Made by a program: the position numbers and the translations under genes
The notes under the pieces: generated by a model
The model's input: the letters and a program-made list of their open reading frames with translations, nothing else
What the model was told of the DNA's origin: nothing
Database searches by the model: none
Source: Escherichia coli
Lineage (GTDB): Bacteria; Pseudomonadota; Gammaproteobacteria; Enterobacterales; Enterobacteriaceae
DNA length: 64,000 nt
Assembly: GCF_024223415.1 (NCBI RefSeq)
Contig: NZ_CP100500.1
Reading direction: 5' to 3' (one strand)
Part shown: piece by piece, positions 1 to 64,000 of the stretch
Layout of the letters: each line of letters begins with the position of its first letter
How positions within the stretch are numbered: position 1 is the first letter of the stretch

Positions 1-1064
1 ACGCTGCCAAACGCCCGGTGCTTTATCTGGGCGGCGGTGTGATCAATGCGCCCGCACGGGTGCGTGAACTGGCGGAGAAAGCGCAACTGCCTACCACCAT
101 GACTTTAATGGCGCTGGGCATGTTGCCAAAAGCGCATCCGTTGTCGCTGGGTATGCTGGGGATGCACGGCGTGCGCAGCACCAACTATATTTTGCAGGAG
201 GCGGATTTGTTGATAGTGCTCGGTGCGCGTTTTGATGACCGGGCGATTGGCAAAACCGAGCAGTTCTGTCCGAATGCCAAAATCATTCATGTCGATATCG
301 ACCGTGCAGAGCTGGGTAAAATCAAGCAGCCGCACGTGGCGATTCAGGCGGATGTTGATGACGTGCTGGCGCAGTTGATCCCGCTGGTGGAAGCGCAACC
401 GCGTGCAGAGTGGCACCAGTTGGTAGCGGATTTGCAGCGTGAGTTTCCGTGTCCAATCCCGAAAGCGTGCGATCCGTTAAGCCATTACGGCCTGATCAAC
501 GCCGTTGCCGCCTGTGTCGATGACAATGCAATTATCACCACCGACGTTGGTCAGCATCAGATGTGGACCGCGCAAGCTTATCCGCTCAATCGCCCACGCC
601 AGTGGCTGACCTCCGGTGGGCTGGGCACGATGGGTTTTGGCCTGCCTGCGGCGATTGGCGCTGCGCTGGCGAACCCGGATCGCAAAGTGTTGTGTTTCTC
701 CGGCGACGGCAGCCTGATGATGAATATTCAGGAGATGGCGACCGCCAGTGAAAATCAGCTGGATGTCAAAATCATTCTGATGAACAACGAAGCGCTGGGG
801 CTGGTGCATCAGCAACAGAGTCTGTTCTACGAGCAAGGCGTTTTTGCCGCCACCTATCCGGGCAAAATCAACTTTATGCAGATTGCCGCCGGATTCGGCC
901 TCGAAACCTGTGATTTGAATAACGAAGCCGATCCGCAGGCTTCATTGCAGGAAATCATCAATCGCCCTGGCCCGGCGCTGATCCATGTGCGCATTGATGC
1001 CGAAGAAAAAGTTTACCCGATGGTGCCGCCAGGTGCGGCGAATACTGAAATGGTGGGGGAATAA
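1..1064 (+). CDS. ilvB: Acetolactate synthase I large subunit, C-terminal part (5' end lies upstream of window)
   Basis: Open frame from window start to stop at 1064; thiamine-diphosphate enzyme motif region (GDGS...NNE); followed 4 nt later by ilvN; synteny with uhpABCT. Confidence 0.9.
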   Translation, partial: AAKRPVLYLGGGVINAPARVRELAEKAQLPTTMTLMALGMLPKAHPLSLGMLGMHGVRSTNYILQEADLLIVLGARFDDRAIGKTEQFCPNAKIIHVDIDRAELGKIKQPHVAIQADVDDVLAQLIPLVEAQPRAEWHQLVADLQREFPCPIPKACDPLSHYGLINAVAACVDDNAIITTDVGQHQMWTAQAYPLNRPRQWLTSGGLGTMGFGLPAAIGAALANPDRKVLCFSGDGSLMMNIQEMATASENQLDVKIILMNNEALGLVHQQQSLFYEQGVFAATYPGKINFMQIAAGFGLETCDLNNEADPQASLQEIINRPGPALIHVRIDAEEKVYPMVPPGAANTEMVGE

Positions 1065-1067
1065 GCC

Positions 1068-1358
1068 ATGCAAAACACAACTCATGACAACGTAATTCTG
1101 GAGCTCACCGTTCGCAACCATCCGGGCGTAATGACCCACGTTTGTGGCCTTTTTGCCCGCCGCGCTTTTAACGTTGAAGGCATTCTTTGTCTGCCGATTC
1201 AGGACAGCGACAAAAGCCATATCTGGCTACTGGTCAATGACGACCAGCGTCTGGAGCAGATGATAAGCCAAATCGATAAGCTGGAAGATGTCGTGAAAGT
1301 GCAGCGTAATCAGTCCGATCCGACGATGTTTAACAAGATCGCGGTGTTTTTTCAGTAA
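1068..1358 (+). CDS. ilvN: Acetolactate synthase I small (regulatory) subunit
   Basis: 96-aa ORF recognised as IlvN; immediately downstream of ilvB. Confidence 0.92.
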
Positions 1359-1380
1359 CCGCTCAAGGCTTGAACAACAT

Positions 1381-1414
1381 CGCGCTTATCGTTAAGGTAA
1401 GCGCGTTTTTTTTT
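1381..1414 (+). terminator. Intrinsic terminator downstream of ilvBN
   Basis: Inverted repeat cgcgctta...taagcgcg followed by a run of nine T. Confidence 0.7.
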
Positions 1415-1432
1415 ACCCGCCAGGACAAGACC

Positions 1433-2023
1433 ATGATCACCGTTGCCCTTATAGACGATCACCTCATCGTCCGCTCCGGCTTTGCGCAGCTGCTGGGGCT
1501 GGAACCTGATTTGCAGGTAGTTGCCGAGTTTGGTTCGGGGCGCGAGGCGCTGGCGGGGCTGCCGGGGCGCGGTGTGCAGGTGTGTATTTGCGATATCTCC
1601 ATGCCCGATATCTCCGGTCTGGAGCTGCTAAGCCAGCTGCCGAAAGGTATGGCGACGATTATGCTCTCCGTTCACGACAGTCCTGCGCTGGTTGAGCAGG
1701 CGCTTAACGCGGGGGCACGCGGCTTTCTTTCCAAACGCTGTAGTCCGGATGAACTCATTGCTGCGGTGCATACGGTTGCCACGGGCGGCTGTTATCTGAC
1801 GCCGGATATTGCCATTAAACTGGCATCCGGTCGTCAGGACCCGCTAACCAAACGTGAACGCCAGGTGGCGGAAAAACTGGCGCAAGGAATGGCGGTGAAA
1901 GAGATTGCCGCCGAACTGGGCTTGTCACCGAAAACGGTACACGTCCATCGCGCCAATCTGATGGAAAAACTGGGCGTCAGTAACGACGTAGAGCTGGCGC
2001 GCCGCATGTTTGATGGCTGGTGA
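1433..2023 (+). CDS. uhpA: Response regulator UhpA (NarL/FixJ family)
   Basis: Start [10 protein letters not shown] inside ORF 1370..2023; receiver domain plus C-terminal LuxR-type HTH; synteny. Confidence 0.92.
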
Positions 2024-3525
2024 TGAAGACGTTGTTCTCCCGCTTAATTACCGTTATTGCCTGCTTTTTTATCTTCTCTGCCGCATGGTTTTGCCTGTGG
2101 AGTATCAGCCTGCATCTGGTTGAGCGCCCTGATATGGCGGTGCTGTTATTTCCGTTTGGTCTGCGTCTGGGGCTAATGCTGCAATGCCCGCGCGGATACT
2201 GGCCGGTGCTGCTGGGCGCGGAGTGGCTGCTGATTTACTGGCTAACGCAGGCGGTCGGTTTAACCCATTTTCCGTTATTGATGATCGGTAGTTTACTGAC
2301 GTTACTGCCCGTAGCGCTGATCTCGCGCTATCGCCATCAGCGTGACTGGCGCACCTTGCTGTTACAGGGGGCGGCGTTAACGGCGGCGGCGTTGTTGCAG
2401 TCGCTGCCCTGGCTTTGGCACGGCAAAGAGTCGTGGAATGCGCTGTTGCTGACTTTAACTGGCGGCCTGACGCTGGCCCCGATATGTCTGGTGTTCTGGC
2501 ACTATCTCGCCAATAACACCTGGCTGCCGCTCGGCCCGTCACTGGTTTCTCAGCCAATCAACTGGCGCGGGCGACATCTGGTCTGGTACTTGCTGCTGTT
2601 TGTTATCAGTCTCTGGCTCCAGTTGGGATTGCCGGACGAACTGTCGCGCTTTACGCCATTCTGTCTGGCGCTGCCGATTATCGCGCTGGCCTGGCACTAT
2701 GGTTGGCAAGGGGCGCTGATTGCGACGTTGATGAACGCCATCGCGCTGATCGCCAGTCAAACCTGGCGCGATCATCCGGTGGATTTATTGCTCTCGCTGC
2801 TGGTGCAAAGTCTGACAGGGTTGTTGCTTGGCGCTGGCATCCAGCGGTTGCGTGAACTTAACCAGTCGCTGCAAAAGGAACTGGCGCGCAATCAGCATCT
2901 GGCTGAACGGTTGCTGGAAACCGAAGAGAGCGTGCGCCGTGATGTGGCGCGTGAGCTGCATGATGATATCGGTCAGACCATCACTGCTATTCGTACTCAG
3001 GCGGGCATTGTTCAGCGGCTGGCGGCAGATAACGCCAGCGTGAAGCAGAGCGGGCAGCTCATCGAACAACTATCGCTGGGCGTTTACGACGCGGTGCGCC
3101 GTTTGTTGGGTCGGTTACGTCCGCGCCAGTTGGATGATCTCACCCTGGAGCAGGCCATCCGCTCACTGATGCGGGAAATGGAGCTGGAAGGGCGCGGTAT
3201 TGTCAGCCATCTCGAATGGCGAATCGATGAATCAGCGTTAAGCGAAAACCAGCGCGTGACGCTGTTTCGTGTCTGCCAGGAAGGGCTGAACAACATTGTG
3301 AAACATGCTGATGCCAGCGCGGTCACCCTGCAAGGCTGGCAGCAGGATGAACGGTTGATGCTGGTTATTGAAGACGATGGCAGCGGTTTGCCGCCGGGTT
3401 CCGGGCAACAAGGTTTTGGCCTCACCGGAATGCGCGAGCGCGTAACGGCGCTGGGTGGCACATTACACATTTCCTGTCTGCACGGCACGCGTGTCAGCGT
3501 TTCTCTACCTCAACGCTATGTCTAA
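2020..3525 (+). CDS. uhpB: Sensor histidine kinase UhpB
   Basis: 501-aa ORF overlapping uhpA stop; N-terminal multi-TM region, C-terminal histidine kinase/ATPase motifs; synteny. Confidence 0.92.
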
Positions 3526-3528
3526 GGT

Positions 3529-4854
3529 TTGATGATGTTGCCGTTTCTGAAAGCGCCTGCCGATGCGCCATTAATGACTGATAAATATGAAATTGATGCC
3601 CGCTATCGCTACTGGCGTCGGCATATTCTGCTGACCATCTGGCTGGGTTACGCGCTGTTTTACTTCACGCGGAAAAGTTTTAACGCCGCCGTACCAGAAA
3701 TCCTTGCTAACGGCGTGCTCAGCCGTAGCGATATCGGCCTGTTAGCGACCCTGTTTTACATTACCTATGGCGTGTCGAAGTTTGTCTCCGGCATTGTCAG
3801 CGATCGCTCAAATGCCCGTTATTTTATGGGGATAGGGCTTATCGCCACGGGCATTATCAACATTCTGTTTGGCTTCTCGACGTCGCTATGGGCGTTTGCC
3901 GTACTCTGGGTGCTGAACGCCTTTTTCCAGGGCTGGGGTTCACCGGTGTGTGCGCGTCTGTTAACCGCCTGGTATTCTCGTACCGAGCGCGGCGGTTGGT
4001 GGGCATTATGGAACACGGCGCATAACGTCGGCGGCGCACTCATTCCCATTGTGATGGCAGCGGCTGCACTACATTACGGCTGGCGTGCCGGGATGATGAT
4101 TGCTGGTTGTATGGCGATCGTCGTGGGAATTTTTCTCTGCTGGCGGCTGCGCGATCGCCCGCAGGCGTTAGGTTTACCGGCGGTCGGTGAATGGCGACAC
4201 GACGCGCTGGAGATAGCTCAACAACAAGAAGGGGCAGGGCTGACGCGTAAAGAGATCCTCACCAAATATGTGTTGCTGAATCCGTATATCTGGCTGCTTT
4301 CGTTTTGCTATGTGCTGGTCTATGTGGTCCGGGCGGCGATCAACGACTGGGGCAATTTGTATATGTCCGAGACGCTGGGCGTCGATCTGGTCACGGCGAA
4401 TACGGCAGTGACGATGTTTGAACTGGGTGGATTTATCGGTGCGCTGGTAGCGGGTTGGGGCTCGGACAAATTGTTTAACGGCAACCGAGGGCCGATGAAT
4501 TTGATTTTCGCCGCCGGAATTTTGCTTTCAGTCGGCTCCCTGTGGCTGATGCCATTTGCCAGCTACGTGATGCAGGCAACCTGCTTCTTCACCATTGGTT
4601 TTTTTGTCTTTGGCCCACAGATGTTAATCGGTATGGCGGCGGCAGAGTGTTCCCACAAAGAGGCGGCAGGGGCGGCGACGGGGTTTGTCGGCTTGTTTGC
4701 TTATCTGGGGGCGTCGCTTGCTGGTTGGCCGCTGGCGAAAGTACTCGATACCTGGCACTGGAGCGGATTTTTTGTGGTTATCTCTATCGCCGCCGGGATT
4801 TCCGCACTGCTGTTACTGCCCTTTTTGAACGCCCAGACACCGCGCGAAGCGTGA
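3529..4854 (+). CDS. uhpC: Glucose-6-phosphate sensor/transporter-like MFS protein UhpC
   Basis: 441-aa MFS protein, paralog of UhpT; synteny. Confidence 0.9.
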   Translation: MMMLPFLKAPADAPLMTDKYEIDARYRYWRRHILLTIWLGYALFYFTRKSFNAAVPEILANGVLSRSDIGLLATLFYITYGVSKFVSGIVSDRSNARYFMGIGLIATGIINILFGFSTSLWAFAVLWVLNAFFQGWGSPVCARLLTAWYSRTERGGWWALWNTAHNVGGALIPIVMAAAALHYGWRAGMMIAGCMAIVVGIFLCWRLRDRPQALGLPAVGEWRHDALEIAQQQEGAGLTRKEILTKYVLLNPYIWLLSFCYVLVYVVRAAINDWGNLYMSETLGVDLVTANTAVTMFELGGFIGALVAGWGSDKLFNGNRGPMNLIFAAGILLSVGSLWLMPFASYVMQATCFFTIGFFVFGPQMLIGMAAAECSHKEAAGAATGFVGLFAYLGASLAGWPLAKVLDTWHWSGFFVVISIAAGISALLLLPFLNAQTPREA

Positions 4855-4879
4855 TGCATCTCACCTTTTCACTTCATAT

Positions 4880-4991
4880 CCGGCAAAACTAAGAAATTTT
4901 CCAGGTTTTGCCTGGACGCTATCTCAGGCCTGATTTGCTGCTGATTTTTACAATGCATGCCTCACGCAGGTATTCATTTCAGGAGTAACCC
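4880..4991 (+). promoter_or_regulatory. uhpT promoter / UhpA-responsive control region (approximate)
   Basis: Intergenic region upstream of uhpT containing the imperfect palindrome gcctggacgctatctcaggcc and the RBS aggagt before the ATG at 4992; exact sites not mapped. Confidence 0.45.
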
Positions 4992-6383
4992 ATGCTGGCT
5001 TTCTTAAACCAGGTTCGCAAGCCGACCCTGGACCTTCCGCTCGAAGTGCGGCGCAAAATGTGGTTCAAACCGTTCATGCAATCCTACCTGGTGGTCTTTA
5101 TCGGCTACCTGACGATGTACCTGATTCGCAAGAACTTTAACATCGCGCAGAACGATATGATTTCGACCTACGGGTTGAGCATGACGCAGCTGGGGATGAT
5201 CGGCCTGGGTTTCTCCATCACTTATGGCGTGGGTAAAACGCTGGTTTCCTACTACGCCGACGGCAAAAACACCAAACAATTCCTGCCGTTCATGCTGATC
5301 CTCTCTGCTATTTGTATGCTGGGCTTCAGTGCCAGTATGGGCAGCGGCTCGGTTAGCCTGTTCCTGATGATTGCCTTCTACGCCTTAAGCGGCTTTTTCC
5401 AGAGTACCGGCGGTTCGTGCAGTTACTCCACCATCACCAAATGGACGCCGCGTCGTAAACGCGGGACATTCCTCGGTTTCTGGAATATTTCTCACAACCT
5501 TGGCGGTGCAGGCGCAGCAGGTGTGGCGCTGTTCGGGGCAAATTACCTGTTCGATGGCCATGTCATCGGCATGTTTATCTTCCCGTCGATTATCGCGCTG
5601 ATTGTCGGTTTTATCGGCCTGCGTTACGGCAGCGACTCCCCGGAATCTTATGGCCTCGGCAAAGCTGAAGAACTGTTCGGCGAGGAGATCAGCGAAGAGG
5701 ACAAAGAGACAGAATCTACCGATATGACCAAGTGGCAGATCTTTGTTGAGTATGTGCTGAAAAACAAAGTGATCTGGCTGCTGTGCTTCGCCAACATTTT
5801 CCTCTATGTGGTACGTATTGGTATCGACCAGTGGTCAACCGTATACGCGTTCCAGGAACTGAAACTCTCTAAAGCGGTGGCGATTCAGGGCTTTACGCTG
5901 TTTGAAGCTGGTGCGCTGGTCGGTACGCTGCTGTGGGGCTGGCTCTCTGACCTGGCGAACGGTCGCCGTGGCCTGGTGGCCTGCATCGCGCTGGCGCTGA
6001 TTATCGCCACGCTCGGTGTGTATCAACATGCCAGTAACGAATATATCTATCTGGCTTCTCTCTTTGCGTTGGGTTTCCTGGTCTTTGGCCCGCAATTGTT
6101 GATTGGTGTGGCTGCTGTTGGCTTTGTACCTAAAAAAGCGATTGGCGCTGCCGATGGTATTAAAGGCACCTTTGCTTACCTGATTGGTGACAGCTTTGCC
6201 AAGTTAGGTCTGGGAATGATTGCCGATGGGACGCCGGTATTCGGCCTTACCGGCTGGGCAGGCACCTTCGCCGCGCTGGATATCGCCGCGATTGGTTGTA
6301 TCTGCCTGATGGCGATAGTGGCGGTAATGGAAGAACGCAAAATCCGCCGCGAGAAAAAAATTCAGCAGTTGACAGTGGCATAA
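4992..6383 (+). CDS. uhpT: Hexose-6-phosphate:phosphate antiporter
   Basis: 463-aa MFS ORF recognised as UhpT; synteny. Confidence 0.94.
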
Positions 6384-6401
6384 ACGTAACTGGTGACTTT
6401 T

Positions 6402-6427
6402 GCCCGGCATGACGCCGGGCTTTTTTT
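6402..6427. terminator. Bidirectional intrinsic terminator between convergent uhpT and ade
   Basis: gcccggc-atgac-gccgggc hairpin followed by a T-run. Confidence 0.7.
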
Positions 6428-6428
6428 A

Positions 6429-8195
6429 TTATTCCGTGACTTCCAGCGTAGTGAAGGCAAACTTCTCGCCATCAAATAGCCCCTGACTGGTTAGTTTTAG
6501 CGCGGGGATCACTGGCAGAGAAAGAAACGCCATCTGAATAAACGGCTCATCGGGTAACGGACCGCATTCACGGGCGGCGGCTTTCAAGGCGTCAATTTGT
6601 TCCGCCAGCGACTGCGCCGTGTCGGTGCTCATCAGCCCGGCAATGGGTAACGGCAGATGACTTTGTACCTGGCCGTTACGTACCACGCACAGCCCGCCGC
6701 CATCCTGAATCACCTGATTGACCGCCAGCGCCATCTCTTCGGCACTGCGACCGATCACCACAATATTATGGCTGTCATGGCTGACCGTCGCAGCCAGCGC
6801 ACCTTCATTCAGTCCAAAGCCGCCAAGCAAACCACAAGCCGGAGCCAGCCGTTGCCCGTAACGCTCAAGTACGGCAATAAAGCTCACATCATCGCGATCA
6901 AAACCATTTTCGCTGTAGACGCTGGAGTGGGAGTGCGTAATCAATTCGTTATGGATGACGTCAATGACCCGATAGCGTTTTCCGGGCGTAAATTGCAGGG
7001 CAAAGTCGCTGGCGGAAACTGGCTGGCGGGCAATGGTGTTGCCATATGGCGGAGCGGATTGTGCCAGTCTCGCCGACTCTTCCGCCTGTAAGGTTTGCGC
7101 ATCAATCGGCTCGCCTTTCACCAGTACCTGCTGCACCGTGACCTTACGCGCATCGCTCAACAGGACGATATCGGCCTGCTTGCCGGGTGCCAGTAAGCCG
7201 AGGTGATTCAGACCAAAGTGGCGCGCCGTCGACCAGCTGGCGACGCGATATGCCACATGCAGCGGCACATTGTGTTGTTCGATCAGGCGGCGAATTAAGG
7301 CATCGATGTGTCCTTCATGGGCGATCTCCCACGGGTTACGGTCATCGGTACAGAGCATGCATTGCGGGCTGTTAAATTCGTTGATCAACGGTGCCAGCGC
7401 GTTGAGATTGCGGGCAGCGGACCCTTCGCGGATCATCAACGACATGCCGAGTTGTAATTTCCGGCGTCCTTCTTCCAGCTGATAACTTTCGTGGCAGTTT
7501 TCAATACCCGCAGTAATATAGGCGTTAAGTTCTTTACCACCCAAACCCGGGCAGTGACCGTCCAGCGTCAGGTGGCGAAATGCATCCAGTTTATCGAGCA
7601 GCGCATTCTGCCCGCTAATTACGCCAGGGTAGTCCATCATTTCTGCAAGGCCGGTAACCTGCGGATGGTCCCGCCAGGCGAGCATCTGTTCAAGGGTAAA
7701 ACTGGCACCGTTAACATCGCAGCCTTCCAGGGCGGGTACGCAAGAGCTGACCTGTAAGTACTGGTTTTGCCTTGCCTGTTCGGCACAGCGGGCAAACCAG
7801 GCGAATCCGGCTTCGCCCATCACGTTGACGATTTCATGAGGGTCGCAAATAACGGTCGTCAGGCCGCGCGGCAGGGTAGCGGTTTCAAAAGTGACCGGCG
7901 TCATCATGCTGGATTCAATATGCAGGTGAGCATCAATAAACCCTGGCACCGCCGTTGCGCCGCGAGCATCAATCCGCTGCAAAGCCGGAGCATCAGTGTA
8001 TTCTGCGCCAACACCGGCAATGTAACGTCCTTTAATCACAATTGGGCCGGAAATTTCTCCGCCATTGATCAGGTCGAGAATAGAGACATTATCAATAATA
8101 TAATCGGCAACAGCGTCGCCACGGGAAACGGCTAACAATTCCTGGTATTCAGCCCGGCTAATGTGATGAAATTTATGGTTAATAGAATTATTCAT
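6429..8195 (-). CDS. ade: Adenine deaminase
   Basis: 588-aa ORF with amidohydrolase metal-binding motifs ([11 protein letters not shown]); K-12 synteny. Confidence 0.92.
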
Positions 8196-8368
8196 ATTTT
8201 TCTCATTTTGATTTTATCAATTTGATTATTATTTATCATAAAGAAACGTCGCGAGATTATTAAAGAATATCCATTAATGTGCAATTGAAATGTGATAATT
8301 ATCACTGAACCGTTGTTGTCATTTGTTTTACAAAAGCAAGGGATTAAATCTCCTCCAATGGACAAAAA

Positions 8369-9703
8369 ATGAATAATGACAATACCGATTACGTGAGTAA
8401 TGAATCAGGGACGCTTTCGCGATTATTTAAACTACCTCAGCATGGGACCACCGTCCGCACAGAATTGATTGCGGGGATGACCACTTTTTTAACCATGGTG
8501 TACATCGTTTTTGTGAACCCGCAAATCCTCGGCGCGGCACAAATGGACCCGAAAGTGGTGTTTGTTACCACCTGTTTGATTGCCGGTATCGGCAGTATTG
8601 CGATGGGGATATTTGCTAACTTACCCGTGGCGCTGGCTCCGGCAATGGGGCTGAACGCCTTCTTTGCCTTCGTGGTCGTGGGGGCGATGGGCATCTCCTG
8701 GCAGACCGGGATGGGCGCAATATTCTGGGGCGCAGTTGGACTATTTTTGCTCACGCTGTTTCGTATCCGGTACTGGATGATCTCCAACATTCCCTTAAGT
8801 TTACGTATTGGTATCACCAGCGGAATTGGATTATTTATCGCCTTAATGGGATTAAAAAATACTGGCGTTATTGTCGCCAATAAAGACACGCTGGTGATGA
8901 TTGGCGATTTAAGTTCTCACGGCGTGTTGTTAGGTATTTTAGGGTTTTTTATTATAACCGTGTTGTCATCACGTCATTTTCATGCCGCGGTGCTGGTTTC
9001 TATTGTGGCGACGTCTTGCTGTGGATTATTTTTCGGTGATGTTCATTTTAGCGGCGTCTATTCCATTCCGCCTGATATTAGCGGCGTCATTGGTGAAGTA
9101 GATTTGAGCGGCGCGTTAACACTTGAACTCGCCGGTATCATTTTCTCCTTTATGCTGATCAACCTATTTGATTCATCAGGAACATTAATTGGTGTAACTG
9201 ATAAAGCGGGCTTAATAGATGGTAACGGTAAATTCCCCAATATGAATAAGGCGCTGTATGTTGATAGCGTCAGTTCGGTGGCGGGTGCGTTTATCGGCAC
9301 CTCGTCTGTTACTGCCTATATTGAAAGTACTTCTGGTGTGGCAGTCGGTGGCCGCACGGGGCTGACTGCGGTTGTGGTTGGCGTTATGTTCCTGTTGGTT
9401 ATGTTCTTCTCACCGCTGGTGGCGATGGTTCCTCCTTACGCAACCGCCGGAGCGTTAATCTTTGTTGGCGTGCTGATGACTTCGAGCCTGGCGCGCGTTA
9501 ACTGGGATGATTTTACCGAATCGGTGCCTGCGTTTATTACCACGGTGATGATGCCCTTTACTTTCTCGATCACCGAAGGGATTGCACTCGGCTTTATGTC
9601 GTACTGCATCATGAAAGTGTGCACCGGGCGCTGGCGCGATCTGAACCTGTGTGTGGTGGTGGTCGCAGCTCTGTTTGCACTGAAGATTATTCTGGTGGAT
9701 TAG
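8369..9703 (+). CDS. adeQ: Adenine permease (NCS2 family)
   Basis: 444-aa multi-TM ORF divergent from ade; nucleobase transporter features; synteny. Confidence 0.87.
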   Translation: MNNDNTDYVSNESGTLSRLFKLPQHGTTVRTELIAGMTTFLTMVYIVFVNPQILGAAQMDPKVVFVTTCLIAGIGSIAMGIFANLPVALAPAMGLNAFFAFVVVGAMGISWQTGMGAIFWGAVGLFLLTLFRIRYWMISNIPLSLRIGITSGIGLFIALMGLKNTGVIVANKDTLVMIGDLSSHGVLLGILGFFIITVLSSRHFHAAVLVSIVATSCCGLFFGDVHFSGVYSIPPDISGVIGEVDLSGALTLELAGIIFSFMLINLFDSSGTLIGVTDKAGLIDGNGKFPNMNKALYVDSVSSVAGAFIGTSSVTAYIESTSGVAVGGRTGLTAVVVGVMFLLVMFFSPLVAMVPPYATAGALIFVGVLMTSSLARVNWDDFTESVPAFITTVMMPFTFSITEGIALGFMSYCIMKVCTGRWRDLNLCVVVVAALFALKIILVD

Positions 9704-9755
9704 TAACTGGCGAGGGTTTCCAGATATCATGAGTTCTGATTACGCAGGAGAACTC

Positions 9756-10208
9756 ATGATCTGGATAATGCTCGCCACGCTGGCAGTGGTGTTTGTGGTT
9801 GGTTTTCGGGTGCTGACATCCGGGGCCAGAAAAGCGATTCGCCGTCTCAGCGATCGGCTGAATATCGATGTCATACCCGTGGAGTCGATGGTCGATCAAA
9901 TGGGAAAGTCAGCCGGTGACGAATTTTTACGTTATTTGCATCGTCCGGATGAGTCGCACCTGCAAAACGCCGCGCAGGTGTTGCTCATCTGGCAAATTGT
10001 CATTGTCGATGGTAGCGAACAGAACCTGCTGCAATGGCATCGGATTTTACAAAAAGCCCGTCTTGCCGCGCCGATTACCGATGCTCAGGTCAGGCTGGCG
10101 CTGGGGTTTCTGCGCGAAACCGAACCTGAAATGCAGGATATTAATGCTTTTCAGATGCGCTATAACGCGTTCTTTCAGCCTGCCGAGGGCGTTCACTGGC
10201 TGCATTAA
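9756..10208 (+). CDS. yicN: Conserved membrane-associated protein YicN (alternative start at 9729)
   Basis: ORF with N-terminal hydrophobic segment MIWIMLATLAVVFVVGF; K-12 synteny. Confidence 0.7.
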   Translation: MIWIMLATLAVVFVVGFRVLTSGARKAIRRLSDRLNIDVIPVESMVDQMGKSAGDEFLRYLHRPDESHLQNAAQVLLIWQIVIVDGSEQNLLQWHRILQKARLAAPITDAQVRLALGFLRETEPEMQDINAFQMRYNAFFQPAEGVHWLH

Positions 10209-10418
10209 AACCGCTTCGTCTTATCAGCCTACAGACCGCGCCTGACCTGTCGGGTGGATAAGACGTTCACGCCGCATCCGGTAATCTTTGCCCTGTTCCG
10301 TTTCGATCTTAACTCCAGCTCAAGCAACACCGTAAAAGTTGCAAAAACGTTAAATGCGTCACACATTTCAATGTTAAAGTGGTCGGCTTTTCCCCTGAAA
10401 CATGCCACGGGTAACACC

Positions 10419-11609
10419 ATGAGTGAATTTATTGCCGAAAACCGCGGCGCGGATGCCATCACCCGACCGAACTGGTCAGCCGTTTTCTCGGTGGCGTTTT
10501 GTGTCGCCTGTCTGATTATCGTTGAGTTTTTGCCCGTCAGTTTGTTGACGCCAATGGCCCAGGATTTAGGCATTTCGGAAGGGGTTGCCGGGCAATCGGT
10601 GACCGTGACCGCCTTTGTGGCAATGTTTGCCAGTTTGTTTATTACCCAGACAATTCAGGCTACTGACCGCCGCTACGTTGTTATTTTGTTTGCCGTTTTG
10701 CTGACGCTCTCCTGCTTGCTGGTTTCCTTTGCTAACTCATTCAGTTTGCTTTTAATCGGTCGTGCCTGTCTGGGGCTGGCGCTGGGCGGGTTCTGGGCGA
10801 TGTCGGCGTCGCTGACCATGCGTCTGGTGCCGCCGCGTACGGTGCCGAAGGCGCTGTCGGTGATCTTCGGCGCGGTTTCTATTGCGCTGGTGATTGCCGC
10901 GCCGTTGGGCAGTTTTTTAGGCGAGCTTATCGGTTGGCGCAATGTCTTTAATGCGGCGGCGGTGATGGGCGTGCTGTGTATTTTCTGGATTATCAAATCA
11001 TTGCCTTCACTGCCAGGCGAACCCTCGCATCAGAAACAAAATACTTTCCGCTTATTACAACGTCCGGGTGTGATGGCAGGGATGATCGCCATCTTCATGT
11101 CTTTCGCCGGGCAGTTTGCTTTCTTCACGTATATTCGCCCGGTGTATATGAACCTGGCGGGATTCGGCGTGGATGGCTTAACGCTGGTGCTGTTGAGTTT
11201 TGGTATCGCCAGCTTTATTGGTACGTCGCTTTCGTCGTTCATTCTTAAACGTTCGGTAAAACTGGCCTTAGCAGGCGCGCCGTTAATACTGGCTGTGAGT
11301 GCGTTGGTACTGACGTTGTGGGGAAGCGATAAAATCATTGCTACCGGCGTGGCGATTATCTGGGGGCTAACTTTTGCATTGGTTCCCGTCGGCTGGTCAA
11401 CGTGGATCACCCGCTCGCTGGCCGATCAGGCAGAAAAAGCCGGGTCTATTCAGGTGGCGGTTATTCAGCTTGCTAATACCTGTGGCGCGGCAATCGGCGG
11501 TTATGCGCTGGATAATATTGGTCTGACTTCGCCGTTGATGTTGTCCGGCACATTGATGTTGCTGACTGCATTGTTGGTTACTGCAAAGGTGAAAATGAAG
11601 AAATCCTGA
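10419..11609 (+). CDS. nepI: Purine ribonucleoside efflux MFS transporter
   Basis: Start [12 protein letters not shown] inside ORF 10254..11609; 12-TM MFS; synteny. Confidence 0.87.
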
Positions 11610-11649
11610 TATCAGGTAAAGAAGCGTTGGTCAGTAGTTGTTGCTGTTC

Positions 11650-11943
11650 TTACATATCCGGGCATTCTACCTTACCCAACGCTTCCCAATAATTGCTCTG
11701 ATTATTACGTTCCATCGCCACGATGGCCTCGCGTATATGTTGTTTATTGTTTTCATCTGACAACATTAACTTTTCCCACGCTTCATCTGATAATGACGCC
11801 TGTGGCGTGCAAATTTTACGTAAATCTTGTAATACCGTGGTTTTCTCTTTTGCGGACTGCAGTGAGCTAAAAGGCGACTCGGCGTATACGATGCCTGGCA
11901 TAGCGAAAAAAGTGAAAATAAGCAGTAGTGTCGTTGGTTTCAT
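11650..11943 (-). CDS. yicS: Small secreted protein YicS
   Basis: 97-aa ORF with signal peptide MKPTTLLLIFTFFAMPGIVYA; synteny. Confidence 0.8.
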   Translation of the reverse strand: MKPTTLLLIFTFFAMPGIVYAESPFSSLQSAKEKTTVLQDLRKICTPQASLSDEAWEKLMLSDENNKQHIREAIVAMERNNQSNYWEALGKVECPDM

Positions 11944-12164
11944 GGATTCAACCTTTTACAAATGTGTATCGAATGAAGCATAAGTGTAGTTTGCTTTCAT
12001 CGCTCTCATCATGCTGTACGAAACGCGCTTGCGTGGTCAGTAAGAAGTGCCAGACTTTATATTCCACTTTTATTCCTTTTTATTCTTATCGATAGCGTTT
12101 CGTTTTTTAAACCGCAGCGACCTTACCGCTATAGTCAGGTAATCATTAATAAAAGGATAAAAAA

Positions 12165-12983
12165 ATGAAACTGACAACACATCATCTACGGACAGGGGCC
12201 GCATTATTGCTGGCCGGAATTCTGCTGGCAGGTTGCGACCAGAGTATCAGCGATGCAAAACACATTAAAGTTGGCGTTATAAATGGCGCAGAACAAGATG
12301 TCGCGGAAGTCGCTAAAAAGGTGGCAAAAGAGAAATATGGCCTCGATGTTGAACTGGTAGGATTTAGCGGTTCGTTGCTACCGAACGATGCGACAAATCA
12401 TGGCGAACTTGATGCGAATGTCTTCCAGCATCGACCCTTTCTTGAACAAGATAATCAGGCGCATGGTTATAAACTGGTAGCGGTGGGAAATACGTTTGTC
12501 TTCCCTATGGCGGGTTATTCCAAAAAAATCAAAACCGTGGCGCAAATAAAAGAAGGCGCGACAGTGGCGATCCCCAACGACCCGACCAACCTTGGTCGCG
12601 CACTTTTACTGTTGCAAAAAGAGAAGCTAATTACTCTGAAAGAGGGAAAAGGGTTATTACCTACCGCGCTGGATATAACCGATAATCCTCGTCATTTGCA
12701 GATTATGGAACTCGAGGGGGCGCAGCTCCCGCGCGTACTGGATGATCCCAAAGTTGATGTAGCGATTATCAGCACCACTTACATTCAGCAGACCGGGCTT
12801 TCTCCGGTGCACGACAGCGTATTTATTGAAGATAAGAATTCGCCGTATGTGAATATTTTGGTGGCACGGGAAGATAATAAGAATGCAGAAAACGTGAAGG
12901 AATTTCTGCAATCTTATCAATCACCCGAAGTCGCTAAAGCGGCAGAAACCATTTTTAACGGTGGCGCGGTGCCTGGCTGGTAA
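12165..12983 (+). CDS. nlpA: Lipoprotein-28 (methionine-binding lipoprotein family)
   Basis: 272-aa ORF with lipobox LLAGC; recognised as NlpA. Confidence 0.9.
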   Translation: MKLTTHHLRTGAALLLAGILLAGCDQSISDAKHIKVGVINGAEQDVAEVAKKVAKEKYGLDVELVGFSGSLLPNDATNHGELDANVFQHRPFLEQDNQAHGYKLVAVGNTFVFPMAGYSKKIKTVAQIKEGATVAIPNDPTNLGRALLLLQKEKLITLKEGKGLLPTALDITDNPRHLQIMELEGAQLPRVLDDPKVDVAIISTTYIQQTGLSPVHDSVFIEDKNSPYVNILVAREDNKNAENVKEFLQSYQSPEVAKAAETIFNGGAVPGW

Positions 12984-12986
12984 TTC

Positions 12987-13910
12987 TCACTTATGCCGCG
13001 CCGGACGATTTATTTTTCTGGCGCGGCGACGGGAATCCATTGAAATCAAAATCACCGATGACAGAATCAGCAGCGTTCCCAGCCAGTCCGGTAATGTGAA
13101 CGTGATCCCCAGCAACAGCAAAGAGAGTAGCGCGCTACTTAATGGTTCTGCACAGCTCAAAATGCTGGCTTTTGGACCGCCAATTAATTGTGCTCCTTTC
13201 AGGTACAGACTAAATGTCAGGGACGTACCAATGACCACCAAATAAAAAAACGCCAGAATCAAACTGCCGTTAACGACAAAGTTTGTTCCTTGTCTGGCAT
13301 AAAAAGGCAACAGAATCAGACCGCCAATCAGCATACTCCAGCCGACGACTGGTAACGTGCCATAGCGGGCAATTAGCGTTGAGGGATAGGTGGTATAGAA
13401 TGCAGCAGCAAATGCCGAGGCAATGCCCCAGAACAACGCGGCAGGAGAGATCGATAATGACGTCGGATTACCGTGTGTCACCAATAAAAAAGTCCCGACC
13501 AGCGATGTCAAAATAGCGCAGAAAACCAGAATGCCCGGGCGCGATTTACGCACCAGTGAGAACCAGGCGACGATAATCGTCGGTGAGAGGAATTGCAGCA
13601 CCGTTGCCGTGGCTGCGTTCGATTTTTCGATGGTTAGCAAAAAAGTGAGCTGTACAGTTAGCGCGCCAACCACGGAAAAAATCAGCAGGCTAATGGCATC
13701 TTTATGATTGTTAATAATAGAAAAGATTTTATCGCCATGAACAAATGACAGCGTCAGTAGAATCAAACCGGCGAATATCAAACGCGTCATAGTCAAAAAC
13801 TGCGACGACATCTGGCTTTGCTCCATGATGTATTGCGCGCAGACCCCTGAACTTCCCCACAACACGGCGGCAATCAGAACGTTCAGCATCCCCTTTCTGG
13901 TGGAACCCAT
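12987..13910 (-). CDS. yicL: EamA/DMT-family inner membrane transporter
   Basis: 307-aa 10-TM ORF; synteny. Confidence 0.85.
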
Positions 13911-14020
13911 TTTTCCCTCTGCATACTGTTTTGTCGTTTATGTATGCAGGCATGATAGCAAAAATGGCGAGGATGGCTCTGTTTGCGCCACGCCGATTTT
14001 TCTTAGTCCAGACTGGTGAG

Positions 14021-15205
14021 CTAAATATCTTTAATAAACAGCAAGCAAATCATCGCAATACCCAACATCCCTATCGCCAGCCAGAACAACGCATGGTAGC
14101 TCCAGATTTCAACCATAATTCCGTCAACAGAGCCGGCGATAATCCAGCCGACGCGTGAAGTATTTGCATATAACGTTGTCGCAGAGCCTATTTTTTCAGG
14201 CATCAGGTCCTGAAAATAAAGCATGCCGATACCACAGAGAATACCAAGGAAGATGGCATTTAGAATTTGCAATTCCAGCTCAACTGCCGGAGTCGTCGCC
14301 ATGAGTACGCTGGCGTAAAAACACATTCCACTCACGATAGCAATGAGCATTAATAGCCGCTTGCCAATACGTTTCATGTAATAGCCTGCGATTAACATCA
14401 TCGGAATTTCCAGACCGGCAGCGATACCAATCATTTCTCCAGCCAGTTTATCGGTTAGATGCAGTTCATCAATAATAAATAGCGGCATATTTATCATGTA
14501 GAGATTATTCGCCGCCCACATCATTGAACAGACCACAAAAAGTAGCCGCGTATCCCGCTTCCTGTGGGTGGAGGGTAAAATTTCTATGGGTTGGGTAACG
14601 ACAGGAATATTTCTTTGTATTGATGGCAAAAACAACCAGACTATCAGTCCGCAAACAACAAATGCGATGGCAGCGGTGAGATACATCACTTTAAAACTAA
14701 ATCCCATAGCCAGTTCATAAGCGAGCGGTGGCCCGATAACCCAGGCAAGCGAGATCTGAGCACGTAAAAATGTACTGAACATGACCGTCTCACGGCCTGT
14801 TCTGTCGGCGTGTTCACGGGCGAGAGCGAACATTTGCGGGTTTGCGGTAGAAGCAAAACTACTCAGAAGTACGCCCGTAGAGAGCAGAATGAAGTAGTTG
14901 CGATTCCACGCAAAAAGCGTGCAGGCCAGCACTCCAAATAAGCAACATAGCAGGATCAGTAATTTACGGTCGCCTTGTTTATCGGAGTGCCTTGCCAGAA
15001 ATTGACTGACCAGAATTCCCATAATAGCGCTACCGGTGAAGAAAAAACCTACCATTATAGGACGGGCTTTCAGTTCATCTGCGAGGAATATACTTAGGGT
15101 AGGAGTCTGAAGAGCGCCCGCAATACCCGTCAGAAAGGCGACAAGTAAAAATGCCGCGGCAGTGAGATCAAGTATTTTTGATGGAGTGGTAGCCGTTTTT
15201 TGCAT
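14021..15205 (-). CDS. setC: Sugar efflux transporter C-like MFS protein
   Basis: 394-aa MFS ORF; position next to selC att remnant. Confidence 0.85.
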   Translation of the reverse strand: MQKTATTPSKILDLTAAAFLLVAFLTGIAGALQTPTLSIFLADELKARPIMVGFFFTGSAIMGILVSQFLARHSDKQGDRKLLILLCCLFGVLACTLFAWNRNYFILLSTGVLLSSFASTANPQMFALAREHADRTGRETVMFSTFLRAQISLAWVIGPPLAYELAMGFSFKVMYLTAAIAFVVCGLIVWLFLPSIQRNIPVVTQPIEILPSTHRKRDTRLLFVVCSMMWAANNLYMINMPLFIIDELHLTDKLAGEMIGIAAGLEIPMMLIAGYYMKRIGKRLLMLIAIVSGMCFYASVLMATTPAVELELQILNAIFLGILCGIGMLYFQDLMPEKIGSATTLYANTSRVGWIIAGSVDGIMVEIWSYHALFWLAIGMLGIAMICLLFIKDI

Positions 15206-15841
15206 TCTTCTGAATCACCGGGCGACAAAATATAACTGAGTTACAAATAAGTACCAGTCGAATGAGTATTGTATTAAGAATTTTTGAGTATCGCTGATAC
15301 AACCAGAAAACAATGCTAGCGCAATATTATAGGGCCAGCAATTGAGATTATTAGCAAAAGCATGTTAAGAATTAATCACCGAATTTATATTTAATTATAG
15401 TAAGGCAATGAGCTATTTTTGATAGTAAAAATAAAACAAGTTGATTTGATATATTAAATGAACAAATTAATCTTGATGGCAGTCTGATTATTGGTGAAGT
15501 TTATAGGTCAGTTTTTTTCGCCAGCTGTTAAAGGAATAGAACAGTCGTATAAAAAAGGGTGTTCTGGAGCGTGTAAAACAACATCTTCACCTTAATGGCG
15601 ATACAGTTGGCTGAGAGTCAGCAGGGGGGCAAATCACCTGCAAATAAACACGGCGCATGCTGGCGCGAATATCGCGGATGCGTTCGAGGACAGAAGAACC
15701 GACAGGCGGATTCTTCAGTCGCTCATCGTCCATCACAAAACCTTTGATCAGGTATTCCTGAAGCCGATTGAATATTGAGCAGTAGAAAATCTCTGGATTG
15801 ACAGTATTACAAGGGGTTGGAGAATGTCAGAAGAGGCATTT

Positions 15842-15865
15842 TGGCGGAGATCACAGGAGTCGAAT
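15842..15865 (-). repeat. Partial copy of the selC (tRNA-Sec) 3' end; island-distal att repeat
   Basis: tggcggagatcacaggagtcgaat is the reverse complement of the tRNA-Sec 3' end GGTTCGACTCCTGTGATCTTCCGCCA with one deleted base; no remainder of the tRNA follows. Confidence 0.75.
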
Positions 15866-15996
15866 ATAAGTATTAATGCATTGATCTTAAATAATTTGTA
15901 TGTATTGGATAAATGAGTAACCCCCATAAGAACCCCCAAATGATTTTGCATGAAGGAATGAAGCTAAAATACATGATTGAATCAATTCTTAGTACT

Positions 15997-16842
15997 CTAT
16001 TGTGAAGGTAACATTTCCGGATAGTGTCTGGCTATAATATCATTTAGCCGATCAACCAGTTCTGGTTTCCTGAACGTGATGTGCGCGGAGCCTTTCTTAA
16101 AGTATCTGATGCTGAACATCTCATCTTCATAGCACTCTTTACCCTGAACAGACCGGATGTGATCATCCAGATGAATGGTGATGTTTTCCCGGTTGTCGGG
16201 GATCGGTTTACCGCTGAACAGGTGCAACATTCTTTCCAGATCGGCGAGTCGGTCAGCCTGTTGCCCGGTGATAAGATGAAATCCCCACCGGTCCCACCTT
16301 ACTAGGTTGTTAATGATAATTTTACTGCCAAATTTACAGGGGCAATTAGTTTTGTAATTCCAGCTCAGTCCCCTGAAGACGTTGATCACCCCTCGCTCAA
16401 ACACTTCATCTTTGTTCTGGTGCAGTTGTTTAAATGTGCTCAGAATGTTCGCTTCACTGATTTCCGGAAAATTATCGTACTCCAGTGACCGGTACCATGT
16501 ATCACGGGCCTGCGCATCCATTAATGACAGCATCCCGGAACGTTGCATCAGGTCACGCCAGATTTCGCGGTCAAGGTTGCGGGTGATGGCTTTCATTGCT
16601 GTTTCAGGTTTCTCCATGAGCCAGCATCCGCAGCGAAAATCCTGTTTCATCGCCCAGTCCCGTGCGCTTTTACCACCAATGCTTTTTGTCAGTACTGAGA
16701 TTTCAGTCAGTTGCCGGATAAGCGTTTCGGTTTGTTGCAGTGCTGCATTCCGTACCGTCACAACGTGTCGGATACTGGTGGAGCAGATAACGTCCGTATT
16801 CCCGGTGACCACTTCCGGATGGGAGATTGTGATGTTTGACAT
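15997..16842 (-). CDS. Hypothetical protein, DUF4942-like, typical of CP4-like island ends
   Basis: 281-aa ORF next to the cbtA/yeeW-like genes; family assignment from memory. Confidence 0.55.
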   Translation of the reverse strand: MSNITISHPEVVTGNTDVICSTSIRHVVTVRNAALQQTETLIRQLTEISVLTKSIGGKSARDWAMKQDFRCGCWLMEKPETAMKAITRNLDREIWRDLMQRSGMLSLMDAQARDTWYRSLEYDNFPEISEANILSTFKQLHQNKDEVFERGVINVFRGLSWNYKTNCPCKFGSKIIINNLVRWDRWGFHLITGQQADRLADLERMLHLFSGKPIPDNRENITIHLDDHIRSVQGKECYEDEMFSIRYFKKGSAHITFRKPELVDRLNDIIARHYPEMLPSQ

Positions 16843-16926
16843 TATCGGTTTCCCTTTTGGTTTATAAACGAAAACGCCAGCCGTATTCAGGCTGGCGTCA
16901 GTGGAATGAAGTCTGGTGAGTAAGGC

Positions 16927-17124
16927 TCACCGGTTCTGTTGCAGAAGCTGCAGTTGGCGCAGGGTATGGATATCCTCCCTCGCCTGTTCAATGCAGGGCA
17001 GCAGTGCTGCCGAATCCGTTTTATCCTCATCGTTGTCAAAGATAATTCCCGATTCGCAGTCGATATTGTCCTGCAGCCACGCAATCAGAATATCCAGTGC
17101 TGTTTCCGTGGTTAATGATTTCAT
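16927..17124 (-). CDS. Small acidic hypothetical protein
   Basis: Start MKSLTTETALDIL inside ORF 16927..17169; no assignable family. Confidence 0.35.
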   Translation of the reverse strand: MKSLTTETALDILIAWLQDNIDCESGIIFDNDEDKTDSAALLPCIEQAREDIHTLRQLQLLQQNR

Positions 17125-17135
17125 GTTGTTCCTGG

Positions 17136-17624
17136 TTACCAGTTGAAAGTGGGTAAACCCGGCAGGCATTCAGAGCTGGCATCCAGATGAATGAGACTGA
17201 CGCCATAACGTCGGGTAAGTGTGACAACCAGACAACGGAACGTTTTTGACAGGCCCAGGCGCTTAAGCCGCAGAACCGGGTATGACCACGCATCGGTACG
17301 TAACAGATAGCCGCTACCTGTGAAATGAATCCATTCTGATTCACCAACGTCACTGGTCTGATGCGACAGCGAGTACAGCCAGGCGTTATCCTTTTCCGTG
17401 ATATGTGCGGTACTGCAGCGTATGCCGGCAAGGGTTGCAAACGGTGGTAGTGTGCAGGTTGACTGTTGGTCGGATTCCTCCACCACGCGGAGTGAATAAC
17501 CGTTTTCAGCGACCTTGTTAATCAGTTCAGTGAGATTAACACCATCGACGTCAACGACAATTTGCCCCATGTTCAGTGCCTGCACATTAATTCTGTCGGC
17601 TTCCAGCATCAGGGAAAGTTTCAT
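17136..17624 (-). CDS. YeeW-like protein encoded downstream of the CbtA toxin gene
   Basis: 162-aa ORF whose start overlaps the cbtA stop by 4 nt; conserved position in CP4-44-like elements. Confidence 0.5.
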
Positions 17625-17995
17625 CGTTTCTCCGGATGCTTACCCAGGGTAATGTTATTTACCGTTCTGTAATTGTCGCGGGTCATCAGGCCGGTCGCCC
17701 GGCGAGCCCGGAGGATATCAATACTGTTTATTAACTGAGAGCGGGGACAAGTGCTGAATCCCGGCTGGTTGGTACGCACCAGCGCGTATTTTTCCACGAG
17801 AAAATTCACCGCATCACACAGTGAAATGCCAGCTTCAATATGCTGCTCAATCACACGTTCATCGGCGAACGGTGTGTCATTCAGTGTAAGGCCGTAATGC
17901 TGGCCCAGTAGTCGGGAGAGCAGAGTCTGCCAGATGGTGACGGGAGACGGGCAGCTCGATGCCTCCCGTACGTGTGTATCGGGTAATGTTTTCAT
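17621..17995 (-). CDS. cbtA: CbtA/YeeV/YpjF-family cytoskeleton-binding toxin
   Basis: 124-aa protein near-identical in pattern to K-12 YeeV ([32 protein letters not shown]..). Confidence 0.85.
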
Positions 17996-18084
17996 ACTGA
18001 AGGTTTTCCTGATATGCAGAGATGAAAAATGGAAAAGTGGCGTGGTGAAAGCACCAGGCCGGAGCAGAAGGTTATTCCGGTGGT

Positions 18085-18453
18085 TTACTTTTTCGTTTCG
18101 GGCGTCGGATAAACAGCCAGATAAACGTAACCACAGGAGCCGAGGGTGTCGGCTTCGCAGGTCAGCCCTTTCGCATACAGCGTGACGGTATGCTGATGTC
18201 GGGGATTCAGTTCACCGCTGGTGAGCATGAGTTCCAGTTGTTTCATCAGCAGCGGAAAGGCCTGGTCCAGATGGTATGCATCTGCGTCGCTGAAGCGGCC
18301 TCTGATACCGGCGCGGTCGGCAAGGTAATGCAGGCGGTTACCCTCCTGCACCAGACGAGCGCCAAAACAGGGCCTCACTGTGCAGGGAAGCCCCCACCAG
18401 GGGCGGTCGTGATTGTCGTCGGGATGAGTTATCCCGGAGAGTTTGTCTGACAC
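18085..18453 (-). CDS. cbeA: CbeA/YeeU/YfjZ-family antitoxin
   Basis: 122-aa protein upstream of cbtA with conserved YeeU-like sequence. Confidence 0.85.
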
Positions 18454-18615
18454 GATAAAATCCTCTCTGAAAAGTGGTTAAGAATGGTTTAATGATGACA
18501 GGTCAGCCGGCGCGCTGACCGGTTTCGGTGAAGGTGTATTCGTTGATGAGAATGGCCTCATCCACAGCGGCGTCTGAGGTCATCTGGTCGTACTCGTTTC
18601 CCGGGTGACGGAACA

Positions 18616-18837
18616 TCAGTTCAGGGTGACACTCATCAGCCGGACATACGGGCCAAAACTGTCCTTACGGCGTTCTGCAAATACAGCCAGCACACCGGGA
18701 ATATCCTGCACTTCACGACCGGTATACGCTTCAGTGCCACCATGCCAGCGGTATTTGCCGGTACAGAACGGAAAAAGACGGGATGCAGGATGCTGACGGT
18801 GAATACGCATGGCTTCACCACGGGTGATGATTTTCAT
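18616..18837 (-). CDS. DUF987 protein (YeeT/YpjJ family)
   Basis: 73-aa protein MKIITRGEAMRIH...; conserved position. Confidence 0.8.
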   Translation of the reverse strand: MKIITRGEAMRIHRQHPASRLFPFCTGKYRWHGGTEAYTGREVQDIPGVLAVFAERRKDSFGPYVRLMSVTLN

Positions 18838-18905
18838 AGTGTGATACCTCTGAAGACAGAAGATAAAAGTGAAAACAGGTGTGATGTGGTTGTGACGGTG
18901 ACGGG

Positions 18906-19382
18906 TTAAAGCAGACCGTGTTCCGCAAAGGAGAAAACCTGGCTGCCACCGATTATCAGATGGTCCGGCACCCGGATATCCACCAGGGCCAGTGCCTGTA
19001 CCAGACGTTCCGTAATAAGGCGGTCTGCCTTGCTGGGTGTGACTTCACCTGACGGGTGATTGTGTGCCAGCACCACGGCAGCGGCATTGTGATACAGGGC
19101 GCGTTTAATCACTTCCCGGGGATGGACTTCCGTGCGGTTGATGGTGCCGGTGAAGAGGGTTTCACCGGCAATCAGCTGATTCTGGTTATTCAGATACAGC
19201 ACCCGGAACTCTTCACGCTCCAGTCCCGCCATGTTCAGAATCAGCCATTCCCGTGCCGCACGGGTGGAGGTGAAGGCCACACCGGGTTCATGAAGATGGC
19301 GGTCCAGGGTTTTCAGAGCCCGCAGAATGAGACTGCGCTCGCCGGGCGTCATTTCTCCGGGCAGAAAGGAAAGCTGCTGCAT
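18906..19382 (-). CDS. RadC-like JAB-domain protein (YeeS/YfjY family)
   Basis: Start MQQLSFLPGE; HNHPSG metalloprotease-like motif. Confidence 0.85.
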   Translation of the reverse strand: MQQLSFLPGEMTPGERSLILRALKTLDRHLHEPGVAFTSTRAAREWLILNMAGLEREEFRVLYLNNQNQLIAGETLFTGTINRTEVHPREVIKRALYHNAAAVVLAHNHPSGEVTPSKADRLITERLVQALALVDIRVPDHLIIGGSQVFSFAEHGLL

Positions 19383-19397
19383 TGTCCCTGCCTCCAT

Positions 19398-19883
19398 TCA
19401 GTCGATGATGCGCATAATGGCGCTGCATTCCGGATGCTGCAGGGCGTAATCCCGCAGCCGGTAATAATGGACCGTCATGGCATAACACTCCGTACGACAG
19501 GCGTGATGACTGTACGTCATCAGACAGGCAGCAATGCCGGCGGCTTCCGGGCTCATTTCAGCGCGGTTACCGTTCATGGCATTGAACAGTACCCATGTTT
19601 CGCCATCATCGTCATCCGGTTCGGGCGCTATAAATGCGCCACCGTTGTTCAGTGTGTACAGATTCCAGATACCACCGCAGTAGTCTTCGCAAAGACGGTC
19701 CATCCAGCCGAAGATACGGGGCTCCAGGGTCACCCACTGTGGAATGAGGCAAAAATGCTGCGGCCAGAAGCTGATGCGCTGTTCATCAGGGACTATGGTG
19801 GCAACCAGCTGAGGCTGGTCATTCCCTGATGCAGCGGTTACGGAAACAGAAGATGTGGTGGAATTATGTGAAATGGTTTTCAT
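19398..19883 (-). CDS. Antirestriction protein (KlcA/ArdB-like, YfjX family)
   Basis: 162-aa protein starting MKTISHNS; family and position typical of CP4-57-like elements. Confidence 0.75.
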   Translation of the reverse strand: MKTISHNSTTSSVSVTAASGNDQPQLVATIVPDEQRISFWPQHFCLIPQWVTLEPRIFGWMDRLCEDYCGGIWNLYTLNNGGAFIAPEPDDDDGETWVLFNAMNGNRAEMSPEAAGIAACLMTYSHHACRTECYAMTVHYYRLRDYALQHPECSAIMRIID

Positions 19884-19958
19884 GAAATGACTCCTTAAAG
19901 GACAAATAAATGCGTGGTTTTCATGAAATGACTCCTTAAAGGACAAATAAATGCGTGG
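19877..19958. repeat. Two tandem copies of a 41-bp unit covering the RBS and start codon of the antirestriction gene
   Basis: catgaaatgactccttaaaggacaaataaatgcgtggtttt occurs twice head-to-tail. Confidence 0.85.
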
Positions 19959-19978
19959 TTTTCAGGGTAATGGCTGAA

Positions 19979-20797
19979 TCAGCGCAGGCTCTCCAGCAGC
20001 GTTTCCGCCATCACCCACAATGCGCGGTTGAGCTTAATGTCAGTGTCAATGCTGTGAATGGCACGGGTATGGATACGTTTTCCTTTAGCGCTGCGACCTG
20101 AAATTCCGCCTTTCAGCATATTCTCCTGAATGGTCTGATAAGCACTCCACAGGTCCTTACCGTAATCCTCCCGGCGTCGTGGCGTCAGAATGTCGGCGGT
20201 GGTGACGGGCTGATGTTCGTCACCATAACGGTAAGTCAGTGCCGCCTGTGCCAGCGCCTGGCGTGCCGGTGGCGGCAGAATCAGCGACTGCATGGCATCA
20301 CGCTTTTCCTCAATCCGGTCAAAAACCCCCACCACCTCGTAAGCCCCTTCAATAACTTTCTCCACCACATTTCCCCGGTGCGGAACACGCACTTCCCCCA
20401 GAGACTGACCACAGACGCATCCGTTCTGACAGACGAACCTGAAGTAACCCGGCAGCATCTGGTAGCTGGAGGTACCGTCATGGGAGTTGAGCAGAATGAT
20501 TTCAGGGACATGTTCTCCGTTTATCTCTCCGGCCCGCCGCAGACGCAGCATATGTTTTGTGTATCCCCGGCGGCCCGGGTCGCGCACACGGGTCTGGCAG
20601 GCGAAGAATGGCTGAAAGCCTTCCCGCTGCAGGCTTTCCAGTACGGTGATGGTGGGAATGTACGCATATCGTTTACTGCGGGAAGTATGCCGGTCTTCAC
20701 CGAAAATACTGGGAACATAGTGCATCAGTTCTTCGTGTGTCAGCGGACGGTCACGGCGTATCTGGTTCGTATAACCAAAACGACTGGCTAGTCGCAT
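19979..20797 (-). CDS. DUF932 protein (YfjQ/YafZ family)
   Basis: 272-aa protein starting MRLASRFGYTNQIRRDRPLTHEELM. Confidence 0.8.
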   Translation of the reverse strand: MRLASRFGYTNQIRRDRPLTHEELMHYVPSIFGEDRHTSRSKRYAYIPTITVLESLQREGFQPFFACQTRVRDPGRRGYTKHMLRLRRAGEINGEHVPEIILLNSHDGTSSYQMLPGYFRFVCQNGCVCGQSLGEVRVPHRGNVVEKVIEGAYEVVGVFDRIEEKRDAMQSLILPPPARQALAQAALTYRYGDEHQPVTTADILTPRRREDYGKDLWSAYQTIQENMLKGGISGRSAKGKRIHTRAIHSIDTDIKLNRALWVMAETLLESLR

Positions 20798-21208
20798 AAT
20801 TTGCTCCTTATCGGTGGTTAAGATTTACTGGTGTAATAAATGAAAAAGCCACGTCTCCCGGAGAAGACGCGGCCTGATGGGTGAAATGAATGACGTTTAT
20901 TGTCTGAGAAGACCGTCACTGGCGAGCCGCGTATTAAGCACCTTTCCGGCATCGGGTTCAGAATTCCGGCAGCGCCAGCGTCGCTGACCTTCCGTGTTGC
21001 GGATAACCCGACGGAAATGCATTCCCGGGTCATCCTGGATAAACACATTGCGGTAAGCTGTTATGACAGCAACCGCCTGCCCGTATGAGAAAGATCCTTC
21101 AGCCAGGACATACTCTGTGTAACCCGGCATATCTGTTTTCTCCTGATAAATAAAAAGCCTCTGCCACGCGTTGTGACAGAGGCTGAAGCATGAAACTGAC
21201 TTCAGGGA

Positions 21209-21664
21209 TCAGTTAACGTTTTTTCCGGAAACGGTAATCAGCAGTGGATGGTAGTCCTGGGGATTGAAAACCGATAACGGCAGACTGACACGATGGCCGT
21301 TACTTTCTTCAGTTGCTTTAATGATTTCGGTTGTGGCGACATTTTCCACGCACTCCGTTTCCAGAAATGCGTCTGTGGTTCGCGTGGCATTACTGTCACC
21401 AAAAGCTTCCGTTTCCATTTTTCTGGTCACCAGCGTCTGACCATATTTGTCTTTGAGTTGCAGAGTGATGGTGAGGGGGCCAAATCCTTCATCGTTTCCG
21501 CCATTATCCAGCCGGAACTGGTAAGCACAAATATTTCCCGGGAGCCATATCGTATCTGTATTGCGTATACTGATGTAACGTTGATCCTGTGCCCGGAGTG
21601 GGGCAGACCACGTTAACCCCAGAATGAAGGCGGTAATCATGCAGGTTTTGAACAGGTGAATCAT
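21209..21664 (-). CDS. Secreted hypothetical protein
   Basis: 151-aa ORF with N-terminal signal peptide (ITAFILGLTWSAPLRA). Confidence 0.5.
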   Translation of the reverse strand: MIHLFKTCMITAFILGLTWSAPLRAQDQRYISIRNTDTIWLPGNICAYQFRLDNGGNDEGFGPLTITLQLKDKYGQTLVTRKMETEAFGDSNATRTTDAFLETECVENVATTEIIKATEESNGHRVSLPLSVFNPQDYHPLLITVSGKNVN

Positions 21665-21739
21665 GGTATTTACCTCTCTGAGTCATGACGATGACACTGA
21701 CAAATCAGGTGATAAAGCGTAAAAGGCGCAGAATAGCCG

Positions 21740-33851: not shown

Positions 33852-35336
33852 ATGTCATTCGGTCAGCCTTGTGATGAGTTTCCCCTGAGTTCGCTGCCTC
33901 CACTCATTCGTGATGCCGTTATTGAAGCTCAGCAAATTACGCAGGCTCCCCTTGGGCTTGTGGCAGCGTCTGCCCTGGGCGCTGTTTCACTTGTCTGCCA
34001 GAATCTGATTGATGTCTGCAGACTGAATACACTGCGGGGGCCGGTCTCTCTTTTTTTCCTGACGCTTGCCGAGTCCGGAGAACGAAAAACCGCAGTGGAC
34101 AAATTATTAATGAAGCCCCTGTACCAGCAGGAGATGCAGTTATATTCCAGATACAAAAGTGAACTGGCTGTCTGGAAAAACAAGGAAGAGCTTTTAAAGG
34201 CTCAGAAAAAAGCATTGTTGTCAAAACTGAATAAAGAACTCCGCAAAGGCGCGGATGAGTCAGAAACCCTCAGACAACTGGAAGTACTTCAGAAAAACAG
34301 TGCGGAAGAACCTGTGAGGTATAAATTCATTTTTAATGATGCCACGACTGCGGCAATTAAGAATCAGCTTTGTGGTAAATGGCGTTCAGTTGGTATTATG
34401 TCAGATGAAGCCGGTATTATATTTGATGGATATACCCTGTCTGAGTTGCCTTTTATTAACAAAATGTGGGATGGCTCTGTATTGTCTGTGGACAGAAAGA
34501 ATGAACCCGAACAGATGATTGAAAATGCCAGAATGACGTTATCCCTCATGGTGCAACCCGGTCTTTTTGACCGATATATGGAGCGAAAAGGTTCTGTTGC
34601 CAGGGACAGTGGTTTTCTTGCCCGTTGTCTTATCAGTAAACCTGCAACCACGCAGGGGAAACGCTTTATTAACGGAGCTGTGATTCCGGGAGGATCATTA
34701 ACGGCATTTCATGAACGATTAATGGAACTGGCCAGAGGCAGTATTGAAAAATCCAGTGAGGATGAACGGTATTGTCTGCATTTTTCGCCTGAAGCGCAAA
34801 AAATATTTATTGAGCACTATAATGTTCTGGAGCAGGATTTATCCCCTTCCGGACCCTTAAGCCCGTTTCGGGGACATGTTTCAAAAAAAACAGAAAACAT
34901 TGCAAGAATTGCAGCGTTATTTCAGTATTTCAGCTATGGTGAAGGGAAAATCTCTGCCGATATCATGACGTCTGCTGTCGTAATAAGTTCGTGGTACACA
35001 GATGAATATAAAAAATTATTTGCGTTACCTGATGAATCTGAACTGCAGCAGAAGGACGCCGAGGAGCTGTTCGACTGGCTCATTGAGGAGTGCCGCGGAG
35101 AATGCCCGCCCCGTGTCAGGAAAAATTATATTCTCCAGTGTGGCCCGGGCCGGTTCAGAAACAGGAAAAAACTGAACGCATTGCTGAACATTCTTGAATC
35201 TCAGTTCAGGCTTTCTGTCGTGCCGGAAGGAAAAACCATGTATGTTCTGCTTCCCCAGATAGCCAGTTTAAAGTTGTCTGATGTCTCTGGTATTTTTACC
35301 TCGGGTTATCACTACAATAAGCTGAGAGCGAAGTAA
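33852..35336 (+). CDS. DUF3987 protein (YfjI family)
   Basis: About 495-aa ORF starting MSFGQPCDEFPL; family typical of CP4-57-like elements. Confidence 0.7.
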   Translation: MSFGQPCDEFPLSSLPPLIRDAVIEAQQITQAPLGLVAASALGAVSLVCQNLIDVCRLNTLRGPVSLFFLTLAESGERKTAVDKLLMKPLYQQEMQLYSRYKSELAVWKNKEELLKAQKKALLSKLNKELRKGADESETLRQLEVLQKNSAEEPVRYKFIFNDATTAAIKNQLCGKWRSVGIMSDEAGIIFDGYTLSELPFINKMWDGSVLSVDRKNEPEQMIENARMTLSLMVQPGLFDRYMERKGSVARDSGFLARCLISKPATTQGKRFINGAVIPGGSLTAFHERLMELARGSIEKSSEDERYCLHFSPEAQKIFIEHYNVLEQDLSPSGPLSPFRGHVSKKTENIARIAALFQYFSYGEGKISADIMTSAVVISSWYTDEYKKLFALPDESELQQKDAEELFDWLIEECRGECPPRVRKNYILQCGPGRFRNRKKLNALLNILESQFRLSVVPEGKTMYVLLPQIASLKLSDVSGIFTSGYHYNKLRAK

Positions 35337-35657
35337 CCGGTGAGCAGTTTTTCTCCATTATGCTTCAGACTTAGATGATTGATTATTATGGGGATTTCAT
35401 CACCGATATTCAGATGTATGAATATCGGTGATGAACTAAAGCTCAGGAGCTGCGTGGTGGTGATGAATCAACAGGCATATAACTGATACCCGCCGGTCAG
35501 AAGTTCCAGCCTGCGACTTTCCTGTCTGCGTGCCCGCAGTCCGGCGTTCAGGTGCAGCGTGTGACAGAACGCACGGAGAGCGAAACGGCAGGCAGACAGG
35601 CCGTTCAGTCAGCCCTGGCACCCTGCCCGGATACCAGCTTCCCTGAAACAACTGGCA

Positions 35658-36266
35658 TCAGGTGCGCTTATCGTCAACCGTTGTGCGGTATGCCAGGAGC
35701 ACGTACTGATCCATCAGATCCGTCAGTGCTGCGCTCTGCTTCTGACGGTTGATGATCCATTCCTCCAGCTCTTTTTCTGATTTCCGTTTCAGATTCTCCG
35801 TCCAGTCGTCAAGGCAGTTTCCGGTCATTAAATCAAGCCAGCAAAGCCAGACCAGTTTGAGGCGCAACTCCGTGCCACCAAACTGACGGAAGAGGCTGAT
35901 CAGTTTATTTGCCAGCGAACGCTGCCTCAGACGTTCACATTCAGACAGGAGAATGCCTTCCAGCATCGGATGATGAACCAGCAGATGTTCACTGGTGCAT
36001 AAATTCACTATCAGATCATCATCCAGGGGCGGCGTGGTCCGTTTGTCCGGACCATAAATCAGCCGGTGCAGACTCTGGGGTACGATGGCAATCTCCGGTT
36101 TTTCACCATTGAATGACACCCACCCGGGCGTCAGATTATGGAAGTAGTAGATATTCGGATGACACACGCCCCAGGATACGGCGTGCCGGGTGAAGCCGGT
36201 CAGCCATTTCTGGTAGCTTTCGTGGAGCAGCTCGTAACGGGTCTGATACTGTGGTTTCATTTTCAT
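35658..36266 (-). CDS. Hypothetical protein co-oriented with and downstream of the AlpA-like gene
   Basis: About 200-aa ORF starting MKMKPQYQTRYELL with a GAGGA-like RBS; no assignable family. Confidence 0.5.
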   Translation of the reverse strand: MKMKPQYQTRYELLHESYQKWLTGFTRHAVSWGVCHPNIYYFHNLTPGWVSFNGEKPEIAIVPQSLHRLIYGPDKRTTPPLDDDLIVNLCTSEHLLVHHPMLEGILLSECERLRQRSLANKLISLFRQFGGTELRLKLVWLCWLDLMTGNCLDDWTENLKRKSEKELEEWIINRQKQSAALTDLMDQYVLLAYRTTVDDKRT

Positions 36267-36346
36267 ATTCCTCACGGGGGATAACAGGCAGCAGAACGCC
36301 GCCGGCAGGCCGGAGACTGCGTCTGCTGCAGATGAACGGTTAAGAA

Positions 36347-36553
36347 TTACGGACGGGACTGTGCAATACGCGCCTGCAGCCAGGCTTCCACTTCGCTTTT
36401 CAGCCATCGGGAGCTGCGGCCCATTTTGATGGGCGCAGGAAAGTCACCATCCTTGATGAGTTTGTAAAACCACTTATCGGTCAGGCCGGTCAGTTGAGTG
36501 ATAAATGCCATGTCGACCATCTGGTCATCCATCAGTGAAACTGGGGTGATCAT
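36347..36553 (-). CDS. alpA: AlpA-family prophage transcriptional regulator
   Basis: 69-aa protein with AlpA-type HTH (FITQLTGLTDKWFYKLIKDGDFPAPIKMGRSSRWLKSEVEAWL). Confidence 0.8.
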   Translation of the reverse strand: MITPVSLMDDQMVDMAFITQLTGLTDKWFYKLIKDGDFPAPIKMGRSSRWLKSEVEAWLQARIAQSRP

Positions 36554-37875
36554 GAGAATGTTCCTCCGGATGTTGTTAAACCAGCCGGTGTGGTCATGAA
36601 AACAACGCACCACCTTCACCGGCATAACAACCGGGGAGAAACGTAAAAAATAATCGGGAATGTGACCGCCAGGAGATAAACGGGGAGGTTACGGTGGCTG
36701 AGCCGTACCGGTATGCCGGGTGGTTGTTACGAAACGATGCTTCCGCACGCGTGCGCGATAAAGAAGGGATGATTTTCGTGAGGAAGAGGGGAAAACTGGC
36801 GTTCTGATAATTGCAGAGTTATTTACGGGGCGGTTACGATGGGGCAGACCGTGTCCGGTGGGCAGGCGACAGGTATCACCGATGGGATAAGACTGTCTGA
36901 TTGGTATTATAAATATATAAGAGAGATCAAACACATGAGATCAAATACATGAGTTCATATATGTGAAATAAACACGGTGAGTGTGATCAGTGGGCATGAT
37001 GAGAACGCAGTAGCAACAGACTGCGCTATCCCTGATAGCTGGCGTATAACCCGCGTATATAAAACGTATCTGCAATGTACGTGAACAGAGTGCATTAAGC
37101 ATCCGTCTGAGCGGTAAACATATCCGACCTGGTGAGTGACAGTCTGAGAGACCGGTTAAGTGGTGGCTCGGGAGTAATGAGTTTGGGGTGGGTACCAGAA
37201 TGCCAGTCTGGCGGTATGCTGACAGTATCACGTTAATTGCAGCATAAAGTGATGAGAGGCTAATGGAAGTTAAAACCAAAGCAGTTCCGTCGTTGTTCAT
37301 CCCGGGAGACGCTGGAAAAAGTGATTTCCCACACGCGTTATAAACTTACCTCTGCGGAACTGGAAGCCTTCAACTCTGTGGTTGATCACTGGCTGGCAGA
37401 ACTGACAATGAACAAGCTTTACGATCGTGTTCCCGCTTCAGTCTGGAAATATGTCATCTGAGCGTTCGGTAATCACAACTGCATCGCGCCAGGTGTTATC
37501 CGCTTTGTGATTCTTATTGGCTCTTCTCAGGTTATTAAAAGCTGAATATGTTCCTGTTGTCGGGAACCAGGATAATACCGGGAACGTTAAGCGGTATAGC
37601 GACAACAAAGAATTCGAAATCAAAAGGGAATGGTGCCGGAGGCGTGGGCGGTAATGGGCTGATTTTCAGGTATTACCGGCTTACAGCGTGTGGTTGATAT
37701 TGAGGGGCTGTGAGTTTCACGTATTTGTCAGAAACCCAGACGAGTTTTCCTGTATGGGACGAAATAAGGCAGCGGCAATACATGGAAAAATTTAATATGG
37801 TATGAAGGAGAACCTGTCGGTTACGCTTAATATAACCGGTACACTGTCAGCTCAGGGGATACATGAACCGTTATC

Positions 37876-38076
37876 TCACCAGCTACACAGTATATACACA
37901 CTGACGCTGACAGTAGTCAGCAGGACCACAATAATCAGTGCCAGCAGTATGGTAACGATACGGTCTGTATTCCGGTAATAGCCGAAGGGGTCGACAGAAC
38001 CACAATACGGGCAACACACAGTATTATGAGTAATCGCGTTTCCACAGTCCCAGCACTTCTTTTTGCGTATCACCAT
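37876..38076 (-). CDS. Small zinc-ribbon membrane protein (hypothetical)
   Basis: 66-aa ORF with CWDCG...CCPYCG followed by one TM helix. Confidence 0.4.
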   Translation of the reverse strand: MVIRKKKCWDCGNAITHNTVCCPYCGSVDPFGYYRNTDRIVTILLALIIVVLLTTVSVSVYILCSW

Positions 38077-38281
38077 AACTCCCTCCTCACAGCCTTACCC
38101 GTAACCGGTTTTTTTACATTAAAAAAACAACGCTGAAAATTCAACCGTCAGTCCGGAGACGACCGTTCGGGTTATCTCAGAGTGCCTGAGATATTGCCTG
38201 GTTGGAGATCACTTCAGGGACTCTGCGCATTTTTTACGGCGTGGTTAATCCGTATGAACGAAACCATACGGAGATTTAACC

Positions 38282-38851
38282 ATGACCTACAAATACAACC
38301 CCTTCTGGCAGCAACGTATTCGTGAGACGGTGCGGCACGCACTGGATGTTCATCCCCGTCTGACGGCATTGCGGGGTGATCTGCGTCTCCCGGATGTACC
38401 GGCAGCAACGGACGCGGCTGTGATATCCCGCTTCATCAATGCCCTGAAAGCCCGAATCGACGCTTACCAGAAACGTAAGCATCGGGAAGGTAAACGCGTG
38501 CATTCCTCGACCCTGCATTACGCCTGGGCCCGGGAGTTCGGGGAGCTTAAAGGCAAAAAACACTATCACCTGCTGCTGCTGGTCAACCGGGATACCTGGT
38601 GTCGTGCCGGCGATTACCGCGCTCCGGGGTCACTGGCCGGAATGATTAAACAGGCGTGGTGCAGTGCCCTGGGAGTGGATGTCGGGTGCCATGCCACGCT
38701 GGTGCATTTTCCGGCCTGGCCGGCGGTGTGGCTGGAACGCGATGATGACACTGGCTTTCAGCAGGTGCTGGAACGTGCTGGCTATCTGGCGAAGGAGCAT
38801 ACCAAAGCTCGCGGCACCGGTGAGCGCAACTTTGGCTGCAGTCGTGGCTGA
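38282..38851 (+). CDS. YagK/YfjJ-family protein (inovirus Gp2-type)
   Basis: 189-aa ORF starting MTYKYNPFWQQRIRETV, typical of the family. Confidence 0.7.
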   Translation: MTYKYNPFWQQRIRETVRHALDVHPRLTALRGDLRLPDVPAATDAAVISRFINALKARIDAYQKRKHREGKRVHSSTLHYAWAREFGELKGKKHYHLLLLVNRDTWCRAGDYRAPGSLAGMIKQAWCSALGVDVGCHATLVHFPAWPAVWLERDDDTGFQQVLERAGYLAKEHTKARGTGERNFGCSRG

Positions 38852-39011
38852 GCCCGACAGACGACTTATCTGACCTTAGTGTGATGACGCGTTCACAGCG
38901 ACCACACTGATTTTCCCTTCTGAGACTGAACTGAAAACCGCTATTCACACCTGACCACGCTGCCCGTACCGGGACGGCTGTTGCCTGCGTGTCGTCTGGC
39001 GGCTGAGGAAT

Positions 39012-39401
39012 ATGACGATGTACGCAAAATCCTTTCTCGCACTTGATGGCAACGGGCGTCTGACTGGTGCCCGTACCGCACAGACTGCACCTTACGATCG
39101 CTACACTTGCCACCTTTGCGGCAGTGCACTCAGATACCACCCGCAATACGACACTGAACGTCCCTGGTTTGAACACACTGACGACGGGCTGACTAAGCAC
39201 GGTCATGAGTGCCCTTATGTCAGACCGGAACGCAGGGAGGTACGCTTGATTAAGCGTCTGCAGCAATTCGTACCGGATGCCTTACCCGTGGTGCGTAAAG
39301 CCAGCTGGCACTGCAGACAATGTCACCACGATTATTATGGGGAGCGGTACTGCACTCACTGCCATACAGGGCACTTCAGTGAGGAGGGAGTGGCTGAATG
39401 A
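39012..39401 (+). CDS. Cysteine-rich hypothetical protein A (two zinc-ribbon-like CxxC pairs plus WFEH motif)
   Basis: 129-aa ORF; clear paralog of the next ORF; motifs YTCHLCG...WFEH...WHCRQC...YCTHCHTG. Confidence 0.55.
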   Translation: MTMYAKSFLALDGNGRLTGARTAQTAPYDRYTCHLCGSALRYHPQYDTERPWFEHTDDGLTKHGHECPYVRPERREVRLIKRLQQFVPDALPVVRKASWHCRQCHHDYYGERYCTHCHTGHFSEEGVAE

Positions 39402-39823
39402 ACGGTATAAAAACGGGGCTGGGGATCACGCCGGGTGAACACATTATCAGTGCGGCCTCAGCCCTTAGCAGAAATATCAGGCATTGTTTCTGCCTTTCCT
39501 GTCGTGGTCGGTTGATTTTGCAGACAGATGCTCAGGGGGCGTGGTTTGAGCACGATTTACATGCCCTGAGCGCGCAACAGAAGGCGGCCTGCGTGGTGCT
39601 GAATCCGGAAAAGTCCCACCCTTACATTGAGGATATGGCGATGTTTCTATCGCCATTACCGGTCGTGCTGGAGTGGCATTGTGTGATGTGCGGGCAGCAT
39701 TTTCCCGGGAAAAAGTTCTGCGAAGCCTGTGGCACGGGGATCTATTCCAGAGCAACATGTACGAAGTCTGTTTACAGCTACCAGCCAGACTTGTTTCAGG
39801 ACTGCGGAGGTGCGAGTACTTAA
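39398..39823 (+). CDS. Cysteine-rich hypothetical protein B (paralog of A, translationally coupled)
   Basis: 141-aa ORF starting in the ATGA overlap with ORF A; motifs CFCLSC...WFEH...LPVV..WHCVMC...FCEACGTG. Confidence 0.55.
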   Translation: MNGIKTGLGITPGEHIISAASALSRNIRHCFCLSCRGRLILQTDAQGAWFEHDLHALSAQQKAACVVLNPEKSHPYIEDMAMFLSPLPVVLEWHCVMCGQHFPGKKFCEACGTGIYSRATCTKSVYSYQPDLFQDCGGAST

Positions 39824-42275
<2,452 letters not shown>

Positions 42276-42343
42276 GTCTGAATCCGGCCGACCCAAAATT
42301 TTCCCCCAAGCTTCTCCCGGTATCTTTTAAGAGTATTGATTAC

Positions 42344-43552
42344 ATGAACGACACCGTTTTAAACGTAATCCCGGTGCCTGTACGCACTTGGGTGGCTATA
42401 GCAGCGCTCGGTATCAGTGCATTTTCGATTGTGACCAGCGAGCTTGCGCCTGTTGGCATGCTTAGTATGCTAGCAAAGGACCTGAACCAGACTGAATCGG
42501 ACACGGACCTTGTCGTGACTGCATACGGCTGGGTTGGGGCTCTGGCAGCACTTTTGTCTGGATTGATACCAGCGAGAATTTCACGTAAGTCTTTGTTAGT
42601 GACTCTTATGGTAGTGTTTGCTTTGTCTTGTGTGGCGGCGACACAGTCATCACTCGATGACCCTATTTATGGGGGCGCGTATGACAGGCGCTTTAGCACA
42701 TGGTGCTTTCTGGGCTTTGATTGGAGCAGTGGCTTCACAGCTTGTTCCGGCTGAAAAACTAGGACTGGCCACCTCAGTTATTTTTGGCGGCGTTTCGGCT
42801 GCCAGCGTTCTGGGTGTGCCACTGTCGAGTTTTATTGCGGATATGGCCGGGTGGCGGAGTGCGTTTACGGCGATTTCTCTGCTGTCACTTGCCGCCGCCT
42901 GTGCTCTATTCTGGACGCTCCCCACACTGACGGTGCCACAACCACTGAGGCTGCGTGTTTACTACGGGATATTCAAAAACCCGGTGCTCCTTTCCCTCTA
43001 TGGTGCCACTGCCTGTATTATTTCGGCTCATTTTGCGGCATTCACTTACCTCCAACCACTACTGACGAAGGCTCAGGAAGTACCGACGGCTTCGATTTCT
43101 GGCCTACTGCTGATGTCCGGGCTCTCCGGTCTGGCCGGAAATATCATTGCCGGAAAGCTGATCGACCGTCATATCAAAGGGCTGATTTTCGCTTCACTGC
43201 TCCTGAGCGCAGGTGCGCTCGGCATACTTGGTATGAGGAGCGCTGCACCACTGCCTTTCTGGTTCACAGGCATACTGCTCGCAGTTTGGGGCGCGGGTAT
43301 CGCCATTGTATTCGTTGGGTTGCAGACAGGTTGCTCCGTAGCGCCGGGGATGCTGTACAACCGGCGTCAGCCATTTACGTTACAATTTTTAACGCAGCGA
43401 TCGGCACCGGTGCGCTTGTGGGAGGCCAGGTATTAGCCGTAAAAGGTATTCAGGGTATGGCCTTACTTGCTGCGGGCATCATTGCATGCAGCATAGCTCT
43501 GGTCGCAATGCTGAAAAGCCCCGCGAATAAGCTCAGGCCTGAAAGGTCGTGA
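42344..43552 (+). pseudogene. MFS transporter gene with at least two frameshifts
   Basis: Three overlapping ORFs (42272..42754, 42618..43436, 42851..43552) together give a 12-TM MFS. Confidence 0.7.
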
Positions 43553-43920
43553 CGAATTCAAAAACGCATTAACCGACAGTAATTAAATGAGAGGGACGTG
43601 TCAGAAGAGGCTTCCCCTTATTTTATACGTCCAGTTCGGTAAAGAGTATTAGCCCACAGGACGAGGCTTATCCGAAACTACAACTCTGAAGGATTTAGTT
43701 AATCGCTTTAGAATTTCCAACTTCCGTTCCTCGCTCACAGCAGACCTTAAGATCTAGGAGGGAGTCCGCTCAGTGCCATGGGCGGACCTTAAGCTTCAGT
43801 AATTTGATTAGCACAATCCCTATGATAAATAGACTGGCCCCCTGAATCTCCAGACAACCAGTATCACTTAAATAAGTGATAGTCTTAATACTAGTTTTTA
43901 GACTAGTCATTGGAGAACAG

Positions 43921-44286
43921 ATGATTGATGTCTTAGGGCCGGAGAAACGCAGACGGCGTACCACACAGGAAAAGATCGCAATTGTTCAGCAGAGCTTTGA
44001 ACCGGGGATGACGGTCTCCCTCGTTGCCCGGCAACATGGTGTAGCAGCCAGCCAGTTATTTCTCTGGCGTAAGCAATACCAGGAAGGAAGTCTTACTGCT
44101 GTCGCCGCCGGAGAACAGGTTGTTCCTGCCTCTGAACTTGCTGCCGCCATGAAGCAGATTAAAGAACTCCAGCGCCTGCTCGGCAAGAAAACGATGGAAA
44201 ATGAACTCCTCAAAGAAGCCGTTGAATATGGACGGGCAAAAAAGTGGATAGCGCACGCGCCCTTATTGCCCGGGGATGGGGAGTAA
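43921..44286 (+). CDS. insC: IS2 InsC (OrfA)
   Basis: Start [18 protein letters not shown], as in IS2. Confidence 0.9.
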
Positions 44287-45149
44287 GCTTAGTCAGCCGT
44301 TGTCTCCGGGTCTCACGTGCGCAACTGCATGCCATGGCCCGTCGGTCGAAGGACTGGCAGGATCGTCGGTGCAAGCGCAAGCCTGATGATACTGACGCGC
44401 TGGCCCGTATCCATACCGTTATCGGCGATCTGCCCACCTATGGTTATCGTCGGGTATGGGCACTGCTGCGCAGACAATCAGAAACTGACGACATGGCGGT
44501 GATCAATGCCAAACGCGTATACCGCATCATGCGTCAGAATGCGCTGCTGCTTGAGCGTAAACCGGAAATACCGCCATCGAAGCGGGCGCATACAGGGAAA
44601 GTGGCCGTTGGAGAAAGTAACCAGCGGTGGTGCTCTGACGGCTTCGAGTTCAGCTGTGATAACGGTGAAAAACTGCGGGTCACGTTCGCTCTGGACTGTT
44701 GCGATCGCGAGGCACTTTACTGGGCGGCCAGTAACGGTGGATATGACAGTGAAACCGTGCAGGACGTCATGCTGGGTGCCGTGGAGCGTCGTTTCGGTAA
44801 CAGCCTGCCGACATCCCCAGTTGAGTGGCTGACAGACAACGGTTCAGCCTACCGTTCTTATCAGACGCGTCAGTTCGCCAGAATGGTAGGACTGGAGCCT
44901 AAACATACGGCGGTACGTAGCCCGGAAAGCAACGGGATGGCAGAGAGCTTCGTGAAAACGATGAAGCGCGATTACATCAGCATCATGCCGAAACCCGACG
45001 GGTTAACAGCGGTAAAGAACCTTGCGGAGGCCTTCGAACATTACAACGAATGGCATCCGCATAGTGCACTGGGGTATCGTTCGCCACGGGAATATCTGCG
45101 GCGGCGAACCAGTAATGGGTTAAGTGATAAAAAGTGTATGGAAATATAG
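44244..45149 (+). CDS. insD: IS2 InsD (OrfB, DDE transposase)
   Basis: 301-aa ORF as in IS2. Confidence 0.9.
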
Positions 45150-45160
45150 GGGCCAATCCA

Positions 45161-45540
45161 ATTGCACTGTTTCGAGGCTATCCGGCGACGATAAGAACTG
45201 ACCAGGGGCCGGAGTTCACTTGCCGTGCACTGGATCAATGGGCCTTTGAGCATGGTGTTGAGTTGCGCTTAATCCAGCCGGGCAAGCCAACGCAGAACGG
45301 ATTTATTGAGAGCTTTAACGGACGATTTCGCGATGAATGTTTGAATGAGCTCTGGTTCAGCGATATCGTTCATGCCAGGAAAATTATTAATGACTGGCGG
45401 CAGGATTATAACGAATGCCGCCCGCACTCCACGCTGAATTATCAGACACTGTCTGAATTTGCAGCGGGCTGGAGAAAGGGTCATTCTGAGAATGAAGATT
45501 CCGACGTTACTAACTGAGTGTTGTATCTAATCGTGGGGGC
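45161..45540 (+). pseudogene. C-terminal fragment of an IS3-family transposase OrfB, truncated by IS2
   Basis: Frame reads ..[52 protein letters not shown]..; no 5' part or orfA present. Confidence 0.7.
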
Positions 45541-46196
45541 AGGTCACAGCTATACGGACACGGTCAAATAGAGCACTTGCTATAACTGATCTTAAACATC
45601 CTAAATTTGATGTTAGAGTTCAGATACATAGTTCTGCCGCAAGGTATGCAGATAAGTTAGCTGCTGAAATAGTTTCAGCATATTATGATAACTCTGAGCT
45701 GGCATATGAAAGCGATTCTCCGTTTCAATTTGGTGTTATTCGAGTTCCTCGTAACGCTACTCACTTTGAGCATTCATTATATGAAAAGTACTCAGGACTT
45801 AATAAGTTCGAGGCTCCTTTTGCTGAGGCTTTAGATAGGTCTGGTTACCCTTGGCACAGAAACCTGAGCAGTGGCGGTTTTCATATCCCACTATTGACAG
45901 AGGGTGATACAAGCTCATTTTATCCAGACTTTTTAGTATGGAAGTCAGACCTTGTCTATTGCCTTGATACCAAGGGGGGCCATCTATTGACTGCTGCCGT
46001 AGCGCGCAAGCTTTTTAATATTCATGAAGATGGTCGGAGTAAGATTCTAGTGAGATTTATCACAGAAGGAAAGCAGACAGAGCTGCGCGGCAAAGCAACA
46101 AAGGGAGGATATACTGTATGGAAAATGAAATCTGGGCATCCTACCCCAATTTATGTGGCGGATTTAGACAAAGCTGTTAGGGAATGTCTAAAATAG
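45541..46196 (+). pseudogene. C-terminal remnant of a PD-(D/E)xK nuclease-like protein (restriction/defence-enzyme-like)
   Basis: Open frame with no plausible start reaching the IS fragment; motif YPDFLVWKSDLVYCLDTKG matches PD...(D/E)xK spacing. Confidence 0.45.
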
Positions 46197-46342
46197 CGAA
46201 GCCATAGCATAGAATTTTTAATGGCATTATGATCAGGACATAAAGGACTTCATGCAGGGAAAAAATATCCCAAAAGAAACTGGTCATGTCAGCACACCAA
46301 AGGATCCTCGCCGGATCCTTTGGTTTTTCTCAGCCACAATCG

Positions 46343-46380
46343 CTTAACGTGAGTTTTCGTTCCACTGAGCGTCAGACCCC
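46343..46380 (-). repeat. Solo Tn3-type 38-bp terminal inverted repeat (outer end at 46380)
   Basis: cttaacgtgagttttcgttccactgagcgtcagacccc is the reverse complement of GGGGTCTGACGCTCAGTGGAACGAAAACTCACGTTAAG. Confidence 0.8.
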
Positions 46381-46455
46381 TATAAACACCTTAGTGAAGT
46401 CATCCTCGCAGGTAAGGCAACACATCCGTAAGGTATTTGGCCAAATCAAATACAA

Positions 46456-47451
46456 CTAGATTGACTCGCGGGGAAGCCAGGGACTCTCAACTATCACTTT
46501 ATCCCGGTGGGTGTCACCATTGATAATGTGCAGTGTACTTAAGCGCCCAATTTCATAATGCGGTAGCTGGACCGTGGATAATGGGGGTAAAAATAAGTTT
46601 CCAATGCCTACAAGATTGTCATAGCCAAGAACGGCAATATCCTGTGGGATTCTGATACCCTGCGTTAACAATGTTTGATACACCATAAATGCAATACGAT
46701 CGTTACCACAGATGACCGAATCAAATCGCGGTTTCCCCTGTTCGATATGCGCCAGCAACATCTCCGGAATATCTCGGTAGTGCTCATCGCCGAATTGCAT
46801 ATAGCAGTGCTCAAGCGTATCAGGATCGATACTGGCTTCCCTGCAGGCGCGATCAAGCCCACGACGACGACGACGCGTCGCCAGATGGTTGACGGGTAAA
46901 TGCAGGCATAGAGGGCGGCTGTATCCTGCTGCCAGCAGTGCCTGTACGGCCGTATACTGGCCATGTTCATCGTCAGGTATATAGCTGGCAACCGGCTCTC
47001 CCTTGTTCTCGCAGTTGGCCAGAACGCAAGGAAGCTCCAGTAACCGGGGAGGAATACTGACTTCACGCAGCCCCATGGTAGTAAAAATGATCCCCCCGGG
47101 TCGATGGGCGAGCAGCAGGTCGACAATATCGTCAGGATTATCATCGGTAAACATATTCACCACAAAGCTGTTCCAGCCATACGCCCGCGCGGTTTCTTCA
47201 ATAGACAGCGTGATTTCTACTGAAAAAGGAGTGGTGACCGTATCCAGCGCAAGCACACCAATCGTTTTGTTCCGGGTGCCAACACGACGAATCTGCTGGG
47301 CAGAAAGGTCTGGCACATAATTTAACTGCGTGATCGCCTCCTGCACCCGAGCCAGAGTCTCAGGCTTTACGCGTTTCGGGTCATTCAGCACCCGTGAAAC
47401 CGTCATGAGCGATACATTGGCCAGTTTGGCCACATCCTTTAAAGACGCCAT
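46456..47451 (-). CDS. fosR: LacI/GalR-family repressor of the fructooligosaccharide locus
   Basis: 331-aa ORF with N-terminal HTH and periplasmic-binding-like domain; divergent from the operon. Confidence 0.75.
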   Translation of the reverse strand: MASLKDVAKLANVSLMTVSRVLNDPKRVKPETLARVQEAITQLNYVPDLSAQQIRRVGTRNKTIGVLALDTVTTPFSVEITLSIEETARAYGWNSFVVNMFTDDNPDDIVDLLLAHRPGGIIFTTMGLREVSIPPRLLELPCVLANCENKGEPVASYIPDDEHGQYTAVQALLAAGYSRPLCLHLPVNHLATRRRRRGLDRACREASIDPDTLEHCYMQFGDEHYRDIPEMLLAHIEQGKPRFDSVICGNDRIAFMVYQTLLTQGIRIPQDIAVLGYDNLVGIGNLFLPPLSTVQLPHYEIGRLSTLHIINGDTHRDKVIVESPWLPRESI

Positions 47452-47691
47452 AGTTTTCCATTATCTGAATGCATACACCCGGTAAGGTGTTGTGAGCAAA
47501 TGCGAATGCCCTATTCTAGGCACGGACACCCAGGGTTATGCAGACCACTCTGATAAATTTGAGCTAGATCTCAACATTTCAATGTTAACGTTAACTTTTG
47601 TGATTAACATCGACAAACAAATCAAAATCGAGTGTCCCCCCAAAATGATAACGTTACCATATTAGCATATCCTTCTTACGAGATTACGTAG

Positions 47692-48930
47692 ATGAAAAAA
47701 CGGCCTACTCGAAGTTACATGCTGCTCAGCGCTCTGCTGTTCTTTTTCTTTGTGACCTGGTCCTCATCAAGTTCACTGCTCTCAATCTGGCTTCACCAGG
47801 AAGTGGGGCTAAAAGCATCGGAAACCGGCATTATTTTTTCAGTATTATCCGTCTCCGCGCTCTTCGCGCAGGTCTGTTATGGCTTTATTCAGGACCGACT
47901 TGGTCTGCGCAAACATTTGTTATGGTTTATCACCGCGTTGTTGATCCTCTCCGGCCCGGCTTATCTGCTTTTTAGTTATTTGCTGAGCGTTAATATTCTG
48001 CTGGGCAGCGTATTCGGGGGCTTATTTATCGGGCTGACGTTTAATGGGGGTATCGGCGTTCTGGAGTCCTATACCGAGCGCGTCGCGCGTCAAAGTACCT
48101 TTGAGTTTGGGCGGGCACGCATGTGGGGGTCTCTGGGCTGGGCAGTTGCCACGTTTTTTGCCGGGTTACTGTTTAATATCAACCCTGACCTTAACTTCCT
48201 GGTGGCTTCATGCTCAGGGTTAATCTTCTTCTGCCTCCTGGCCCGATTAAAGGTGGCCGCGCCGGCAAGCATGGAGAAACTCGAAATTGGCGCTAAAAAA
48301 GTTTCTCTGGAAGACGCCCTGCGTCTGCTTACTCTGCCGCGCTTCTGGGCACTGATATTCTTCGTGGTCGGAACCTGCATTTACGGCGTATACGATCAGC
48401 AATTCCCGGTCTATTTCTCATCACAGTTCCCGACATTACGCGAAGGGAACGAGATGTTTGGCTATTTAAACTCTTTCCAGGTCTTTCTCGAGGCCGCAGG
48501 TATGTTTTGTGCGCCGTGGCTGGTTAATCGCATTGGTGCTAAAAATGGTCTGATATTCGCAGGAATGGTGATGGCGCTGCGCATGATTGCTTCAGGGCTG
48601 GTGGAAGGCCCCCTGCTTATCTCCATTACCAAACTGCTTCACGCGGTCGAACTGCCAATATTGTTAGTCGCCATATTTAAATACAACAGTCTGAATTTCG
48701 ACAAACGTCTCTCCTCCACCATTTATCTGGTGGGATTTGCCTGCACCAGCTCCGTCATTGGTACCGTATTGTCCCCGCTGGCAGGCTTTAGCTATGAGAG
48801 ATTTGGCTTCGCCCAATCCTATCTGATCATGGGCATCATGGTGTTCAGCACCACGTTTATTTCCATTTTCCTTTTGCGCTCAACTAAATCCTCATCTGAG
48901 CCATCTTTTCTGCAGCAAAAAGCTGTGTAA
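47692..48930 (+). CDS. fosT: Oligosaccharide:H+ symporter (LacY/CscB family)
   Basis: 412-aa 12-TM ORF; first gene of the operon. Confidence 0.75.
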   Translation: MKKRPTRSYMLLSALLFFFFVTWSSSSSLLSIWLHQEVGLKASETGIIFSVLSVSALFAQVCYGFIQDRLGLRKHLLWFITALLILSGPAYLLFSYLLSVNILLGSVFGGLFIGLTFNGGIGVLESYTERVARQSTFEFGRARMWGSLGWAVATFFAGLLFNINPDLNFLVASCSGLIFFCLLARLKVAAPASMEKLEIGAKKVSLEDALRLLTLPRFWALIFFVVGTCIYGVYDQQFPVYFSSQFPTLREGNEMFGYLNSFQVFLEAAGMFCAPWLVNRIGAKNGLIFAGMVMALRMIASGLVEGPLLISITKLLHAVELPILLVAIFKYNSLNFDKRLSSTIYLVGFACTSSVIGTVLSPLAGFSYERFGFAQSYLIMGIMVFSTTFISIFLLRSTKSSSEPSFLQQKAV

Positions 48931-48949
48931 TGTACTGAGAATAAAGACG

Positions 48950-50383
48950 ATGACATCCTTATTAGAACAGGCTGAACAGGTGCTTGAAAAAGCACAATCC
49001 GGGATTAATCCGCGCTGGTATCCGCGCTATCACCTCGCCCCTCGCGCAGGCTGGATGAATGATCCTAATGGCCTGGTATGGTTTGACGGCTGGTATCACG
49101 CCTTTTATCAACACCATCCCTACTCCCCGAAATGGGGTCCGATGCACTGGGGGCACGCCCGAAGCAAAGATCTGGTGCATTGGGAACATTTGCCCGTCGC
49201 GCTAGCGCCGGAAGGCCCGGCGGACAAAGACGGCTGTTTCTCAGGTTCCGCCGTGGTGGACGGCGATACGCTGGCGCTCATCTATACCGGACATAAATTT
49301 CACGGCCCGTCGGACACTGACGACAACCTCTACCAGGTGCAGTGTCTGGCGACCAGTCGTGACGGCATCCATTTTGAACGGCACGGCAAGGTGATTGATA
49401 CACCGCCCGGACTGCATCACTTTCGCGATCCGAAGGTGTGGCGCGAAGGTGAGTTCTGGTACATGGTTGTCGGTTCCCGCGTGGAAAATACCGGTCAGGT
49501 GCGCCTGTACCGTTCCACCGATCTCCGCGAATGGCATGACGAAGGTATTTTCGCCGAGGCTGATGAAGGCAAGGGCTTTATGTGGGAATGCCCGGATTTC
49601 TTCCCCCTGGGAGAGAAGCGTGTCCTGATGTTCTCGCCGCAGGGCATGGCGGCGGAAGGGTATCACTATCGCAACCTGTTCCAGAGCGGCTATTTACTTG
49701 GGGACTGGCAGCCAGGTCAACCGTTCACCCACAGCGGACAATTTACTGAGCTGGACCACGGCCACGACTTTTATGCCCCGCAGAGTTTCCTGACCCCGGA
49801 TGGCCGACGCATTGTCATCGGGTGGCTGGATATGTGGGAATCATCGATGCCCGAACAGCAGGATGGCTGGGCCGGAATGCTCTCGCTTCCTCGCGAATTA
49901 AGCCTTGTCGATGGTCGTGTGAGAATGAAACCTGCTGCCGAAGTGACCGCGCTGCGTGGCAGCTATTATCCCACGCCCGTCCGCTGTCTGAACAATCAGA
50001 ACGTCCTTGTCGCGGCAAATGCCGACGCGGTCGAAGTTCAGTTGGCATGGGATTTGAGCGCATCGACGGCTGAACAGTTTGGTATCGCGTTGGGCGACGG
50101 GTTGAGAATTTACGTCGATGATCAGGCTGGGCGTCTGGTGGTGGAGCGCCGCTATCCGGAATATTCGCTGGAAGGCACTCGCAGTATTCCGCTTCCAGCA
50201 GACAGCGTTCTGTCACTGCGAATTTTTATTGACCGCTCATCGGTGGAAGTTTTTGTTAACGATGGTGACGCTTGCTTAAGCAGTCGTATTTATCCGCAGC
50301 CGGGCGAGCGTGATATTTCATTGTTTGCAAATCTGGGGAAGGCCTCATTATACGATGCGGGATACTGGTCTTTAGATAAATAA
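48950..50383 (+). CDS. Cytoplasmic GH32 beta-fructofuranosidase (FosGH1-like)
   Basis: 477-aa ORF with GH32 N-terminal motif WMNDPNG and no signal peptide. Confidence 0.8.
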   Translation: MTSLLEQAEQVLEKAQSGINPRWYPRYHLAPRAGWMNDPNGLVWFDGWYHAFYQHHPYSPKWGPMHWGHARSKDLVHWEHLPVALAPEGPADKDGCFSGSAVVDGDTLALIYTGHKFHGPSDTDDNLYQVQCLATSRDGIHFERHGKVIDTPPGLHHFRDPKVWREGEFWYMVVGSRVENTGQVRLYRSTDLREWHDEGIFAEADEGKGFMWECPDFFPLGEKRVLMFSPQGMAAEGYHYRNLFQSGYLLGDWQPGQPFTHSGQFTELDHGHDFYAPQSFLTPDGRRIVIGWLDMWESSMPEQQDGWAGMLSLPRELSLVDGRVRMKPAAEVTALRGSYYPTPVRCLNNQNVLVAANADAVEVQLAWDLSASTAEQFGIALGDGLRIYVDDQAGRLVVERRYPEYSLEGTRSIPLPADSVLSLRIFIDRSSVEVFVNDGDACLSSRIYPQPGERDISLFANLGKASLYDAGYWSLDK

Positions 50384-50547
50384 TTCTCCGTTCCGACCTG
50401 TTTCTTGCAGGGTGAGTTTTTATTTCTGCCAGTCTCTGGCTGGCATGTTATTGTCTGGAATAATGAGAGAGCAAAATGGATGAAAGCGTAATACCTCAAA
50501 ATTGCATTACCTCGAAAGATAAAAATATATTTGTTCCAGGAAAACAG

Positions 50548-51741
50548 ATGCTGGCATTAATGGTGACATTAGCAGCATTTCCTGCCATTGCTGAAGACGT
50601 TACAGGAAACTATCAAAGCTATTTTCAGGATGAATCAGACACCAACGGTACGAGTGTTTCATTAGCCAATCAAGGCAATGAAAAATCATCCCTTAGCGCT
50701 TCATCTTCTCCGGTTGCTGCAGGTCAAAAACCTGAACTCACGACCTCGTCAAAGCCAGTGACGTTATCGGCACCAATGGAGAATAAGAAAACTGCAGTAG
50801 AAAAACGTCCTAAAGGGGATAACCCTGAAGATGTCAGTCTGTTGCGTTTAAGGCAGGAAGATCCGCCGGTTCACTGGAACAGTATTGGTCGTAACATGGA
50901 AGTGGGTAGCTTGCATGGGAACATTGGATCTCAGATAGAAATTGACGATGTTCGCTGGAGCAATAATAAGAAAAACAGCGGCAAGTTTAAACTCGCCACC
51001 ATTCAGGCTTTTTTAAGGCACGATGAATTGCCTAACTGGTATTTCGGTTTCTGGAATGCCAGAGAAGACAGTTATAAAGGACAGTTCAGTAATCAGGACT
51101 ATAAAGGCACCAATACCATCAATGAATTTTTTGTGGGCCATATTTTCGAAACCTGGCGGGGTAATATCGGTACGGAAGTCATGGTCGGCTCCGAAACGGC
51201 AACTAAACGCTGGAAAAACCGGTTCAAAGTCTGGCAGGACCTGCGACTGTCCAACAAATGGAGCCTGGCCGGATACGCGTATGGCGAGTATCAGCCTCAG
51301 GGGAACGAACCGGGGAATGGCGATCTGGAGCAGTACATTTTCGAAATTGAGCCAGCCATTCAATACCGCGTGAATCCGGATCTCGGACTCTATTTGCGGC
51401 CCTATTATTACCATAACCGCCAGGAGCGTCAGAGCTGGGGCGACATTGTAGAAGAAGAATGGAAAGTCACGGCCGGGCTCTGGCGAAACTGGTATCCATT
51501 ATTAACCTCCCTGTATGTTGGATTTGGCCAGGACAAAATAGATAACGCCAGCAATGCCAGCGAAGTTTTCTATGACGGCCGTTATAAGTTTATCGGTGGA
51601 ACGCTGAGTTATCCGGTATTTGGTGAGGTGCGATTATATGGTGAATTCAAGGCACAATTTACGAAAGAAACCGGACTTTGGACATCAACCGGTCACTCAT
51701 GGAATCCGTTTACCGTGGTTGGCGTGAATTATAACTTCTGA
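50548..51741 (+). CDS. Putative outer-membrane beta-barrel protein (FosX/FosY-like; alternative start 50476)
   Basis: Signal peptide MLALMVTLAAFPAIA; aromatic-rich; C-terminal ...VGVNYNF. Confidence 0.6.
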   Translation: MLALMVTLAAFPAIAEDVTGNYQSYFQDESDTNGTSVSLANQGNEKSSLSASSSPVAAGQKPELTTSSKPVTLSAPMENKKTAVEKRPKGDNPEDVSLLRLRQEDPPVHWNSIGRNMEVGSLHGNIGSQIEIDDVRWSNNKKNSGKFKLATIQAFLRHDELPNWYFGFWNAREDSYKGQFSNQDYKGTNTINEFFVGHIFETWRGNIGTEVMVGSETATKRWKNRFKVWQDLRLSNKWSLAGYAYGEYQPQGNEPGNGDLEQYIFEIEPAIQYRVNPDLGLYLRPYYYHNRQERQSWGDIVEEEWKVTAGLWRNWYPLLTSLYVGFGQDKIDNASNASEVFYDGRYKFIGGTLSYPVFGEVRLYGEFKAQFTKETGLWTSTGHSWNPFTVVGVNYNF

Positions 51742-51755
51742 TATTCAGGTGTAGC

Positions 51756-53249
51756 ATGAAAAAATTAATAGTTGCGGCATCTTTCGCTCTGCTTGCGCTT
51801 TCGCTCGGCAATAACCCTGCCTGGTCACAGCCTTCGAAAGAGACATTACAGAATAAAAGCATCACCCATATTAATGGCTTTTTTCCGAGGGTTGAAGGTT
51901 CATTCGTGGGCGACCCTATGCCCGTTTTTAACGATGGCAAATTTGATATTTATTATCTTAATGATGTCCGAGGCGGCAGCGATCTGGGGGTACATGCTTT
52001 TCATCTCTTGTCGAGTGCCAACTTGTATGATTATCAGAACCATTCGGAAGTGATCCCCTACGTTAACGACGTTGACGATCCTGAACTGTTATTGGGAACC
52101 GGTTCGATTATTAAAGTCGGCGATACCTGGCATGCCTGGTACACCGCACACAATGAAAATGTGTTCCCGGTTGAGTCTGTTATGCACGCGACCAGTAAGG
52201 ACCGCCTTCACTGGGTGAAACACCCGCAGGACACCCTGTTACCCGGCGGTAACTATCGGGGTAATGATTTCAGGGACCCTCACGTCGTTTGGGTTGAGGA
52301 AAAGAAAGAATACTGGATGTTAATTACTACGCGCAGTAATGGGCGTGGGGTTATTGCCCGATACAGTTCAACGGATTTAAAGCACTGGGAAGATCGCGGC
52401 GTATTTTTTGATAACGACACCATCACCAGCAATGCCAACCTCGAATGCCCGACACTGGTTTACTTCAACGGACGCTGGTATCTCAGCTTTAGCGACCAAT
52501 GGCCGTTACGCCTGACACAATACCGGGTTGCGGACAATCCGGAGGGGCCGTGGCGGAAACTGGACAATTATGTGGTCGACGGCTCAGGTTTTTACGCGGG
52601 TAAACTGGTTCTCAAAAACGATCGGCTGTTTGTTTTCGGCTGGATCCCGACGAAAGCCGGTAACCGTGACAGCGGCAACATTGATTGGGCAGGGAATCTG
52701 GTTGCTCATGAGCTCACCGCAGATGCCCAGGGCCAGCTCAACAGCATCCTCCCCCAGGAGCTTCAGAAGGTCATCAGTGAGAATCCTGGCCCGGAAACCA
52801 CCTTGACGAGCACTAAGACACTCAAAACGGACACGTCGTTCGGCCCCTTACAGTCGGCGCTGTACCCGGCCTTGCCTGAGCGCGGTGAGTTGAGTGCAAC
52901 CATCGATGTTCCTTCTGCCGGAATGGTGATGAGCTTTGGTCTGACCGACGACAGAGTCAGTGATGCGATGCTGAACGTTGTGTTCAATAAGAGCAAAGGA
53001 AAAGTCTATTTTTTCAACGCGCCGCTAGCGTCGATTCATCAGGCTAACGCGGAATCCTGGGTGGACATTCCGATCGGGGAAAAAATTGAGTTACGCGTTC
53101 TCATACAAAACTCAATTGCTGTCTTTTATATAAACAACAAAGTGGCATTCAGTACCCGGATGTATTCCATGCAGGAGAAACCGTGGAGTATTAGCCTGCC
53201 TCAAAACGACCATTTTCACGCGACGTTGAAAATAAAAGAAATGATTTAA
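51756..53249 (+). CDS. Secreted/periplasmic GH32 fructan hydrolase (FosGH2-like)
   Basis: 497-aa ORF with signal peptide MKKLIVAASFALLALSLG and GH32 motifs. Confidence 0.8.
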   Translation: MKKLIVAASFALLALSLGNNPAWSQPSKETLQNKSITHINGFFPRVEGSFVGDPMPVFNDGKFDIYYLNDVRGGSDLGVHAFHLLSSANLYDYQNHSEVIPYVNDVDDPELLLGTGSIIKVGDTWHAWYTAHNENVFPVESVMHATSKDRLHWVKHPQDTLLPGGNYRGNDFRDPHVVWVEEKKEYWMLITTRSNGRGVIARYSSTDLKHWEDRGVFFDNDTITSNANLECPTLVYFNGRWYLSFSDQWPLRLTQYRVADNPEGPWRKLDNYVVDGSGFYAGKLVLKNDRLFVFGWIPTKAGNRDSGNIDWAGNLVAHELTADAQGQLNSILPQELQKVISENPGPETTLTSTKTLKTDTSFGPLQSALYPALPERGELSATIDVPSAGMVMSFGLTDDRVSDAMLNVVFNKSKGKVYFFNAPLASIHQANAESWVDIPIGEKIELRVLIQNSIAVFYINNKVAFSTRMYSMQEKPWSISLPQNDHFHATLKIKEMI

Positions 53250-53261
53250 CGGGATATTATT

Positions 53262-54275
53262 ATGAAAAACTATCATGCCCTGTCTGTTATTTTTACTCTT
53301 ATGTTACCCGCGCTGGCGAATGCGAGCATGAGCATCATGAAGGATCCGTCTGGAAAGGTTATCGCCGTGGACCCTTGGTCATATCTTGATGAAGATGTTA
53401 TGTGGACCTCAGCCCGCTCCTCCAATCCTGCCGGTGGCCGCGTTCATGGCCAACTGAAAATGAAATATGCCATTGAGGATAATAACTGGCGTAACAGCCA
53501 TTTCCACAACGGGAATGATTCGCTGACGTTTGTACAAGGTGTGATGCGGCACGATGCGTTACCCGGTTGGTATCTGGCTTTCTCTGAGGGCAGAACCACT
53601 AACTATAACGGGACGTGGGAGGATCAGTCTTACCTCAGCCAAAACCAGTGGACTCAGTTGATCATCGGCCATGAATATTTTTACAAGCGTCTGCGCTATG
53701 GCTGGGATGTGATGGGAGGAAGCGCCTCAATCGAAGACCGCTGGCAAGGCCGCGTTAAGTTCTTTACCGATCTTCGGGTTACGGATAATTTCTCATTCTT
53801 TAACTACCTGTATCAGCAGATCGATCACCGGCGCAGCGGTGGGTCGCAAAACGACCGTGACGTGCGTTCATTTCAGATTGAGCCAGGCGTGCAATACATT
53901 ATTAATAACAACACCGGTGTCTGGTTCCGCCAGCAGTTCGCATCTGCCATTTTAGACAGGGCGCAGTGGGGCGATATCGACGAAAAAAGCTGGACCACGT
54001 CAGTCGGCGTCTGGCGAAACTGGGGGAAGTTATCCACAACGCTCAGCGGCGGTTATGGTCATTATAAGAAATACAATGCGCAACCTGAGGATGGCGAAGT
54101 CTTTCAGAATACCCGCAATCGCTTCCTGAAGGTATCGGCAAATTATCCTTTGACCTCTCGTTTTACCGTGTCCGGAGAAGTTACTGGTTCGTTGATCAAA
54201 CAGAACGGAAGTTGGGTCACTAACGGTGAGGCCATTACCACTGAGTATAAGCTGATGCTGGATTATAACTTTTAA
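53262..54275 (+). CDS. Putative outer-membrane beta-barrel protein, paralog of 50548..51741 (FosX/FosY-like)
   Basis: Signal peptide MKNYHALSVIFTLMLPALANA; C-terminal ...LMLDYNF; shared motifs with the other barrel ORF (LPNWYFGFW / LPGWYLAFS). Confidence 0.6.
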   Translation: MKNYHALSVIFTLMLPALANASMSIMKDPSGKVIAVDPWSYLDEDVMWTSARSSNPAGGRVHGQLKMKYAIEDNNWRNSHFHNGNDSLTFVQGVMRHDALPGWYLAFSEGRTTNYNGTWEDQSYLSQNQWTQLIIGHEYFYKRLRYGWDVMGGSASIEDRWQGRVKFFTDLRVTDNFSFFNYLYQQIDHRRSGGSQNDRDVRSFQIEPGVQYIINNNTGVWFRQQFASAILDRAQWGDIDEKSWTTSVGVWRNWGKLSTTLSGGYGHYKKYNAQPEDGEVFQNTRNRFLKVSANYPLTSRFTVSGEVTGSLIKQNGSWVTNGEAITTEYKLMLDYNF

Positions 54276-54388
54276 ACCGTACGCTGGATAATCCATGCCA
54301 CCTGAACACGCTGAAGCGTTAGTAAAAATAGTGACCTTACCGCAGGTCACGTTTAAAAAAACAAGTTAATTATTATTAAGGAAATATC

Positions 54389-55351
54389 ATGAATATCTGG
54401 ACTCTTGGCGATGCTGTTGTTGATCTTCTACCCCTTACAGATATGCAATTTCGTGCTTGTGCAGGAGGTGCGCCATTTAATGTTGCGATAGGTACTGCAC
54501 AATTGAAATGTCGTACCGGCTTTATAGGTCGCGTAGGGGATGACGATTTTGGCCATTTCCTGAGAAAAACTCTCGAAGATTCAGGAGTTTCTACACAATG
54601 TATCCAAATGGATAAATATCATCGTACAAGTACAGTACTGGTTTCTCTTAAAGATCAGGGAGAACGTGGTTTTACATTTCTTACGAACCCTTCAGCCGAC
54701 CAATTTCTAACACAAGATGCCCTTCCAGCTTTTAGTGATGATATCCTGCATTTTTGTTCACTTGCGCTGGTTGCTGCAGATTGCCGCACGACTTTGACTA
54801 AAGCAGTCCAGGAAGTCATTGACCACGGTGGACTTATCAGCTTTGATGTTAATTTACGAGACCAAATGTGGCGTGATAAGGAAGAAATGTTTGCGACAGT
54901 GAGTCAATTCGCTGAAAAAGCCGATATCCTTAAACTCTCTGAAGAAGAGTGGTACTGGTTAATGGGTACACATGATTATACAGAGGCGTTAGAAGCACTC
55001 AAAACCCATCCTGCCAGATTAAAAGTGGTCACCTTTGGTGCGAGAGGTTCATTGGTATTATGGCAAGATATGGTGATACATTTCAGAGGATTTAATGTTA
55101 AAAGTATTGACACAACAGGCGCTGGAGATGCTTTTATGGCTGGGTTACTTGCCAGCATCGCCAATAAAGGTTTGCCAATGAATTTTCCAGAACTTCAATT
55201 AGCAATCACTCAGGCCAGTGCCACCGGAGCGCTCGCAACTACCAAAAAAGGTGCACTTACCGCCCTTCCTGATACAGCCGCACTGGAAACGTTCATTAAT
55301 CATTTTCCATTACCGGGCTATGAGATCCTTGGAGCAACCGCTACGGTGTAA
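54389..55351 (+). CDS. fosK: Fructokinase (PfkB/ribokinase family)
   Basis: 320-aa ORF with PfkB motifs (GGAPFNVA..., DTTGAGDAF). Confidence 0.85.
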   Translation: MNIWTLGDAVVDLLPLTDMQFRACAGGAPFNVAIGTAQLKCRTGFIGRVGDDDFGHFLRKTLEDSGVSTQCIQMDKYHRTSTVLVSLKDQGERGFTFLTNPSADQFLTQDALPAFSDDILHFCSLALVAADCRTTLTKAVQEVIDHGGLISFDVNLRDQMWRDKEEMFATVSQFAEKADILKLSEEEWYWLMGTHDYTEALEALKTHPARLKVVTFGARGSLVLWQDMVIHFRGFNVKSIDTTGAGDAFMAGLLASIANKGLPMNFPELQLAITQASATGALATTKKGALTALPDTAALETFINHFPLPGYEILGATATV

Positions 55352-55459
55352 CAACTTTTCATGCTGTATGGTGTAGGAATATAGCAAACGTATCTTCAAT
55401 TGTTAGTTATGACCTCTAGAAGTATGAGATATCTTTTGTAGATAATCATGGCTGTGTAT

Positions 55460-55486
55460 GGGCAGCCTTATACTGCCCCTTTTTCT
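55460..55486 (+). terminator. Intrinsic terminator downstream of the fos operon
   Basis: gggcag-ccttata-ctgccc hairpin followed by cttttt. Confidence 0.55.
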
Positions 55487-55631
55487 ATTACCTTAAGAAA
55501 GATAAGTACAGTTTGCTTTCCTGGAGATTAATGCATGCTCTGGATAGCAATCCTCAACTATCAGCAGAAAGTAGATAAAATTTCAGGGTGGCCCTATAAA
55601 AATCATTAGATGCGTTTCTGACGTTACTTAG

Positions 55632-55943
<312 letters not shown>

Positions 55944-55983
55944 TTACTGATTTAGTGTATGATGGTGATTTTAAGGTGCTTGC

Positions 55984-56259
55984 GTGGCTTCCATTTCCAT
56001 CAGATGTCCTTCCTGCTCCGCTACTGAAGGCGTGGTGCGTAACGGCAAAAGCACTGCCGGACATCAGCGCTATCTCTGCTCTCATTGCCGTAAAACATGG
56101 CAACTACAGTTCACTTACACCGCCTCTCAGCCCGGTACGCACCAGAAAATCATTGATATGGCCATGAATGGCGTCGGATGTCGCGCCAGTGCACGCATTA
56201 TGGGCGTTGGCCTCAACACGGTTTTACGTCACTTAAAAAACTCAGGCCGCAGTCGGTAA
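55984..56259 (+). CDS. insA: IS1 InsA
   Basis: 91-aa ORF with zinc finger [15 protein letters not shown]... Confidence 0.9.
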
Positions 56260-56681
56260 CCTCGCGCATACAACCGGGCAGTGATGTGATTGTCTGCGCT
56301 GAAATGGACGAACAGTGGGGCTACGTCGGTGCTAAATCACGTCAGCGCTGGCTGTTTTACGCGTATGACAGGATACGGAGGACGGTTGTGGCGCACGTCT
56401 TCGGTGAACGCACTCTGGCCACACTGGAGCGTCTTCTGAGCCTGCTGTCGGCCTTTGAGGTCGTGGTATGGATGACGGATGGCTGGCCGCTGTATGAATC
56501 ACGCCTGAAGGGAAAGCTGCACGTTATCAGCAAGCGTTACACTCAGCGCATTGAGCGACATAATCTGAATCTGAGACAACATCTGGCAAGGCTGGGACGG
56601 AAGTCACTGTCGTTCTCAAAATCGGTGGAGCTGCATGACAAGGTCATCGGGCATTATCTGAACATAAAACACTATCAGTAA
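56178..56681 (+). CDS. insB: IS1 InsB (expressed as an InsAB' fusion by frameshift)
   Basis: 167-aa ORF overlapping insA in the -1 frame. Confidence 0.85.
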
Positions 56682-57278
56682 GTTGGAGTCATTACCAACG
56701 GTAAATATCCATAAGTGTGGGCTTGCGGAATAAATAGTTTGGTTAAAGATAAGGTGGTTTAATACTGCTGAGTATTTTATAGGAGATATGATGTTGTTTT
56801 ATAAACAAACTAAAAAACATGAAGTTTAATTGATAGGGGACAATGAAATCTCCTTTTTAAACTCAATTGCTATGTTGGGTTTATGGGGTTGCTATAAACG
56901 GTTTTGAATAAACGCTTTACTATTCTCATGAAAACAGTGTTATGTTGTTATTTTAACAACCCCGCATTGTTTTTTGATGGGATGGGTATTAAGACTTTAG
57001 AGAAACTTTATAAATAAATATATGTATTCAATAGTGGCGAAAATAATAACCCATCTTATTATTACATTGTGGAAGTGCTCTTTTTTATTATCGCTCATGT
57101 TTTACCTTTCTGTTAAAACATATTCTTTCGGATATGTAAAATGGTAAGAGATAGTTAATCTACGTATGCATGGGGGCGTTTCATTGCATGGCGTTATAAT
57201 CTGGCTTGTATATAAAGGCACTATAAGTTTTACTCTTACAGTGCCTTTATTTGGCCATGATTTACCCTCTACAATAAA

Positions 57279-64000: not shown

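Follow-up and report, generated by a model that had tools for sequence, protein, structure and literature searches.

A stable hairpin over the yicN translation start that may insulate the gene from adeQ read-through in Escherichia coli

At the junction of adeQ and yicN in Escherichia coli, a real and non-random hairpin spans the translation initiation region of yicN, and its 5' arm appears, from sequence comparison, to be the -10 box and discriminator of an ancient yicN promoter. We tentatively favor the reading, to which we give slightly less than an even chance, that this hairpin sequesters the yicN initiation region and forms only on transcripts that enter from adeQ. Hairpins that sequester an initiation region are a known kind of element; the distinguishing feature here is a 5' arm that coincides with the gene's own putative promoter, and this points to insulation from read-through.

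Description

The stretch of E. coli DNA analyzed here (contig NZ_CP100500.1; 64,000 nt, "the window") contains adeD (- strand, 6429-8195), adeQ (+, 8369-9703), yicN (+) and nepI (+) in that order. The adeQ stop codon, TAG, is at 9701-9703 (+), where the open reading frame 8369-9703 and the RefSeq adeQ annotation both end, and the yicN coding sequence (9756-10208, +) encodes a 150-aa DUF1198 protein with a single membrane span, as defined by the RefSeq start, the Pfam profile, orthologues and UniProt numbering. The two genes are separated by 52 nt that hold no terminator. The junction is a chromosomal one with conserved synteny and not the end of a mobile element next to a transposase gene. Little has been published on YicN, a membrane protein found to co-purify with SecYEG, and literature text searches (yicN, b3663, DUF1198) found no study of its regulation. 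Upstream, adeD has been described as cryptic and silenced by H-NS. By coordinate conversion from the K-12 annotation, the small RNA UhpU, which derives from the 3' end of uhpT, maps to about 6163-6428 (+), abutting the stop of the convergent adeD gene.

A second genome, NZ_CP025851.1 (2413937-2477936), is identical to the window around yicN and not colinear with it across the full 64 kb, and was used only as a local set of gene starts. The window strain differs from it in an island and an IS-rich region beyond yicS.

Hairpin structure and stability

The original prediction described a 10-bp inverted repeat, catgagttct (9728-9737) and agaactcatg (9749-9758) with 11 nt between them, and the sequence is exactly so; the perfect repeat is in fact longer than first noted, with 12 bp (9726-9737 and 9749-9760) around the 11-nt loop. 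Its 5' arm, ATCATGAGTTCT (9726-9737, +), consists of the last 5 nt of the -10 box and the discriminator. The loop, GATTACGCAGG (9738-9748, +), includes AGG, the first three bases of the Shine-Dalgarno sequence, and would provide the first bases of a transcript from the yicN promoter, while the 3' arm, AGAACTCATGAT (9749-9760, +), begins with the final 2 nt of the Shine-Dalgarno sequence, continues through the spacer and AUG, and ends 2 nt past the start codon. The Shine-Dalgarno sequence itself, AGGAG (9746-9750, +), lies 5 nt before the AUG within a conserved GGAGAA block and is thus split, with AGG in the loop and AG in the stem. Both the MFE and the centroid structures extend the repeat into an imperfect hairpin of about 70 nt (9708-9777, +), the base of which is 5 nt downstream of the adeQ stop, and which is built of three stacked stems (9708-9714/9771-9777, 9716-9724/9760-9769 and 9727-9737/9749-9759).

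Predicted folding is strong, not weak: -21.9 kcal/mol for the 47-nt core (z = -5.4; none of 200 shuffles equal to it) and -39.9 kcal/mol for the 75-nt fold at 9706-9780 (z about -7.9). The latter ranks second among the 25,570 75-nt windows taken from both strands of the 64-kb window. The raw energy of the 47-nt core falls in the top 0.24% and is not unique, with about 40-70 other loci of the window comparably stable (72 at a cut-off of -21.0). Perfect inverted repeats of at least 12 bp with loops of 3-20 nt number five in the window, compared with 0.04 per dinucleotide shuffle. The hairpin therefore has the two properties of a generic hairpin that sequesters an initiation region, namely stability beyond composition (z = -5.4 and -7.9) and placement over that region.

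Several other repeats and folds were seen in the same scans. Perfect inverted repeats of at least 10 bp with short loops number nine in the window (0.97 expected); further perfect repeats of 10-17 bp lie at 31411-31438, 31593-31636, 46296-46324, 19145-19170, 32741-32781 and 57212-57250, and the longest, of 17 bp, is at 35396-35435. Inside yicN, an imperfect 19-nt inverted repeat at 9945-9992 (+), CCGGATGAGTCGCACCTGC / GCAGGTGTTGCTCATCTGG, is 79% complementary and gives the second most stable 47-nt fold of the window (-27.2 kcal/mol). Two nepI coding stretches, 10841-10915 and 10766-10840 (+), fold at -40.6 and -39.6 kcal/mol and are both among the top three 75-nt folds, probably as an effect of G+C content.

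The original prediction had also called the structure terminator-like. A stable stem-loop after a stop codon would suit an intrinsic (Rho-independent) terminator of adeQ. Only 4 of the 12 core pairs are G-C, however, the loop is 11 nt long, the sequence 3' of the stem (9761-9770, CTGGATAATG) has no T-run, the stem includes the yicN start codon, and a terminator scan calls nothing here, so that we regard this identity as barely credible. A search of Rfam 15 with 9700-9780 gave no match even at E-values up to 10. A REP, BIME or MITE repeat was considered and rejected, since the sequence occurs at a median of one place per E. coli genome (11-base word search, E-value up to 10). Past the yicN stop, the gap between yicN and nepI does contain a REP-like palindromic sequence (10215-10295, +), within which 10252-10292 gives a weak, sub-threshold Rfam match to naRNA4 (20 bits, against a gathering score of 59.5).

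Occlusion of translation initiation

Of the initiation region, the stem takes in everything from the AG of the Shine-Dalgarno sequence through the spacer to the AUG and beyond. In-silico equilibrium folds, which ignore ribosomes on adeQ and co-transcriptional folding, put the cost of forcing 9746-9758 single-stranded at 16.2 kcal/mol in RNA that carries the upstream sequence, and at 29 kcal/mol when the whole interval from -15 to +15 is forced open in the same RNA. By this measure yicN ranks first in occlusion among 43 annotated gene starts from the local region of NZ_CP025851.1, for which the median opening cost is 5.2 kcal/mol. When the RNA is made to start at 9737, and so lacks the 5' arm, the cost drops to 2.8 kcal/mol (about 2.3-3.7 for starts at 9737-9739). 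Occlusion of initiation, one of the two roles first suggested for the repeat, is thus the natural prediction for a strong hairpin that buries the start codon, the spacer and part of the Shine-Dalgarno sequence.

Such values also suit a simpler, constitutive form of control, in which the adeQ promoter is the only one, the -10 box is a dead relic, the hairpin is present on all yicN mRNA, and YicN is kept low; within this account, ribosomes that terminate at the adeQ stop would perhaps melt the outer stem and give weak translational coupling. The very high opening cost, the missing terminator between adeQ and yicN, the poor -35 element in E. coli and the distance of only 5 nt from the adeQ stop to the helix base all speak for constitutive down-tuning. 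Against it, ribosomes terminating at adeQ would disturb no more than the outer 7-bp stem, and the inner stems contribute -21.9 kcal/mol on their own; YicN is detectable in laboratory cultures even though adeD is described as cryptic and H-NS-silenced; and, as set out below, both the -10 hexamer and its spacing from the ATG are conserved. We consider it unlikely, while rating it above the other alternatives to insulation.

The yicN start codon

The repeat had been described as spanning two candidate start codons, the in-frame ATGs at 9729 and 9756. Only the second is supported, and the true start of yicN is the ATG at 9756-9758: RefSeq and UniProt numbering place the start there, position 1 of the Pfam DUF1198 profile aligns to its Met, and all 56 orthologues, taken from species-representative genomes, begin their alignment at the first residue of the 150-aa form (MIWIM or MVWIM). 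The upstream in-frame ATG (9729-9731, +) has its nearest Shine-Dalgarno-like sequence, GAGGG, 12 nt away. In Escherichia sp. MOD1-EC7003 (L006) it is ATA, together with a compensating C9755T. In the Leclercia group the upstream ATG is followed by in-frame stops (L034, L035, L037) or is out of frame (L038, L039). Use of the 9729 ATG as a start, or as the beginning of an N-terminal extension, is therefore excluded by the database starts, the profile, the orthologues and the ATA codon.

The two ATGs lie one in each arm, in frame and 27 nt apart. An ATG occurs in the 5' arm because CATG is self-complementary and the 3' arm carries cATG; the in-frame spacing of 27 nt is the sole part left to chance. 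One practical gain of the analysis is that the yicN start codon is settled at 9756.

Conservation and covariation

Absence of the repeat from other E. coli had been named as a possible weakness of the original prediction, and it is present in essentially all of them. Of 5,401 E. coli genomes, 5,261 (97%) carry the identical 47-nt core, and 129 of the 140 variant genomes share the IAI39 haplotype, in which the sole change is C9728T (C-G to U.G). The interval 9700-9785 matches the window in 96% of the 5,401 genomes; the adeD-adeQ intergenic region does so in 91%, adjacent adeQ coding sequence in 46% and adjacent yicN coding sequence in 26%. The non-coding block GTTTCCAGATATCATGAG shows no change among 15 adeQ-linked sequences from Escherichia and Citrobacter, and the flanking non-coding bases vary. 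No stem substitution that was seen abolishes pairing: wobble pairs result from C9728T, C9711T and C9776T, and the combination of G9731A with C9755T is compensatory (the change that also removes the upstream ATG in MOD1-EC7003).

Covariation within the adeQ-linked clade does not rise above shuffles (two pairs changed on both sides, with 46-61 of 500 shuffles as high); 11 of the 27 helix pairs never vary in this clade, and both sides of the helix are for the most part unchanged. The 3' side must preserve codons and the Shine-Dalgarno sequence; promoter function by itself could account for the constancy of the 5' side. The strong hairpin is confined to E. coli proper, with weaker folds of -20 to -26 kcal/mol in sister Escherichia and in C. 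amalonaticus.

These last observations give some room to the view that the hairpin has no selected function, its complementarity being partly a by-product of a TATCAT box near a CATGAT start region and otherwise drift in E. coli. The lack of significant covariation and the loss of inner pairs in sister species fit this view, as does the occurrence of the same ATCATG/CATGAT pairing in the Leclercia group, where a terminator or a divergent gene precedes the promoter and the full structure does not reach significance. Drift, on the other hand, sits poorly with the second rank of the 75-nt hairpin, with three separate stems that are all complementary, with near-invariance in E. coli relative to neighboring sequence, with the retention of pairing in every observed stem variant, and with an analogous hairpin of different sequence in Enterobacter sp. 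kpr-6 (below). We judge it improbable that the structure is without function.

A conserved -10 box in the 5' arm

The hexamer TATCAT (9725-9730, +), which overlaps the 5' arm, has 5 of 6 matches to a -10 element and corresponds to the -10 of the yicN promoter in other genera. In 45 of 57 loci from about ten genera (Escherichia, Citrobacter, Leclercia, Silvania, Lelliottia, Huaxiibacter, Klebsiella indica, Pseudocitrobacter, Pantoea and Shimwellia), TAT[CG]AT stands 24-29 nt before the yicN ATG, and the hexamer is invariant across all adeQ-linked genomes. In genera that have no adeD-adeQ, uhpT is followed by an intrinsic terminator and, about 60 nt on, by yicN. Directly after the uhpT terminator in two such loci (L026, L046), the scan calls a sigma-70-type promoter, TCGACA-16-TATGAT, with 10 of 12 matches; the Silvania promoter in the same gap is TTGACG-15-TATCAT. 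Matches to the -35 element number 4-5 of 6 in loci with no adeQ upstream, versus 3 of 6 where adeQ abuts (4 of 6 in MOD1-EC7003). E. coli keeps the -10 box and the adjacent spacer; the adeQ stop occupies the former -35 position, the best remaining -35 has 3 of 6 matches, and a consensus promoter scan calls no promoter at the E. coli junction.

From the geometry of the -10 box, a yicN-specific transcription start is predicted about 7 nt past it, at 9737-9739 (+), equivalent to about 3842420 on the minus strand of NC_000913.3; a literature search found no mapped transcription start near 9738. A transcript from this box would begin at about 9737-9739 and would therefore lack the 5' arm.

Two Citrobacter genomes bear on the age of the junction. 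In Citrobacter sp. NCU1 (L015) and Awk 4 (L016), adeD and most of adeQ are deleted and only the last ~30 nt of adeQ (…attctggtggattag) are left upstream of yicN (at ~2420-2450), with the 5' arm of the hairpin kept. This remnant indicates that the adeQ junction is old and that adeDQ was deleted later in these genomes. The read-through-specific opening cost in Awk 4 is still large (13.1 versus 2.6 kcal/mol). In Pantoea (L048-L056), an inverted repeat, CCTGCA-N13-TGCAGG, brackets the TATGAT -10 box at about -50 to -25 from the yicN ATG, which could be an operator or a coincidence.

The coincidence of the 5' arm with the -10 box also bears on two further readings. One is that the helix, about 27 bp with interruptions, is cut by RNase III or blocks 3' exonucleases, separating or stabilizing adeQ mRNA and inactivating the yicN message. 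Interrupted helices of this shape and length resemble RNase III substrates, and the position immediately after a coding sequence is appropriate. This role leaves the overlap with the -10 box unexplained, and we hold it to be a minor candidate with a low probability. Neither adeQ nor yicN has an entry in the 3'-end tables of Adams et al., and a literature search turned up no mapped RNase III site for this junction.

The other is that the element acts as DNA, a palindrome bound by a dimeric regulator and overlapping the yicN promoter and start codon. That a perfect palindrome lies over the -10 box, and that the promoter spacer (TTTCC-GA) is unusually conserved, would suit an operator. Half-sites of 12 bp with centers 23 bp apart are atypical for operators, however; no second copy or related site is found in E. 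coli genomes; changes of the G.U type (C9728T and others) keep the RNA helix and break the DNA symmetry; and the kpr-6 analogue keeps the pairing, not the sequence. An operator is accordingly very unlikely in our estimate.

Comparison across lineages

In Enterobacter sp. kpr-6 (L043), a co-directional DUF4432 gene stops 66 nt short of yicN, the gap holds no terminator, and the junction is predicted to form a long hairpin of the same architecture and different sequence (-36.6 kcal/mol, z = -4.5). Here too the -10 box and discriminator form the strand opposite the Shine-Dalgarno spacer and AUG, and an outer stem joins upstream sequence to the Leu-Ala-Thr codons. Two spacer/discriminator pairs are changed on both sides, from U-A in E. 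coli to C-G or G-C in kpr-6, and the outer stem is CGUCGCC/GGCGACG in kpr-6 versus UGGCGAG/CUCGCCA in E. coli.

To compare lineages, the read-through-specific extra opening cost was taken as the cost in read-through RNA minus that in RNA from the predicted own start, with the upstream context curated by hand, as automatic classification was noisy from shadow ORFs. Three lineages in which the upstream gene is co-directional and unterminated have mean extra costs of 6.8, 8.4 and 4.1 kcal/mol; in four lineages with a terminator or divergent gene upstream the means are 0.4, 3.5, -0.1 and 2.1 kcal/mol. This separation of three against four independent lineages is suggestive only. Citrobacter sp. 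MGH106 (L029) has no read-through-specific effect.

A different, small hairpin is present in the 5' UTR of the Citrobacter freundii group (L023-L032, L044), at about -35 to -5 of the yicN ATG. It consists of GCGUCC/GCAUCC-N9-11-GGAUGU, pairs a Shine-Dalgarno-like GGAUG, shows G.U to A-U changes between species, and would also be carried on yicN's own transcripts.

Proposed mechanism and significance

In the insulation model that we favor, polymerase starting at the -10 box (at about 9738) would make an mRNA without the 5' arm, leaving the ribosome-binding site open to translation, and RNA reading through from adeQ would contain both arms, fold, and be translationally silent for yicN. That occlusion depends on the 5' arm follows from the predicted opening costs, 16.2 kcal/mol for read-through RNA and 2.8 kcal/mol for RNA starting at 9737. 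YicN protein has been detected in laboratory E. coli, which indirectly fits a promoter that is independent of adeQ. Untranslated yicN RNA might in addition be prone to Rho-dependent termination before nepI, an indirect terminator-like effect.

As to origin, adeD-adeQ would have come between the uhpT terminator and yicN, so that transcriptional insulation was lost and the promoter region became part of an RNA; the pre-existing complementarity would then have been extended, most strongly in E. coli proper. A broader claim, that a chromosomal housekeeping gene recruited its core promoter to form the 5' arm of an insulator acting on translation, and that this evolved at least twice with different sequences after rearrangement had put an unterminated gene upstream (adeQ in one case, the DUF4432 gene in the other), is possible but doubtful.

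If that claim is true, it would be a natural, non-transposon case of the fold-back insulation known from IS10, and possibly a general signature of new gene junctions. A correct insulation model would provide a clear chromosomal example of protection from read-through, a design so far documented mainly for insertion sequences, and would show how control can be restored once a rearrangement has taken away a terminator. It would also supply a search rule for similar junctions, a -10 box complementary to the downstream ribosome-binding site, and would mean that yicN expression is not to be inferred from co-transcription of adeQ and yicN. The biological stakes are modest, since YicN is little studied.

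Comparison with known systems

Like a Rho-independent terminator, the yicN hairpin is a stem-loop soon after a stop codon; unlike one, it has an A+U-rich stem, an 11-nt loop and no U-tract, and it overlaps the next start codon. Intercistronic hairpins, including REP stabilizers and the long-range pairing between the coat and replicase genes of MS2, set differential expression within operons. The yicN hairpin resembles these as a stable structure at a gene junction that is predicted to lower the downstream cistron, and it differs from REP/BIME elements in being single-copy. Coupling of the MS2 type is unlikely, because an upstream ribosome would reach only the outer stem.

Insertion sequences offer further parallels. 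In the tnpA gene of IS200, a cis hairpin in the 5' UTR hides the Shine-Dalgarno sequence (PMC4513863), as the yicN hairpin, also in cis, hides its ribosome-binding site. The IS200 hairpin lies within the 5' UTR and is thus on all tnpA transcripts, and read-through into IS200 is handled by a separate terminator. For IS10 and IS50, Davis, Simons and Kleckner in 1985 and Schulz and Reznikoff in 1991 reportedly compared read-through transcripts with those from the resident promoter, and only the read-through transcripts are said to fold and go untranslated. As in this fold-back inhibition, the 3' arm of the yicN inverted repeat covers the ribosome-binding site and the AUG, here from the last two Shine-Dalgarno bases through the spacer and start codon. 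A recent preprint also cites the sequestering of translation-initiation signals in IS10 and IS50 (bioRxiv 10.1101/2025.01.24.634351). The 5' arm of IS10 and IS50 holds the resident promoter, and that of yicN holds a conserved -10 box, with a -35 that is weak in E. coli and a start that is predicted. Read-through RNA of IS10 and IS50 is translated much less than RNA from the resident promoter, and a corresponding effect at yicN is predicted from opening costs (16.2 versus 2.8 kcal/mol). Unlike IS10 and IS50, yicN is a chromosomal gene for a membrane protein and not a transposase gene at the end of an insertion sequence, and its hairpin is longer, with about 27 bp in three stems.

Follow-up and report, generated by a model that had tools for sequence, protein, structure and literature searches.

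The 64,000-nt stretch of E. coli DNA analysed here (the window) begins with a chromosomal segment shared with K-12, running from ilvB to setC and then into the adjoining spacer. Positions 1–15864 align with K-12 as one colinear block (99.53% identity, five gaps) that ends exactly at 15864, and in K-12 this end lies 24 nt inside the selenocysteine tRNA gene selC, counted from its 3′-end. Past 15864, K-12 continues into the body of selC, whereas the window reads TATAAGTATT... and then enters a gene for a DUF4942 protein. The claim of an earlier note that K-12-like synteny stops at a selC-derived repeat is borne out, as the colinear block ends inside that repeat; the alignment across selC–setC that it had proposed as a check shows selC directly adjoining the flank in K-12, with the 48 kb absent. 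In strain 755, an intact selC sits on a flank carrying the same two SNPs as that of the window, which shows the empty-site form of the window's backbone allele.

The first core gene outside the accessory DNA is setC (14021..15205, minus strand), which is intact in the window. Its start codon ends at 15205, and the native selC–setC intergenic flank (15206..15841, the B′ side), colinear with K-12, supplies exactly the 636 nt that had been stated to separate the setC start from the repeat. Within this flank, and therefore outside the island, lies a RhuM-family pseudogene fragment (approximately 15602–15763, minus strand; yicT in the K-12 annotation), the translation of which contains ...YLIKGFVMDDERLKNPP...ERIRDIRAS.... 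The 54-aa fragment had no match in NCBIfam, and its label rests on the RefSeq annotation and the translated motif; its presence in K-12 as well suggests that a far older element once occupied selC and left this fragment behind. The possibility that the K-12 selC–setC flank is a diverged version of the arm on the integrase side is not supported as such, the local alignment score being 24 against a mean of 22 and a maximum of 32 in shuffles. What remains between the flank and the integrase arm is a 10-nt identity beside the tRNA end, TCAGAAGAGG, found at window positions 15822–15831 and in the integrase-side (attL) arm of strain F404 (locus L002, 2484–2493), where it stands in register in both, 5–6 nt beyond the tRNA 3′-end. 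At this site, the flanks of K-12 and F404 read TCAGGAGAGG. The homology of the attachment sites may extend past the tRNA.

The repeat itself (window 15842–15864, plus strand) reads TGGCGGAGATCACAGGAGTCGAA. The selC gene of K-12 (locus L003:3223-3317) ends in TTCGACTCCTGTGATCTTCCGCCA (also written GGTTCGACTCCTGTGATCTTCCGCCA), with the reverse complement TGGCGGAAGATCACAGGAGTCGAA, and the 23 bases of the repeat thus match the final 24 nt of selC in reverse complement with one A gone (GGAAG to GGAG). Thus, of the 24-nt tRNA-Sec repeat lacking one base that was originally described, the identity and the gap stand but the extent does not: the repeat is 23 nt long, as base 15865 is T in the window and C in selC and falls outside the match. 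The repeat equals positions 72–95 of the 95-nt tRNA, position 72 being the first base of the T-loop, and this core, in minus-strand orientation, spans the T-loop, the 3′-half of the T-stem, the acceptor 3′-strand, the discriminator and CCA, that is, a displaced selC 3′-end one acceptor-strand base short. The minimum-free-energy fold of selC has an 8-bp acceptor-stem and a 5-bp T-stem. For P4-family integrases, the T-loop is a described crossover sublocation in the tRNA gene. The inner 16 nt (15849–15864), GATCACAGGAGTCGAA, are the reverse complement of TTCGACTCCTGTGATC, which is given as the 16-bp direct repeat of selC islands, AGI-3 included, in the account of these repeats in PMC6174562.

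A further motif is found 56 nt inward of the core, on the arm that belongs to the island: paired ACCCCC motifs, ACCCCCATAAGAACCCCCAAA, occupy 15920..15940. The same account gives AGI-3 a second, imperfect end repeat, TTTGGGGGTACTTTAGGGGGT / TTTGGGGGTTCTTATGGGGGT (PMC6174562), and both published end repeats, TTCGACTCCTGTGATC and TTTGGGGGTTCTTATGGGGGT, are present distally in the window as reverse complements, at 15849–15864 and 15920–15940, respectively. In F404, the proximal copies lie in the interval from the integrase gene to selC; there, the counterpart of ACCCCCATAAGAACCCCCAAA is ACCCCCTAAAGTACCCCCAAA. The occurrence of paired ACCCCC motifs on both arms plausibly marks putative arm-type binding sites of the integrase.

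With a match of 23 nt, chance similarity or a sequencing artefact in ordinary intergenic DNA has to be considered, and the short length alone speaks for it. On the other hand, even a search permitting up to three mismatches places the 23-mer at a single site in the window, its count in 100 dinucleotide-preserving shuffles was 0, it coincides exactly with the position of selC in K-12, and hundreds of independent genomes carry the identical junction, so that an accidental origin is vanishingly improbable. A scan of a species-representative genome collection with the end-repeat pattern GATCACAGGAGTCGAATAT gave 0 matches, and the looser pattern GATCACAGGAGTCGAAD gave 37 matches in that collection, every one of them in an unrelated phylum, as chance 17-mers would. 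Judged from sequence comparison, positions 15842–15864 very probably represent the distal attachment site (attR) of an AGI-3-type island of about 50 kb inserted at the 3′-end of selC.

The DNA after the repeat is accessory only, and the CP4-like genes, IS elements, fos locus and LacI/MFS/GH31 genes that had been listed for it were all found; the gene labels used here are annotation transferred from F404 and BEN2908. The island begins distally with a CP4-like module (15997..26098, minus strand) that includes the 3′-part of agn43 and corresponds to the AGI-3 "module 5" described in PMC4807369. Its distal genes (15997–24262) encode DUF4942, DUF957, DUF5983, CbtA toxin, YeeU antitoxin, DUF987, RadC, antirestriction, DUF932, DUF905, IrmA and YeeR-like proteins. 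A 41-bp tandem duplication at approximately 19874–19955, in the start region of the antirestriction gene, is found in neither F404 nor BEN2908. The agn43 gene for the Ag43 autotransporter (24377..31379, minus strand) is a pseudogene, split by an insertion and carrying a frameshift near 26100. The insertion (27203..31085; 3,883 bp), located 292 nt from the agn43 start, is made up of two elements: first a 2,442-bp member of the IS66 family, which has 13-nt terminal inverted repeats and carries its TnpA/B/C genes on the minus strand, and then a 1,441-bp member of the IS3 family. No obvious target-site duplication accompanies the 3,883-bp insertion in agn43, and this IS66–IS3 configuration in agn43 was absent from all 5,426 complete E. 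coli genomes searched.

A central CP4-like module (31749..39823) follows, encoding a YeeP-like GTPase, YfjI, a hypothetical protein, an AlpA/excisionase-like helix-turn-helix (HTH) protein, Hha, an inovirus-Gp2-family protein and two zinc-ribbon proteins. The HTH protein (36347–36553, minus strand; 68 aa) shows a weak match to the excisionase domain TIGR01764 (E = 8e-5, below the cut-off) and, about 27 kb from the integrase end, is a candidate for a recombination directionality factor encoded in the middle of the island. An IS-rich junction (39929..45517) comes next, with IS100, an aldo/keto reductase fragment, an MFS gene, ISEc27 and an IS3-type integrase-core fragment. The istB gene of IS100 is intact; frameshifted pseudogenes at 40708–41729 and 42344–43552 represent its istA gene and the neighbouring MFS gene, likewise in F404 and BEN2908. 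The fos locus for use of short-chain fructooligosaccharides (46456..55351) comprises fosR, a LacI-family gene on the minus strand, and, on the plus strand, fosT (MFS), GH32, OmpG-like, GH32, OmpG-like and fructokinase genes in this order, the names being assigned by order against the published operon (PMC3325963). An IS5 fragment and IS1 (55779..56681) separate the fos locus from a second carbohydrate module (57279..62308), which contains a GH31 glycosidase and an MFS transporter on the minus strand and a LacI-family regulator on the plus strand, and a gene for a TPR-repeat protein (62706..63749, minus strand) is the last island gene before the integrase. The IS elements of the island include IS66, IS3, IS100, ISEc27 and IS1.

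It had been claimed that the intact selC and an integrase are not in the window and that the island therefore runs past 64000. Both parts agree with the results: ARAGORN found no tRNA in the window, tblastn with the integrase of the selC island gave nothing significant against it (best E = 0.49), and in the two closest complete genomes the integrase and then the intact selC are located beyond the equivalent of position 64000. In F404 (NZ_OY754364.1), this equivalent is position 92856, the integrase gene (93016–94200) starts 160 bp past it, and the intact tRNA-Sec gene (94500–94594) follows 300 bp after the integrase gene, about 1.64 kb beyond the same point; the final 1,358 bases of the window are 100% identical to F404. 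The integrase, WP_001218910.1, is a P4-type tyrosine integrase, identical in F404 and BEN2908 and in the same arrangement with selC, and it comprises Arm-DNA-bind_3 (PF13356), Phage_int_M and Phage_integrase (PF00589) domains; its nearest integrases in a phage collection are about 50% identical. The intact selC next to the integrase in the closest genomes carries the same 16-nt core. On the basis of these relatives, the selC-proximal end of the window's island would also consist of an integrase and an intact selC, and the island would measure about 49.8 kb between the outer edges of the two repeat copies.

According to the mechanism proposed here, a circular element equipped with a copy of the 3′-end of selC would have been recombined into the gene by its own integrase, and integration would have rebuilt a complete tRNA gene beside the integrase while the old 3′-end was displaced to the far border. 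These recombination steps are based on established knowledge of P4-family elements that integrate into tRNA genes. The island would be a mosaic separated by IS elements, in which an integrase with the TPR protein, GH31, fos, and CP4-like modules with Ag43 and toxin-antitoxin genes adjoin one another, and it was probably assembled by IS-mediated accretion.

The components of this mosaic differ widely in frequency. A 1,195-nt junction query (flank, repeat and DUF4942 end) is at least 80% covered in 680 of 5,426 complete E. coli genomes, and a 76-nt query centred on the repeat has matches in 732 of them; the exact 76-nt junction of the window occurs in none of the 5,426. The fos locus has matches in 52 of the same 5,426 genomes (at least 80% covered in 37), and 18 of its 53 places are on plasmids, which indicates that it also moves independently of the selC island. 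The 24-kb half on the integrase side (window 40001–64000) is at least 80% covered in one place in five genomes, with approximately 15 more at 76–79%. Thus, the distal CP4-like end is common to many selC islands and the AGI-3 cargo is rare (680 versus 52 versus five genomes). The same disparity would be expected if the repeat marked the end of an older CP4-like element only, and the fos and GH31 modules together with the integrase formed a second, tandemly integrated island. Such an arrangement would also account for the AlpA-like HTH protein and YfjI, which usually neighbour the integrase in CP4-type elements and here lie mid-island at 33.8–36.6 kb, and for IS100 cutting off the CP4-like module. 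However, no second selC-derived repeat was found in the window with three mismatches permitted, so that no internal hybrid attachment site survives; every module border is an IS element, which fits IS-mediated accretion inside one island; and AGI-3 is treated as a single island of five modules, with the same two end repeats, in the descriptions given in PMC6174562 and PMC4807369. Two islands in tandem are considered unlikely.

The missing base in the repeat was followed through a comparison of 20 junctions (the window, F404, BEN2908, K-12 and 16 others). The repeat is one base short in the window, F404, E100341, 32-4, PSJ-12, AB56, ST38, O157:H7 (LEE), MEI7BO1-21, EC-7215, UTAK-3 and YZ3E2001. 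A perfect 24-nt copy is present in EC332 and a GGAGG form in FT130, while 3 nt are lost in E. coli B and 4 nt in G5, Ecol_745 and BEN2908. The variation in repeat length is confined to the acceptor-strand GGAAG (window 15842–15848), as the loss of 1, 3 or 4 nt or an A-to-G change, and no variation occurs across the compared junctions in the 13 nt up to GATCACAGGAGT. The 16-nt core is identical except in MEI7BO1-21, EC-7215, UTAK-3 and YZ3E2001, in which the homology to selC ends 2–5 nt earlier. The form lacking one base is common to islands with at least five different island-side arms, the LEE end of O157:H7 included; it is therefore not explained by simple decay that occurred independently once each island had integrated.

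Since the gap lies in the acceptor strand, excision by a crossover in the 16-nt core would turn selC into a gene of 94 nt, with a bulge in an acceptor-stem of 7 bp; the predicted minimum free energy of this 94-nt form is less favorable by 4.7 kcal/mol. An 8-bp acceptor-stem is needed for recognition by SelB, so that loss of the island should be costly: with a bulged 7-bp stem in place of 8 bp, selenoprotein synthesis would be predicted to suffer. Two genomes, HH45 (NZ_CP116411.1; L060, 2501–2602) and EC16 (NZ_CP189734.1; L061, 2501–2602), contain an empty selC site with a 94-nt tRNA-Sec gene that is 100% identical to the predicted excision product and lacks the same base as the window's repeat; the other top matches listed for the 94-nt query have a normal selC. 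The state of HH45 and EC16 fits excision scars left by a crossover in the 16-nt core, which would also agree with the deletion of PAI I in strain 536, reportedly damaging to selC. Alternatively, the 94-nt genes could be indel errors of assembly, or they could be a natural allele that islands "repair" on integration.

It is tempting to combine these observations into a broader proposal, which is put forward tentatively and with more doubt than confidence: the one-base-short repeat would be a conserved feature of selC islands and not a product of random decay, the selC damaged by every precise excision would "anchor" the island in its host, the gapped end would be handed from one island to another whenever a second element integrated in tandem and the older one was then excised, and HH45 and EC16 would be the scars of such losses. 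A different origin of the gap, likewise possible but held with little confidence, would place it in the attP of the element itself, with strand exchange occurring 3′ of the gap, in or beyond CCGCCA, in which case excision would restore a normal selC. This origin would account for the same one-base-short repeat standing beside at least five divergent arms and at the LEE end of O157:H7 with its different outer flank, and the in-register identity TCAGAAGAGG, 5–6 nt past the tRNA end, is compatible with homology extending beyond the tRNA. By contrast, the same arm is also joined to other variants (perfect in EC332, GGAGG in FT130, 3 nt lost in B, 4 nt lost in G5 and BEN2908), as would be expected from mutation of an unselected copy; HH45 and EC16 carry the deletion inside selC, as expected from a crossover 5′ of the gap; and both the T-loop crossover of P4-family integrases and the selC damage reported on PAI I deletion in strain 536 argue against a gap supplied by attP. 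The wider interest of the window lies in this shared one-base gap, which could make loss of the island costly through a damaged selenocysteine tRNA.

AGI-3 (GenBank AY857617) was defined in BEN2908, an avian ExPEC strain in which the island is inserted at selC, as in the window. It is described as a 49.6-kb selC island with genes for sugar transport and metabolism in PMC2704930, the fos locus is placed on it in PMC3325963, and the agn43/yeeR/irmA region constitutes its module 5 in the account of PMC4807369. The resemblance to AGI-3 that had been suggested in the earlier note is supported: of the 48,159 nt of island that the window contains (15842–64000), 43,224 (90%) are colinear with the selC island of BEN2908 at 99.69% identity, including the fos, LacI/MFS/GH31 and Ag43/CP4-like modules. 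In both islands the modules follow the order of integrase (seen in the window's relatives), TPR protein, LacI/MFS/GH31, IS1, fos, ISEc27, IS100 and a CP4-like module with Ag43, IrmA and toxin-antitoxin genes that ends in DUF4942. Both end repeats described for AGI-3 in PMC6174562, the 16-nt one and the second one with GGGGGT, are likewise those of the window. The fos locus (window 46456–55351) lies in blocks that are 99.63–99.93% identical to BEN2908, with the same gene order, and its identity to other genomes reaches 100%; the LacI/MFS/GH31 module (57279–62308) is colinear with BEN2908 4006631–4011660; and the content of module 5 (agn43, yeeR, irmA and CP4-like genes) is present at 15997–32660, with agn43 disrupted.

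Several differences separate the two islands and their surroundings. BEN2908 lacks setC and most of the selC–setC spacer, whereas setC is intact in the window. In their place, BEN2908 contains approximately 1.06 kb with a gene for a 122-aa hypothetical protein (L005, 1854–3110; BEN2908 4051854–4053110), and a related layout, in which the RhuM pseudogene is longer, is seen in HH45; the replacement in BEN2908 and HH45 looks like an alternative backbone allele. The repeat of BEN2908 is 4 nt short, compared with 1 nt in the window; its agn43 is truncated by an IS3-family element different from that of the window; and, at the site equivalent to window 43666, BEN2908 contains an additional IS66-family remnant of 2.7 kb. 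Conversely, the 3,883-bp IS66–IS3 insertion and the 41-bp tandem duplication are present in the window and not in BEN2908. The island and its attachment site at selC are already known from avian pathogenic E. coli, and the window contains the attR of a member of this known family. What is delimited is a known mobile island for the use of prebiotic fructooligosaccharides and other sugars in E. coli; published work ties these traits to colonisation of the gut and to avian virulence. The window adds an island variant not described before, with an intact setC and an agn43 inactivated by IS elements, and no new kind of biology.

The closest complete genome, F404, has an island 99.3–100% identical to that of the window and the same setC-containing flank and one-base-short repeat. 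By contrast with the window, its agn43 is intact and free of the IS66–IS3 insertion, and one more copy of IS3 is inserted at the point that corresponds to window 62645. Among other selC islands, PAI I of the UPEC strain 536, the LEE of EHEC/EPEC, SHI-2, the Tia PAI and GI-selC17584/1 share the selC site and the end repeat (PMC7545054, PMC6174562), and the LEE end of O157:H7 has, as in the window, an identical one-base-short repeat and a DUF4942 gene. The cargo of these other selC islands is different, comprising haemolysin and fimbriae, type III secretion, aerobactin or Tia, and their island-side arm sequences diverge from that of the window. The P4 family includes the satellite phage P4 at leuX, the retronphage phiR73 at selC, and CP4-57, CP4-44 and CP4-6 of K-12. 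The integrase of the window's relatives shares the Arm-DNA-bind_3, central and catalytic architecture of this family, and the repeat of the window beginning at the T-loop of the tRNA is a second likeness. In these respects, the island would also resemble P4 and phiR73 themselves. With the cryptic prophages of K-12, it has a CP4-like gene set in common (YfjI, AlpA-like, YeeP/R/S/T/U/V-like and Ag43 genes). Unlike the phages of the P4 family, the window's island is devoid of phage structural or replication genes.

What the first reader, a model, noticed from the sequence alone, without database searches (positions are those of the whole stretch)
15997..20797. Intact CP4-type toxin-antitoxin / antirestriction module at the island's distal end
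The co-oriented series DUF932, antirestriction, RadC-like, DUF987, CbeA, CbtA, YeeW-like, DUF4942-like is complete and all frames are intact, unlike the decayed middle of the island. Overlapping stop/start codons (cbtA with the YeeW-like ORF) suggest coupled expression. This is a well-known module, so novelty is low, but its integrity contrasts with the surrounding IS-driven decay.
Basis: partly seen in the sequence, partly recalled or inferred. Interest (0 to 1): 0.25.

Follow-up and report, generated by a model that had tools for sequence, protein, structure and literature searches.

The report
Intact CP4-44-type toxin–antitoxin/antirestriction island tail

Summary
Window 15997-20797 (minus strand) carries an unbroken, co-oriented gene series: DUF932, ArdB-type antirestriction, RadC-like JAB, DUF987, CbeA, CbtA, DUF5983 (full-length YeeW) and DUF4942. 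Every gene has the same length as its RefSeq-annotated homologue in 99.3%-identical E. coli loci.

The gene order is conserved in E. albertii, Yokenella, Citrobacter and Edwardsiella. All nine genes show purifying selection there (dN/dS 0.07-0.28). The cbtA/DUF5983 ATGA overlap is conserved in all loci checked.

The module ends 132 bp before attR (15842-15864), a 23-nt copy of the selC 3' end. So it is the distal tail of a selC-inserted, AGI-3-like island. The island's middle is degraded: agn43 is hit by IS66/IS3-family elements and a 2-nt deletion.

The module is the full-length form of the K-12 CP4-44 remnant, and 68% of complete E. coli genomes hold a copy at least 80% complete. Integrity is therefore the norm, not an exception.

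One minor new point: a perfect 41-bp tandem duplication (19874-19964) doubles the ardB ribosome-binding site and start codon and creates a 9-codon upstream ORF. It is lineage-specific and breaks no frame.

Verdict: already known, low interest.

The parts
15842..15864 (.). attR: 23-nt imperfect copy (one base missing) of the last 24 nt of tRNA-Sec (selC). It marks the distal boundary of the island.
   Evidence: 17/17 exact core match to the F404 selC 3' end. The sequence was read directly. K-12 colinearity from setC/yicT stops exactly at 15864, inside selC.
15997..16842 (-). DUF4942 protein, 281 aa, stand-alone. Probably its own transcription unit.
   Evidence: Pfam PF13708, E 3.5e-70. Amino-acid sequence identical to WP_001406222.1. 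Longer relatives carry a C-terminal SAM-methyltransferase domain, and the protein matches the N-terminal part of phrog_6263 'DNA methyltransferase'. AF2 model pLDDT 90, but no solved-structure match.
16873..16899 (-). Intrinsic-terminator-like hairpin (10-bp stem, 7 GC pairs, T-run) between DUF957 and DUF4942.
   Evidence: Found in the scan. The stem GCCAGCC/GGCTGGC and the T-run are invariant in 7 loci, including Citrobacter, Edwardsiella and Yokenella, while the flanking spacer diverges.
16927..17124 (-).
   Evidence: RefSeq annotates the identical ORF as WP_000839243.1. It has its own AGGA-N5-ATG. It is present at the same position in 11 other loci. dN/dS is 0.08-0.18. The exact protein is on more than 1000 public contigs. 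There is no model in the current Pfam or NCBIfam.
17136..17624 (-). DUF5983 protein, 162 aa: the full-length form of K-12 YeeW, which is a 64-aa truncation.
   Evidence: Pfam PF25638 + PF19419. YeeW aligns only to the N-terminal 56 aa. pN 0.22-0.24 against pS 0.71-0.82 in distant genera.
17621..17995 (-). cbtA (yeeV-type) toxin, 124 aa. Its stop overlaps the DUF5983 start as ATGA.
   Evidence: Pfam PF06755, E 5.6e-61. 87% identical to K-12 CbtA. F65 is conserved; position 15 is C, not R. The overlap is conserved.
18085..18453 (-). cbeA (yeeU-type) type IV antitoxin, 122 aa, GTG start.
   Evidence: Pfam PF06154, E 7.9e-55. 91% identical to K-12 CbeA. Matches PDB 2INW/2H28 at E about 1e-77.
18616..18837 (-). 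DUF987 (YeeT-type) protein, 73 aa.
   Evidence: Pfam PF06174, E 4e-39. 94.5% identical to YeeT. dN/dS about 0.09.
18906..19382 (-). RadC-like JAB/JAMM protein (YeeS/LfgB-type), 158 aa.
   Evidence: Pfam PF04002, E 5e-45. 97% identical to YeeS, 77% to LfgB/YfjY. The JAMM motif HNHPSGEVTPSKAD is intact in the translation.
19398..19883 (-). ardB-type antirestriction gene, 161 aa.
   Evidence: Pfam PF03230, E 4e-36. Matches PDB 2WJ9 (ArdB of CFT073) at E 1e-97, with the C-terminal ~136 aa nearly identical.
19874..19964 (.). Perfect 41-bp tandem duplication (2.2 copies) of the ardB Shine-Dalgarno, ATG and first 10 nt. It creates a 9-codon upstream ORF (MKTTHLFVL*) whose stop lies in the second SD.
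   Evidence: TRF: 100% matches, score 182. Sequence read directly. The junction is absent from 5426 complete E. coli genomes but present in two draft assemblies, L020 and L026.
19979..20797 (-). DUF932 (YfjQ/YafZ-type) protein, 272 aa. First gene of the series.
   Evidence: Pfam PF06067, E 5e-52. 74-75% identical to YfjQ/YafZ. dN/dS 0.07-0.13. The 5' third is mosaic relative to F404.
20897..21130 (-). DUF905 (YkfF-type) protein, 77 aa. A conserved backbone gene just upstream, flanked by terminator-like hairpins.
   Evidence: Pfam PF06006, E 8e-18. Annotated in F404 and NCTC10444. Hairpins at 21184-21156 and 20875-20846.

Best explanation
The segment is the conserved maintenance and establishment cassette that closes P4-integrase-type (CP4-like) genomic islands of Enterobacteriaceae. 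Here it closes a selC-inserted, AGI-3-like island of E. coli.

**Transcription (inferred).** DUF932 through DUF957 are read as one leftward unit that ends at a conserved hairpin. DUF4942 follows as a separate unit.

**Protein functions (inferred from homology).**
- ArdB blocks host Type I restriction when the island enters a new cell.
- The RadC-like JAMM protein is a metalloprotease.
- CbtA binds FtsZ, and probably MreB, and stops division and elongation.
- CbeA counteracts CbtA as a type IV antitoxin.
- Together the toxin-antitoxin pair would penalise loss of the island.
- DUF5983 is translationally coupled to cbtA.
- DUF957 is a real, separately initiated small protein.
- The roles of DUF932, DUF987, DUF5983, DUF957 and DUF4942 are unknown.

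**Shown here:** gene identities, integrity, synteny, purifying selection, the conserved ATGA coupling, the conserved hairpin and the island boundary.

**Not shown here:** all biochemical activities, the operon structure, and the addiction and establishment roles.
For: **Family assignments.**

**Integrity.** Gene lengths match RefSeq homologues with no frameshifts.

**K-12 comparison.** CP4-44 is the closest locus and is a deletion derivative: yeeR is truncated, irmA to ardB are lost, yeeW is truncated, DUF957 survives only as a remnant and DUF4942 is absent.

**Synteny.** All nine genes keep their order in E. albertii, Yokenella, Citrobacter and Edwardsiella at 56-78% amino-acid identity.

**Selection.** NG86 dN/dS is 0.07-0.28 for all nine genes.

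**Coupling and termination.** The ATGA overlap is conserved. The terminator-like hairpin after DUF957 is conserved.

**Boundary.** attR lies 132 bp beyond DUF4942.

**ArdB.** The protein is nearly identical to CFT073 ArdB, PDB 2WJ9. That protein and K-12 YafX and YfjX have in vivo anti-Type I restriction activity (PMC2836571).

**CbtA/CbeA.** The mechanism and the F65 determinant come from PMC5624674. The paralogous pairs are toxic and are neutralised by their antitoxins (PMC5371832).

**Operon precedent.** The paralogous CP4-57 genes yfjX-yfjY-ypjJ-yfjZ-ypjF are described as one operon, and YfjY/LfgB as a protease (PMC10846083).

**Prevalence.** A copy at least 80% complete is present in 3685 of 5426 complete E. 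coli genomes.
Against: - No expression or activity data exist for this locus.
- Promoter-like and terminator-like hits in the region are no more numerous than in shuffled sequence (12 vs 9.1±3.5; 10 vs 9.1±3.3). The operon model therefore rests on the conserved hairpin and the short gaps alone.
- CbtA here has C15. In K-12 CbtA the R15C change abolishes the MreB interaction, although YpjF and YkfI are natively C15 and still block elongation. MreB targeting is therefore uncertain.
- The ArdB mechanism is indirect and unresolved: there is no in vitro inhibition of EcoKI.
- No experiment has shown that CbtA/CbeA stabilises an island.
- None of the proteins matches a PADLOC defence model.
- The 41-bp duplication may alter ArdB translation in this lineage.
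Confidence: 0.7

Rival explanations
1. The intact frames reflect recent acquisition and chance escape from IS hits, not selection. On this view the module is a functionless relic like the K-12 cryptic-prophage remnants.
For: The module is 99-100% identical to copies in other E. coli, so it is young within the species. All three K-12 copies are truncated without obvious harm. The IS insertions in the same island look stochastic.
Against: dN/dS is 0.07-0.28 for all nine genes between genera, with synonymous sites near saturation. Order, spacing, the ATGA overlap and the hairpin are conserved in Yokenella, Citrobacter and Edwardsiella. 68% of complete E. coli genomes keep a near-complete copy, with a median of 3 places per genome.
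Confidence: 0.08
2. The cassette mainly serves the host as a stress-response operon. A RadC-like protease would degrade a regulator and the toxins would tune growth under oxidative stress. It would not serve the island's own transfer or maintenance.
For: In K-12 the paralogous CP4-57 operon is induced by H2O2, LfgB (YfjY) cleaves MqsA, and its deletion sensitises cells (PMC10846083). Deleting all three toxins lowers oxidative-stress resistance (PMC5371832). The neighbouring agn43-yeeR-irmA operon is OxyR-controlled (PMC4807369).
Against: The RadC-like protein here is only 77% identical to LfgB, and the substrate has not been tested. The cassette travels with islands at many tRNA sites and across genera, which fits element-level selection. 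ArdB has no obvious role in host stress.
Confidence: 0.15
3. CbtA/CbeA, perhaps together with DUF5983, DUF957 and DUF4942, is an anti-phage abortive-infection or defence module carried by the island.
For: From general knowledge, many chromosomal toxin-antitoxin systems on mobile elements act in phage defence. The DUF4942 domain is fused to methyltransferases in relatives, which hints at a link with nucleic-acid modification.
Against: None of the ten proteins matches any PADLOC model. The cassette sits next to an anti-restriction gene, that is, a counter-defence gene. No phage phenotype was found for CbtA/CbeA in the papers read.
Confidence: 0.07

Closest known systems
CP4-44 cryptic prophage tail of E. 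coli K-12 (yeeR-yeeS-yeeT-cbeA-cbtA-yeeW)
   Same: Same gene order and strand logic. CbtA is 87% identical, CbeA 91%, YeeT 94.5% and YeeS 97%; YeeR is 100% identical over 507 aa. The ATGA overlap of cbtA with the next gene is the same.
   Different: K-12 is a deletion derivative. It lacks irmA, DUF905, DUF932, ardB and the first 10 codons of radC. Its yeeW is a 64-aa stump of the 162-aa DUF5983, DUF957 is only a 30-aa remnant, and DUF4942 is absent. The window copy is the complete form. Its CbtA has C15 and N76 where K-12 has R15 and D76.
CP4-57 (yfjQ ... lfgA/yfjX-lfgB/yfjY-ypjJ-yfjZ-ypjF) and CP4-6 (yafZ ... yafX-ykfG-ykfH-yafW-ykfI) of K-12
   Same: Same core order: ArdB, RadC-like, DUF987, antitoxin, toxin, with DUF932 upstream. 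ArdB activity was shown for YafX and YfjX. The CP4-57 genes are described as one operon.
   Different: Identity is only 60-81%. Extra genes lie between DUF932 and ardB. The toxins are shorter (109-113 aa). There is no DUF5983, DUF957 or DUF4942 downstream.
AGI-3, the selC-associated island of APEC BEN2908; its 'module 5' holds agn43-yeeR-irmA (PMC4807369)
   Same: Same insertion site (selC). Both carry a fos-type GH32 sugar locus, Ag43, YeeR and IrmA, and the same distal cassette. BEN2908 matches the 5.5-kb query at 99.2% over 98%. 'Aec77' and 'aec79' are source names for DUF5983 and DUF4942 homologues.
   Different: The window island differs in IS content and has a broken agn43. The original AGI-3 paper could not be read here.
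ArdB of E. coli CFT073 PAI (PDB 2WJ9) and KlcA
   Same: E 1e-97, with the C-terminal ~136 residues nearly identical. Same Pfam family, PF03230.
   Different: The N-terminal ~25 residues differ. In this lineage the gene is preceded by a duplicated SD and ATG, which creates an upstream ORF.
SRL PAI of Shigella flexneri (orf49-orf56) and the LEE-negative STEC islands at pheU, pheV and selC
   Same: The same run is listed in the SRL PAI: YfjX/KlcA, YeeS, YeeT, YeeU, YeeV, YeeW-like, DUF957, DUF4942 (PMC6980539). The STEC islands list KlcA, YafZ, YkfF, YeeS-YeeV and DUF957 (PMC6174562).
   Different: Different host islands and cargo. No sequence comparison was made here.

Membership tests
CbtA/CbeA (YeeV/YeeU) type IV toxin-antitoxin | Toxin with a full-length CbtA_toxin domain (PF06755) | tested here: met
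   E 5.6e-61, profile positions 1-112 of 112. 87% identical to K-12 CbtA over 124 aa.
CbtA/CbeA (YeeV/YeeU) type IV toxin-antitoxin | Antitoxin with a CbeA domain (PF06154) immediately upstream on the same strand | tested here: met
   E 7.9e-55. An 89-nt gap separates it from cbtA. Matches PDB 2H28/2INW at E about 1e-77.
CbtA/CbeA (YeeV/YeeU) type IV toxin-antitoxin | FtsZ-interaction determinant F65 conserved | tested here: met
   F65 is present. Its role is defined in PMC5624674.
CbtA/CbeA (YeeV/YeeU) type IV toxin-antitoxin | MreB-interaction determinant R15 of K-12 CbtA | tested here: not met
   The residue is C15. R15 is not conserved in the family: YpjF and YkfI are natively C15 and still block elongation. 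This does not exclude membership, but it leaves MreB targeting open.
CbtA/CbeA (YeeV/YeeU) type IV toxin-antitoxin | Toxicity on expression, neutralised by the cognate antitoxin without toxin binding | not testable with these tools
   Requires expression assays.
ArdB/KlcA antirestriction proteins | Antirestrict domain (PF03230) and the ArdB fold | tested here: met
   E 4e-36, profile positions 1-92 of 92. Near-identity to solved ArdB 2WJ9.
ArdB/KlcA antirestriction proteins | Alleviation of Type I restriction in vivo | not testable with these tools
   Shown for CFT073 ArdB, YafX and YfjX (PMC2836571), but not for this allele.
RadC-like JAB/JAMM proteins (YeeS/YkfG/LfgB) | RadC JAB domain with an intact HxHx7Sx2D metal-binding motif | tested here: met
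   PF04002, E 5e-45. The motif HNHPSGEVTPSKAD was read in the translation.
CP4-like (P4-integrase) tRNA-inserted island, distal backbone cassette | Conserved order DUF932-ArdB-RadC-DUF987-antitoxin-toxin next to the att repeat opposite the integrase end | tested here: met
   Gene order. attR at 15842-15864. Integrase and tRNA-Sec at the other end in the 99.6-100% identical F404 island. The integrase itself lies outside the window (no tRNA found).
Spurious ORF (AntiFam-type 'frameshifted phage protein'), considered for the 65-aa DUF957 ORF | No coding constraint; the ORF is not maintained between diverged copies | tested here: not met
   The ORF keeps its own ATG in 11 other loci. dN/dS is 0.08-0.18 in four comparisons. 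It is therefore a real gene. Equivalence with AntiFam ANF00264 (bioRxiv 10.64898/2026.06.09.728211) is inferred from position only.
DNA methyltransferase (name some sources give to DUF4942 proteins) | SAM-dependent methyltransferase catalytic domain | tested here: not met
   Only PF13708 is found in the 281-aa protein. The methyltransferase domain occurs only in ~465-aa relatives, C-terminal to DUF4942. The AF2 model matches no solved fold.

The most novel reading that the evidence does not exclude
DUF5983 and DUF957 may be working accessory components of the CbtA/CbeA system, for example modulators of toxin activity or expression. DUF5983 is translationally coupled to cbtA by a conserved ATGA overlap. 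DUF957 follows it within 11-34 nt before a conserved terminator. K-12-based work could not have seen such a role, because all three K-12 loci lack intact copies of both genes. DUF4942, a confidently modelled domain with no solved structural relative that is fused to methyltransferases elsewhere, would be a separate unknown function at the island tip.
Probability: 0.18. Interest if true: 0.4.

Novelty: already known. Interest (0 to 1): 0.12.

Why it matters
The practical value is modest.

1. It confirms that this window holds the complete ancestral form of a cassette that the K-12 literature knows only as truncated remnants. This strain lineage would be a better template than K-12 for studying the whole cassette.
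2. It adds comparative evidence (dN/dS, conserved start codon, conserved position) that the 65-aa DUF957 ORF is a true gene. That ORF has no model in the current Pfam, and it appears to correspond by position to the AntiFam family ANF00264, which AntiFam lists as spurious.
3. It records a lineage-specific 41-bp duplication that could change ArdB translation.

None of this changes current understanding of toxin-antitoxin or antirestriction biology.

Tried and rejected
- **Rfam.** A scan of 13000-25000 at E≤1 gave no RNA family.
- **tRNA.** A tRNA scan of the whole window found none. selC lies beyond the window end.
- **PADLOC.** No defence-system model matched any of the ten proteins.
- **Programmed frameshift joining DUF5983 and DUF957** (idea from bioRxiv 10.64898/2026.06.09.728211). 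It is not needed here. In all nine loci DUF5983 ends at TGG-TAA/TAG, and DUF957 starts at its own ATG 11-34 nt later.
- **37-aa ORF at 18503-18616.** It overlaps the DUF987 stop and gene finders call it in L019 and L020. pN/pS is about 1 in every frame, and the ORF is absent from the K-12 and E. albertii spacer allele. Rejected as a gene.
- **DUF5983 structure.** AF2 with an 8-sequence alignment gave pLDDT 52, which is unusable. No fold search was run on it.
- **41-bp duplication as an assembly artefact.** Rejected, because the junction recurs in two other draft assemblies.
- **rhuM fragment as part of the island.** Rejected. It is the K-12 yicT core remnant, outside attR.
- **AGI-3 paper.** The original paper (PMC1347334) is not held.
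- **Genome-collection scan.** The scan with DUF5983 returned only 12 loci, several of them E. coli contamination in MAGs.

Full report
**Observation**

All lie on the minus strand at the stated coordinates:
- DUF932, 19979-20797
- an Antirestrict-domain protein, 19398-19883
- a RadC-like JAB protein, 18906-19382
- DUF987, 18616-18837
- CbeA, 18085-18453 (GTG start)
- CbtA, 17621-17995
- a two-domain DUF5983 protein, 17136-17624
- DUF4942, 15997-16842

A megablast of 15700-21200 against 5,426 complete E. coli genomes found 99.3%-identical loci. RefSeq annotation of two of them, F404 and NCTC10444, lists the same genes with the same lengths. Gene-by-gene translation shows no frameshift or internal stop, and 0-1 amino-acid differences in most genes. 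The cbtA stop and DUF5983 start overlap as ATGA, preceded by GGAG.

RefSeq annotates a 65-aa "DUF957" gene between DUF5983 and DUF4942. The identical ORF is at window 16927-17124, 11 nt after the DUF5983 stop, with its own AGGA-N5-ATG. Neither the current Pfam nor NCBIfam has a model for it.

A 2026 preprint reports an AntiFam ("spurious") family, ANF00264, that sits next to DUF5983 and cbtA/cbeA and argues that it is real. The positional match suggests this is the same ORF. I could not scan AntiFam to confirm it.

I tested coding constraint directly. A genome-collection scan with DUF5983 returned loci from E. albertii, Yokenella regensburgei, Citrobacter sp. and Edwardsiella hoshinae. All nine genes occur there in the same order at 56-78% amino-acid identity. 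Nei-Gojobori dN/dS against the window is 0.07-0.28 for all nine genes and 0.08-0.18 for DUF957. DUF957 is therefore a real gene, and the whole series is under purifying selection.

In all loci DUF5983 ends at TGG-TAA/TAG and DUF957 has its own ATG. No programmed frameshift is needed. The ATGA overlap of cbtA with DUF5983 is conserved in every locus and in K-12.

**Context**

The window from about 20.5 kb to its end is 99.6-100% identical to a selC island of E. coli F404. F404's annotation places a tyrosine integrase and tRNA-Sec at the far end. In between it lists a GH32/OmpG/LacI sugar locus, IS elements, a frameshifted IS100 istA, a frameshifted MFS transporter, YfjI, a GTPase and Ag43. This is the AGI-3 type of island described for APEC BEN2908, and BEN2908 is among the best hits.

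No tRNA lies in the window, so the integrase end is just beyond it.

At the near end, window 15842-15864 is a 23-nt copy of the last 24 nt of selC with one base missing. Below 15864 the sequence is colinear with K-12 yicT-setC. The module is therefore the last 4.8 kb of the island, ending 132 bp before attR. The rhuM-like fragment at about 15600-15760 is the core yicT remnant and is not part of the island.

The "decayed middle" is real. In the window agn43 is split by a 3.9-kb insertion of IS66-family and IS3-family elements (27203-31085). It also carries a 2-nt deletion near 26183.

**Comparison with K-12**

CP4-44 is the closest locus: CbtA 87%, CbeA 91%, YeeT 94.5% and YeeS 97%. The 840-aa protein upstream is 100% identical to the 510-aa YeeR over 507 residues.

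K-12 is a deletion derivative:
- irmA, DUF905, DUF932, ardB and the radC 5' end are gone.
- yeeW is a 64-aa stump of DUF5983.
- DUF957 survives as a 30-aa trace.
- DUF4942 is absent.

CP4-57 and CP4-6 share the core order at 60-81% identity but lack the three distal genes. The window therefore holds the complete form. That is common, not special: 3,685 of 5,426 complete genomes have a copy at least 80% complete, with a median of three places per genome.

**Function (inferred)**

- **ArdB.** It is nearly identical over its structured part to CFT073 ArdB, PDB 2WJ9. That protein and K-12 YafX and YfjX alleviate all four Type I restriction families in vivo. They do not inhibit EcoKI in vitro.
- **CbeA.** It matches the solved YeeU structures.
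- **CbtA.** It keeps F65, the FtsZ determinant, but has C15. In K-12 CbtA the R15C change abolishes the MreB interaction, yet YpjF and YkfI are natively C15 and still block elongation. FtsZ targeting is therefore expected, and MreB targeting is open.
- **RadC-like protein.** It has an intact JAMM motif. Its CP4-57 paralogue LfgB is reported to be a protease, and yfjX-yfjY-ypjJ-yfjZ-ypjF to be one operon.
- **DUF4942.** It is a stand-alone copy of a domain that sits N-terminal to SAM-methyltransferase domains in ~465-aa relatives. An AF2 model is confident (pLDDT 90, pTM 0.83) but matches no solved fold.
- **Defence models.** No protein matches a PADLOC model.

**Transcription units (inferred)**

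Gaps from DUF932 to DUF957 range from -4 to 162 nt. Strong terminator-like hairpins lie after irmA, after DUF905 and after DUF957. The hairpin after DUF957 (16873-16899) has an invariant stem and T-run in seven loci from four genera, while the surrounding spacer diverges. This suggests one unit running from DUF932 to DUF957, with DUF4942 transcribed separately.

As a class, promoter and terminator hits are not enriched over shuffled sequence, so this remains a hypothesis.

**Strain-specific features**

The only length difference from F404 inside the module is a perfect 41-bp tandem duplication at 19874-19964. It is bounded by a 9-nt microhomology (TGAAAACCA). It duplicates the ardB Shine-Dalgarno, the ATG and the first 10 nt. 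The upstream copy opens a 9-codon ORF (MKTTHLFVL*) whose TAA lies inside the second Shine-Dalgarno. The ardB frame is untouched.

The junction is absent from all 5,426 complete genomes. It is present in two draft assemblies, one 100% identical to the window over 5.8 kb. It is therefore a real lineage marker and not an assembly artefact.

The 5' third of DUF932 carries 28 substitutions relative to F404, while ardB to DUF4942 is almost identical to F404. Another assembly (L021) shows the reverse pattern, with the switch at the DUF932/ardB junction. This is the mosaic pattern expected from recombination among paralogous island copies.

A 37-aa ORF at 18503-18616, called by gene finders, shows pN/pS of about 1 and is absent from the K-12 spacer allele. 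It was rejected as a gene.

**Verdict**

The feature is already known and interest is low.

The only open thread is whether DUF5983 and DUF957, which are conserved, coupled to cbtA and absent from every K-12 locus, contribute to the toxin-antitoxin system.

Noticed in passing
window 19874-19964: Perfect 41-bp tandem duplication of the ardB SD, ATG and first 10 nt, creating a 9-codon upstream ORF. It is absent from 5,426 complete E. coli genomes but present in two draft assemblies (GCA_900482235.1 and GCA_044160685.1).
   Followed up: yes
window 24377-31379: agn43 (Ag43 autotransporter) is doubly inactivated. A 3.9-kb insertion of an IS66-family and an IS3-family element lies at 27203-31085, and there is a 2-nt deletion near 26183. 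Because agn43-yeeR-irmA is one operon in other strains (PMC4807369), yeeR and irmA expression may be affected.
   Followed up: partly
window 20483-20770 (5' third of DUF932): A cluster of 28 substitutions and compensating indels relative to F404, while the rest of the module is nearly identical to F404. Assembly L021 shows the opposite pattern, with the switch at the DUF932/ardB junction. This is a recombination mosaic between paralogous island copies.
   Followed up: partly
window 18503-18616: A 37-aa ORF overlaps the DUF987 stop (TGATG), inside a 162-nt spacer allele that K-12 and E. albertii replace with about 70-76 nt. Gene finders call it, but pN/pS is about 1, so it is probably not a gene.
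   Followed up: yes
window 15842-15864 and 15587-15763: attR is a 23-nt partial copy of the selC 3' end. The rhuM-like pseudogene fragment below it corresponds to K-12 yicT. It is core sequence outside this island, perhaps the scar of an older selC element.
   Followed up: yes
window 16873-16899, 20846-20875, 21156-21184: Three strong terminator-like hairpins sit in intergenic gaps on the minus strand. The one after DUF957 is conserved across four genera.
   Followed up: partly
window 17621-17995: This CbtA allele has C15 (R in K-12 CbtA; R15C abolishes MreB binding there) and N76 (D in F404 and K-12). The exact protein is on 27 public contigs.
   Followed up: partly
L012 (Yokenella regensburgei) 2652-2972: A second, divergent CbtA-like coding stretch (45% identity) lies between cbeA and cbtA in the Yokenella locus. 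In the same locus about 1.6 kb is inserted between DUF957 and DUF4942.
   Followed up: no
window 32997-33040: About 44 nt are present in the window but absent from F404, upstream of the GTPase gene region. TRF finds no tandem repeat there.
   Followed up: partly
window 62643 (junction): F404 carries an IS3 copy (L003 38242-39499) that the window lacks. IS content differs between otherwise near-identical islands.
   Followed up: no

Follow-up and report, generated by a model that had tools for sequence, protein, structure and literature searches.

A 41-bp tandem duplication of an antirestriction gene's translation-initiation region in Escherichia coli, probably a nearly neutral product of replication slippage in one genomic-island sub-lineage

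The translation-initiation region of an ArdB/KlcA-type antirestriction gene lies in two perfect tandem copies in a 64-kb stretch of E. coli DNA (hereafter the window, meaning the whole stretch analysed). This 41-bp duplication occurs only in a single, near-identical sub-lineage of a genomic island on the selC side. The explanation that best accounts for it, and which we hold to be very probably correct, is a microhomology-mediated tandem duplication (MTD), confined to that island sub-lineage and neutral or nearly so. It looks like a rare mutation of a familiar type, limited to its lineage, and not like a recurrent switch.

Structure of the duplicated array

Tandem Repeats Finder placed the array at 19874..19964, with 2.2 copies of the 41-bp unit, 100% matches, no indels and a score of 182; such a perfect head-to-tail repeat of a short segment is characteristic of MTDs. 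Across the 64 kb, the 41-mer was matched exactly at two minus-strand places, 19883..19923 and 19924..19964, and at none in 100 dinucleotide-preserving shuffles. The parts of the array are as follows.

19924..19964, minus strand: distal (extra) 41-bp unit, TGAAAACCACGCATTTATTTGTCCTTTAAGGAGTCATTTCA; one unit is missing in relatives, and the alignment puts the gap at this end of the array
19883..19923, minus strand: proximal 41-bp unit, with the working Shine-Dalgarno (SD) sequence and the A of the antirestriction start codon
19874..19882, minus strand: third 9-nt microhomology arm, TGAAAACCA, made up of the TG of the start codon, codons 2-3 and one further base
19915..19923 and 19956..19964, minus strand: the other two TGAAAACCA arms
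19932..19937, minus strand: distal SD, AAGGAG, 7 nt 5' of the distal ATG (19922..19924)
19891..19896, minus strand: proximal SD, AAGGAG, 7 nt 5' of the main ATG (19881..19883)

Read on the minus strand, the TGA of the upstream DUF932 gene (19979..19981) is followed by 14 nt, then twice by the run TGAAAACCA, CGCATTTATTTGTCCTTT, AAGGAG, TCATTTC, A, and finally by TGAAAACCA and TTTCAC. Each copy reads TTTAAGGAG TCATTTC ATG AAA ACC A, the A of its ATG coming from the end of the unit and the remainder being supplied by the following TGAAAACCA.

The earlier note on this DNA had described a 41-bp unit present twice in tandem, each copy having, on the minus strand, AAGGAG separated by 7 nt from an ATG, with the proximal copy starting the antirestriction ORF and the distal one a short out-of-frame ORF. 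This description held throughout: the period is 41 at 100% identity with two exact 41-mer matches, the initiation motifs stand as described, RefSeq annotates the same antirestriction start in relatives, and the distal ORF has 9 codons. The span that it gave, 19877..19958, does contain two copies in another, equally valid phase, but the unit as it was spelled (catgaaatg...) begins at 19881, 4 nt away. Elsewhere in the window, a second, imperfect tandem repeat occurs at 36923..36957, with a 14-bp unit (GAGATCAAACACAT), 2.5 copies and 90% matches.

The antirestriction gene and its surroundings

The array lies between two genes of a co-directional run, the third member of which is a RadC-family gene.

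19979..20797, minus strand: upstream DUF932 gene, whose TGA is 95 nt before the antirestriction ATG (54 nt in single-copy alleles)
19398..19883, minus strand: antirestriction gene, 161 aa, PF03230, ArdB/KlcA-type, with the same coding sequence as in alleles without the duplication
18906..19382, minus strand: downstream RadC-family gene, its start taken from the RefSeq annotation of a relative

The Antirestrict domain (PF03230) scored 123.5 bits over residues 66-161 against a Pfam gathering cut-off of 25. By family the protein is thus of the ArdB/KlcA antirestriction type, with a putative role in alleviating type I restriction, and it is 100% identical to a protein indexed in 1,332 blocks of the assembly collection. 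Beyond DUF932, on its upstream side, comes a gene of the IrmA family. In the closest complete-genome relative, RefSeq annotates the run GTPase, Ag43, YeeR-like, IrmA, DUF905, DUF932, antirestriction, RadC, DUF987, CbeA, CbtA, DUF5983, DUF957 and DUF4942, and this CP4-like run adjoins setC/yicL/nlpA/nepI.

Terminator-like GC-rich hairpins with T runs were seen on the minus strand at 20846..20875 and 21156..21184, downstream of DUF905 and IrmA. They suggest that DUF932-antirestriction-RadC may be the start of a separate transcription unit; a simple scan gave no convincing promoter for this putative unit.

The Ag43 gene of the window (24377..29573) is a pseudogene. An IS66-family element with tnpA, tnpB and tnpC ORFs (27240..29573) interrupts its 5' part, and a 2-bp deletion near 26184 (CCGCCATT changed to CCG--ATT) splits the remaining agn43 into ORFs of 573 aa and 332 aa. 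The IS66 insertion and the frameshift in agn43 were each found in 0 complete E. coli genomes. The draft assembly GCA_900482235.1 shares the frameshift, and its contig, which spans the agn43-IS66 junction, ends about 100 nt inside the IS66 element. Further along the window, a sugar-utilisation cluster (47692..55351) encodes an oligosaccharide/galactoside MFS permease and two GH32 sucrose-6-phosphate hydrolase/beta-fructosidase-like proteins; the cluster may be similar to the fos (fructooligosaccharide) locus known from islands associated with selC, e.g. AGI-3 of APEC BEN2908.

Distribution of the duplication among genomes

Alleles were told apart with a 40-nt probe spanning the duplication junction, which has at most 25 nt in common with the single-copy allele. 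This 40-mer had 0 matches in 5,426 complete E. coli genomes, both with megablast and with blastn at word size 11, the latter being a repeat run made to exclude a seed or masking artefact. The control probe for the single-copy junction matched at 1,713 places in 1,493 of the same 5,426 genomes, all at 100% identity. An exact scan for the duplication junction gave 0 hits in GTDB species representatives, metagenome contigs and viral contigs. At all ten of ten places encoding the identical antirestriction protein, the DUF932-antirestriction spacer was 54 nt long. Longer megablast queries (451 nt and 91 nt) were unable to distinguish 1-copy from 2-copy alleles, because BLAST merges two overlapping pieces to 100% coverage.

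The window's rarer DUF932 allele led to two carriers among draft assemblies. GCA_900482235.1 (contig UDHK01000015.1), of the same lineage, carries the duplication within a match of 17,336 nt with 2 mismatches and 0 gaps. GCA_044160685.1 (DBAHQO010000064.1) also carries it, with 1 SNP in 7.2 kb of island; its flank from yicL onward is about 5% divergent. At the position of nepI this draft (locus L033, positions 1..11101) instead carries type III secretion genes, for a TPR chaperone and an IpaB-family translocator. This suggests that the island end was recently transferred between divergent Escherichia backgrounds. The junction occurred once per carrier draft, meaning two copies in each, and we saw no 3-copy allele, only the 1- and 2-copy states. 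The duplication is therefore heritable, and together with the island it has reached a second chromosomal background.

The earlier note had proposed comparing the copy number of the 41-mer across related islands. This comparison gave one copy or two, and two only in one near-identical sub-lineage. Fixation of the duplication in all related islands with no effect on expression, which that note had named as refuting its reading, was not what we found, since the single-copy junction stands at 1,713 places. The junction can serve as a lineage marker for this variant of the selC-side island, and the sequence that we propose for recognising carriers is TTAAGGAGTCATTTCATGAAAACCACGCATTTATTTGTCC.

The spacer itself differs in length among islands. 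In diverged paralogous CP4-like islands (L002-L005) the DUF932-antirestriction spacers measured 76, 81, 90 and 91 nt, as against 54 nt in the single-copy allele. The motif TAAGGAG/A followed by 7 nt and ATG was kept in these paralogous islands, and the sequence upstream of it was unrelated. Spacers of 54-91 nt among islands mean that spacer length is free to vary over evolutionary time, and the 95-nt spacer of the window (19884..19978) is within the natural range. We also considered whether the longer spacers (76-91 nt) were older duplications of the 41-bp unit and rejected this, the alignment showing that their extra sequence is unrelated.

Origin of the duplication

The closest complete-genome relative, E100341, has 99.5% identity over 17 kb and carries the island at the same setC/yicL/nepI site. 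Against it, the window showed a single clean 41-bp gap in an alignment of 160 nt that was otherwise identical. In all of the 11 loci with this single-copy allele, E100341 included, the 41-bp interval is flanked on either side by the 9-mer TGAAAACCA: the first lies close to the 5' end of the 54-nt spacer, and the second runs over the start codon (A-TGAAAACCA). Such a 9-mer flanking the single-copy interval is the signature of a tandem duplication made by replication slippage. The array of the window has the form unit-unit-arm and ends in a third TGAAAACCA arm, which is again what an MTD leaves. Variability within the species, a further mark of MTDs, was also seen, the duplication being present in two drafts and in 0 of 5,426 complete genomes. 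All MTD features that could be tested were thus found in the 41-bp duplication.

MTDs form at microhomology pairs and have a high reversion rate (PMC8639346). A survey of E. coli genomes lists about 13,000 variable loci of tandem duplication, the majority having microhomology arms (bioRxiv 10.64898/2026.02.28.708716), and the mechanism is slippage of replication from one short direct repeat to another, independent of RecA (PMC8639346; bioRxiv 10.64898/2026.02.28.708716). From the microhomology signature we infer slippage here too. The ancestral, widespread allele would have had two copies of TGAAAACCA, at a distance of 41 bp, in the 54-nt DUF932-antirestriction spacer; as this was replicated, the nascent strand would have slipped from the second TGAAAACCA back to the first, and the 41-bp interval would then have been copied again, giving unit-unit-arm, or 2.2 copies. 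The site is an ordinary one for such an event. After removal of one copy of the unit, direct repeats of 9 bp or more lying no further than 100 bp apart formed 57 pairs in the window, compared with 11-22 in shuffles, and the TGAAAACCA pair is one among these 57.

The locus is a mosaic, its DUF932 side being like L018-type relatives and its antirestriction side like L007-type relatives. We therefore considered the duplication as a by-product of a recombination junction and rejected it: the breakpoints, at about 20354 and 19751, lie away from the spacer, and the L007-type identity is unbroken across it, so the duplication is not a recombination scar. Within the DUF932 gene, a patch of about 400 nt (20354..20770) has 27 differences and compensating small indels relative to relatives that are identical over 17898-20353, and it matches other relatives, e.g. 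L018. This patch has the look of a tract exchanged between paralogous islands by gene conversion or recombination.

Predicted consequences for translation

The duplication adds a second SD-ATG site and, with it, two features of the leader that are specific to the two-copy allele.

19895..19924, minus strand: 9-codon uORF, ATG AAA ACC ACG CAT TTA TTT GTC CTT TAA (MKTTHLFVL*), new with the duplication
19878..19928, minus strand: predicted duplication-specific RNA hairpin, in which UUUCAUGAAA at 19878..19887 and 19919..19928 forms a 10-bp stem enclosing both AUGs

The uORF is out of frame with the antirestriction gene because 41 mod 3 = 2. It ends in a TAA (19895..19897) that shares bases with the proximal SD (TTTAAGGAG) and stands 11 nt 5' of the main ATG. 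Having its own SD and start, and a stop inside the downstream initiation region, the uORF has the geometry of a leader peptide, and ribosomes translating the leader would traverse the real initiation region, its stop being in or near the main SD. None of the single-copy relatives had it, nor did the paralogous islands, whose spacers are 54-91 nt long.

Between the two alleles, neither the protein nor the sequence from -41 to the stop codon differs; a model of initiation limited to about ±35 nt would on that basis predict no change. The folding predictions, made in a 264-nt context, did differ. The energy needed to open the region from -20 to +15 around the main AUG rose from 7.6 to 10.3 kcal/mol with the duplication, and the predicted probability that the main AUG is unpaired fell from 0.34 to 0.12. 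The sequence UUUCAUGAAA is self-complementary and surrounds each start codon, and the predicted stem is AU-rich. The fold as a whole was not better than those of shuffles (z = -0.96), and the predicted folding effect is modest. The spacer contained no sigma-70-like promoter site and no Rfam match at E up to 1.

The second full initiation site, 41 nt upstream, would be expected to recruit ribosomes and have them translate the 9-codon uORF. Ribosomes terminating in the real SD may occlude the main start and lower expression, and the extra opening cost of about 2.7 kcal/mol would act in the same direction; coupling of termination to reinitiation could offset part of the loss. Our best estimate for net antirestriction expression would be a small to moderate decrease or no net change. 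We consider the duplication neutral or nearly neutral, and not a regulatory device. The two alleles, being isogenic from -41, form a convenient natural pair for studying the effects of a tandem SD-ATG and of a uORF stop within an SD on translation.

Alternative explanations

An adaptive duplication is the alternative that survives best, and we judge it unlikely. It supposes that the duplication was selected because translation of the antirestriction gene, and possibly of a coupled RadC, is retuned by the tandem SD together with the leader uORF, either in a bicistronic-like manner or as a hairpin/uORF brake. The distal site duplicates, base for base, an initiation region that is conserved and presumably efficient, and the stop of the uORF, placed over the main SD and 11 nt before the ATG, permits coupling or occlusion; yet 1,713 otherwise identical loci in the 5,426 genomes do without the duplication, so that there is no sign of recurrent or convergent selection. 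The predicted duplication-specific stem would sequester both AUGs, although the predicted energy change is small. Three assemblies, with two chromosomal backgrounds between them, have retained the allele, and as a perfect 41-bp repeat is expected to be deleted fairly often, this persistence could hint at selection. The carrier islands are nearly identical (0-2 SNPs), however, and persistence may therefore reflect youth; the near-identity over the island (1 SNP in 7.2 kb) is equally compatible with a recent origin. Finally, the same island copy bears private degenerative lesions, the IS66 insertion and the 2-bp agn43 frameshift, which point to relaxed constraint on the island rather than to tuning.

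A bolder form of this idea makes the duplication a selected and reversible rheostat, in which the leader and the AUG-AUG hairpin would probably lower antirestriction output and loss of one copy would restore the level. We regard it as a long shot, less probable than adaptive retuning in general. If true, it would show in nature a reversible MTD that serves an anti-defence gene as a translational rheostat.

The earlier note had also raised the possibility of a slipped-strand variable site. The slippage part of that idea stands, TGAAAACCA being found at both ends of the interval, but the variable part does not, with the duplication in 0 of 5,426 genomes and 1- and 2-copy states only. As a full explanation it would have the copy number of the 41-mer flip often by slipped-strand mispairing and so switch antirestriction expression, as at a phase-variable or contingency site. 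Perfect tandem repeats are able to expand and contract, and the reversion rate of MTDs is high (PMC8639346). Nevertheless, a third copy was never seen, none of the 1,713 places in complete genomes was duplicated, and the identical two-copy state in three assemblies of one island lineage fits inheritance, not recurrent switching. We looked for the multi-state copy-number polymorphism among close relatives that marks contingency loci and did not find it. Nor was there a switch of frame or of promoter spacing: the ORF, the SD and the 41 nt upstream are the same in both alleles, the spacer holds no promoter-like site, and the frame of the gene and its proximal initiation region are independent of copy number. 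A 41-bp unit in two copies is, moreover, unlike known contingency repeats. Frequent switching is thus very improbable as an account of this site.

We give almost no credence to the duplication being an assembly or sequencing artefact of the source genome. This genome is apparently outside the 5,426 RefSeq complete genomes, and no record matched its private junctions, but the same junction is present in two other public assemblies, one of them with different SNPs and a different chromosomal flank. Since these independent drafts, GCA_900482235.1 and GCA_044160685.1, both carry it, the assembly error against which the earlier note had cautioned is not the explanation. In addition, the core genes of the window are intact, and its few other indels relative to relatives are not homopolymer errors.

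Just as hard to credit is an N-terminally extended antirestriction protein of 182 aa starting at an in-frame TTG at 19946: the mechanical ORF 19398..19946 is indeed open and in frame across the distal copy, but the TTG has no SD, strong SD-ATG sites lie downstream of it, and the gene calls of the carrier assemblies take the 161-aa start.

Comparison with known systems

CP4-like islands with ArdB/KlcA genes share with the window the order DUF932-antirestriction-RadC-DUF987-CbeA-CbtA and the protein family, as seen in thousands of E. coli islands; the window differs from these modules only by the 41-bp duplication in the 5' leader.

With contingency loci the site has in common repeat-mediated slippage near a translation start. 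The repeats of such loci, however, have units of 1-9 bp in many copies, whereas this array has a 41-bp unit in two copies, and the site differs from them further in lacking copy-number polymorphism in the population and a switch of frame or promoter spacing.

The leader also resembles the engineered bicistronic design (BCD), which was reportedly introduced by Mutalik et al. in 2013, and coupled leader ORFs: in these systems, likewise, a short ORF with a strong SD ends within or next to the downstream SD. In contrast to bicistronic designs, the arrangement in the window is a duplication accident, found in one lineage only and not conserved, and the stop of its uORF is 11 nt upstream of the ATG, with no overlap with it. 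As the uORF is not conserved, the likeness is one of geometry only.

The MTD reading makes the site a tidy natural example of slippage copying a whole translation-initiation region and creating a leader uORF before an anti-defence gene. It matters little beyond its lineage and reveals no new mechanism or system. Its closest counterparts are MTDs, from which it shows no material difference: a single-copy segment between identical short arms, here of 9 bp and 41 bp apart, has been doubled head to tail, and the resulting duplication is rare and variable within the species.

Follow-up and report, generated by a model that had tools for sequence, protein, structure and literature searches.

In this study, the 1,322-bp segment at positions 36554-37875 of the window (the whole 64,000-nucleotide stretch of an Escherichia coli chromosome that was analyzed) was found to comprise, very likely, a divergent control region and an hha2-type gene broken by a 14-bp deletion, a pseudogene within a decaying island. 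The segment is 100% identical in many complete genomes, and part of it is matched at 9,165 places in 3,694 of 5,426 complete genomes. Its left boundary is an alpA-like gene for an HTH regulator on the minus strand (36347-36553; Pfam Phage_AlpA PF05930, E=1.8e-8), which RefSeq lists as a 68-aa helix-turn-helix regulator. Its right boundary is a small Zn-ribbon/membrane ORF, also on the minus strand (37876-38076), which gives weak Zn_ribbon Pfam matches below the cut-off and is a hypothetical protein in RefSeq. An in-frame upstream extension of the alpA-like gene to 36625 is not kept as coding, and other copies show single-base indels there. Only short ORFs were listed between 36554 and 37875, the longest being 119 aa on the minus strand. 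On either strand of the segment, no ORF of 30 aa or more matched Pfam or NCBIfam except the Hha remnant described below. A "frameshifted hypothetical protein" that RefSeq places in one other copy (L013:1535-1826) was rejected as a gene; three-frame translation of five copies showed that its frames are not conserved.

Judged by its sequence, the broken gene is a Hha/YmoA-family paralogue of the hha2 type. The plus-strand frame 37264-37461, which consists of 65 codons and a stop and has no upstream start codon, matched Pfam HHA (PF05321) with 89.1 bits against a cut-off of 25 (E=2.2e-25; profile positions 3-57 of 57). The same frame matched the PDB entries of Hha (1JW2/2MW2; E=6.6e-21) and those of Salmonella Hha (4ICG) and YmoA (2K5S), both at E~1e-20. 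Canonical Hha, YmoA and YdgT (Cnu), represented by 1JW2, 2MW2, 4ICG, 2K5S and 2JQT, belong to the same Pfam family as the window gene and have its four-helix fold. Glu25, Ala41, Asp48 and the C-terminal helix of Hha have been reported to contact H-NS (PMC11825884). The Hha frame of the window gene encodes Glu23, Asp46 and the C-terminal helix as equivalents of these contacts; its position 39 is Glu, as in YmoA, where Hha has Ala41. Unlike canonical Hha, the window gene is island-borne and truncated and has no tomB/ymoB-like upstream partner. The 709 bp upstream of hha contain no ORF with a Pfam or NCBIfam match and no tomB/ybaJ-family gene, indicating that this is not the canonical hha-tomB locus.

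A protein search recovered intact 70-aa relatives (P0005, P0008 and P0009), and alignment with the intact alleles located the lesion: AAGACTGGCTGTAT is missing at the junction 37281..37282 on the plus strand. This 14-bp deletion lies inside codon 7, takes out codons 7-11 (helix 1) and shifts the frame. The native start now opens a 26-codon frameshifted ORF (37263-37343, plus strand; MEVKTKAVPSLFIPGDAGKSDFPHAL) in the ORF listing; its first 6 codons (MEVKTK) are identical to those of intact hha2, and the remaining residues are out-of-frame read-through. The native-ATG frame ends at 37341-37343 and the Hha frame at 37459-37461. A Shine-Dalgarno-like GAGAGG for the native ATG can be read at 37254-37259 on the plus strand and is kept in the intact alleles. 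In the Hha frame, a TAA stop at 37261-37263 overlaps the native ATG (cTAATGg), no ATG start is available, and the only candidates are a CTG at 37312 and a GTG at 37321. Between the two begins an A5 run (37316-37320, plus strand), where other alleles have regained the frame by losing one A. A full-length ORF, which would have a start codon, about 67-72 aa and all four helices, is nowhere present in the locus. Its longest callable ORF is 46-49 aa and begins inside helix 2. A frame-disrupting lesion is thus present relative to intact syntenic homologs, as in a frameshifted pseudogene. Apart from these lesions, the Hha frame runs through 65 codons without a stop, an observation counter to a loss of function.

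These results agree in outline with an earlier sequence-only reading of the segment, which described a gene-poor stretch with short frames only and took two plus-strand fragments to be one frameshifted gene. The ORF listing and the single family match bear out the former, and the Pfam HHA match and the 14-bp gap relative to intact alleles bear out the latter. Its view of a decayed accessory gene is supported by the intact 70-aa version on related islands and the deletion in the window allele. Its proposed check, a search of related islands for an intact version, was positive, yielding P0005, P0008, P0009 and the hha2 copy of EAEC 042 (L008:48505-48717). It erred in the details of the break. 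The lesion is not at about 37340 but at 37281|37282, approximately 60 nt upstream, inside codon 7; the fragments do not abut at 37340/37345, since the Hha frame is open from 37264 and the two frames overlap by approximately 80 nt. Joining the fragments does not give the ancestral protein either, as the first fragment is ancestral only in its initial six or seven residues (MEVKTK).

We infer that the remnant has lost its function, and on sequence grounds it is likely non-functional. The intact 70-aa protein would be a small four-helix partner of the silencer H-NS that in EAEC 042 helps to silence an ag43 allele and irmA_4509. The deletion at 37281|37282 is predicted to remove most of helix 1 and to shift the frame, with the consequence that ribosomes starting from the native Shine-Dalgarno and ATG (37254-37259 and 37263) would make a 26-residue nonsense peptide and stop at 37341-37343. 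The Hha frame downstream is open, but the TAA shuts it off on its upstream side and it has no ATG. At best, initiation at CTG 37312 or GTG 37321 may give a fragment of 46-49 aa, in which the beginning of helix 2 would be missing along with helix 1 and the conserved Cys. When the repaired protein was modeled with AlphaFold from 36 aligned sequences (mean pLDDT 78), helices were placed at residues 6-14, 19-30, 35-54 and 63-67; according to this model, the deletion strikes helix 1, and an internally initiated product would begin inside helix 2 (residues 19-30). Cys16, Glu23, Asp46 and the C-terminal VWKYV are all encoded in the Hha frame; all the possible starts lie downstream of Cys16, and the GTG also lies downstream of Glu23. 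The window allele also carries A44V and R48W, at positions where conservation among 36 full-length family members is 90% or more. Its pN/pS to the nearest alleles is 0.32-0.42, compared with 0.00-0.08 between intact alleles, a sign of relaxed constraint, albeit from small counts. RefSeq annotates 37312-37461 (plus strand; alternative GTG at 37321) as a 49-aa protein with a CTG start, WP_052318419.1, labeled "Hha/YmoA family nucleoid-associated regulatory protein" and not pseudogene. The score of this 49-aa protein against NCBIfam Hha (NF008191) is 75 bits, where the cut-off is 90.

The gene order around the remnant is Ag43, a GTPase, a hypothetical protein of 190-200 aa, AlpA-like, hha and an inovirus-Gp2/YagK-YfjJ-like gene, with YfjI also in the module. 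The same order was found in EAEC 042 and in six other loci. The remnant's position between the alpA-like gene and the YagK/YfjJ-like gene in an Ag43-yeeR-irmA island, together with the N-terminus MEVKTK, places it in the hha2 type. The island is CP4-44-like and carries Ag43. It adjoins setC-yicL-nlpA, and the closest match is isolate F404. Strain ECCRA-119 was considered as an equivalent of the whole window and was rejected, as it differs outside the local region. The agn43 gene of the same island is itself broken, by an IS66/IS3 composite insertion (27203-31085) and a 2-bp deletion.

The frequency of the lesion was investigated with junction-specific queries in 5,426 complete genomes; such short queries miss variants with nearby SNPs, and all counts are therefore lower bounds. 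The intact junction was found at 733 places in 693 genomes and the deleted junction of the window type at 418 places in 396 genomes. The same 14-bp deletion occurs on two further haplotypes: one that keeps the TAA (L012 type, 500 places) and one in which the TAA has become GAA (L006 type, about 1,160-1,400 places). Deleted alleles thus occupy at least 2,300 places against 733 for intact ones in complete E. coli genomes, a ratio of roughly 3:1 from lower bounds. In L006/L007-type alleles, the GAA allows an upstream TTG to serve as the start of a 74-aa ORF (MQHKVTRDEWKLKPEQFRRC...), named hha in RefSeq. In others, a second 1-nt deletion restores the frame and gives 65-aa chimeras (L024, L023, P0027, P0058 and P0077). 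L024, for example, combines the 14-bp deletion with a shortening of A5 to A4 and encodes 65 aa, and L023 regained the frame through the loss of a T; P0018, P0056 and P0089 suggest further frame-restoring sites. The A5 run has also been a site of damage, for L015 is an intact allele broken there. Many alleles in the protein list have additional C-terminal frameshifts. Selection for frame restoration was considered as an account of this series; however, distinct further-disrupting lesions in the protein list are at least as many as frame-restoring ones, and neutral decay is sufficient.

The alignment showed neither microhomology nor a repeat at the 14-bp deletion junction. A single origin is therefore more likely than recurrent deletion through microhomology, and the simplest account is that the deletion arose once and spread by exchange between island copies, several of which are present per genome. 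Counter to the single-origin account, the 3' half of the window allele has a pS of 0.09 to an intact allele, as against 0.21 to other deleted alleles.

Two relatives of the gene, hha2 (EC042_4516) and hha3, have been described in EAEC strain 042 (Prieto et al. 2016, PMC4864382). Linkage of hha2 to the flu-yeeR-irmA cluster has been reported (PMC6480617); hha, hha2 and hha3 were all reported as modulators of one ag43 allele, EC042_2242 (PMC4864382), and a hha hha2 double mutant showed higher expression of the neighboring irmA_4509 (PMC9431211). The intact 70-aa hha2 copy of EAEC 042 (L008:48505-48717) lies in the same module as the window allele. The two share the island module, the gene order, the first 6 codons and the Shine-Dalgarno, and both adjoin flu-yeeR-irmA. 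Over 59 shared codons, their amino-acid identity is ~93%. The window allele differs from hha2 of 042 by A44V and R48W and by the loss of 14 bp in codons 7-11, which rules out synthesis of the 70-aa protein.

The hha3 gene of 042 (EC042_4796; L022:28133-28309, 58 aa, GTG start) resembles the window allele in coming from the 14-bp-deleted lineage and in lacking the native helix 1. From GGAGACGC onward, it is identical to L023, an allele with the 14-bp deletion and a further -1 deletion; published hha3 is therefore a derivative of the deleted lineage. Whereas hha3 regained an ORF through a 1-nt deletion and has a new 5' end, the window allele has neither repair. As this 58-aa protein without helix 1 is reported to modulate an ag43 allele, truncated forms may keep activity, which runs counter to a loss of function.

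Outside E. coli, the closest relative found was P0019, a plasmid Hha of 69 aa from Salmonella that is 78% identical and whose N-terminus reads MAKTKQEWLYQLRRC. Its locus contains type IV secretion/pilus and exclusion genes, and it is homologous to the window in the coding part only. The same holds for other hha loci of Salmonella, Klebsiella and others, which lie in unrelated contexts and have only the coding part in common. The N-terminus of intact hha2-type proteins matches those of plasmid and Yersinia Hha. This N-terminus, shared with the Salmonella plasmid and Yersinia proteins, indicates that the 70-aa form is ancestral.

The remaining ~1.1 kb of the segment is non-coding. It probably holds conserved leaders or promoters of the alpA-like gene and of hha on either side of an AT-rich core, and a variable spacer follows. 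Immediately upstream of the alpA-like gene, the conserved leader and Shine-Dalgarno at 36554-36653 (minus strand) show a column conservation of 0.95-0.98 in 8 island copies, and a GGAGGAA lies 7-8 nt upstream of the alpA-like ATG on the minus strand. Upstream of hha, a conserved non-coding region at 37004-37262 (plus strand; conservation 0.94-0.98) is a probable promoter or 5' leader. Its conservation resembles that of the hha coding part in the 8 island copies (0.94-0.99). The strong conservation of both blocks makes a regulatory role probable for the 100 bp ahead of the alpA-like gene and for the 260 bp ahead of hha, as we infer from the alignments. Between them, at 36882-36975, lies the AT-rich core of the divergent intergenic region (GC 0.39-0.44), which has weak promoter-like hexamers on both strands. 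A standard scan within the segment found no consensus sigma-70 promoter and no terminator. A relaxed scan gave two candidates only, each with 8/12 matches, one on the plus strand at 36882-36910 (ATGGGA-17-TATTAT with TG) and one on the minus strand at 36941-36912. The sequence-only reading had suggested that the segment may hold the promoter of the alpA operon; the conservation of the 100 bp upstream (95-98% in 8 copies) makes this plausible, but no consensus sigma-70 promoter supports it and the candidates at 36882-36941 are weak. On the simplest reading, the AT-rich core would hold divergent promoters, followed by long conserved leaders.

The core also contains a 14-nt tandem repeat (GAGATCAAAYACAT x2; 36923-36950; repeat search, family D3) with a GATC site in each unit, the copy number of which varies from 1 to 3 among island copies. 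Three lesions in the upstream block set the window apart from the seven other aligned copies: 14 bp are deleted at 37024|37025, an ATG is duplicated (3 bp) near 36996, and 2 bp are missing near 37210. Downstream, the spacer between the converging hha remnant and Zn-ribbon ORF (37462-37875) is indel-rich and poorly conserved (0.41-0.92 over 37454-37900). It contains no terminator and no ORF with a family match, and its fold z-scores were -1.3 and -0.5. Within it, a 32-nt block, AACAAAGAATTCGAAATCAAAAGGGAATGGTG (37604-37635), is exact in 11 fetched loci, including diverged copies; in the one frame that is open, every flanking difference is non-synonymous. Folding of the upstream block 37004-37262 on both strands was not better than that of shuffled sequence (z-scores -0.38 and -0.47). 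No Rfam 15 covariance model matched 34000-40000 at E<=1, and the only Rfam match in the 64-kb window is an IS102 RNA at 31398-31634.

Several other explanations of the segment were weighed against the broken-gene reading. It is unlikely, though not negligibly so, that the remnant works as a shortened Hha that starts internally at CTG 37312 or GTG 37321 and binds H-NS with 46-49 aa (half of helix 2, plus helices 3 and 4). In its favor, the part that is retained includes the H-NS contact residues, no stop interrupts the frame before the natural one, the RefSeq CDS call implies a product, and a GGGAG lies 12 nt upstream of the GTG; moreover, the reported activity of 58-aa hha3 on EC042_2242 comes from a protein that misses the same N-terminal part. 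However, CTG is a poor start codon and lies only 3 nt from the GGGAG, A44V and R48W fall on the highly conserved positions, and the remnant stays under the NCBIfam cut-off. The missing part includes helix 1 and Cys16, the counterpart of Cys18 in Hha, where the C18E replacement destroys the tertiary structure (PMC5155140), and neutral decay is suggested by the many alleles in the database that are degraded further. That the contact equivalents all lie within the retained part is in any case an observation counter to a loss of function. A broader version of this explanation appears distinctly improbable: the 14-bp deletion would have founded a lineage of N-terminally remodeled short Hha proteins (the 74-aa TTG form, the 65-aa chimeras via at least five 1-nt deletions, and 58-aa hha3), kept because the C-terminal ~47 residues alone modulate H-NS, with the window allele as an unrepaired intermediate expressed at a low level via internal initiation or A5 slippage.

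Recoding at GGA-AAA-A (37313-37320), by a +1 ribosomal slip or transcriptional slippage, could in principle give a low level of a 66-aa chimera, and the A5 run lets tRNA-Lys re-pair at +1. Alleles that lack one base here or nearby encode just such 65-aa chimeras. We regard this as very improbable. Five As are short for efficient slippage, folding found no stimulatory structure, and the run, an in-frame GAA AAA in intact alleles, therefore has an origin other than as a shift site. Even the chimera would be without helix 1 and Glu23. The population data do not show a programmed frameshift site either, as deleted alleles were repaired by various mutations and not kept as shift sites. There is only a slim chance that the key content of the segment is a non-coding RNA or a cis-regulatory leader, in the 260 bp upstream of hha or the 32-nt downstream block. 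The upstream region 37004-37262 is conserved at 94-98%, level with coding sequence, and the 32-nt block is exact in 11 loci with diverged flanks. Against this stand the absence of an Rfam match at E<=1, fold z-scores of -0.4 to -1.3, the coding part being all that distant hha genes on plasmids and in other genera have in common, and the indels that the window copy itself carries within the conserved block; with differences of only 2-6%, the copies are too similar for a covariation test. Finally, a sequencing or assembly error in a really intact gene is hardly credible: homopolymer errors do not produce a 14-bp gap, 396 independent complete genomes have the very same junction, and two other haplotypes carry the deletion as well.

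In sum, nothing here is new in kind: the gene belongs to a known family (hha2/hha3), the island module is known, and the frameshifted allele is common and already in RefSeq as a 49-aa stump. The biological surprise is small: the broken gene is a paralogue, carried on an island, of a known H-NS co-regulator, and the Ag43 gene of that island is broken too. The practical value lies in annotation and typing, as RefSeq names the 49-aa stump as a protein. Published hha2/hha3 PCR primers have been proposed as a virulence indicator. These primers all anneal 3' of the lesion, and those for hha2 have 3 and 2 mismatches to the window allele; presence/absence typing therefore cannot separate working from broken genes. 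The useful by-products for typing are that deleted alleles dominate, that hha3 descends from deleted alleles, and that the primers lie 3' of the lesion.

The published hha3 of EAEC 042 (L022:28133-28309 in the locus fetched from that genome) is a GTG-start ORF of 58 aa. Its 5' part is unrelated to that of hha2, and its 3' part is identical to that of L023, a comparison locus with the 14-bp-deleted hha allele whose frame is restored by a second, 1-nt deletion. The native helix 1 is therefore absent from hha3. Typing primers for both hha2 and hha3 are published in the supplement of PMC4864382. Primer sites are present in the window at 37345-37364, 37430-37451 and 37439-37460, with 2-3 mismatches to the forward primer for hha2 and to the reverse primers of both genes; no window site was found for the hha3 forward primer at ≤3 mismatches. 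Since the hha2/hha3 primers anneal downstream of the 14-bp deletion, intact and broken alleles are inseparable by PCR typing.

Upstream of hha, in a region that is otherwise conserved, the window allele carries three indels that are found in none of the 7 other aligned copies: a 3-bp ATG duplication at about 36996, a second 14-bp deletion at 37024-37025, and a 2-bp deletion at about 37210. Some copies also contain an insertion of ~184 bp inside this conserved region (L006:3700-3890, and likewise in L007; the equivalent window position is 37143). It is flanked by a direct CTGAGAG repeat and may be a small mobile element. Non-coding DNA on either side of hha contains two further features. The 14-nt unit GAGATCAAAYACAT is tandemly repeated at 36923-36950, each unit with a Dam GATC site; the number of units varies between island copies (1, 2 or 3), and GATC is missing from the first unit in one copy. 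Downstream, the 32-nt block AACAAAGAATTCGAAATCAAAAGGGAATGGTG (37604-37635) is exactly conserved across 11 loci; the spacer around it is indel-rich, yet the block itself is unchanged. This block shows no coding behaviour.

In the same island, the gene for the Ag43 adhesin (24377-31380, minus strand) is inactivated two times over. It is interrupted by a 3.9-kb composite insertion (27203-31085), within which lie a transposase gene of the IS66 family (27240-28778) and, at 30332-31054, an integrase-core ORF of IS3 type. The second lesion is a 2-bp deletion by comparison with isolate F404, in which agn43 is intact. Between agn43 and the GTPase gene lies an IS102 sRNA (RF00124; 31398-31634, minus strand; 73 bits), the only family in the 64-kb window to pass its own Rfam gathering score.

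In a different strain from that of the window, ECCRA-119 (L001/L010), the same island module is located at tRNA-Phe, adjoining yqgA/speC, and the genes that come after it are an anti-phage set (DUF499, DUF3780, DUF1156 and PLD-like). Thus, the module is found at differing chromosomal sites, and its cargo differs.

Follow-up and report, generated by a model that had tools for sequence, protein, structure and literature searches.

In the window, the 64-kb stretch (64,000 nucleotides) of Escherichia coli DNA analyzed here, the left flank of the fos locus (PMC3325963) is built from the remains of mobile elements. A complete, 1,331-bp ISEc27 (43830–45160, plus strand) lies flush with the 3′ fragment of an ISSen4 (45161–45546, plus strand), which abuts a start-less open frame (45546–46196, plus strand) that blastn and tblastn identify as codons 576–791 of 791, plus stop, of the res gene of transposon Tn7442. 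Beyond the frame are the res intrinsic terminator (46296–46329, plus strand) and a solo 38-bp terminal inverted repeat from the cargo end of Tn7442 (46343–46380, minus strand). The outer end of this repeat, at 46380, touches the pentanucleotide TATAA (46381–46385). The first fos gene, fosR, which encodes a LacI-family repressor, follows on the minus strand (46456–47451; ORF list and RefSeq), its stop 75 bp from the transposon end. Further left, the core genes nlpA, yicL, and setC occupy positions 12165–15205. Published work associates the fos island with selC; no tRNA gene, selC included, was found in the 64-kb window by ARAGORN or at Rfam gathering thresholds, and selC may lie outside the window. 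The sole Rfam match in the window, to IS102 RNA (31398–31634, minus strand, 73 bits), points to an IS102/IS903-type element in the island.

The frame is open from 45531, ends at a TAG stop (46194–46196), and aligns by tblastn with Res residues 572–791 at 98%. Homology to res begins at 45546/45547, base 45546 being common to the end of ISSen4, and the sequence holds no plausible start codon for the frame. A first-pass annotation of this DNA had described a start-less frame of 218 aa at 45541–46196. The missing start and the position of the stop stand, but the codon phase is that of 45543/45546 with 216 codons of homology, and translation from 45541 gives 13 stops. The PD-(D/E)xK-type motif that the same annotation had recognized is confirmed: YPDFLVWKSDLVYCLDTKG is present, and the catalytic motif region (45900–45974, plus strand) contains E120 (45900–45902), P128-D129 (45924–45929), and D142-T143-K144 (45966–45974), all kept in at least 90% of 21 aligned homologues. 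The fold predicted for the fragment is PD-(D/E)xK, with the E...PD...DTK motif conserved. The 217-aa fragment has 56 homologues, several called 'type III restriction enzyme' by their source, and no match among curated families. We conclude that the frame preserves the endonuclease domain of a divergent type III Res, whose N-terminal helicase region is absent from the fragment in the window (residues 576–791 only). At position 45994 the remnant has a C where all eight plasmid copies compared have an A, replacing a conserved Asp/Glu by Ala (HLLTDAVARK to HLLTAAVARK). This Asp-to-Ala change is consistent with pseudogene decay.

The match to Tn7442 continues to the outer end of the repeat. Window positions 45546–46380 align by blastn with Tn7442 positions 7515–8349 at 99.76% identity, with 2 mismatches in 835 bp. 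The aligned stretch, about 10% of Tn7442, comprises the 3′ 27% of res, the res terminator, and the 38-bp terminal repeat. Chance is no concern, since the 38/38 match of the repeat is embedded in the 835-bp match. Tn7442 is an 8,349-bp Tn3-family hybrid that carries a Tn1-type tnpA, tnpR, and a type III mod and res pair (Antimicrob Agents Chemother 2022, PMC9664867). The tnpA half of the element is the same as Tn1, and REBASE predicts the target CCGCAG for its restriction-modification (R-M) system (PMC9664867). Plasmids of the pOXA-48 type that carry Tn7442 show higher stability, for which the R-M cargo may account, as the authors suggest (PMC9664867). The element in the window is therefore already known as a named, published transposon, and its remnant is not novel.

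The plasmid matches come with tnpA (Tn3 family), tnpR, a 647-aa site-specific DNA methyltransferase, a 791-aa helicase-family protein, and the same 38-mer. Two plasmid copies, L006 and L007, measure exactly 8,349 bp between two perfect 38-bp repeats, and both the length of L006 and its gene order (tnpA / tnpR / mod / res) agree with published Tn7442 (PMC9664867). In intact copies, the 647-aa Mod matches MTase_III at 1.1e-76, which makes it unambiguously a type III methyltransferase, and its stop overlaps the res start, while full-length Res (791 aa) matches Pfam ResIII at its N-terminus (1.4e-6) and PADLOC REase_III (9.8e-9, a weak match). An SF2/ResIII helicase region, a Mod encoded upstream, and a C-terminal PD-(D/E)xK domain together predict a type III Res. 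The enzymes of the EcoP1I/EcoP15I type (Mod2Res) share this arrangement of mod overlapping and preceding res, an N-terminal ResIII/SF2 helicase, and a C-terminal PD-(D/E)xK domain. In contrast to them, the Res of Tn7442 is highly divergent, with weak REase_III profile matches and no match by sequence to solved structures, and the window retains the nuclease domain alone, without helicase or Mod.

These comparisons settle what the first-pass annotation had left as two options, a destroyed Tn3-family transposon with a defence-type passenger or the C-terminus of another Tn3-family gene. It had proposed comparison with intact Tn3-family transposons carrying defence cargo, and the 8,349-bp copies of Tn7442, with their type III R-M cargo, match the 835-bp remnant and identify the former option as the correct one. 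The observations it had named as counting against its reading did not materialize: the frame, as the endonuclease part of Res, corresponds neither to the C-terminus of TnpA nor to a non-nuclease protein, and the repeat agrees exactly with the Tn1/2/3 type.

The stretch at the left of fos is a remnant and not an intact mobile Tn3-family element, as it has no tnpA, tnpR, res site, or second repeat; mod and the helicase part of res, both present in Tn7442, are missing as well. No other fragment of Tn7442 (tnpA, tnpR, or mod) was found in the 64-kb window at the DNA or protein level. The remnant is chromosomal and sits in a genomic island beside fosR, whereas the copies of Tn7442 compared are plasmid-borne. 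A megablast search of 45520–46400 against complete E. coli genomes matched 27 chromosomes, 26 at 100% and one at 99.9% (one mismatch), and the stretch bears no RefSeq annotation in any of the 27. The BEN2908 chromosome has a single matching place, and the region there is identical to the window. Plasmid matches in the same search run from 45546 to the outer end of the repeat and fall inside a gene annotated 'DEAD/DEAH box helicase family protein'.

At 46343–46380 the window reads CTTAACGTGAGTTTTCGTTCCACTGAGCGTCAGACCCC (reverse complement GGGGTCTGACGCTCAGTGGAACGAAAACTCACGTTAAG). This 38-mer matches, at 38 of 38 positions, both ends of the Tn7442-type copies L006, L007, and L002 and the tnpA-side end of a blaTEM-1 Tn3-like element (L017), and at least 5,000 plasmid records contain it at 100% identity. 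The blaTEM transposons Tn1, Tn2, and Tn3 have a 38-bp terminal inverted repeat identical to that of the remnant, but inside the remnant's repeat lies the res terminator region of an R-M cargo, not blaTEM. The exact matches to intact Tn7442 ends and to the blaTEM-1 element uphold the earlier description of a perfect Tn3/Tn2-type repeat. Its orientation was also read correctly, with the outer end at 46380 and the gene remnant inside the former transposon, and the partner repeat that had not been seen by eye is indeed absent from the window at up to 8 mismatches. The terminator, detected by a terminator scan, has a 12-bp stem, a 5-nt loop, and a T-run (hairpin 46296–46324), lies ~100 bp 3′ of the frame stop, and is identical in sequence in intact copies of Tn7442.

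The insertion site can be read from fos loci that lack the transposon. In three of them (plasmids pLR-25_1 and EC1722-1 unnamed2, and the S43 chromosome), the sequence runs uninterrupted as ...GATCGT TATAA ACACC..., and the empty site reads ...GGCAACAGTGATCGT TATAA ACACCTTAGTG..., while in the window the transposon end abuts TATAA. Because these loci read through one TATAA, the transposon inserted at this pentanucleotide, 75 bp beyond the fosR stop. Among the matches listed, 24 further plasmid records have a fosR match that begins exactly at the junction, with no transposon. The right flank of the insertion is TATAA and the empty site holds one TATAA, so that the copy in the window is presumably the survivor of a 5-bp target duplication whose left copy was deleted; 5-bp duplications flank copies elsewhere (TTCTT in L007, CATTT in L002). 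The window contains nothing of the left flank of the empty site, which was therefore deleted along with the first 7.5 kb of the transposon. In transposon-free copies, fos-linked sequence extends at least about 770–850 bp further left.

No repeat–fosR junction was found on plasmids in PLSDB, where the sole full match is a chromosome filed in that database. A search of metagenome contigs for the right junction recovered only the 835-bp and 178-bp variants described below. The progenitor, either a complete Tn7442 at TATAA or the left junction GATCGTTATAA followed by the repeat, was found neither in PLSDB nor in metagenome contigs, and we therefore infer the target duplication and the order of events.

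Large plasmids of E. coli, Salmonella, and Klebsiella michiganensis commonly carry the fos locus (46381–55929), with the transposon site empty. The right boundary of the locus in the window is a remnant of ISKpn26 (IS5 family) followed by IS1 (55629–56698; BEN2908 annotation and blastn), with 55629–55929 matching the ISKpn26 region of S43 and 55923–56698 matching IS1. The proposal that fos is bounded by transposon scars on both sides is thus correct as to the repeat on the left and IS5/IS1 on the right, but the locus does not naturally begin at the repeat. The present left edge is the product of the transposon insertion and a later IS-associated deletion. ISKpn26 lies directly to the right of fosK in the plasmid loci compared and in S43, with a remnant only in the window. 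S43 has two inverted ISKpn26 copies flanking ~17 kb that include fos, a pair that hints at IS5-mediated mobility of the fos module.

On its left side the remnant ends at an insertion sequence. The ends of ISSen4 were defined by comparing interrupted with uninterrupted transposon copies; the complete element is a 1,221-bp member of the IS3 family with ends TGACCTGC...GCAGGTCA. The fragment in the window (positions 836–1221, ending ...GGGGGCAGGTCA) carries the terminal ...GCAGGTCA, is 99.5% identical to complete ISSen4 copies, and has its exact right terminus at 45546. The first 835 bp of ISSen4 are missing, and ISEc27, also of the IS3 family, stands in their place. The ends of ISEc27 (TAGACTGGCCCC... 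and ...GGGGCCAATCCA) we take to be IS2-like, and RefSeq names an ISEc27-family transposase in the identical region of BEN2908. The frame is thus cut on its 5′ side by IS debris, as had been claimed, through the right end of an ISSen4 that is itself truncated by ISEc27.

Insertion sequences also interrupt plasmid copies of the transposon. ISSen4 sits at res codon ~76 in L011 (4577–5797) and between tnpR and mod in L012 (about 2346–3565), and an IS3 lies inside mod in L001 (4820–5982). A site shared by ISSen4 in the window and in plasmid copies was considered and rejected, as the positions in L011 and L012 differ and the insertions are independent. Independent IS3-family insertions in the R-M cargo suggest recurrent inactivation of the restriction system. 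Compared with these IS-truncated plasmid copies, the window is distinguished by an insertion at res codon 575/576, unique among the copies examined, and by the loss of everything to its left. A deletion adjoining Tn7442 has been reported in the delta-Tn1999.7 variant (PMC9664867). Another reduced form is L002 (4135–9835), a Tn7442 derivative of 5,701 bp that has lost most of tnpA and retains two perfect repeats and the CATTT duplication; it is either a non-autonomous R-M-carrying element or the result of a post-insertion deletion.

The junctions are consistent with a history of four steps. The transposon would have entered the AT-rich TATAA, which lies 75 bp 3′ of the fosR stop, in the orientation that points its res end toward fosR, and ISSen4 would then have inserted into res at codon 575/576. 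Everything to the left of ISSen4 would have been lost thereafter: the original left flank of the fos module and the first 7,514 bp of the transposon, with the other repeat, tnpA, the res site, tnpR, mod, and the helicase part of res. Later, ISEc27 would have removed the first 835 bp of ISSen4.

Other strains carry the same scar at different lengths. The remnant starts at 45546/45547, leaving 834–835 bp, in the window, the 27 complete chromosomes, and two metagenome contigs (L019 and L020); at 45907, leaving 474 bp, in SCU-316; at 46203, leaving 178 bp, in NCTC9064, SW070917, and a third metagenome contig (L018); and at 46234, leaving 147 bp, in GDSC2BY4G. All variants (loci L013, L014, L015, L016, and L018) have the same junction of repeat and TATAA-fosR, with ISSen4 abutting the remnant. 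The simplest reading is one ancestral insertion followed by repeated ISSen4-associated deletions. The left neighbor of ISSen4 also varies among the variants, corresponding to window positions 16302, 14066, about 20512, and 16965, and once reaches the core gene yicL.

Taken together, we put a probability of roughly 0.93 on window 45546–46380 being an inert scar, namely the last 835 bp, at the cargo end, of either Tn7442 or a sister hybrid with the same tnpR-mod-res-repeat half. The sister hybrid has the same tnpR-mod-res and cargo-end repeat as Tn7442 with a different tnpA (WP_012817690) and a different other end, GGGGTTTGAGAGCCAATGGAACGAAAACGTACGCTAAG, which diverges at 9 of 38 positions (L004 2060–2097 and 10374–10411; L005; L001). 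A clean 5-bp duplication flanks none of these three sister-hybrid copies. Descent from the sister hybrid rather than from Tn7442 itself is a serious possibility, somewhat short of even odds, given that enterobacterial plasmids commonly carry both and that the two are ~99.8% identical across the 835 bp that survive. The C at 46341 is common to the window and to the sister-hybrid copies L001, L004, L005, and L012, but L007, a true 8,349-bp Tn7442, likewise has it, and the C at 45627 is shared by the window with the Tn7442-type L006 and L002 and with L011, which has a third tnpA allele (WP_012291341). Since the tnpA half is deleted and none of the remnant's three variable sites discriminates, the two sources are not separable.

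Whichever of the two elements it comes from, the remnant is, judging by its gene content, almost certainly inert. It would be unable to restrict DNA because it has no start codon, promoter of its own, helicase domain, or Mod partner, and unable to transpose because it has no transposase and one end only. Read-through from ISSen4 or ISEc27 is possible.

An unlikely alternative concerns the solo repeat, which is a perfect 38/38 TnpA recognition sequence; binding of TnpA to it is the one residual activity that is conceivable. Where plasmid-borne elements of the Tn1/2/3 type are present, it could still be a live binding site for their TnpA, making the fos region immune as a target or giving rise to rare one-ended or cointegrate events. 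A single repeat reportedly suffices for Tn3 immunity, as Lee, Bhagwat and Heffron are said to have found in 1983. Target immunity in the Tn3 family is mediated by TnpA together with the terminal repeats (PMC9579193). The endpoints of all four deletion variants (45547, 45907, 46203, and 46234) spare the terminator and the repeat, as would be expected if the repeat were maintained; however, four endpoints within 909 bp of neutral sequence are no statistical evidence of selection, deletions into fosR would be lost for other reasons, and it is speculative that immunity at a chromosomal locus would affect fitness. If the repeat were active, it could mark or mediate events that may have moved plasmid-borne fos into the chromosomal island.

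Much less probable still is expression of the frame, or of an internal 100-codon ORF starting at TTG 45894, as an independent PD-(D/E)xK nuclease acting in defence or as a toxin. The E..PD..DTK motif is intact and lies wholly within the ORF (45894–46196), and 26 of the 27 complete genomes carry exactly the same sequence and the remaining one differs at a single base, but this conservation reflects the recent common ancestry of the island, and the frame is partly or completely deleted in other lineages. There is no ATG or GTG start, no Shine-Dalgarno sequence is visible before 45894, and upstream there is no promoter-like site in the correct orientation, the sole plus-strand match being at 46165, close to the stop. 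Such a product would lack the N-terminal part of the fold, and the conserved Asp is replaced by Ala. To recognize and cleave DNA, a type III Res of the EcoP15I type needs its own helicase domain together with Mod. Finally, many vectors of the pBR322 and pUC types carry the 38-mer, which also occurs in a shuttle-type Staphylococcus plasmid record, but contamination by a cloning vector or an assembly artefact is rejected as practically negligible, for the bases just inside the repeat are those of Tn7442 and not of bla or ori, and the same junction recurs in 27 independently assembled complete chromosomes and three metagenome contigs.

The preferred reading, an inert scar of Tn7442 or its sister hybrid, opens no new biological question; its use lies in annotation and in the history of the island. 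A stretch that is blank in 27 complete E. coli chromosomes can be labeled as a truncated Tn7442 with a partial res and a terminal repeat. For the island, the scar records that a plasmid-type transposon with an R-M system once sat beside fos, and the chromosomal fos region is linked to the plasmid gene pool because fos is common on large plasmids in which the site is empty. The locus also illustrates how a defence system is erased, and a genomic island worn away step by step, by IS elements, in this case ISSen4 followed by ISEc27.

Follow-up and report, generated by a model that had tools for sequence, protein, structure and literature searches.

The fos locus of Escherichia coli: two predicted outer membrane channels for fructooligosaccharides and an AT-rich fructokinase gene of probably different ancestry

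The stretch of 64,000 nucleotides of Escherichia coli DNA that we have analyzed (GCF_024223415.1, NZ_CP100500.1; hereafter the window) contains the already published fos gene cluster for growth on prebiotic fructooligosaccharides (FOS). The overall picture, which we consider highly likely, is that of a catabolic locus carried on a 9.25-kb IS-bounded unit within a selC-type island and assembled from three modules, in which FOS would enter the cell by the pathway proposed below and the kinase gene, fosK, would have been replaced. The current understanding of the fos locus is not overturned, the locus being already known. What is added here is the three-module assembly of the operon, the fosK junction and a concrete, testable role, suggested by structural models, for FosX and FosY, which are still described in the literature as proteins of unknown function (PMC3325963; bioRxiv 2026.02.25.707879). 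Also new but modest are a stem-loop upstream of fosX, the conserved fosX-fosGH2-fosY triad and a YQSYF motif on the disordered N-terminal tether of FosX. The features are collected in Table 1.

Table 1. Features of the fos locus and its surroundings (positions counted from the first letter of the window)
Feature	Position	Strand	Description
Left flank	43876..45517	+	IS3-family (ISSen4-like) transposase ORFs and another transposase fragment; from ORFs and RefSeq annotation of the homologous region
Shared 9.25-kb unit	46381..55632	.	99.7-99.8% with IncHI1 pEQ2, an IncY plasmid and the Enterobacter sp. MGH 24 chromosome
fosR	46456..47451	-	LacI/GalR-family repressor, 331 aa; PF00356 and PF00532
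Divergent control region	47452..47691	.	Candidate FosR operators AATGTTAACGTTA (47581-47593) and AATGATAACGTTA (47644-47656); from repeat search and sequence
fosT	47692..48930	+	LacY-type oligosaccharide:H+ symporter, 412 aa; PF01306, NF007077
fosGH1	48950..50383	+	Cytoplasmic GH32 beta-fructofuranosidase, 477 aa, without signal peptide
Intercistronic stem-loop	50427..50445	+	TGCCAGTC-TCT-GGCTGGCA, then T-rich tail; flagged terminator-like
fosX	50476..51741	+	Predicted outer membrane 14-stranded channel, 421 aa; PF16946
fosGH2	51756..53249	+	GH32 with Sec-type signal peptide, 497 aa, predicted periplasmic
fosY	53262..54275	+	Predicted outer membrane 14-stranded channel, 337 aa
Short hairpin	54331..54350	+	GTGACCT-N6-AGGTCAC between fosY and fosK; homology with other fos loci falls off at this junction
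fosK	54389..55351	+	PfkB-family fructokinase, 320 aa; AT-rich allele
Terminator-like hairpin after fosK	55460..55486	+	GGGCAG-N7-CTGCCC and CTTTTTCT; pattern match, fold z only -0.95
Right flank	55631..56698	.	ISKpn26 (IS5-like) end fragment 55631-55929, cut by IS1 at about 55929-56698

Seven ORFs were called in the window between 46456 and 55351, in the order and on the strands given by the first-pass annotation, and their families (LacI, LacY_symp, GH32 twice, PfkB) bear out the divergent repressor and the six-gene set that it had proposed. Published accounts describe a single six-gene operon (PMC3325963; bioRxiv 2026.02.25.707879) that codes for an MFS transporter, two GH32 enzymes, two proteins whose function is unknown and one fructokinase, with a divergent LacI/GalR regulator (PMC3325963). 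Gene content and order agree with these descriptions, leaving little doubt that the proposed identification as fos was right. The locus is functional in K-12 after transfer on a plasmid, a result that applies to the locus and not to its single genes (bioRxiv 2026.02.25.707879). As far as its published description goes, the fos cluster of ExPEC BEN2908 (AGI-3 at selC; Schouler et al., 2009; Porcheron et al., 2011, 2012) has the same seven genes in the same order, likewise with a divergent LacI repressor and an island adjoining selC, and the two operators reported for it may correspond to the two operator-like palindromes seen here; at the level of this description, rather than of the BEN2908 sequence (AY857617), there is no substantive difference.

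Most of the locus was found in 37 of 5426 complete E. coli genomes, in 36 of them at 99% or above, and 43 plasmid records matched it at 99% or above. It occurs also on conjugative plasmids, with near-identical copies on IncHI1 (the pEQ plasmids) and IncY. The borders of the shared unit come from direct blastn of the window against two plasmid loci (L027 and L028) and L002. Positions 45161-64000 are at least 99.9% identical, save for a 350-bp insert, to a genome locus with near-identical flanks (L001), in which an integrase and tRNA-Sec lie about 10 kb downstream of fosK. A tRNA search within the window found none; placed by way of L001, fos would here belong to a selC-associated island (AGI-3 type), with selC probably just past the window end. 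Being a documented gut-colonization factor of ExPEC/APEC that travels with resistance plasmids, the locus therefore bears on the selection of unwanted E. coli by prebiotic FOS feeding.

The operon is made of three modules, fosR-fosT-fosGH1, fosX-fosGH2-fosY and fosK. Some plasmids carry only the fosR-fosT-fosGH1 part, while the Brenneria loci keep fosR-fosX-fosGH2-fosY together and have fosT-fosGH1 elsewhere. The fosX-fosGH2-fosY triad was present in 21/21 other loci reaching far enough upstream (among L002-L023 and L025). The module borders coincide exactly with the two long spacers, of 92 and 113 bp, each of which holds one stem-loop. The control region contains two near-identical 13-nt boxes, each within a palindrome (47581-47599 and 47643-47660). 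TGTGA, at 47599-47603, resembles a CRP half-site. FosR has been described as the repressor of the operon, with two operators and catabolite repression (PMC3325963). By their pattern, the boxes are candidate FosR operators and TGTGA a candidate CRP site.

FosT is a member of the LacY family, with profile scores above the cut-offs (PF01306, 420.9 bits, cut-off 24; TIGR00882, 419.5 bits, cut-off 220) and an NF007077 score of 530 bits, and a delta-fosT mutant is unable to use scFOS (PMC3325963). FosGH1 has the GH32N (PF00251, 364 bits) and GH32C domains, a TIGR01322 score of 477 bits and the GH32 motifs WMNDPNG, FRDPKV and WECPDF; its closest solved chain is 7vco (E 2.5e-163). In FosGH2, GH32N is followed by a BT1760-like C-terminal domain (GH32_BT1760-like_C). 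Residues 37-480 match PDB 6r3r, 7znr and 8a9y at E of about 1e-45, and the motifs VGDPMP, FRDPHV and LECPTL align with the same motifs of BT1760. The signal peptide of FosGH2, as read from the sequence, has no lipobox cysteine. FosGH2 is related to the BT1760-type endo-levanases and is predicted to be periplasmic.

A parallel to this arrangement is the levan utilisome of Bacteroides thetaiotaomicron (BT1760 and SusCD; PDB 6R3R, 7ZNR). FosGH2 is a full-length homologue of BT1760 with conserved catalytic motifs, and in both systems this GH32 subtype is encoded beside an outer membrane transporter for fructan oligosaccharides. However, the transporter of the utilisome is a TonB-dependent SusC with a SusD lid, whereas fos has what are predicted to be passive 14-stranded barrels, and the plain Sec signal and predicted periplasmic location of FosGH2 contrast with BT1760, a surface lipoprotein. 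The logic of the fosR-fosT-fosGH1(-fosK) module, a symporter of the LacY type and a GH32 invertase in the cytoplasm together with a PfkB fructokinase and a LacI repressor, is also that of the enterobacterial sucrose regulons csc and scr (CscB-CscA-CscK-CscR). The scr system adds a dedicated porin, ScrY, that is an 18-stranded trimeric LamB-type and not an OmpG/CymA-type barrel; fos, by comparison, encodes two porins as well as a further GH32 that is exported.

A way to approach the role of FosX and FosY is through their fold. They are paralogues (30% identity, E 5e-52) and both match PF16946 (Porin_OmpG_1_2, NCBI 'OmpG porin family protein'; gathering 23 bits) over nearly the whole model, FosX with 434 bits (positions 2-294 of 294) and FosY with 429.5 bits (positions 1-294 of 294). 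This very small family has 23 representative clusters among 1.84 billion proteins, and all five of the distant members sampled (5/5) lie inside oligosaccharide-utilization operons. The signal peptides and the C-terminal YNF that the first-pass annotation had noticed can be read directly from the sequence: by eye, the signal peptides end at MKNYHALSVIFTLMLPALANA|S in FosY and at ...LALMVTLAAFPAIA|E in FosX, and FosX terminates in G-V-N-Y-N-F. Both proteins therefore bear the marks of outer membrane barrels, a signal peptide and a C-terminal beta-signal with an aromatic last residue. Structure prediction (AF2) gave 14-stranded barrels, at residues 61-336 in FosY and 146-420 in FosX, the latter with a block pLDDT mostly of about 90 or more (the lowest 79 and 83), in models built from shallow alignments of 24-29 sequences. 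Their top structural matches were CymA and OmpG; for FosX, Foldseek gave OmpG 2iwv at E 1.7e-11, with CymA next.

Sequence searches of FosX and FosY against PDB chains gave chance matches only (E>0.1), phmmer against the OmpG chains in PDB gave no match at E<=10, and neither protein matched PF09381 (OmpG proper), the family to which K-12 OmpG, itself not matching PF16946, belongs. The link to OmpG and CymA thus rests on fold and profile comparison. OmpG of E. coli K-12 (PDB 2F1C, 2IWV) belongs to this other Pfam family and its remote profile similarity (hhalign 91.8%, E 7.6e-7) covers the C-terminal half only (165 columns). CymA, the cyclodextrin channel of Klebsiella oxytoca (PDB 4D5B; TCDB 1.B.26), has 10-12% identity and no sequence-level match, and lacks the disordered linker of about 100 aa and the YQSYF motif of FosX. 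Taken together, PF16946, the models and the structural matches bear out the suggestion of outer membrane barrels, and FosX and FosY are predicted to be channels of the CymA/OmpG class dedicated to FOS entry.

The two proteins differ consistently in architecture, as FosX alone has a long N-terminal extension: the signal peptide is followed by the YQSYF motif, a low-complexity linker and a conserved DVSLLRLRQEDPPVHW segment, and residues 1-142 have pLDDT <50. In FosY, the barrel is preceded by about 38 conserved aa, AVDPWSYLDEDVMW. These pre-barrel segments are conserved in both, with pLDDT of 55-61 in FosY and <50 in FosX. The FosX extension, used as sole query to look for the YQSYF-linker on other proteins, retrieved FosX fragments only.

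In the pathway that we propose, FOS of DP3-5, whose size (about 500-830 Da) reaches or exceeds what general porins let through, would cross the outer membrane via two channels dedicated to them, FosX and FosY, which would be monomeric, 14-stranded and of the OmpG/CymA structural class. FosGH2, the relative of the endo-levanase BT1760, would shorten the oligosaccharides in the periplasm. Import of the products by FosT, a LacY-type symporter, is established in the literature, as are the repression of the operon by FosR via two operators and its catabolite repression. In the cytoplasm, judging from their families, FosGH1 would release fructose and FosK would convert it to fructose-6-phosphate. 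Both channels are retained in the loci examined, as seen in the constancy of the triad and the low dN/dS.

That the two barrels are redundant duplicates, one of them dispensable or decaying and the pair without special meaning, might be suspected from their being paralogues of the same family and from the distant GH32 loci, in which a single porin suffices. This is unlikely, as every Enterobacterales and Orbaceae locus examined retains the two, with only about 30% identity between them, purifying selection acts on each (dN/dS of about 0.11 for fosX and 0.05 for fosY, relative to the nearest locus) and the long extension is consistently found in FosX only. A different role, in which FosX and/or FosY serve the export or surface anchoring of FosGH2 rather than uptake, with larger fructans cut outside and the FosX tether as docking element, would fit the position of fosGH2, always sandwiched between fosX and fosY in the loci examined, the surface location of its closest solved relative, BT1760 of the Bacteroides levan utilisome, and the conserved motif on the long disordered linker of FosX. 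It is nevertheless highly improbable: the best structural matches, CymA and OmpG, are passive diffusion channels, CymA without its N-terminus has a pore of about 15 A (PMC8049027), through which an enzyme of 55 kDa would not fit in folded form, the domain search found no POTRA, TPS or autotransporter features, and distant members sit beside enzymes of cytoplasmic types (such as GH65 phosphorylase and beta-phosphoglucomutase), where only uptake makes sense. A bolder version of the uptake reading, unlikely as a whole, would make the triad a physical unit, with the Y-x-G-x-YQSYF peptide of FosX, borne by a disordered tether that spans 60-100 residues in the periplasm, docking FosGH2 (or FosT) under the channel, and with FosX and FosY non-redundant in specificity (for chain length, or for beta-2,1 versus beta-2,6) and gated by CymA-like N-terminal plugs. 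If true, fos would be a passive, TonB-independent proteobacterial counterpart of the Bacteroides levan utilisome.

The third module consists of a single gene, whose function and ancestry can be considered separately. FosK is a clear PfkB member (PF00294, 183 bits) and scored 345.8 bits with the fructokinase equivalog NF006957, under its cut-off of 450. As the names given to it differ ('aminoimidazole riboside kinase' in RefSeq versus fructokinase in the fos literature), its substrate is inferred. The first-pass annotation had described fosK as more AT-rich than the GH32 genes and suggested a mosaic origin, and the composition analysis confirms that it stands out (GC 0.437, GC3 0.321). GC3 of the other six genes is 0.47-0.60 (0.57-0.60 in fosT, fosGH1, fosGH2 and fosY; 0.47 in fosX). 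Compared with the nearest orthologous locus, dS of fosK is saturated and dN is about 0.2, versus dS of 0.3-0.7 and dN of 0.02-0.06 for its six neighbors. The relatives of FosK form a cluster at 89-100% identity, the nearest outside it reaching only 73%; across this gap (89% to 73%) no donor lineage of the AT-rich gene was found.

The low GC of fosK might instead come from codon or mutation bias peculiar to this gene, which would then be an orthologue without separate origin, as the lack of a donor would allow and as occurs within the locus, GC3 of fosX being also below that of its neighbors, likewise in most of the closer loci. We find this scarcely credible. At the same position in 11 other loci, fosK has a GC3 of 0.47-0.60, like its neighbors, and saturated dS is seen in fosK only. 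In the identity matrix, E. coli-type FosK is an outlier, with 67-74% identity to the FosK of other loci, which share 73-88% among themselves and track the tree of the other fos genes. The break in DNA homology to L004 and L005 falls between 54276 and 54349, which narrows the fosK junction to about 70 bp. The mosaic origin is strengthened by these observations, which support fosK being an AT-rich allele whose ancestry differs from that of the other fos genes. Most likely, it replaced an originally linked kinase by recombination within the spacer between fosY and fosK; that it diverged very fast in place is a formal alternative of lower probability. The same spacer holds a hairpin that had been placed at 54333-54352. 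It exists, 2 nt away from there, but it had been over-read, as it lacks both a U-tract and conservation. Its stability (-10.8 kcal/mol, with z at -3.85 for a 41-nt context and at only -1.28 for the spacer as a whole) and its position in the longest spacer of the operon would suit an intrinsic terminator setting fosK apart as its own transcription unit. This is very unlikely given what follows the stem, GTTTAAAAAAA instead of a U-tract, with the T-run on the opposite strand and no gene converging there, given the one six-gene operon of the literature (PMC3325963; bioRxiv 2026.02.25.707879) and given that RNAalifold on the spacer of orthologous loci found no conserved structure (consensus -0.73 kcal/mol). 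In other genera, folding of single sequences gave another and longer stem-loop, with a 3' arm homologous to that of this hairpin.

The stem-loop at the other module border, between fosGH1 and fosX, is better conserved and had gone unmentioned in the first-pass annotation. It lies within a conserved block (about 50418-50475) that also includes the fosX ribosome-binding site, and it is identical or structure-preserving in 16 loci, with a mean pairwise identity of 0.94, as compared with 0.48 over the spacer's 5' part. In the more distant loci, its place is taken by other GC-rich hairpins. A promoter scan of this block gave nothing, and a sigma-54 or extended -10 promoter, suspected by eye, was discarded for the unfit GG/GC spacing and because a start there would remove the fosX ribosome-binding site. 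The hairpin after fosK, given its fold z-score, counts as a pattern match and not as proof of a terminator. The end at 55486 chosen by the first-pass annotation for the locus corresponds to this hairpin and T-run at 55460-55478.

The fructooligosaccharide (fos) locus comprises seven intact ORFs by ORF calls, all within 46456-55351 of the window, and their order and domain families bear out the arrangement described in the first-pass annotation (see table). The intergenic gaps inside the modules (fosR-fosT-fosGH1, fosX-fosGH2-fosY and fosK) are 12-19 bp, and only two are longer, fosGH1-fosX (92 bp) and fosY-fosK (113 bp). A hairpin followed by a T-run 3' of fosK (55460-55478) accounts for the end coordinate that had been assigned to the locus. 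Between the two boxes of the control region lies a TGTGA half-site. Judging from their sequence, the boxes are putative FosR operators and the half-site points to CRP control, in keeping with the regulation published for the avian ExPEC strain BEN2908, where the divergent LacI/GalR repressor binds two operators and the locus is under catabolite repression (PMC3325963).

Features of the fos locus and of its counterparts in the comparison loci (coordinates are those of the window unless a comparison locus, L, is named)
Feature	Coordinates	Strand	Description
fosR		minus	LacI family HTH and periplasmic-binding-protein-like domain
fosT		plus	LacY_symp, 421 bits
fosGH1		plus	GH32 N and C domains; no signal peptide
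fosX		plus	PF16946, 434 bits
fosGH2		plus	GH32 N domain and BT1760-like C-terminal domain; Sec-type signal peptide
fosY		plus	PF16946, 429.5 bits
fosK		plus	PfkB
Control-region box AATGTTAACGTTA	47581		inside palindrome; near-identical to AATGATAACGTTA
Control-region box AATGATAACGTTA	47644		inside palindrome; near-identical to AATGTTAACGTTA
fosGH1-fosX stem-loop	50427-50445		TGCCAGTC-TCT-GGCTGGCA, 8-bp stem, T-rich tail; non-coding conserved block 50418-50475
FosX motif and linker	50548-50900		FosX residues ~25-142; loci L003-L025
Long fosY-fosK spacer stem-loop	about 10015-10135 in L007, L009, L010, L013, L025, L008		co-varying outer stem, GACCAGCGG / CCGCGGGTC variants

Gene content, order and setting in a selC island all match the description of the fos locus of BEN2908, which lies on the island AGI-3 (Porcheron et al., 2012, PMC3325963), so that the earlier identification of the locus holds. 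In E. coli O78 "3" the DNA downstream of fos is essentially identical to that of the window, with an integrase and tRNA-Sec ~10 kb past fosK, and selC is placed just past the window end. The fos stretch of ~9 kb was detected in 52 of 5426 complete E. coli genomes, as both chromosomal and plasmid copies; 37 of the 5426 contain most of it, 36 with a match of at least 99%. A plasmid search returned 43 records with at least 99% identity to fos; most of these plasmids are conjugative, and they come from E. coli, Klebsiella michiganensis and Salmonella. The unit 46381-55632 (9.25 kb) is common, at 99.7-99.8%, to the IncHI1 plasmid pEQ2, an IncY plasmid and the chromosome of Enterobacter sp. MGH 24, and its right edge abuts a fragment of ISKpn26 (IS5-like) cut by a copy of IS1 (55631-56698). 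Copies on equine IncHI1 plasmids had been published before, and a cloned fos locus is known to give K-12 an scFOS-dependent fitness gain (bioRxiv 2026.02.25.707879). Since published descriptions and plasmid-borne copies are both in the literature, the window's locus is the published fos and is, as a whole, already known. What we add is incremental: support for a channel class, the fosX-fosGH2-fosY triad, a tether motif in FosX, a precise replacement of fosK and a stem-loop between fosGH1 and fosX. The original observation is confirmed and its interpretation supported.

FosX and FosY are paralogues (30% identity, E 5e-52), and both match the Pfam family PF16946 (Porin_OmpG_1_2) end to end. A sequence search of PDB chains gave no sequence-level match of either protein to solved structures, OmpG included, and K-12 OmpG is assigned to another Pfam family (PF09381). 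The alignment with OmpG by hhalign (91.8%, E 7.6e-7), which covers the C-terminal half only, supports a probable remote homology over that half. Structure prediction, which the first-pass annotation had proposed, was run with AlphaFold2 on alignments of 24-29 sequences and gave a 14-stranded barrel for both FosY (residues 61-336; mean pLDDT 82.5, pTM 0.77) and FosX (residues 146-420; pLDDT of this block mostly ~90 or above). The first 142 residues of FosX, ahead of the barrel, have a pLDDT below 50. Together with the PF16946 match, the predicted barrels support the earlier claim that both proteins are outer-membrane barrels. The models further support, as an incremental addition, that they would belong structurally to the CymA/OmpG class of channels. 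A porin assignment is already implied by the Pfam and RefSeq names (RefSeq lists two GH32, two "OmpG porin family proteins", an MFS transporter, a LacI regulator and a kinase), and in the fos papers that we consulted a porin role of FosX and FosY is not stated. Fructooligosaccharides of DP3-5 have sizes at which passage through general porins starts to be limiting.

The N-terminal regions ahead of the barrels differ between the paralogues. FosY orthologues have a strongly conserved pre-barrel segment of ~38 residues (...AVDPWSYLDEDVMW...). FosX orthologues start with a signal peptide whose n-region is long, followed by a YQSYF motif, a variable linker and a conserved segment, DVSLLRLRQEDPPVHW, which can be aligned to the pre-barrel segment of FosY. 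The motif, Y-x-G-x-YQSYF at the mature N-terminus, was present in 16 of 19 aligned sequences, that of the window included, and is absent in the Brenneria group; the linker between it and the barrel (60-100 residues) is hypervariable and rich in Ser, Thr, Pro and Ala. Used alone as a query, the FosX extension retrieved just FosX fragments, and no other protein family was found to carry the module. Sugars of ~1 kDa pass through CymA, whose N-terminal 15 residues fold back into a pore of 15 A (PMC8049027). By analogy, the pre-barrel segments could act as CymA-like plugs.

A scan for related loci, with one genome per species, yielded 24 loci, 22 of them long enough to include both fosY flanks. The full fosR-T-GH1-X-GH2-Y order is kept in Enterobacter, Citrobacter, Buttiauxella, Phytobacter, Hafnia, Pantoea, Kosakonia, Erwinia, Cedecea, Klebsiella and Lelliottia. 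Brenneria and Affinibrenneria have a fosR-X-GH2-Y block and either carry fosT-GH1 elsewhere or lack it, and an Orbaceae genome has the order fosT-X-GH2-Y. Judged by these gene orders, the invariant core is the X-GH2-Y triad. Both fosX and fosY are under purifying selection (dN/dS of ~0.11 and ~0.05, respectively, against the nearest non-identical locus), and redundancy between them is unlikely. The enzyme of the triad, FosGH2, can be aligned over residues 37-480 to BT1760, an endo-levanase of Bacteroides (E ~1e-45), and the catalytic motifs GDP, RDP and ECP are in register; 7ZNR and related entries stem from a levan utilisome study. Since no lipobox was found in FosGH2, its predicted location is the periplasm.

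The family to which FosX and FosY belong is very small, since a profile search gave only 23 matches at E<=0.001 among 1.84 billion representative proteins. We checked the genomic context of five distant PF16946 members and all five lie in a sugar-utilisation operon: two have a FosGH2-like GH32 immediately upstream and a LacI regulator, an ABC sugar transporter and a second GH32 as neighbours, two adjoin a GDE_C/MGH1-like glycosidase and ABC components, and one is preceded by a GH65 phosphorylase and a beta-phosphoglucomutase-like HAD protein. This context supports operon-encoded oligosaccharide entry channels as the general role of the family. The GH65 phosphorylase/beta-phosphoglucomutase-like arrangement was also seen to precede ompG in the ycj cluster of K-12 (comparison loci L036, 7001-7978, and L026, 2948-3853), which suggests an equal operon role for PF16946 and OmpG proteins although their Pfam families differ.

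The mosaic origin proposed for the AT-rich fosK proved correct by GC3, identity, dS/dN and a break in DNA homology. GC3 is 0.32 in fosK, 0.57-0.60 in fosT, fosGH1, fosGH2 and fosY, and 0.47 in fosX; at the same position in 11 other loci the kinase GC3 (0.47-0.60) resembles that of its neighbours. The low value of fosX is a trait of the gene itself rather than the mark of a recent event, since most of the closer loci also have a fosX that lies below its neighbours. At the protein level the other loci share 87-97% identity with the window in FosT and FosY, 79-94% in the GH32s and only 66-74% in FosK. Against the nearest non-identical locus (L003) the six genes from fosR to fosY have a dS of 0.32-0.71 and a dN of 0.02-0.06, vs. 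a saturated dS and a dN of 0.21 for fosK. An all-against-all matrix gave 73-88% identity among the other FosK proteins, which group as the other genes do, with the E. coli-type FosK as an outlier (67-74% identity to the others). Homology of the DNA to the loci of Buttiauxella and C. werkmanii (82-86%) stops at the fosY stop codon (54275/54276) and restarts, at 69%, from 54346-54349, which places the junction within the fosY-fosK spacer. A homologue search did not find the donor of the AT-rich fosK, the identity of its relatives falling from 89% to 73%. There is no kinase 3' of fosY in four comparison loci (L011, L014, L018, L019), and two others (L016, L017) have an unrelated PfkB kinase nearby. 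Independent evidence of modularity comes from plasmids that carry the fosR-fosT-fosGH1 part only, e.g., a Plesiomonas plasmid (79% identity).

The hairpin noticed earlier between fosY and fosK does exist (GTGACCT-N6-AGGTCAC, 54331-54350, -10.8 kcal/mol). As GTTTAAAAAAA comes next, it does not qualify as a canonical terminator of the operon, and RNAalifold gave no structure for it common to the fos loci. The same spacer of other genera forms a far longer stem-loop (-28 to -38 kcal/mol), whose outer stem is GACCAGCGG...CCGCGGGTC; only the 3' arm is left in the E. coli-type spacer, where the short hairpin appears to be a remnant at the recombination junction. Better supported is the stem-loop between fosGH1 and fosX, which is identical, nearly so or structure-preserving in 16 loci, with 94% identity vs. 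48% in the 5' part of the spacer. Its changes fall at loop positions or preserve pairing in the plus-strand RNA only (in Pantoea allii, C-G to U-G and U-G to U-A); in more distant loci this position is taken by unrelated GC-rich hairpins. We infer an intercistronic RNA element, possibly a leaky attenuator or a processing/stability site, which would stand at the border between the cytoplasmic and the envelope modules.

Some observations concern the rest of the window. Positions 1-18312 match strain NCTC9041 at 99.6%, where the annotation is core chromosome (ilvB, uhpABCT, adeD, nepI, setC) and then the island start, with CbtA/YeeU toxin-antitoxin genes. The island DNA at 18313-46380, of a make-up unlike two comparison strains, contains DUF932, YfjI/DUF3987, a GTPase, IS21/IS100 and an ISSen4-like IS3 element, as well as a truncated MFS gene (42618-43436). 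Downstream of fos, a second sugar cluster of low GC (57279-62314, ~0.43) encodes an MFS transporter, a LacI regulator and, on the minus strand, a GH31 glycosidase of 795 aa; in the homologous genome, genes for a TPR protein and an integrase and then tRNA-Sec come next, just past the window end. An AIDA/Ag43-like autotransporter is spread over three consecutive minus-strand ORFs at 21740-28778 (one of 840 aa without Pfam match, one with pertactin/autochaperone and beta-domain, one with AIDA repeats), adjoined by an IS66 transposase, and this gene is probably disrupted.
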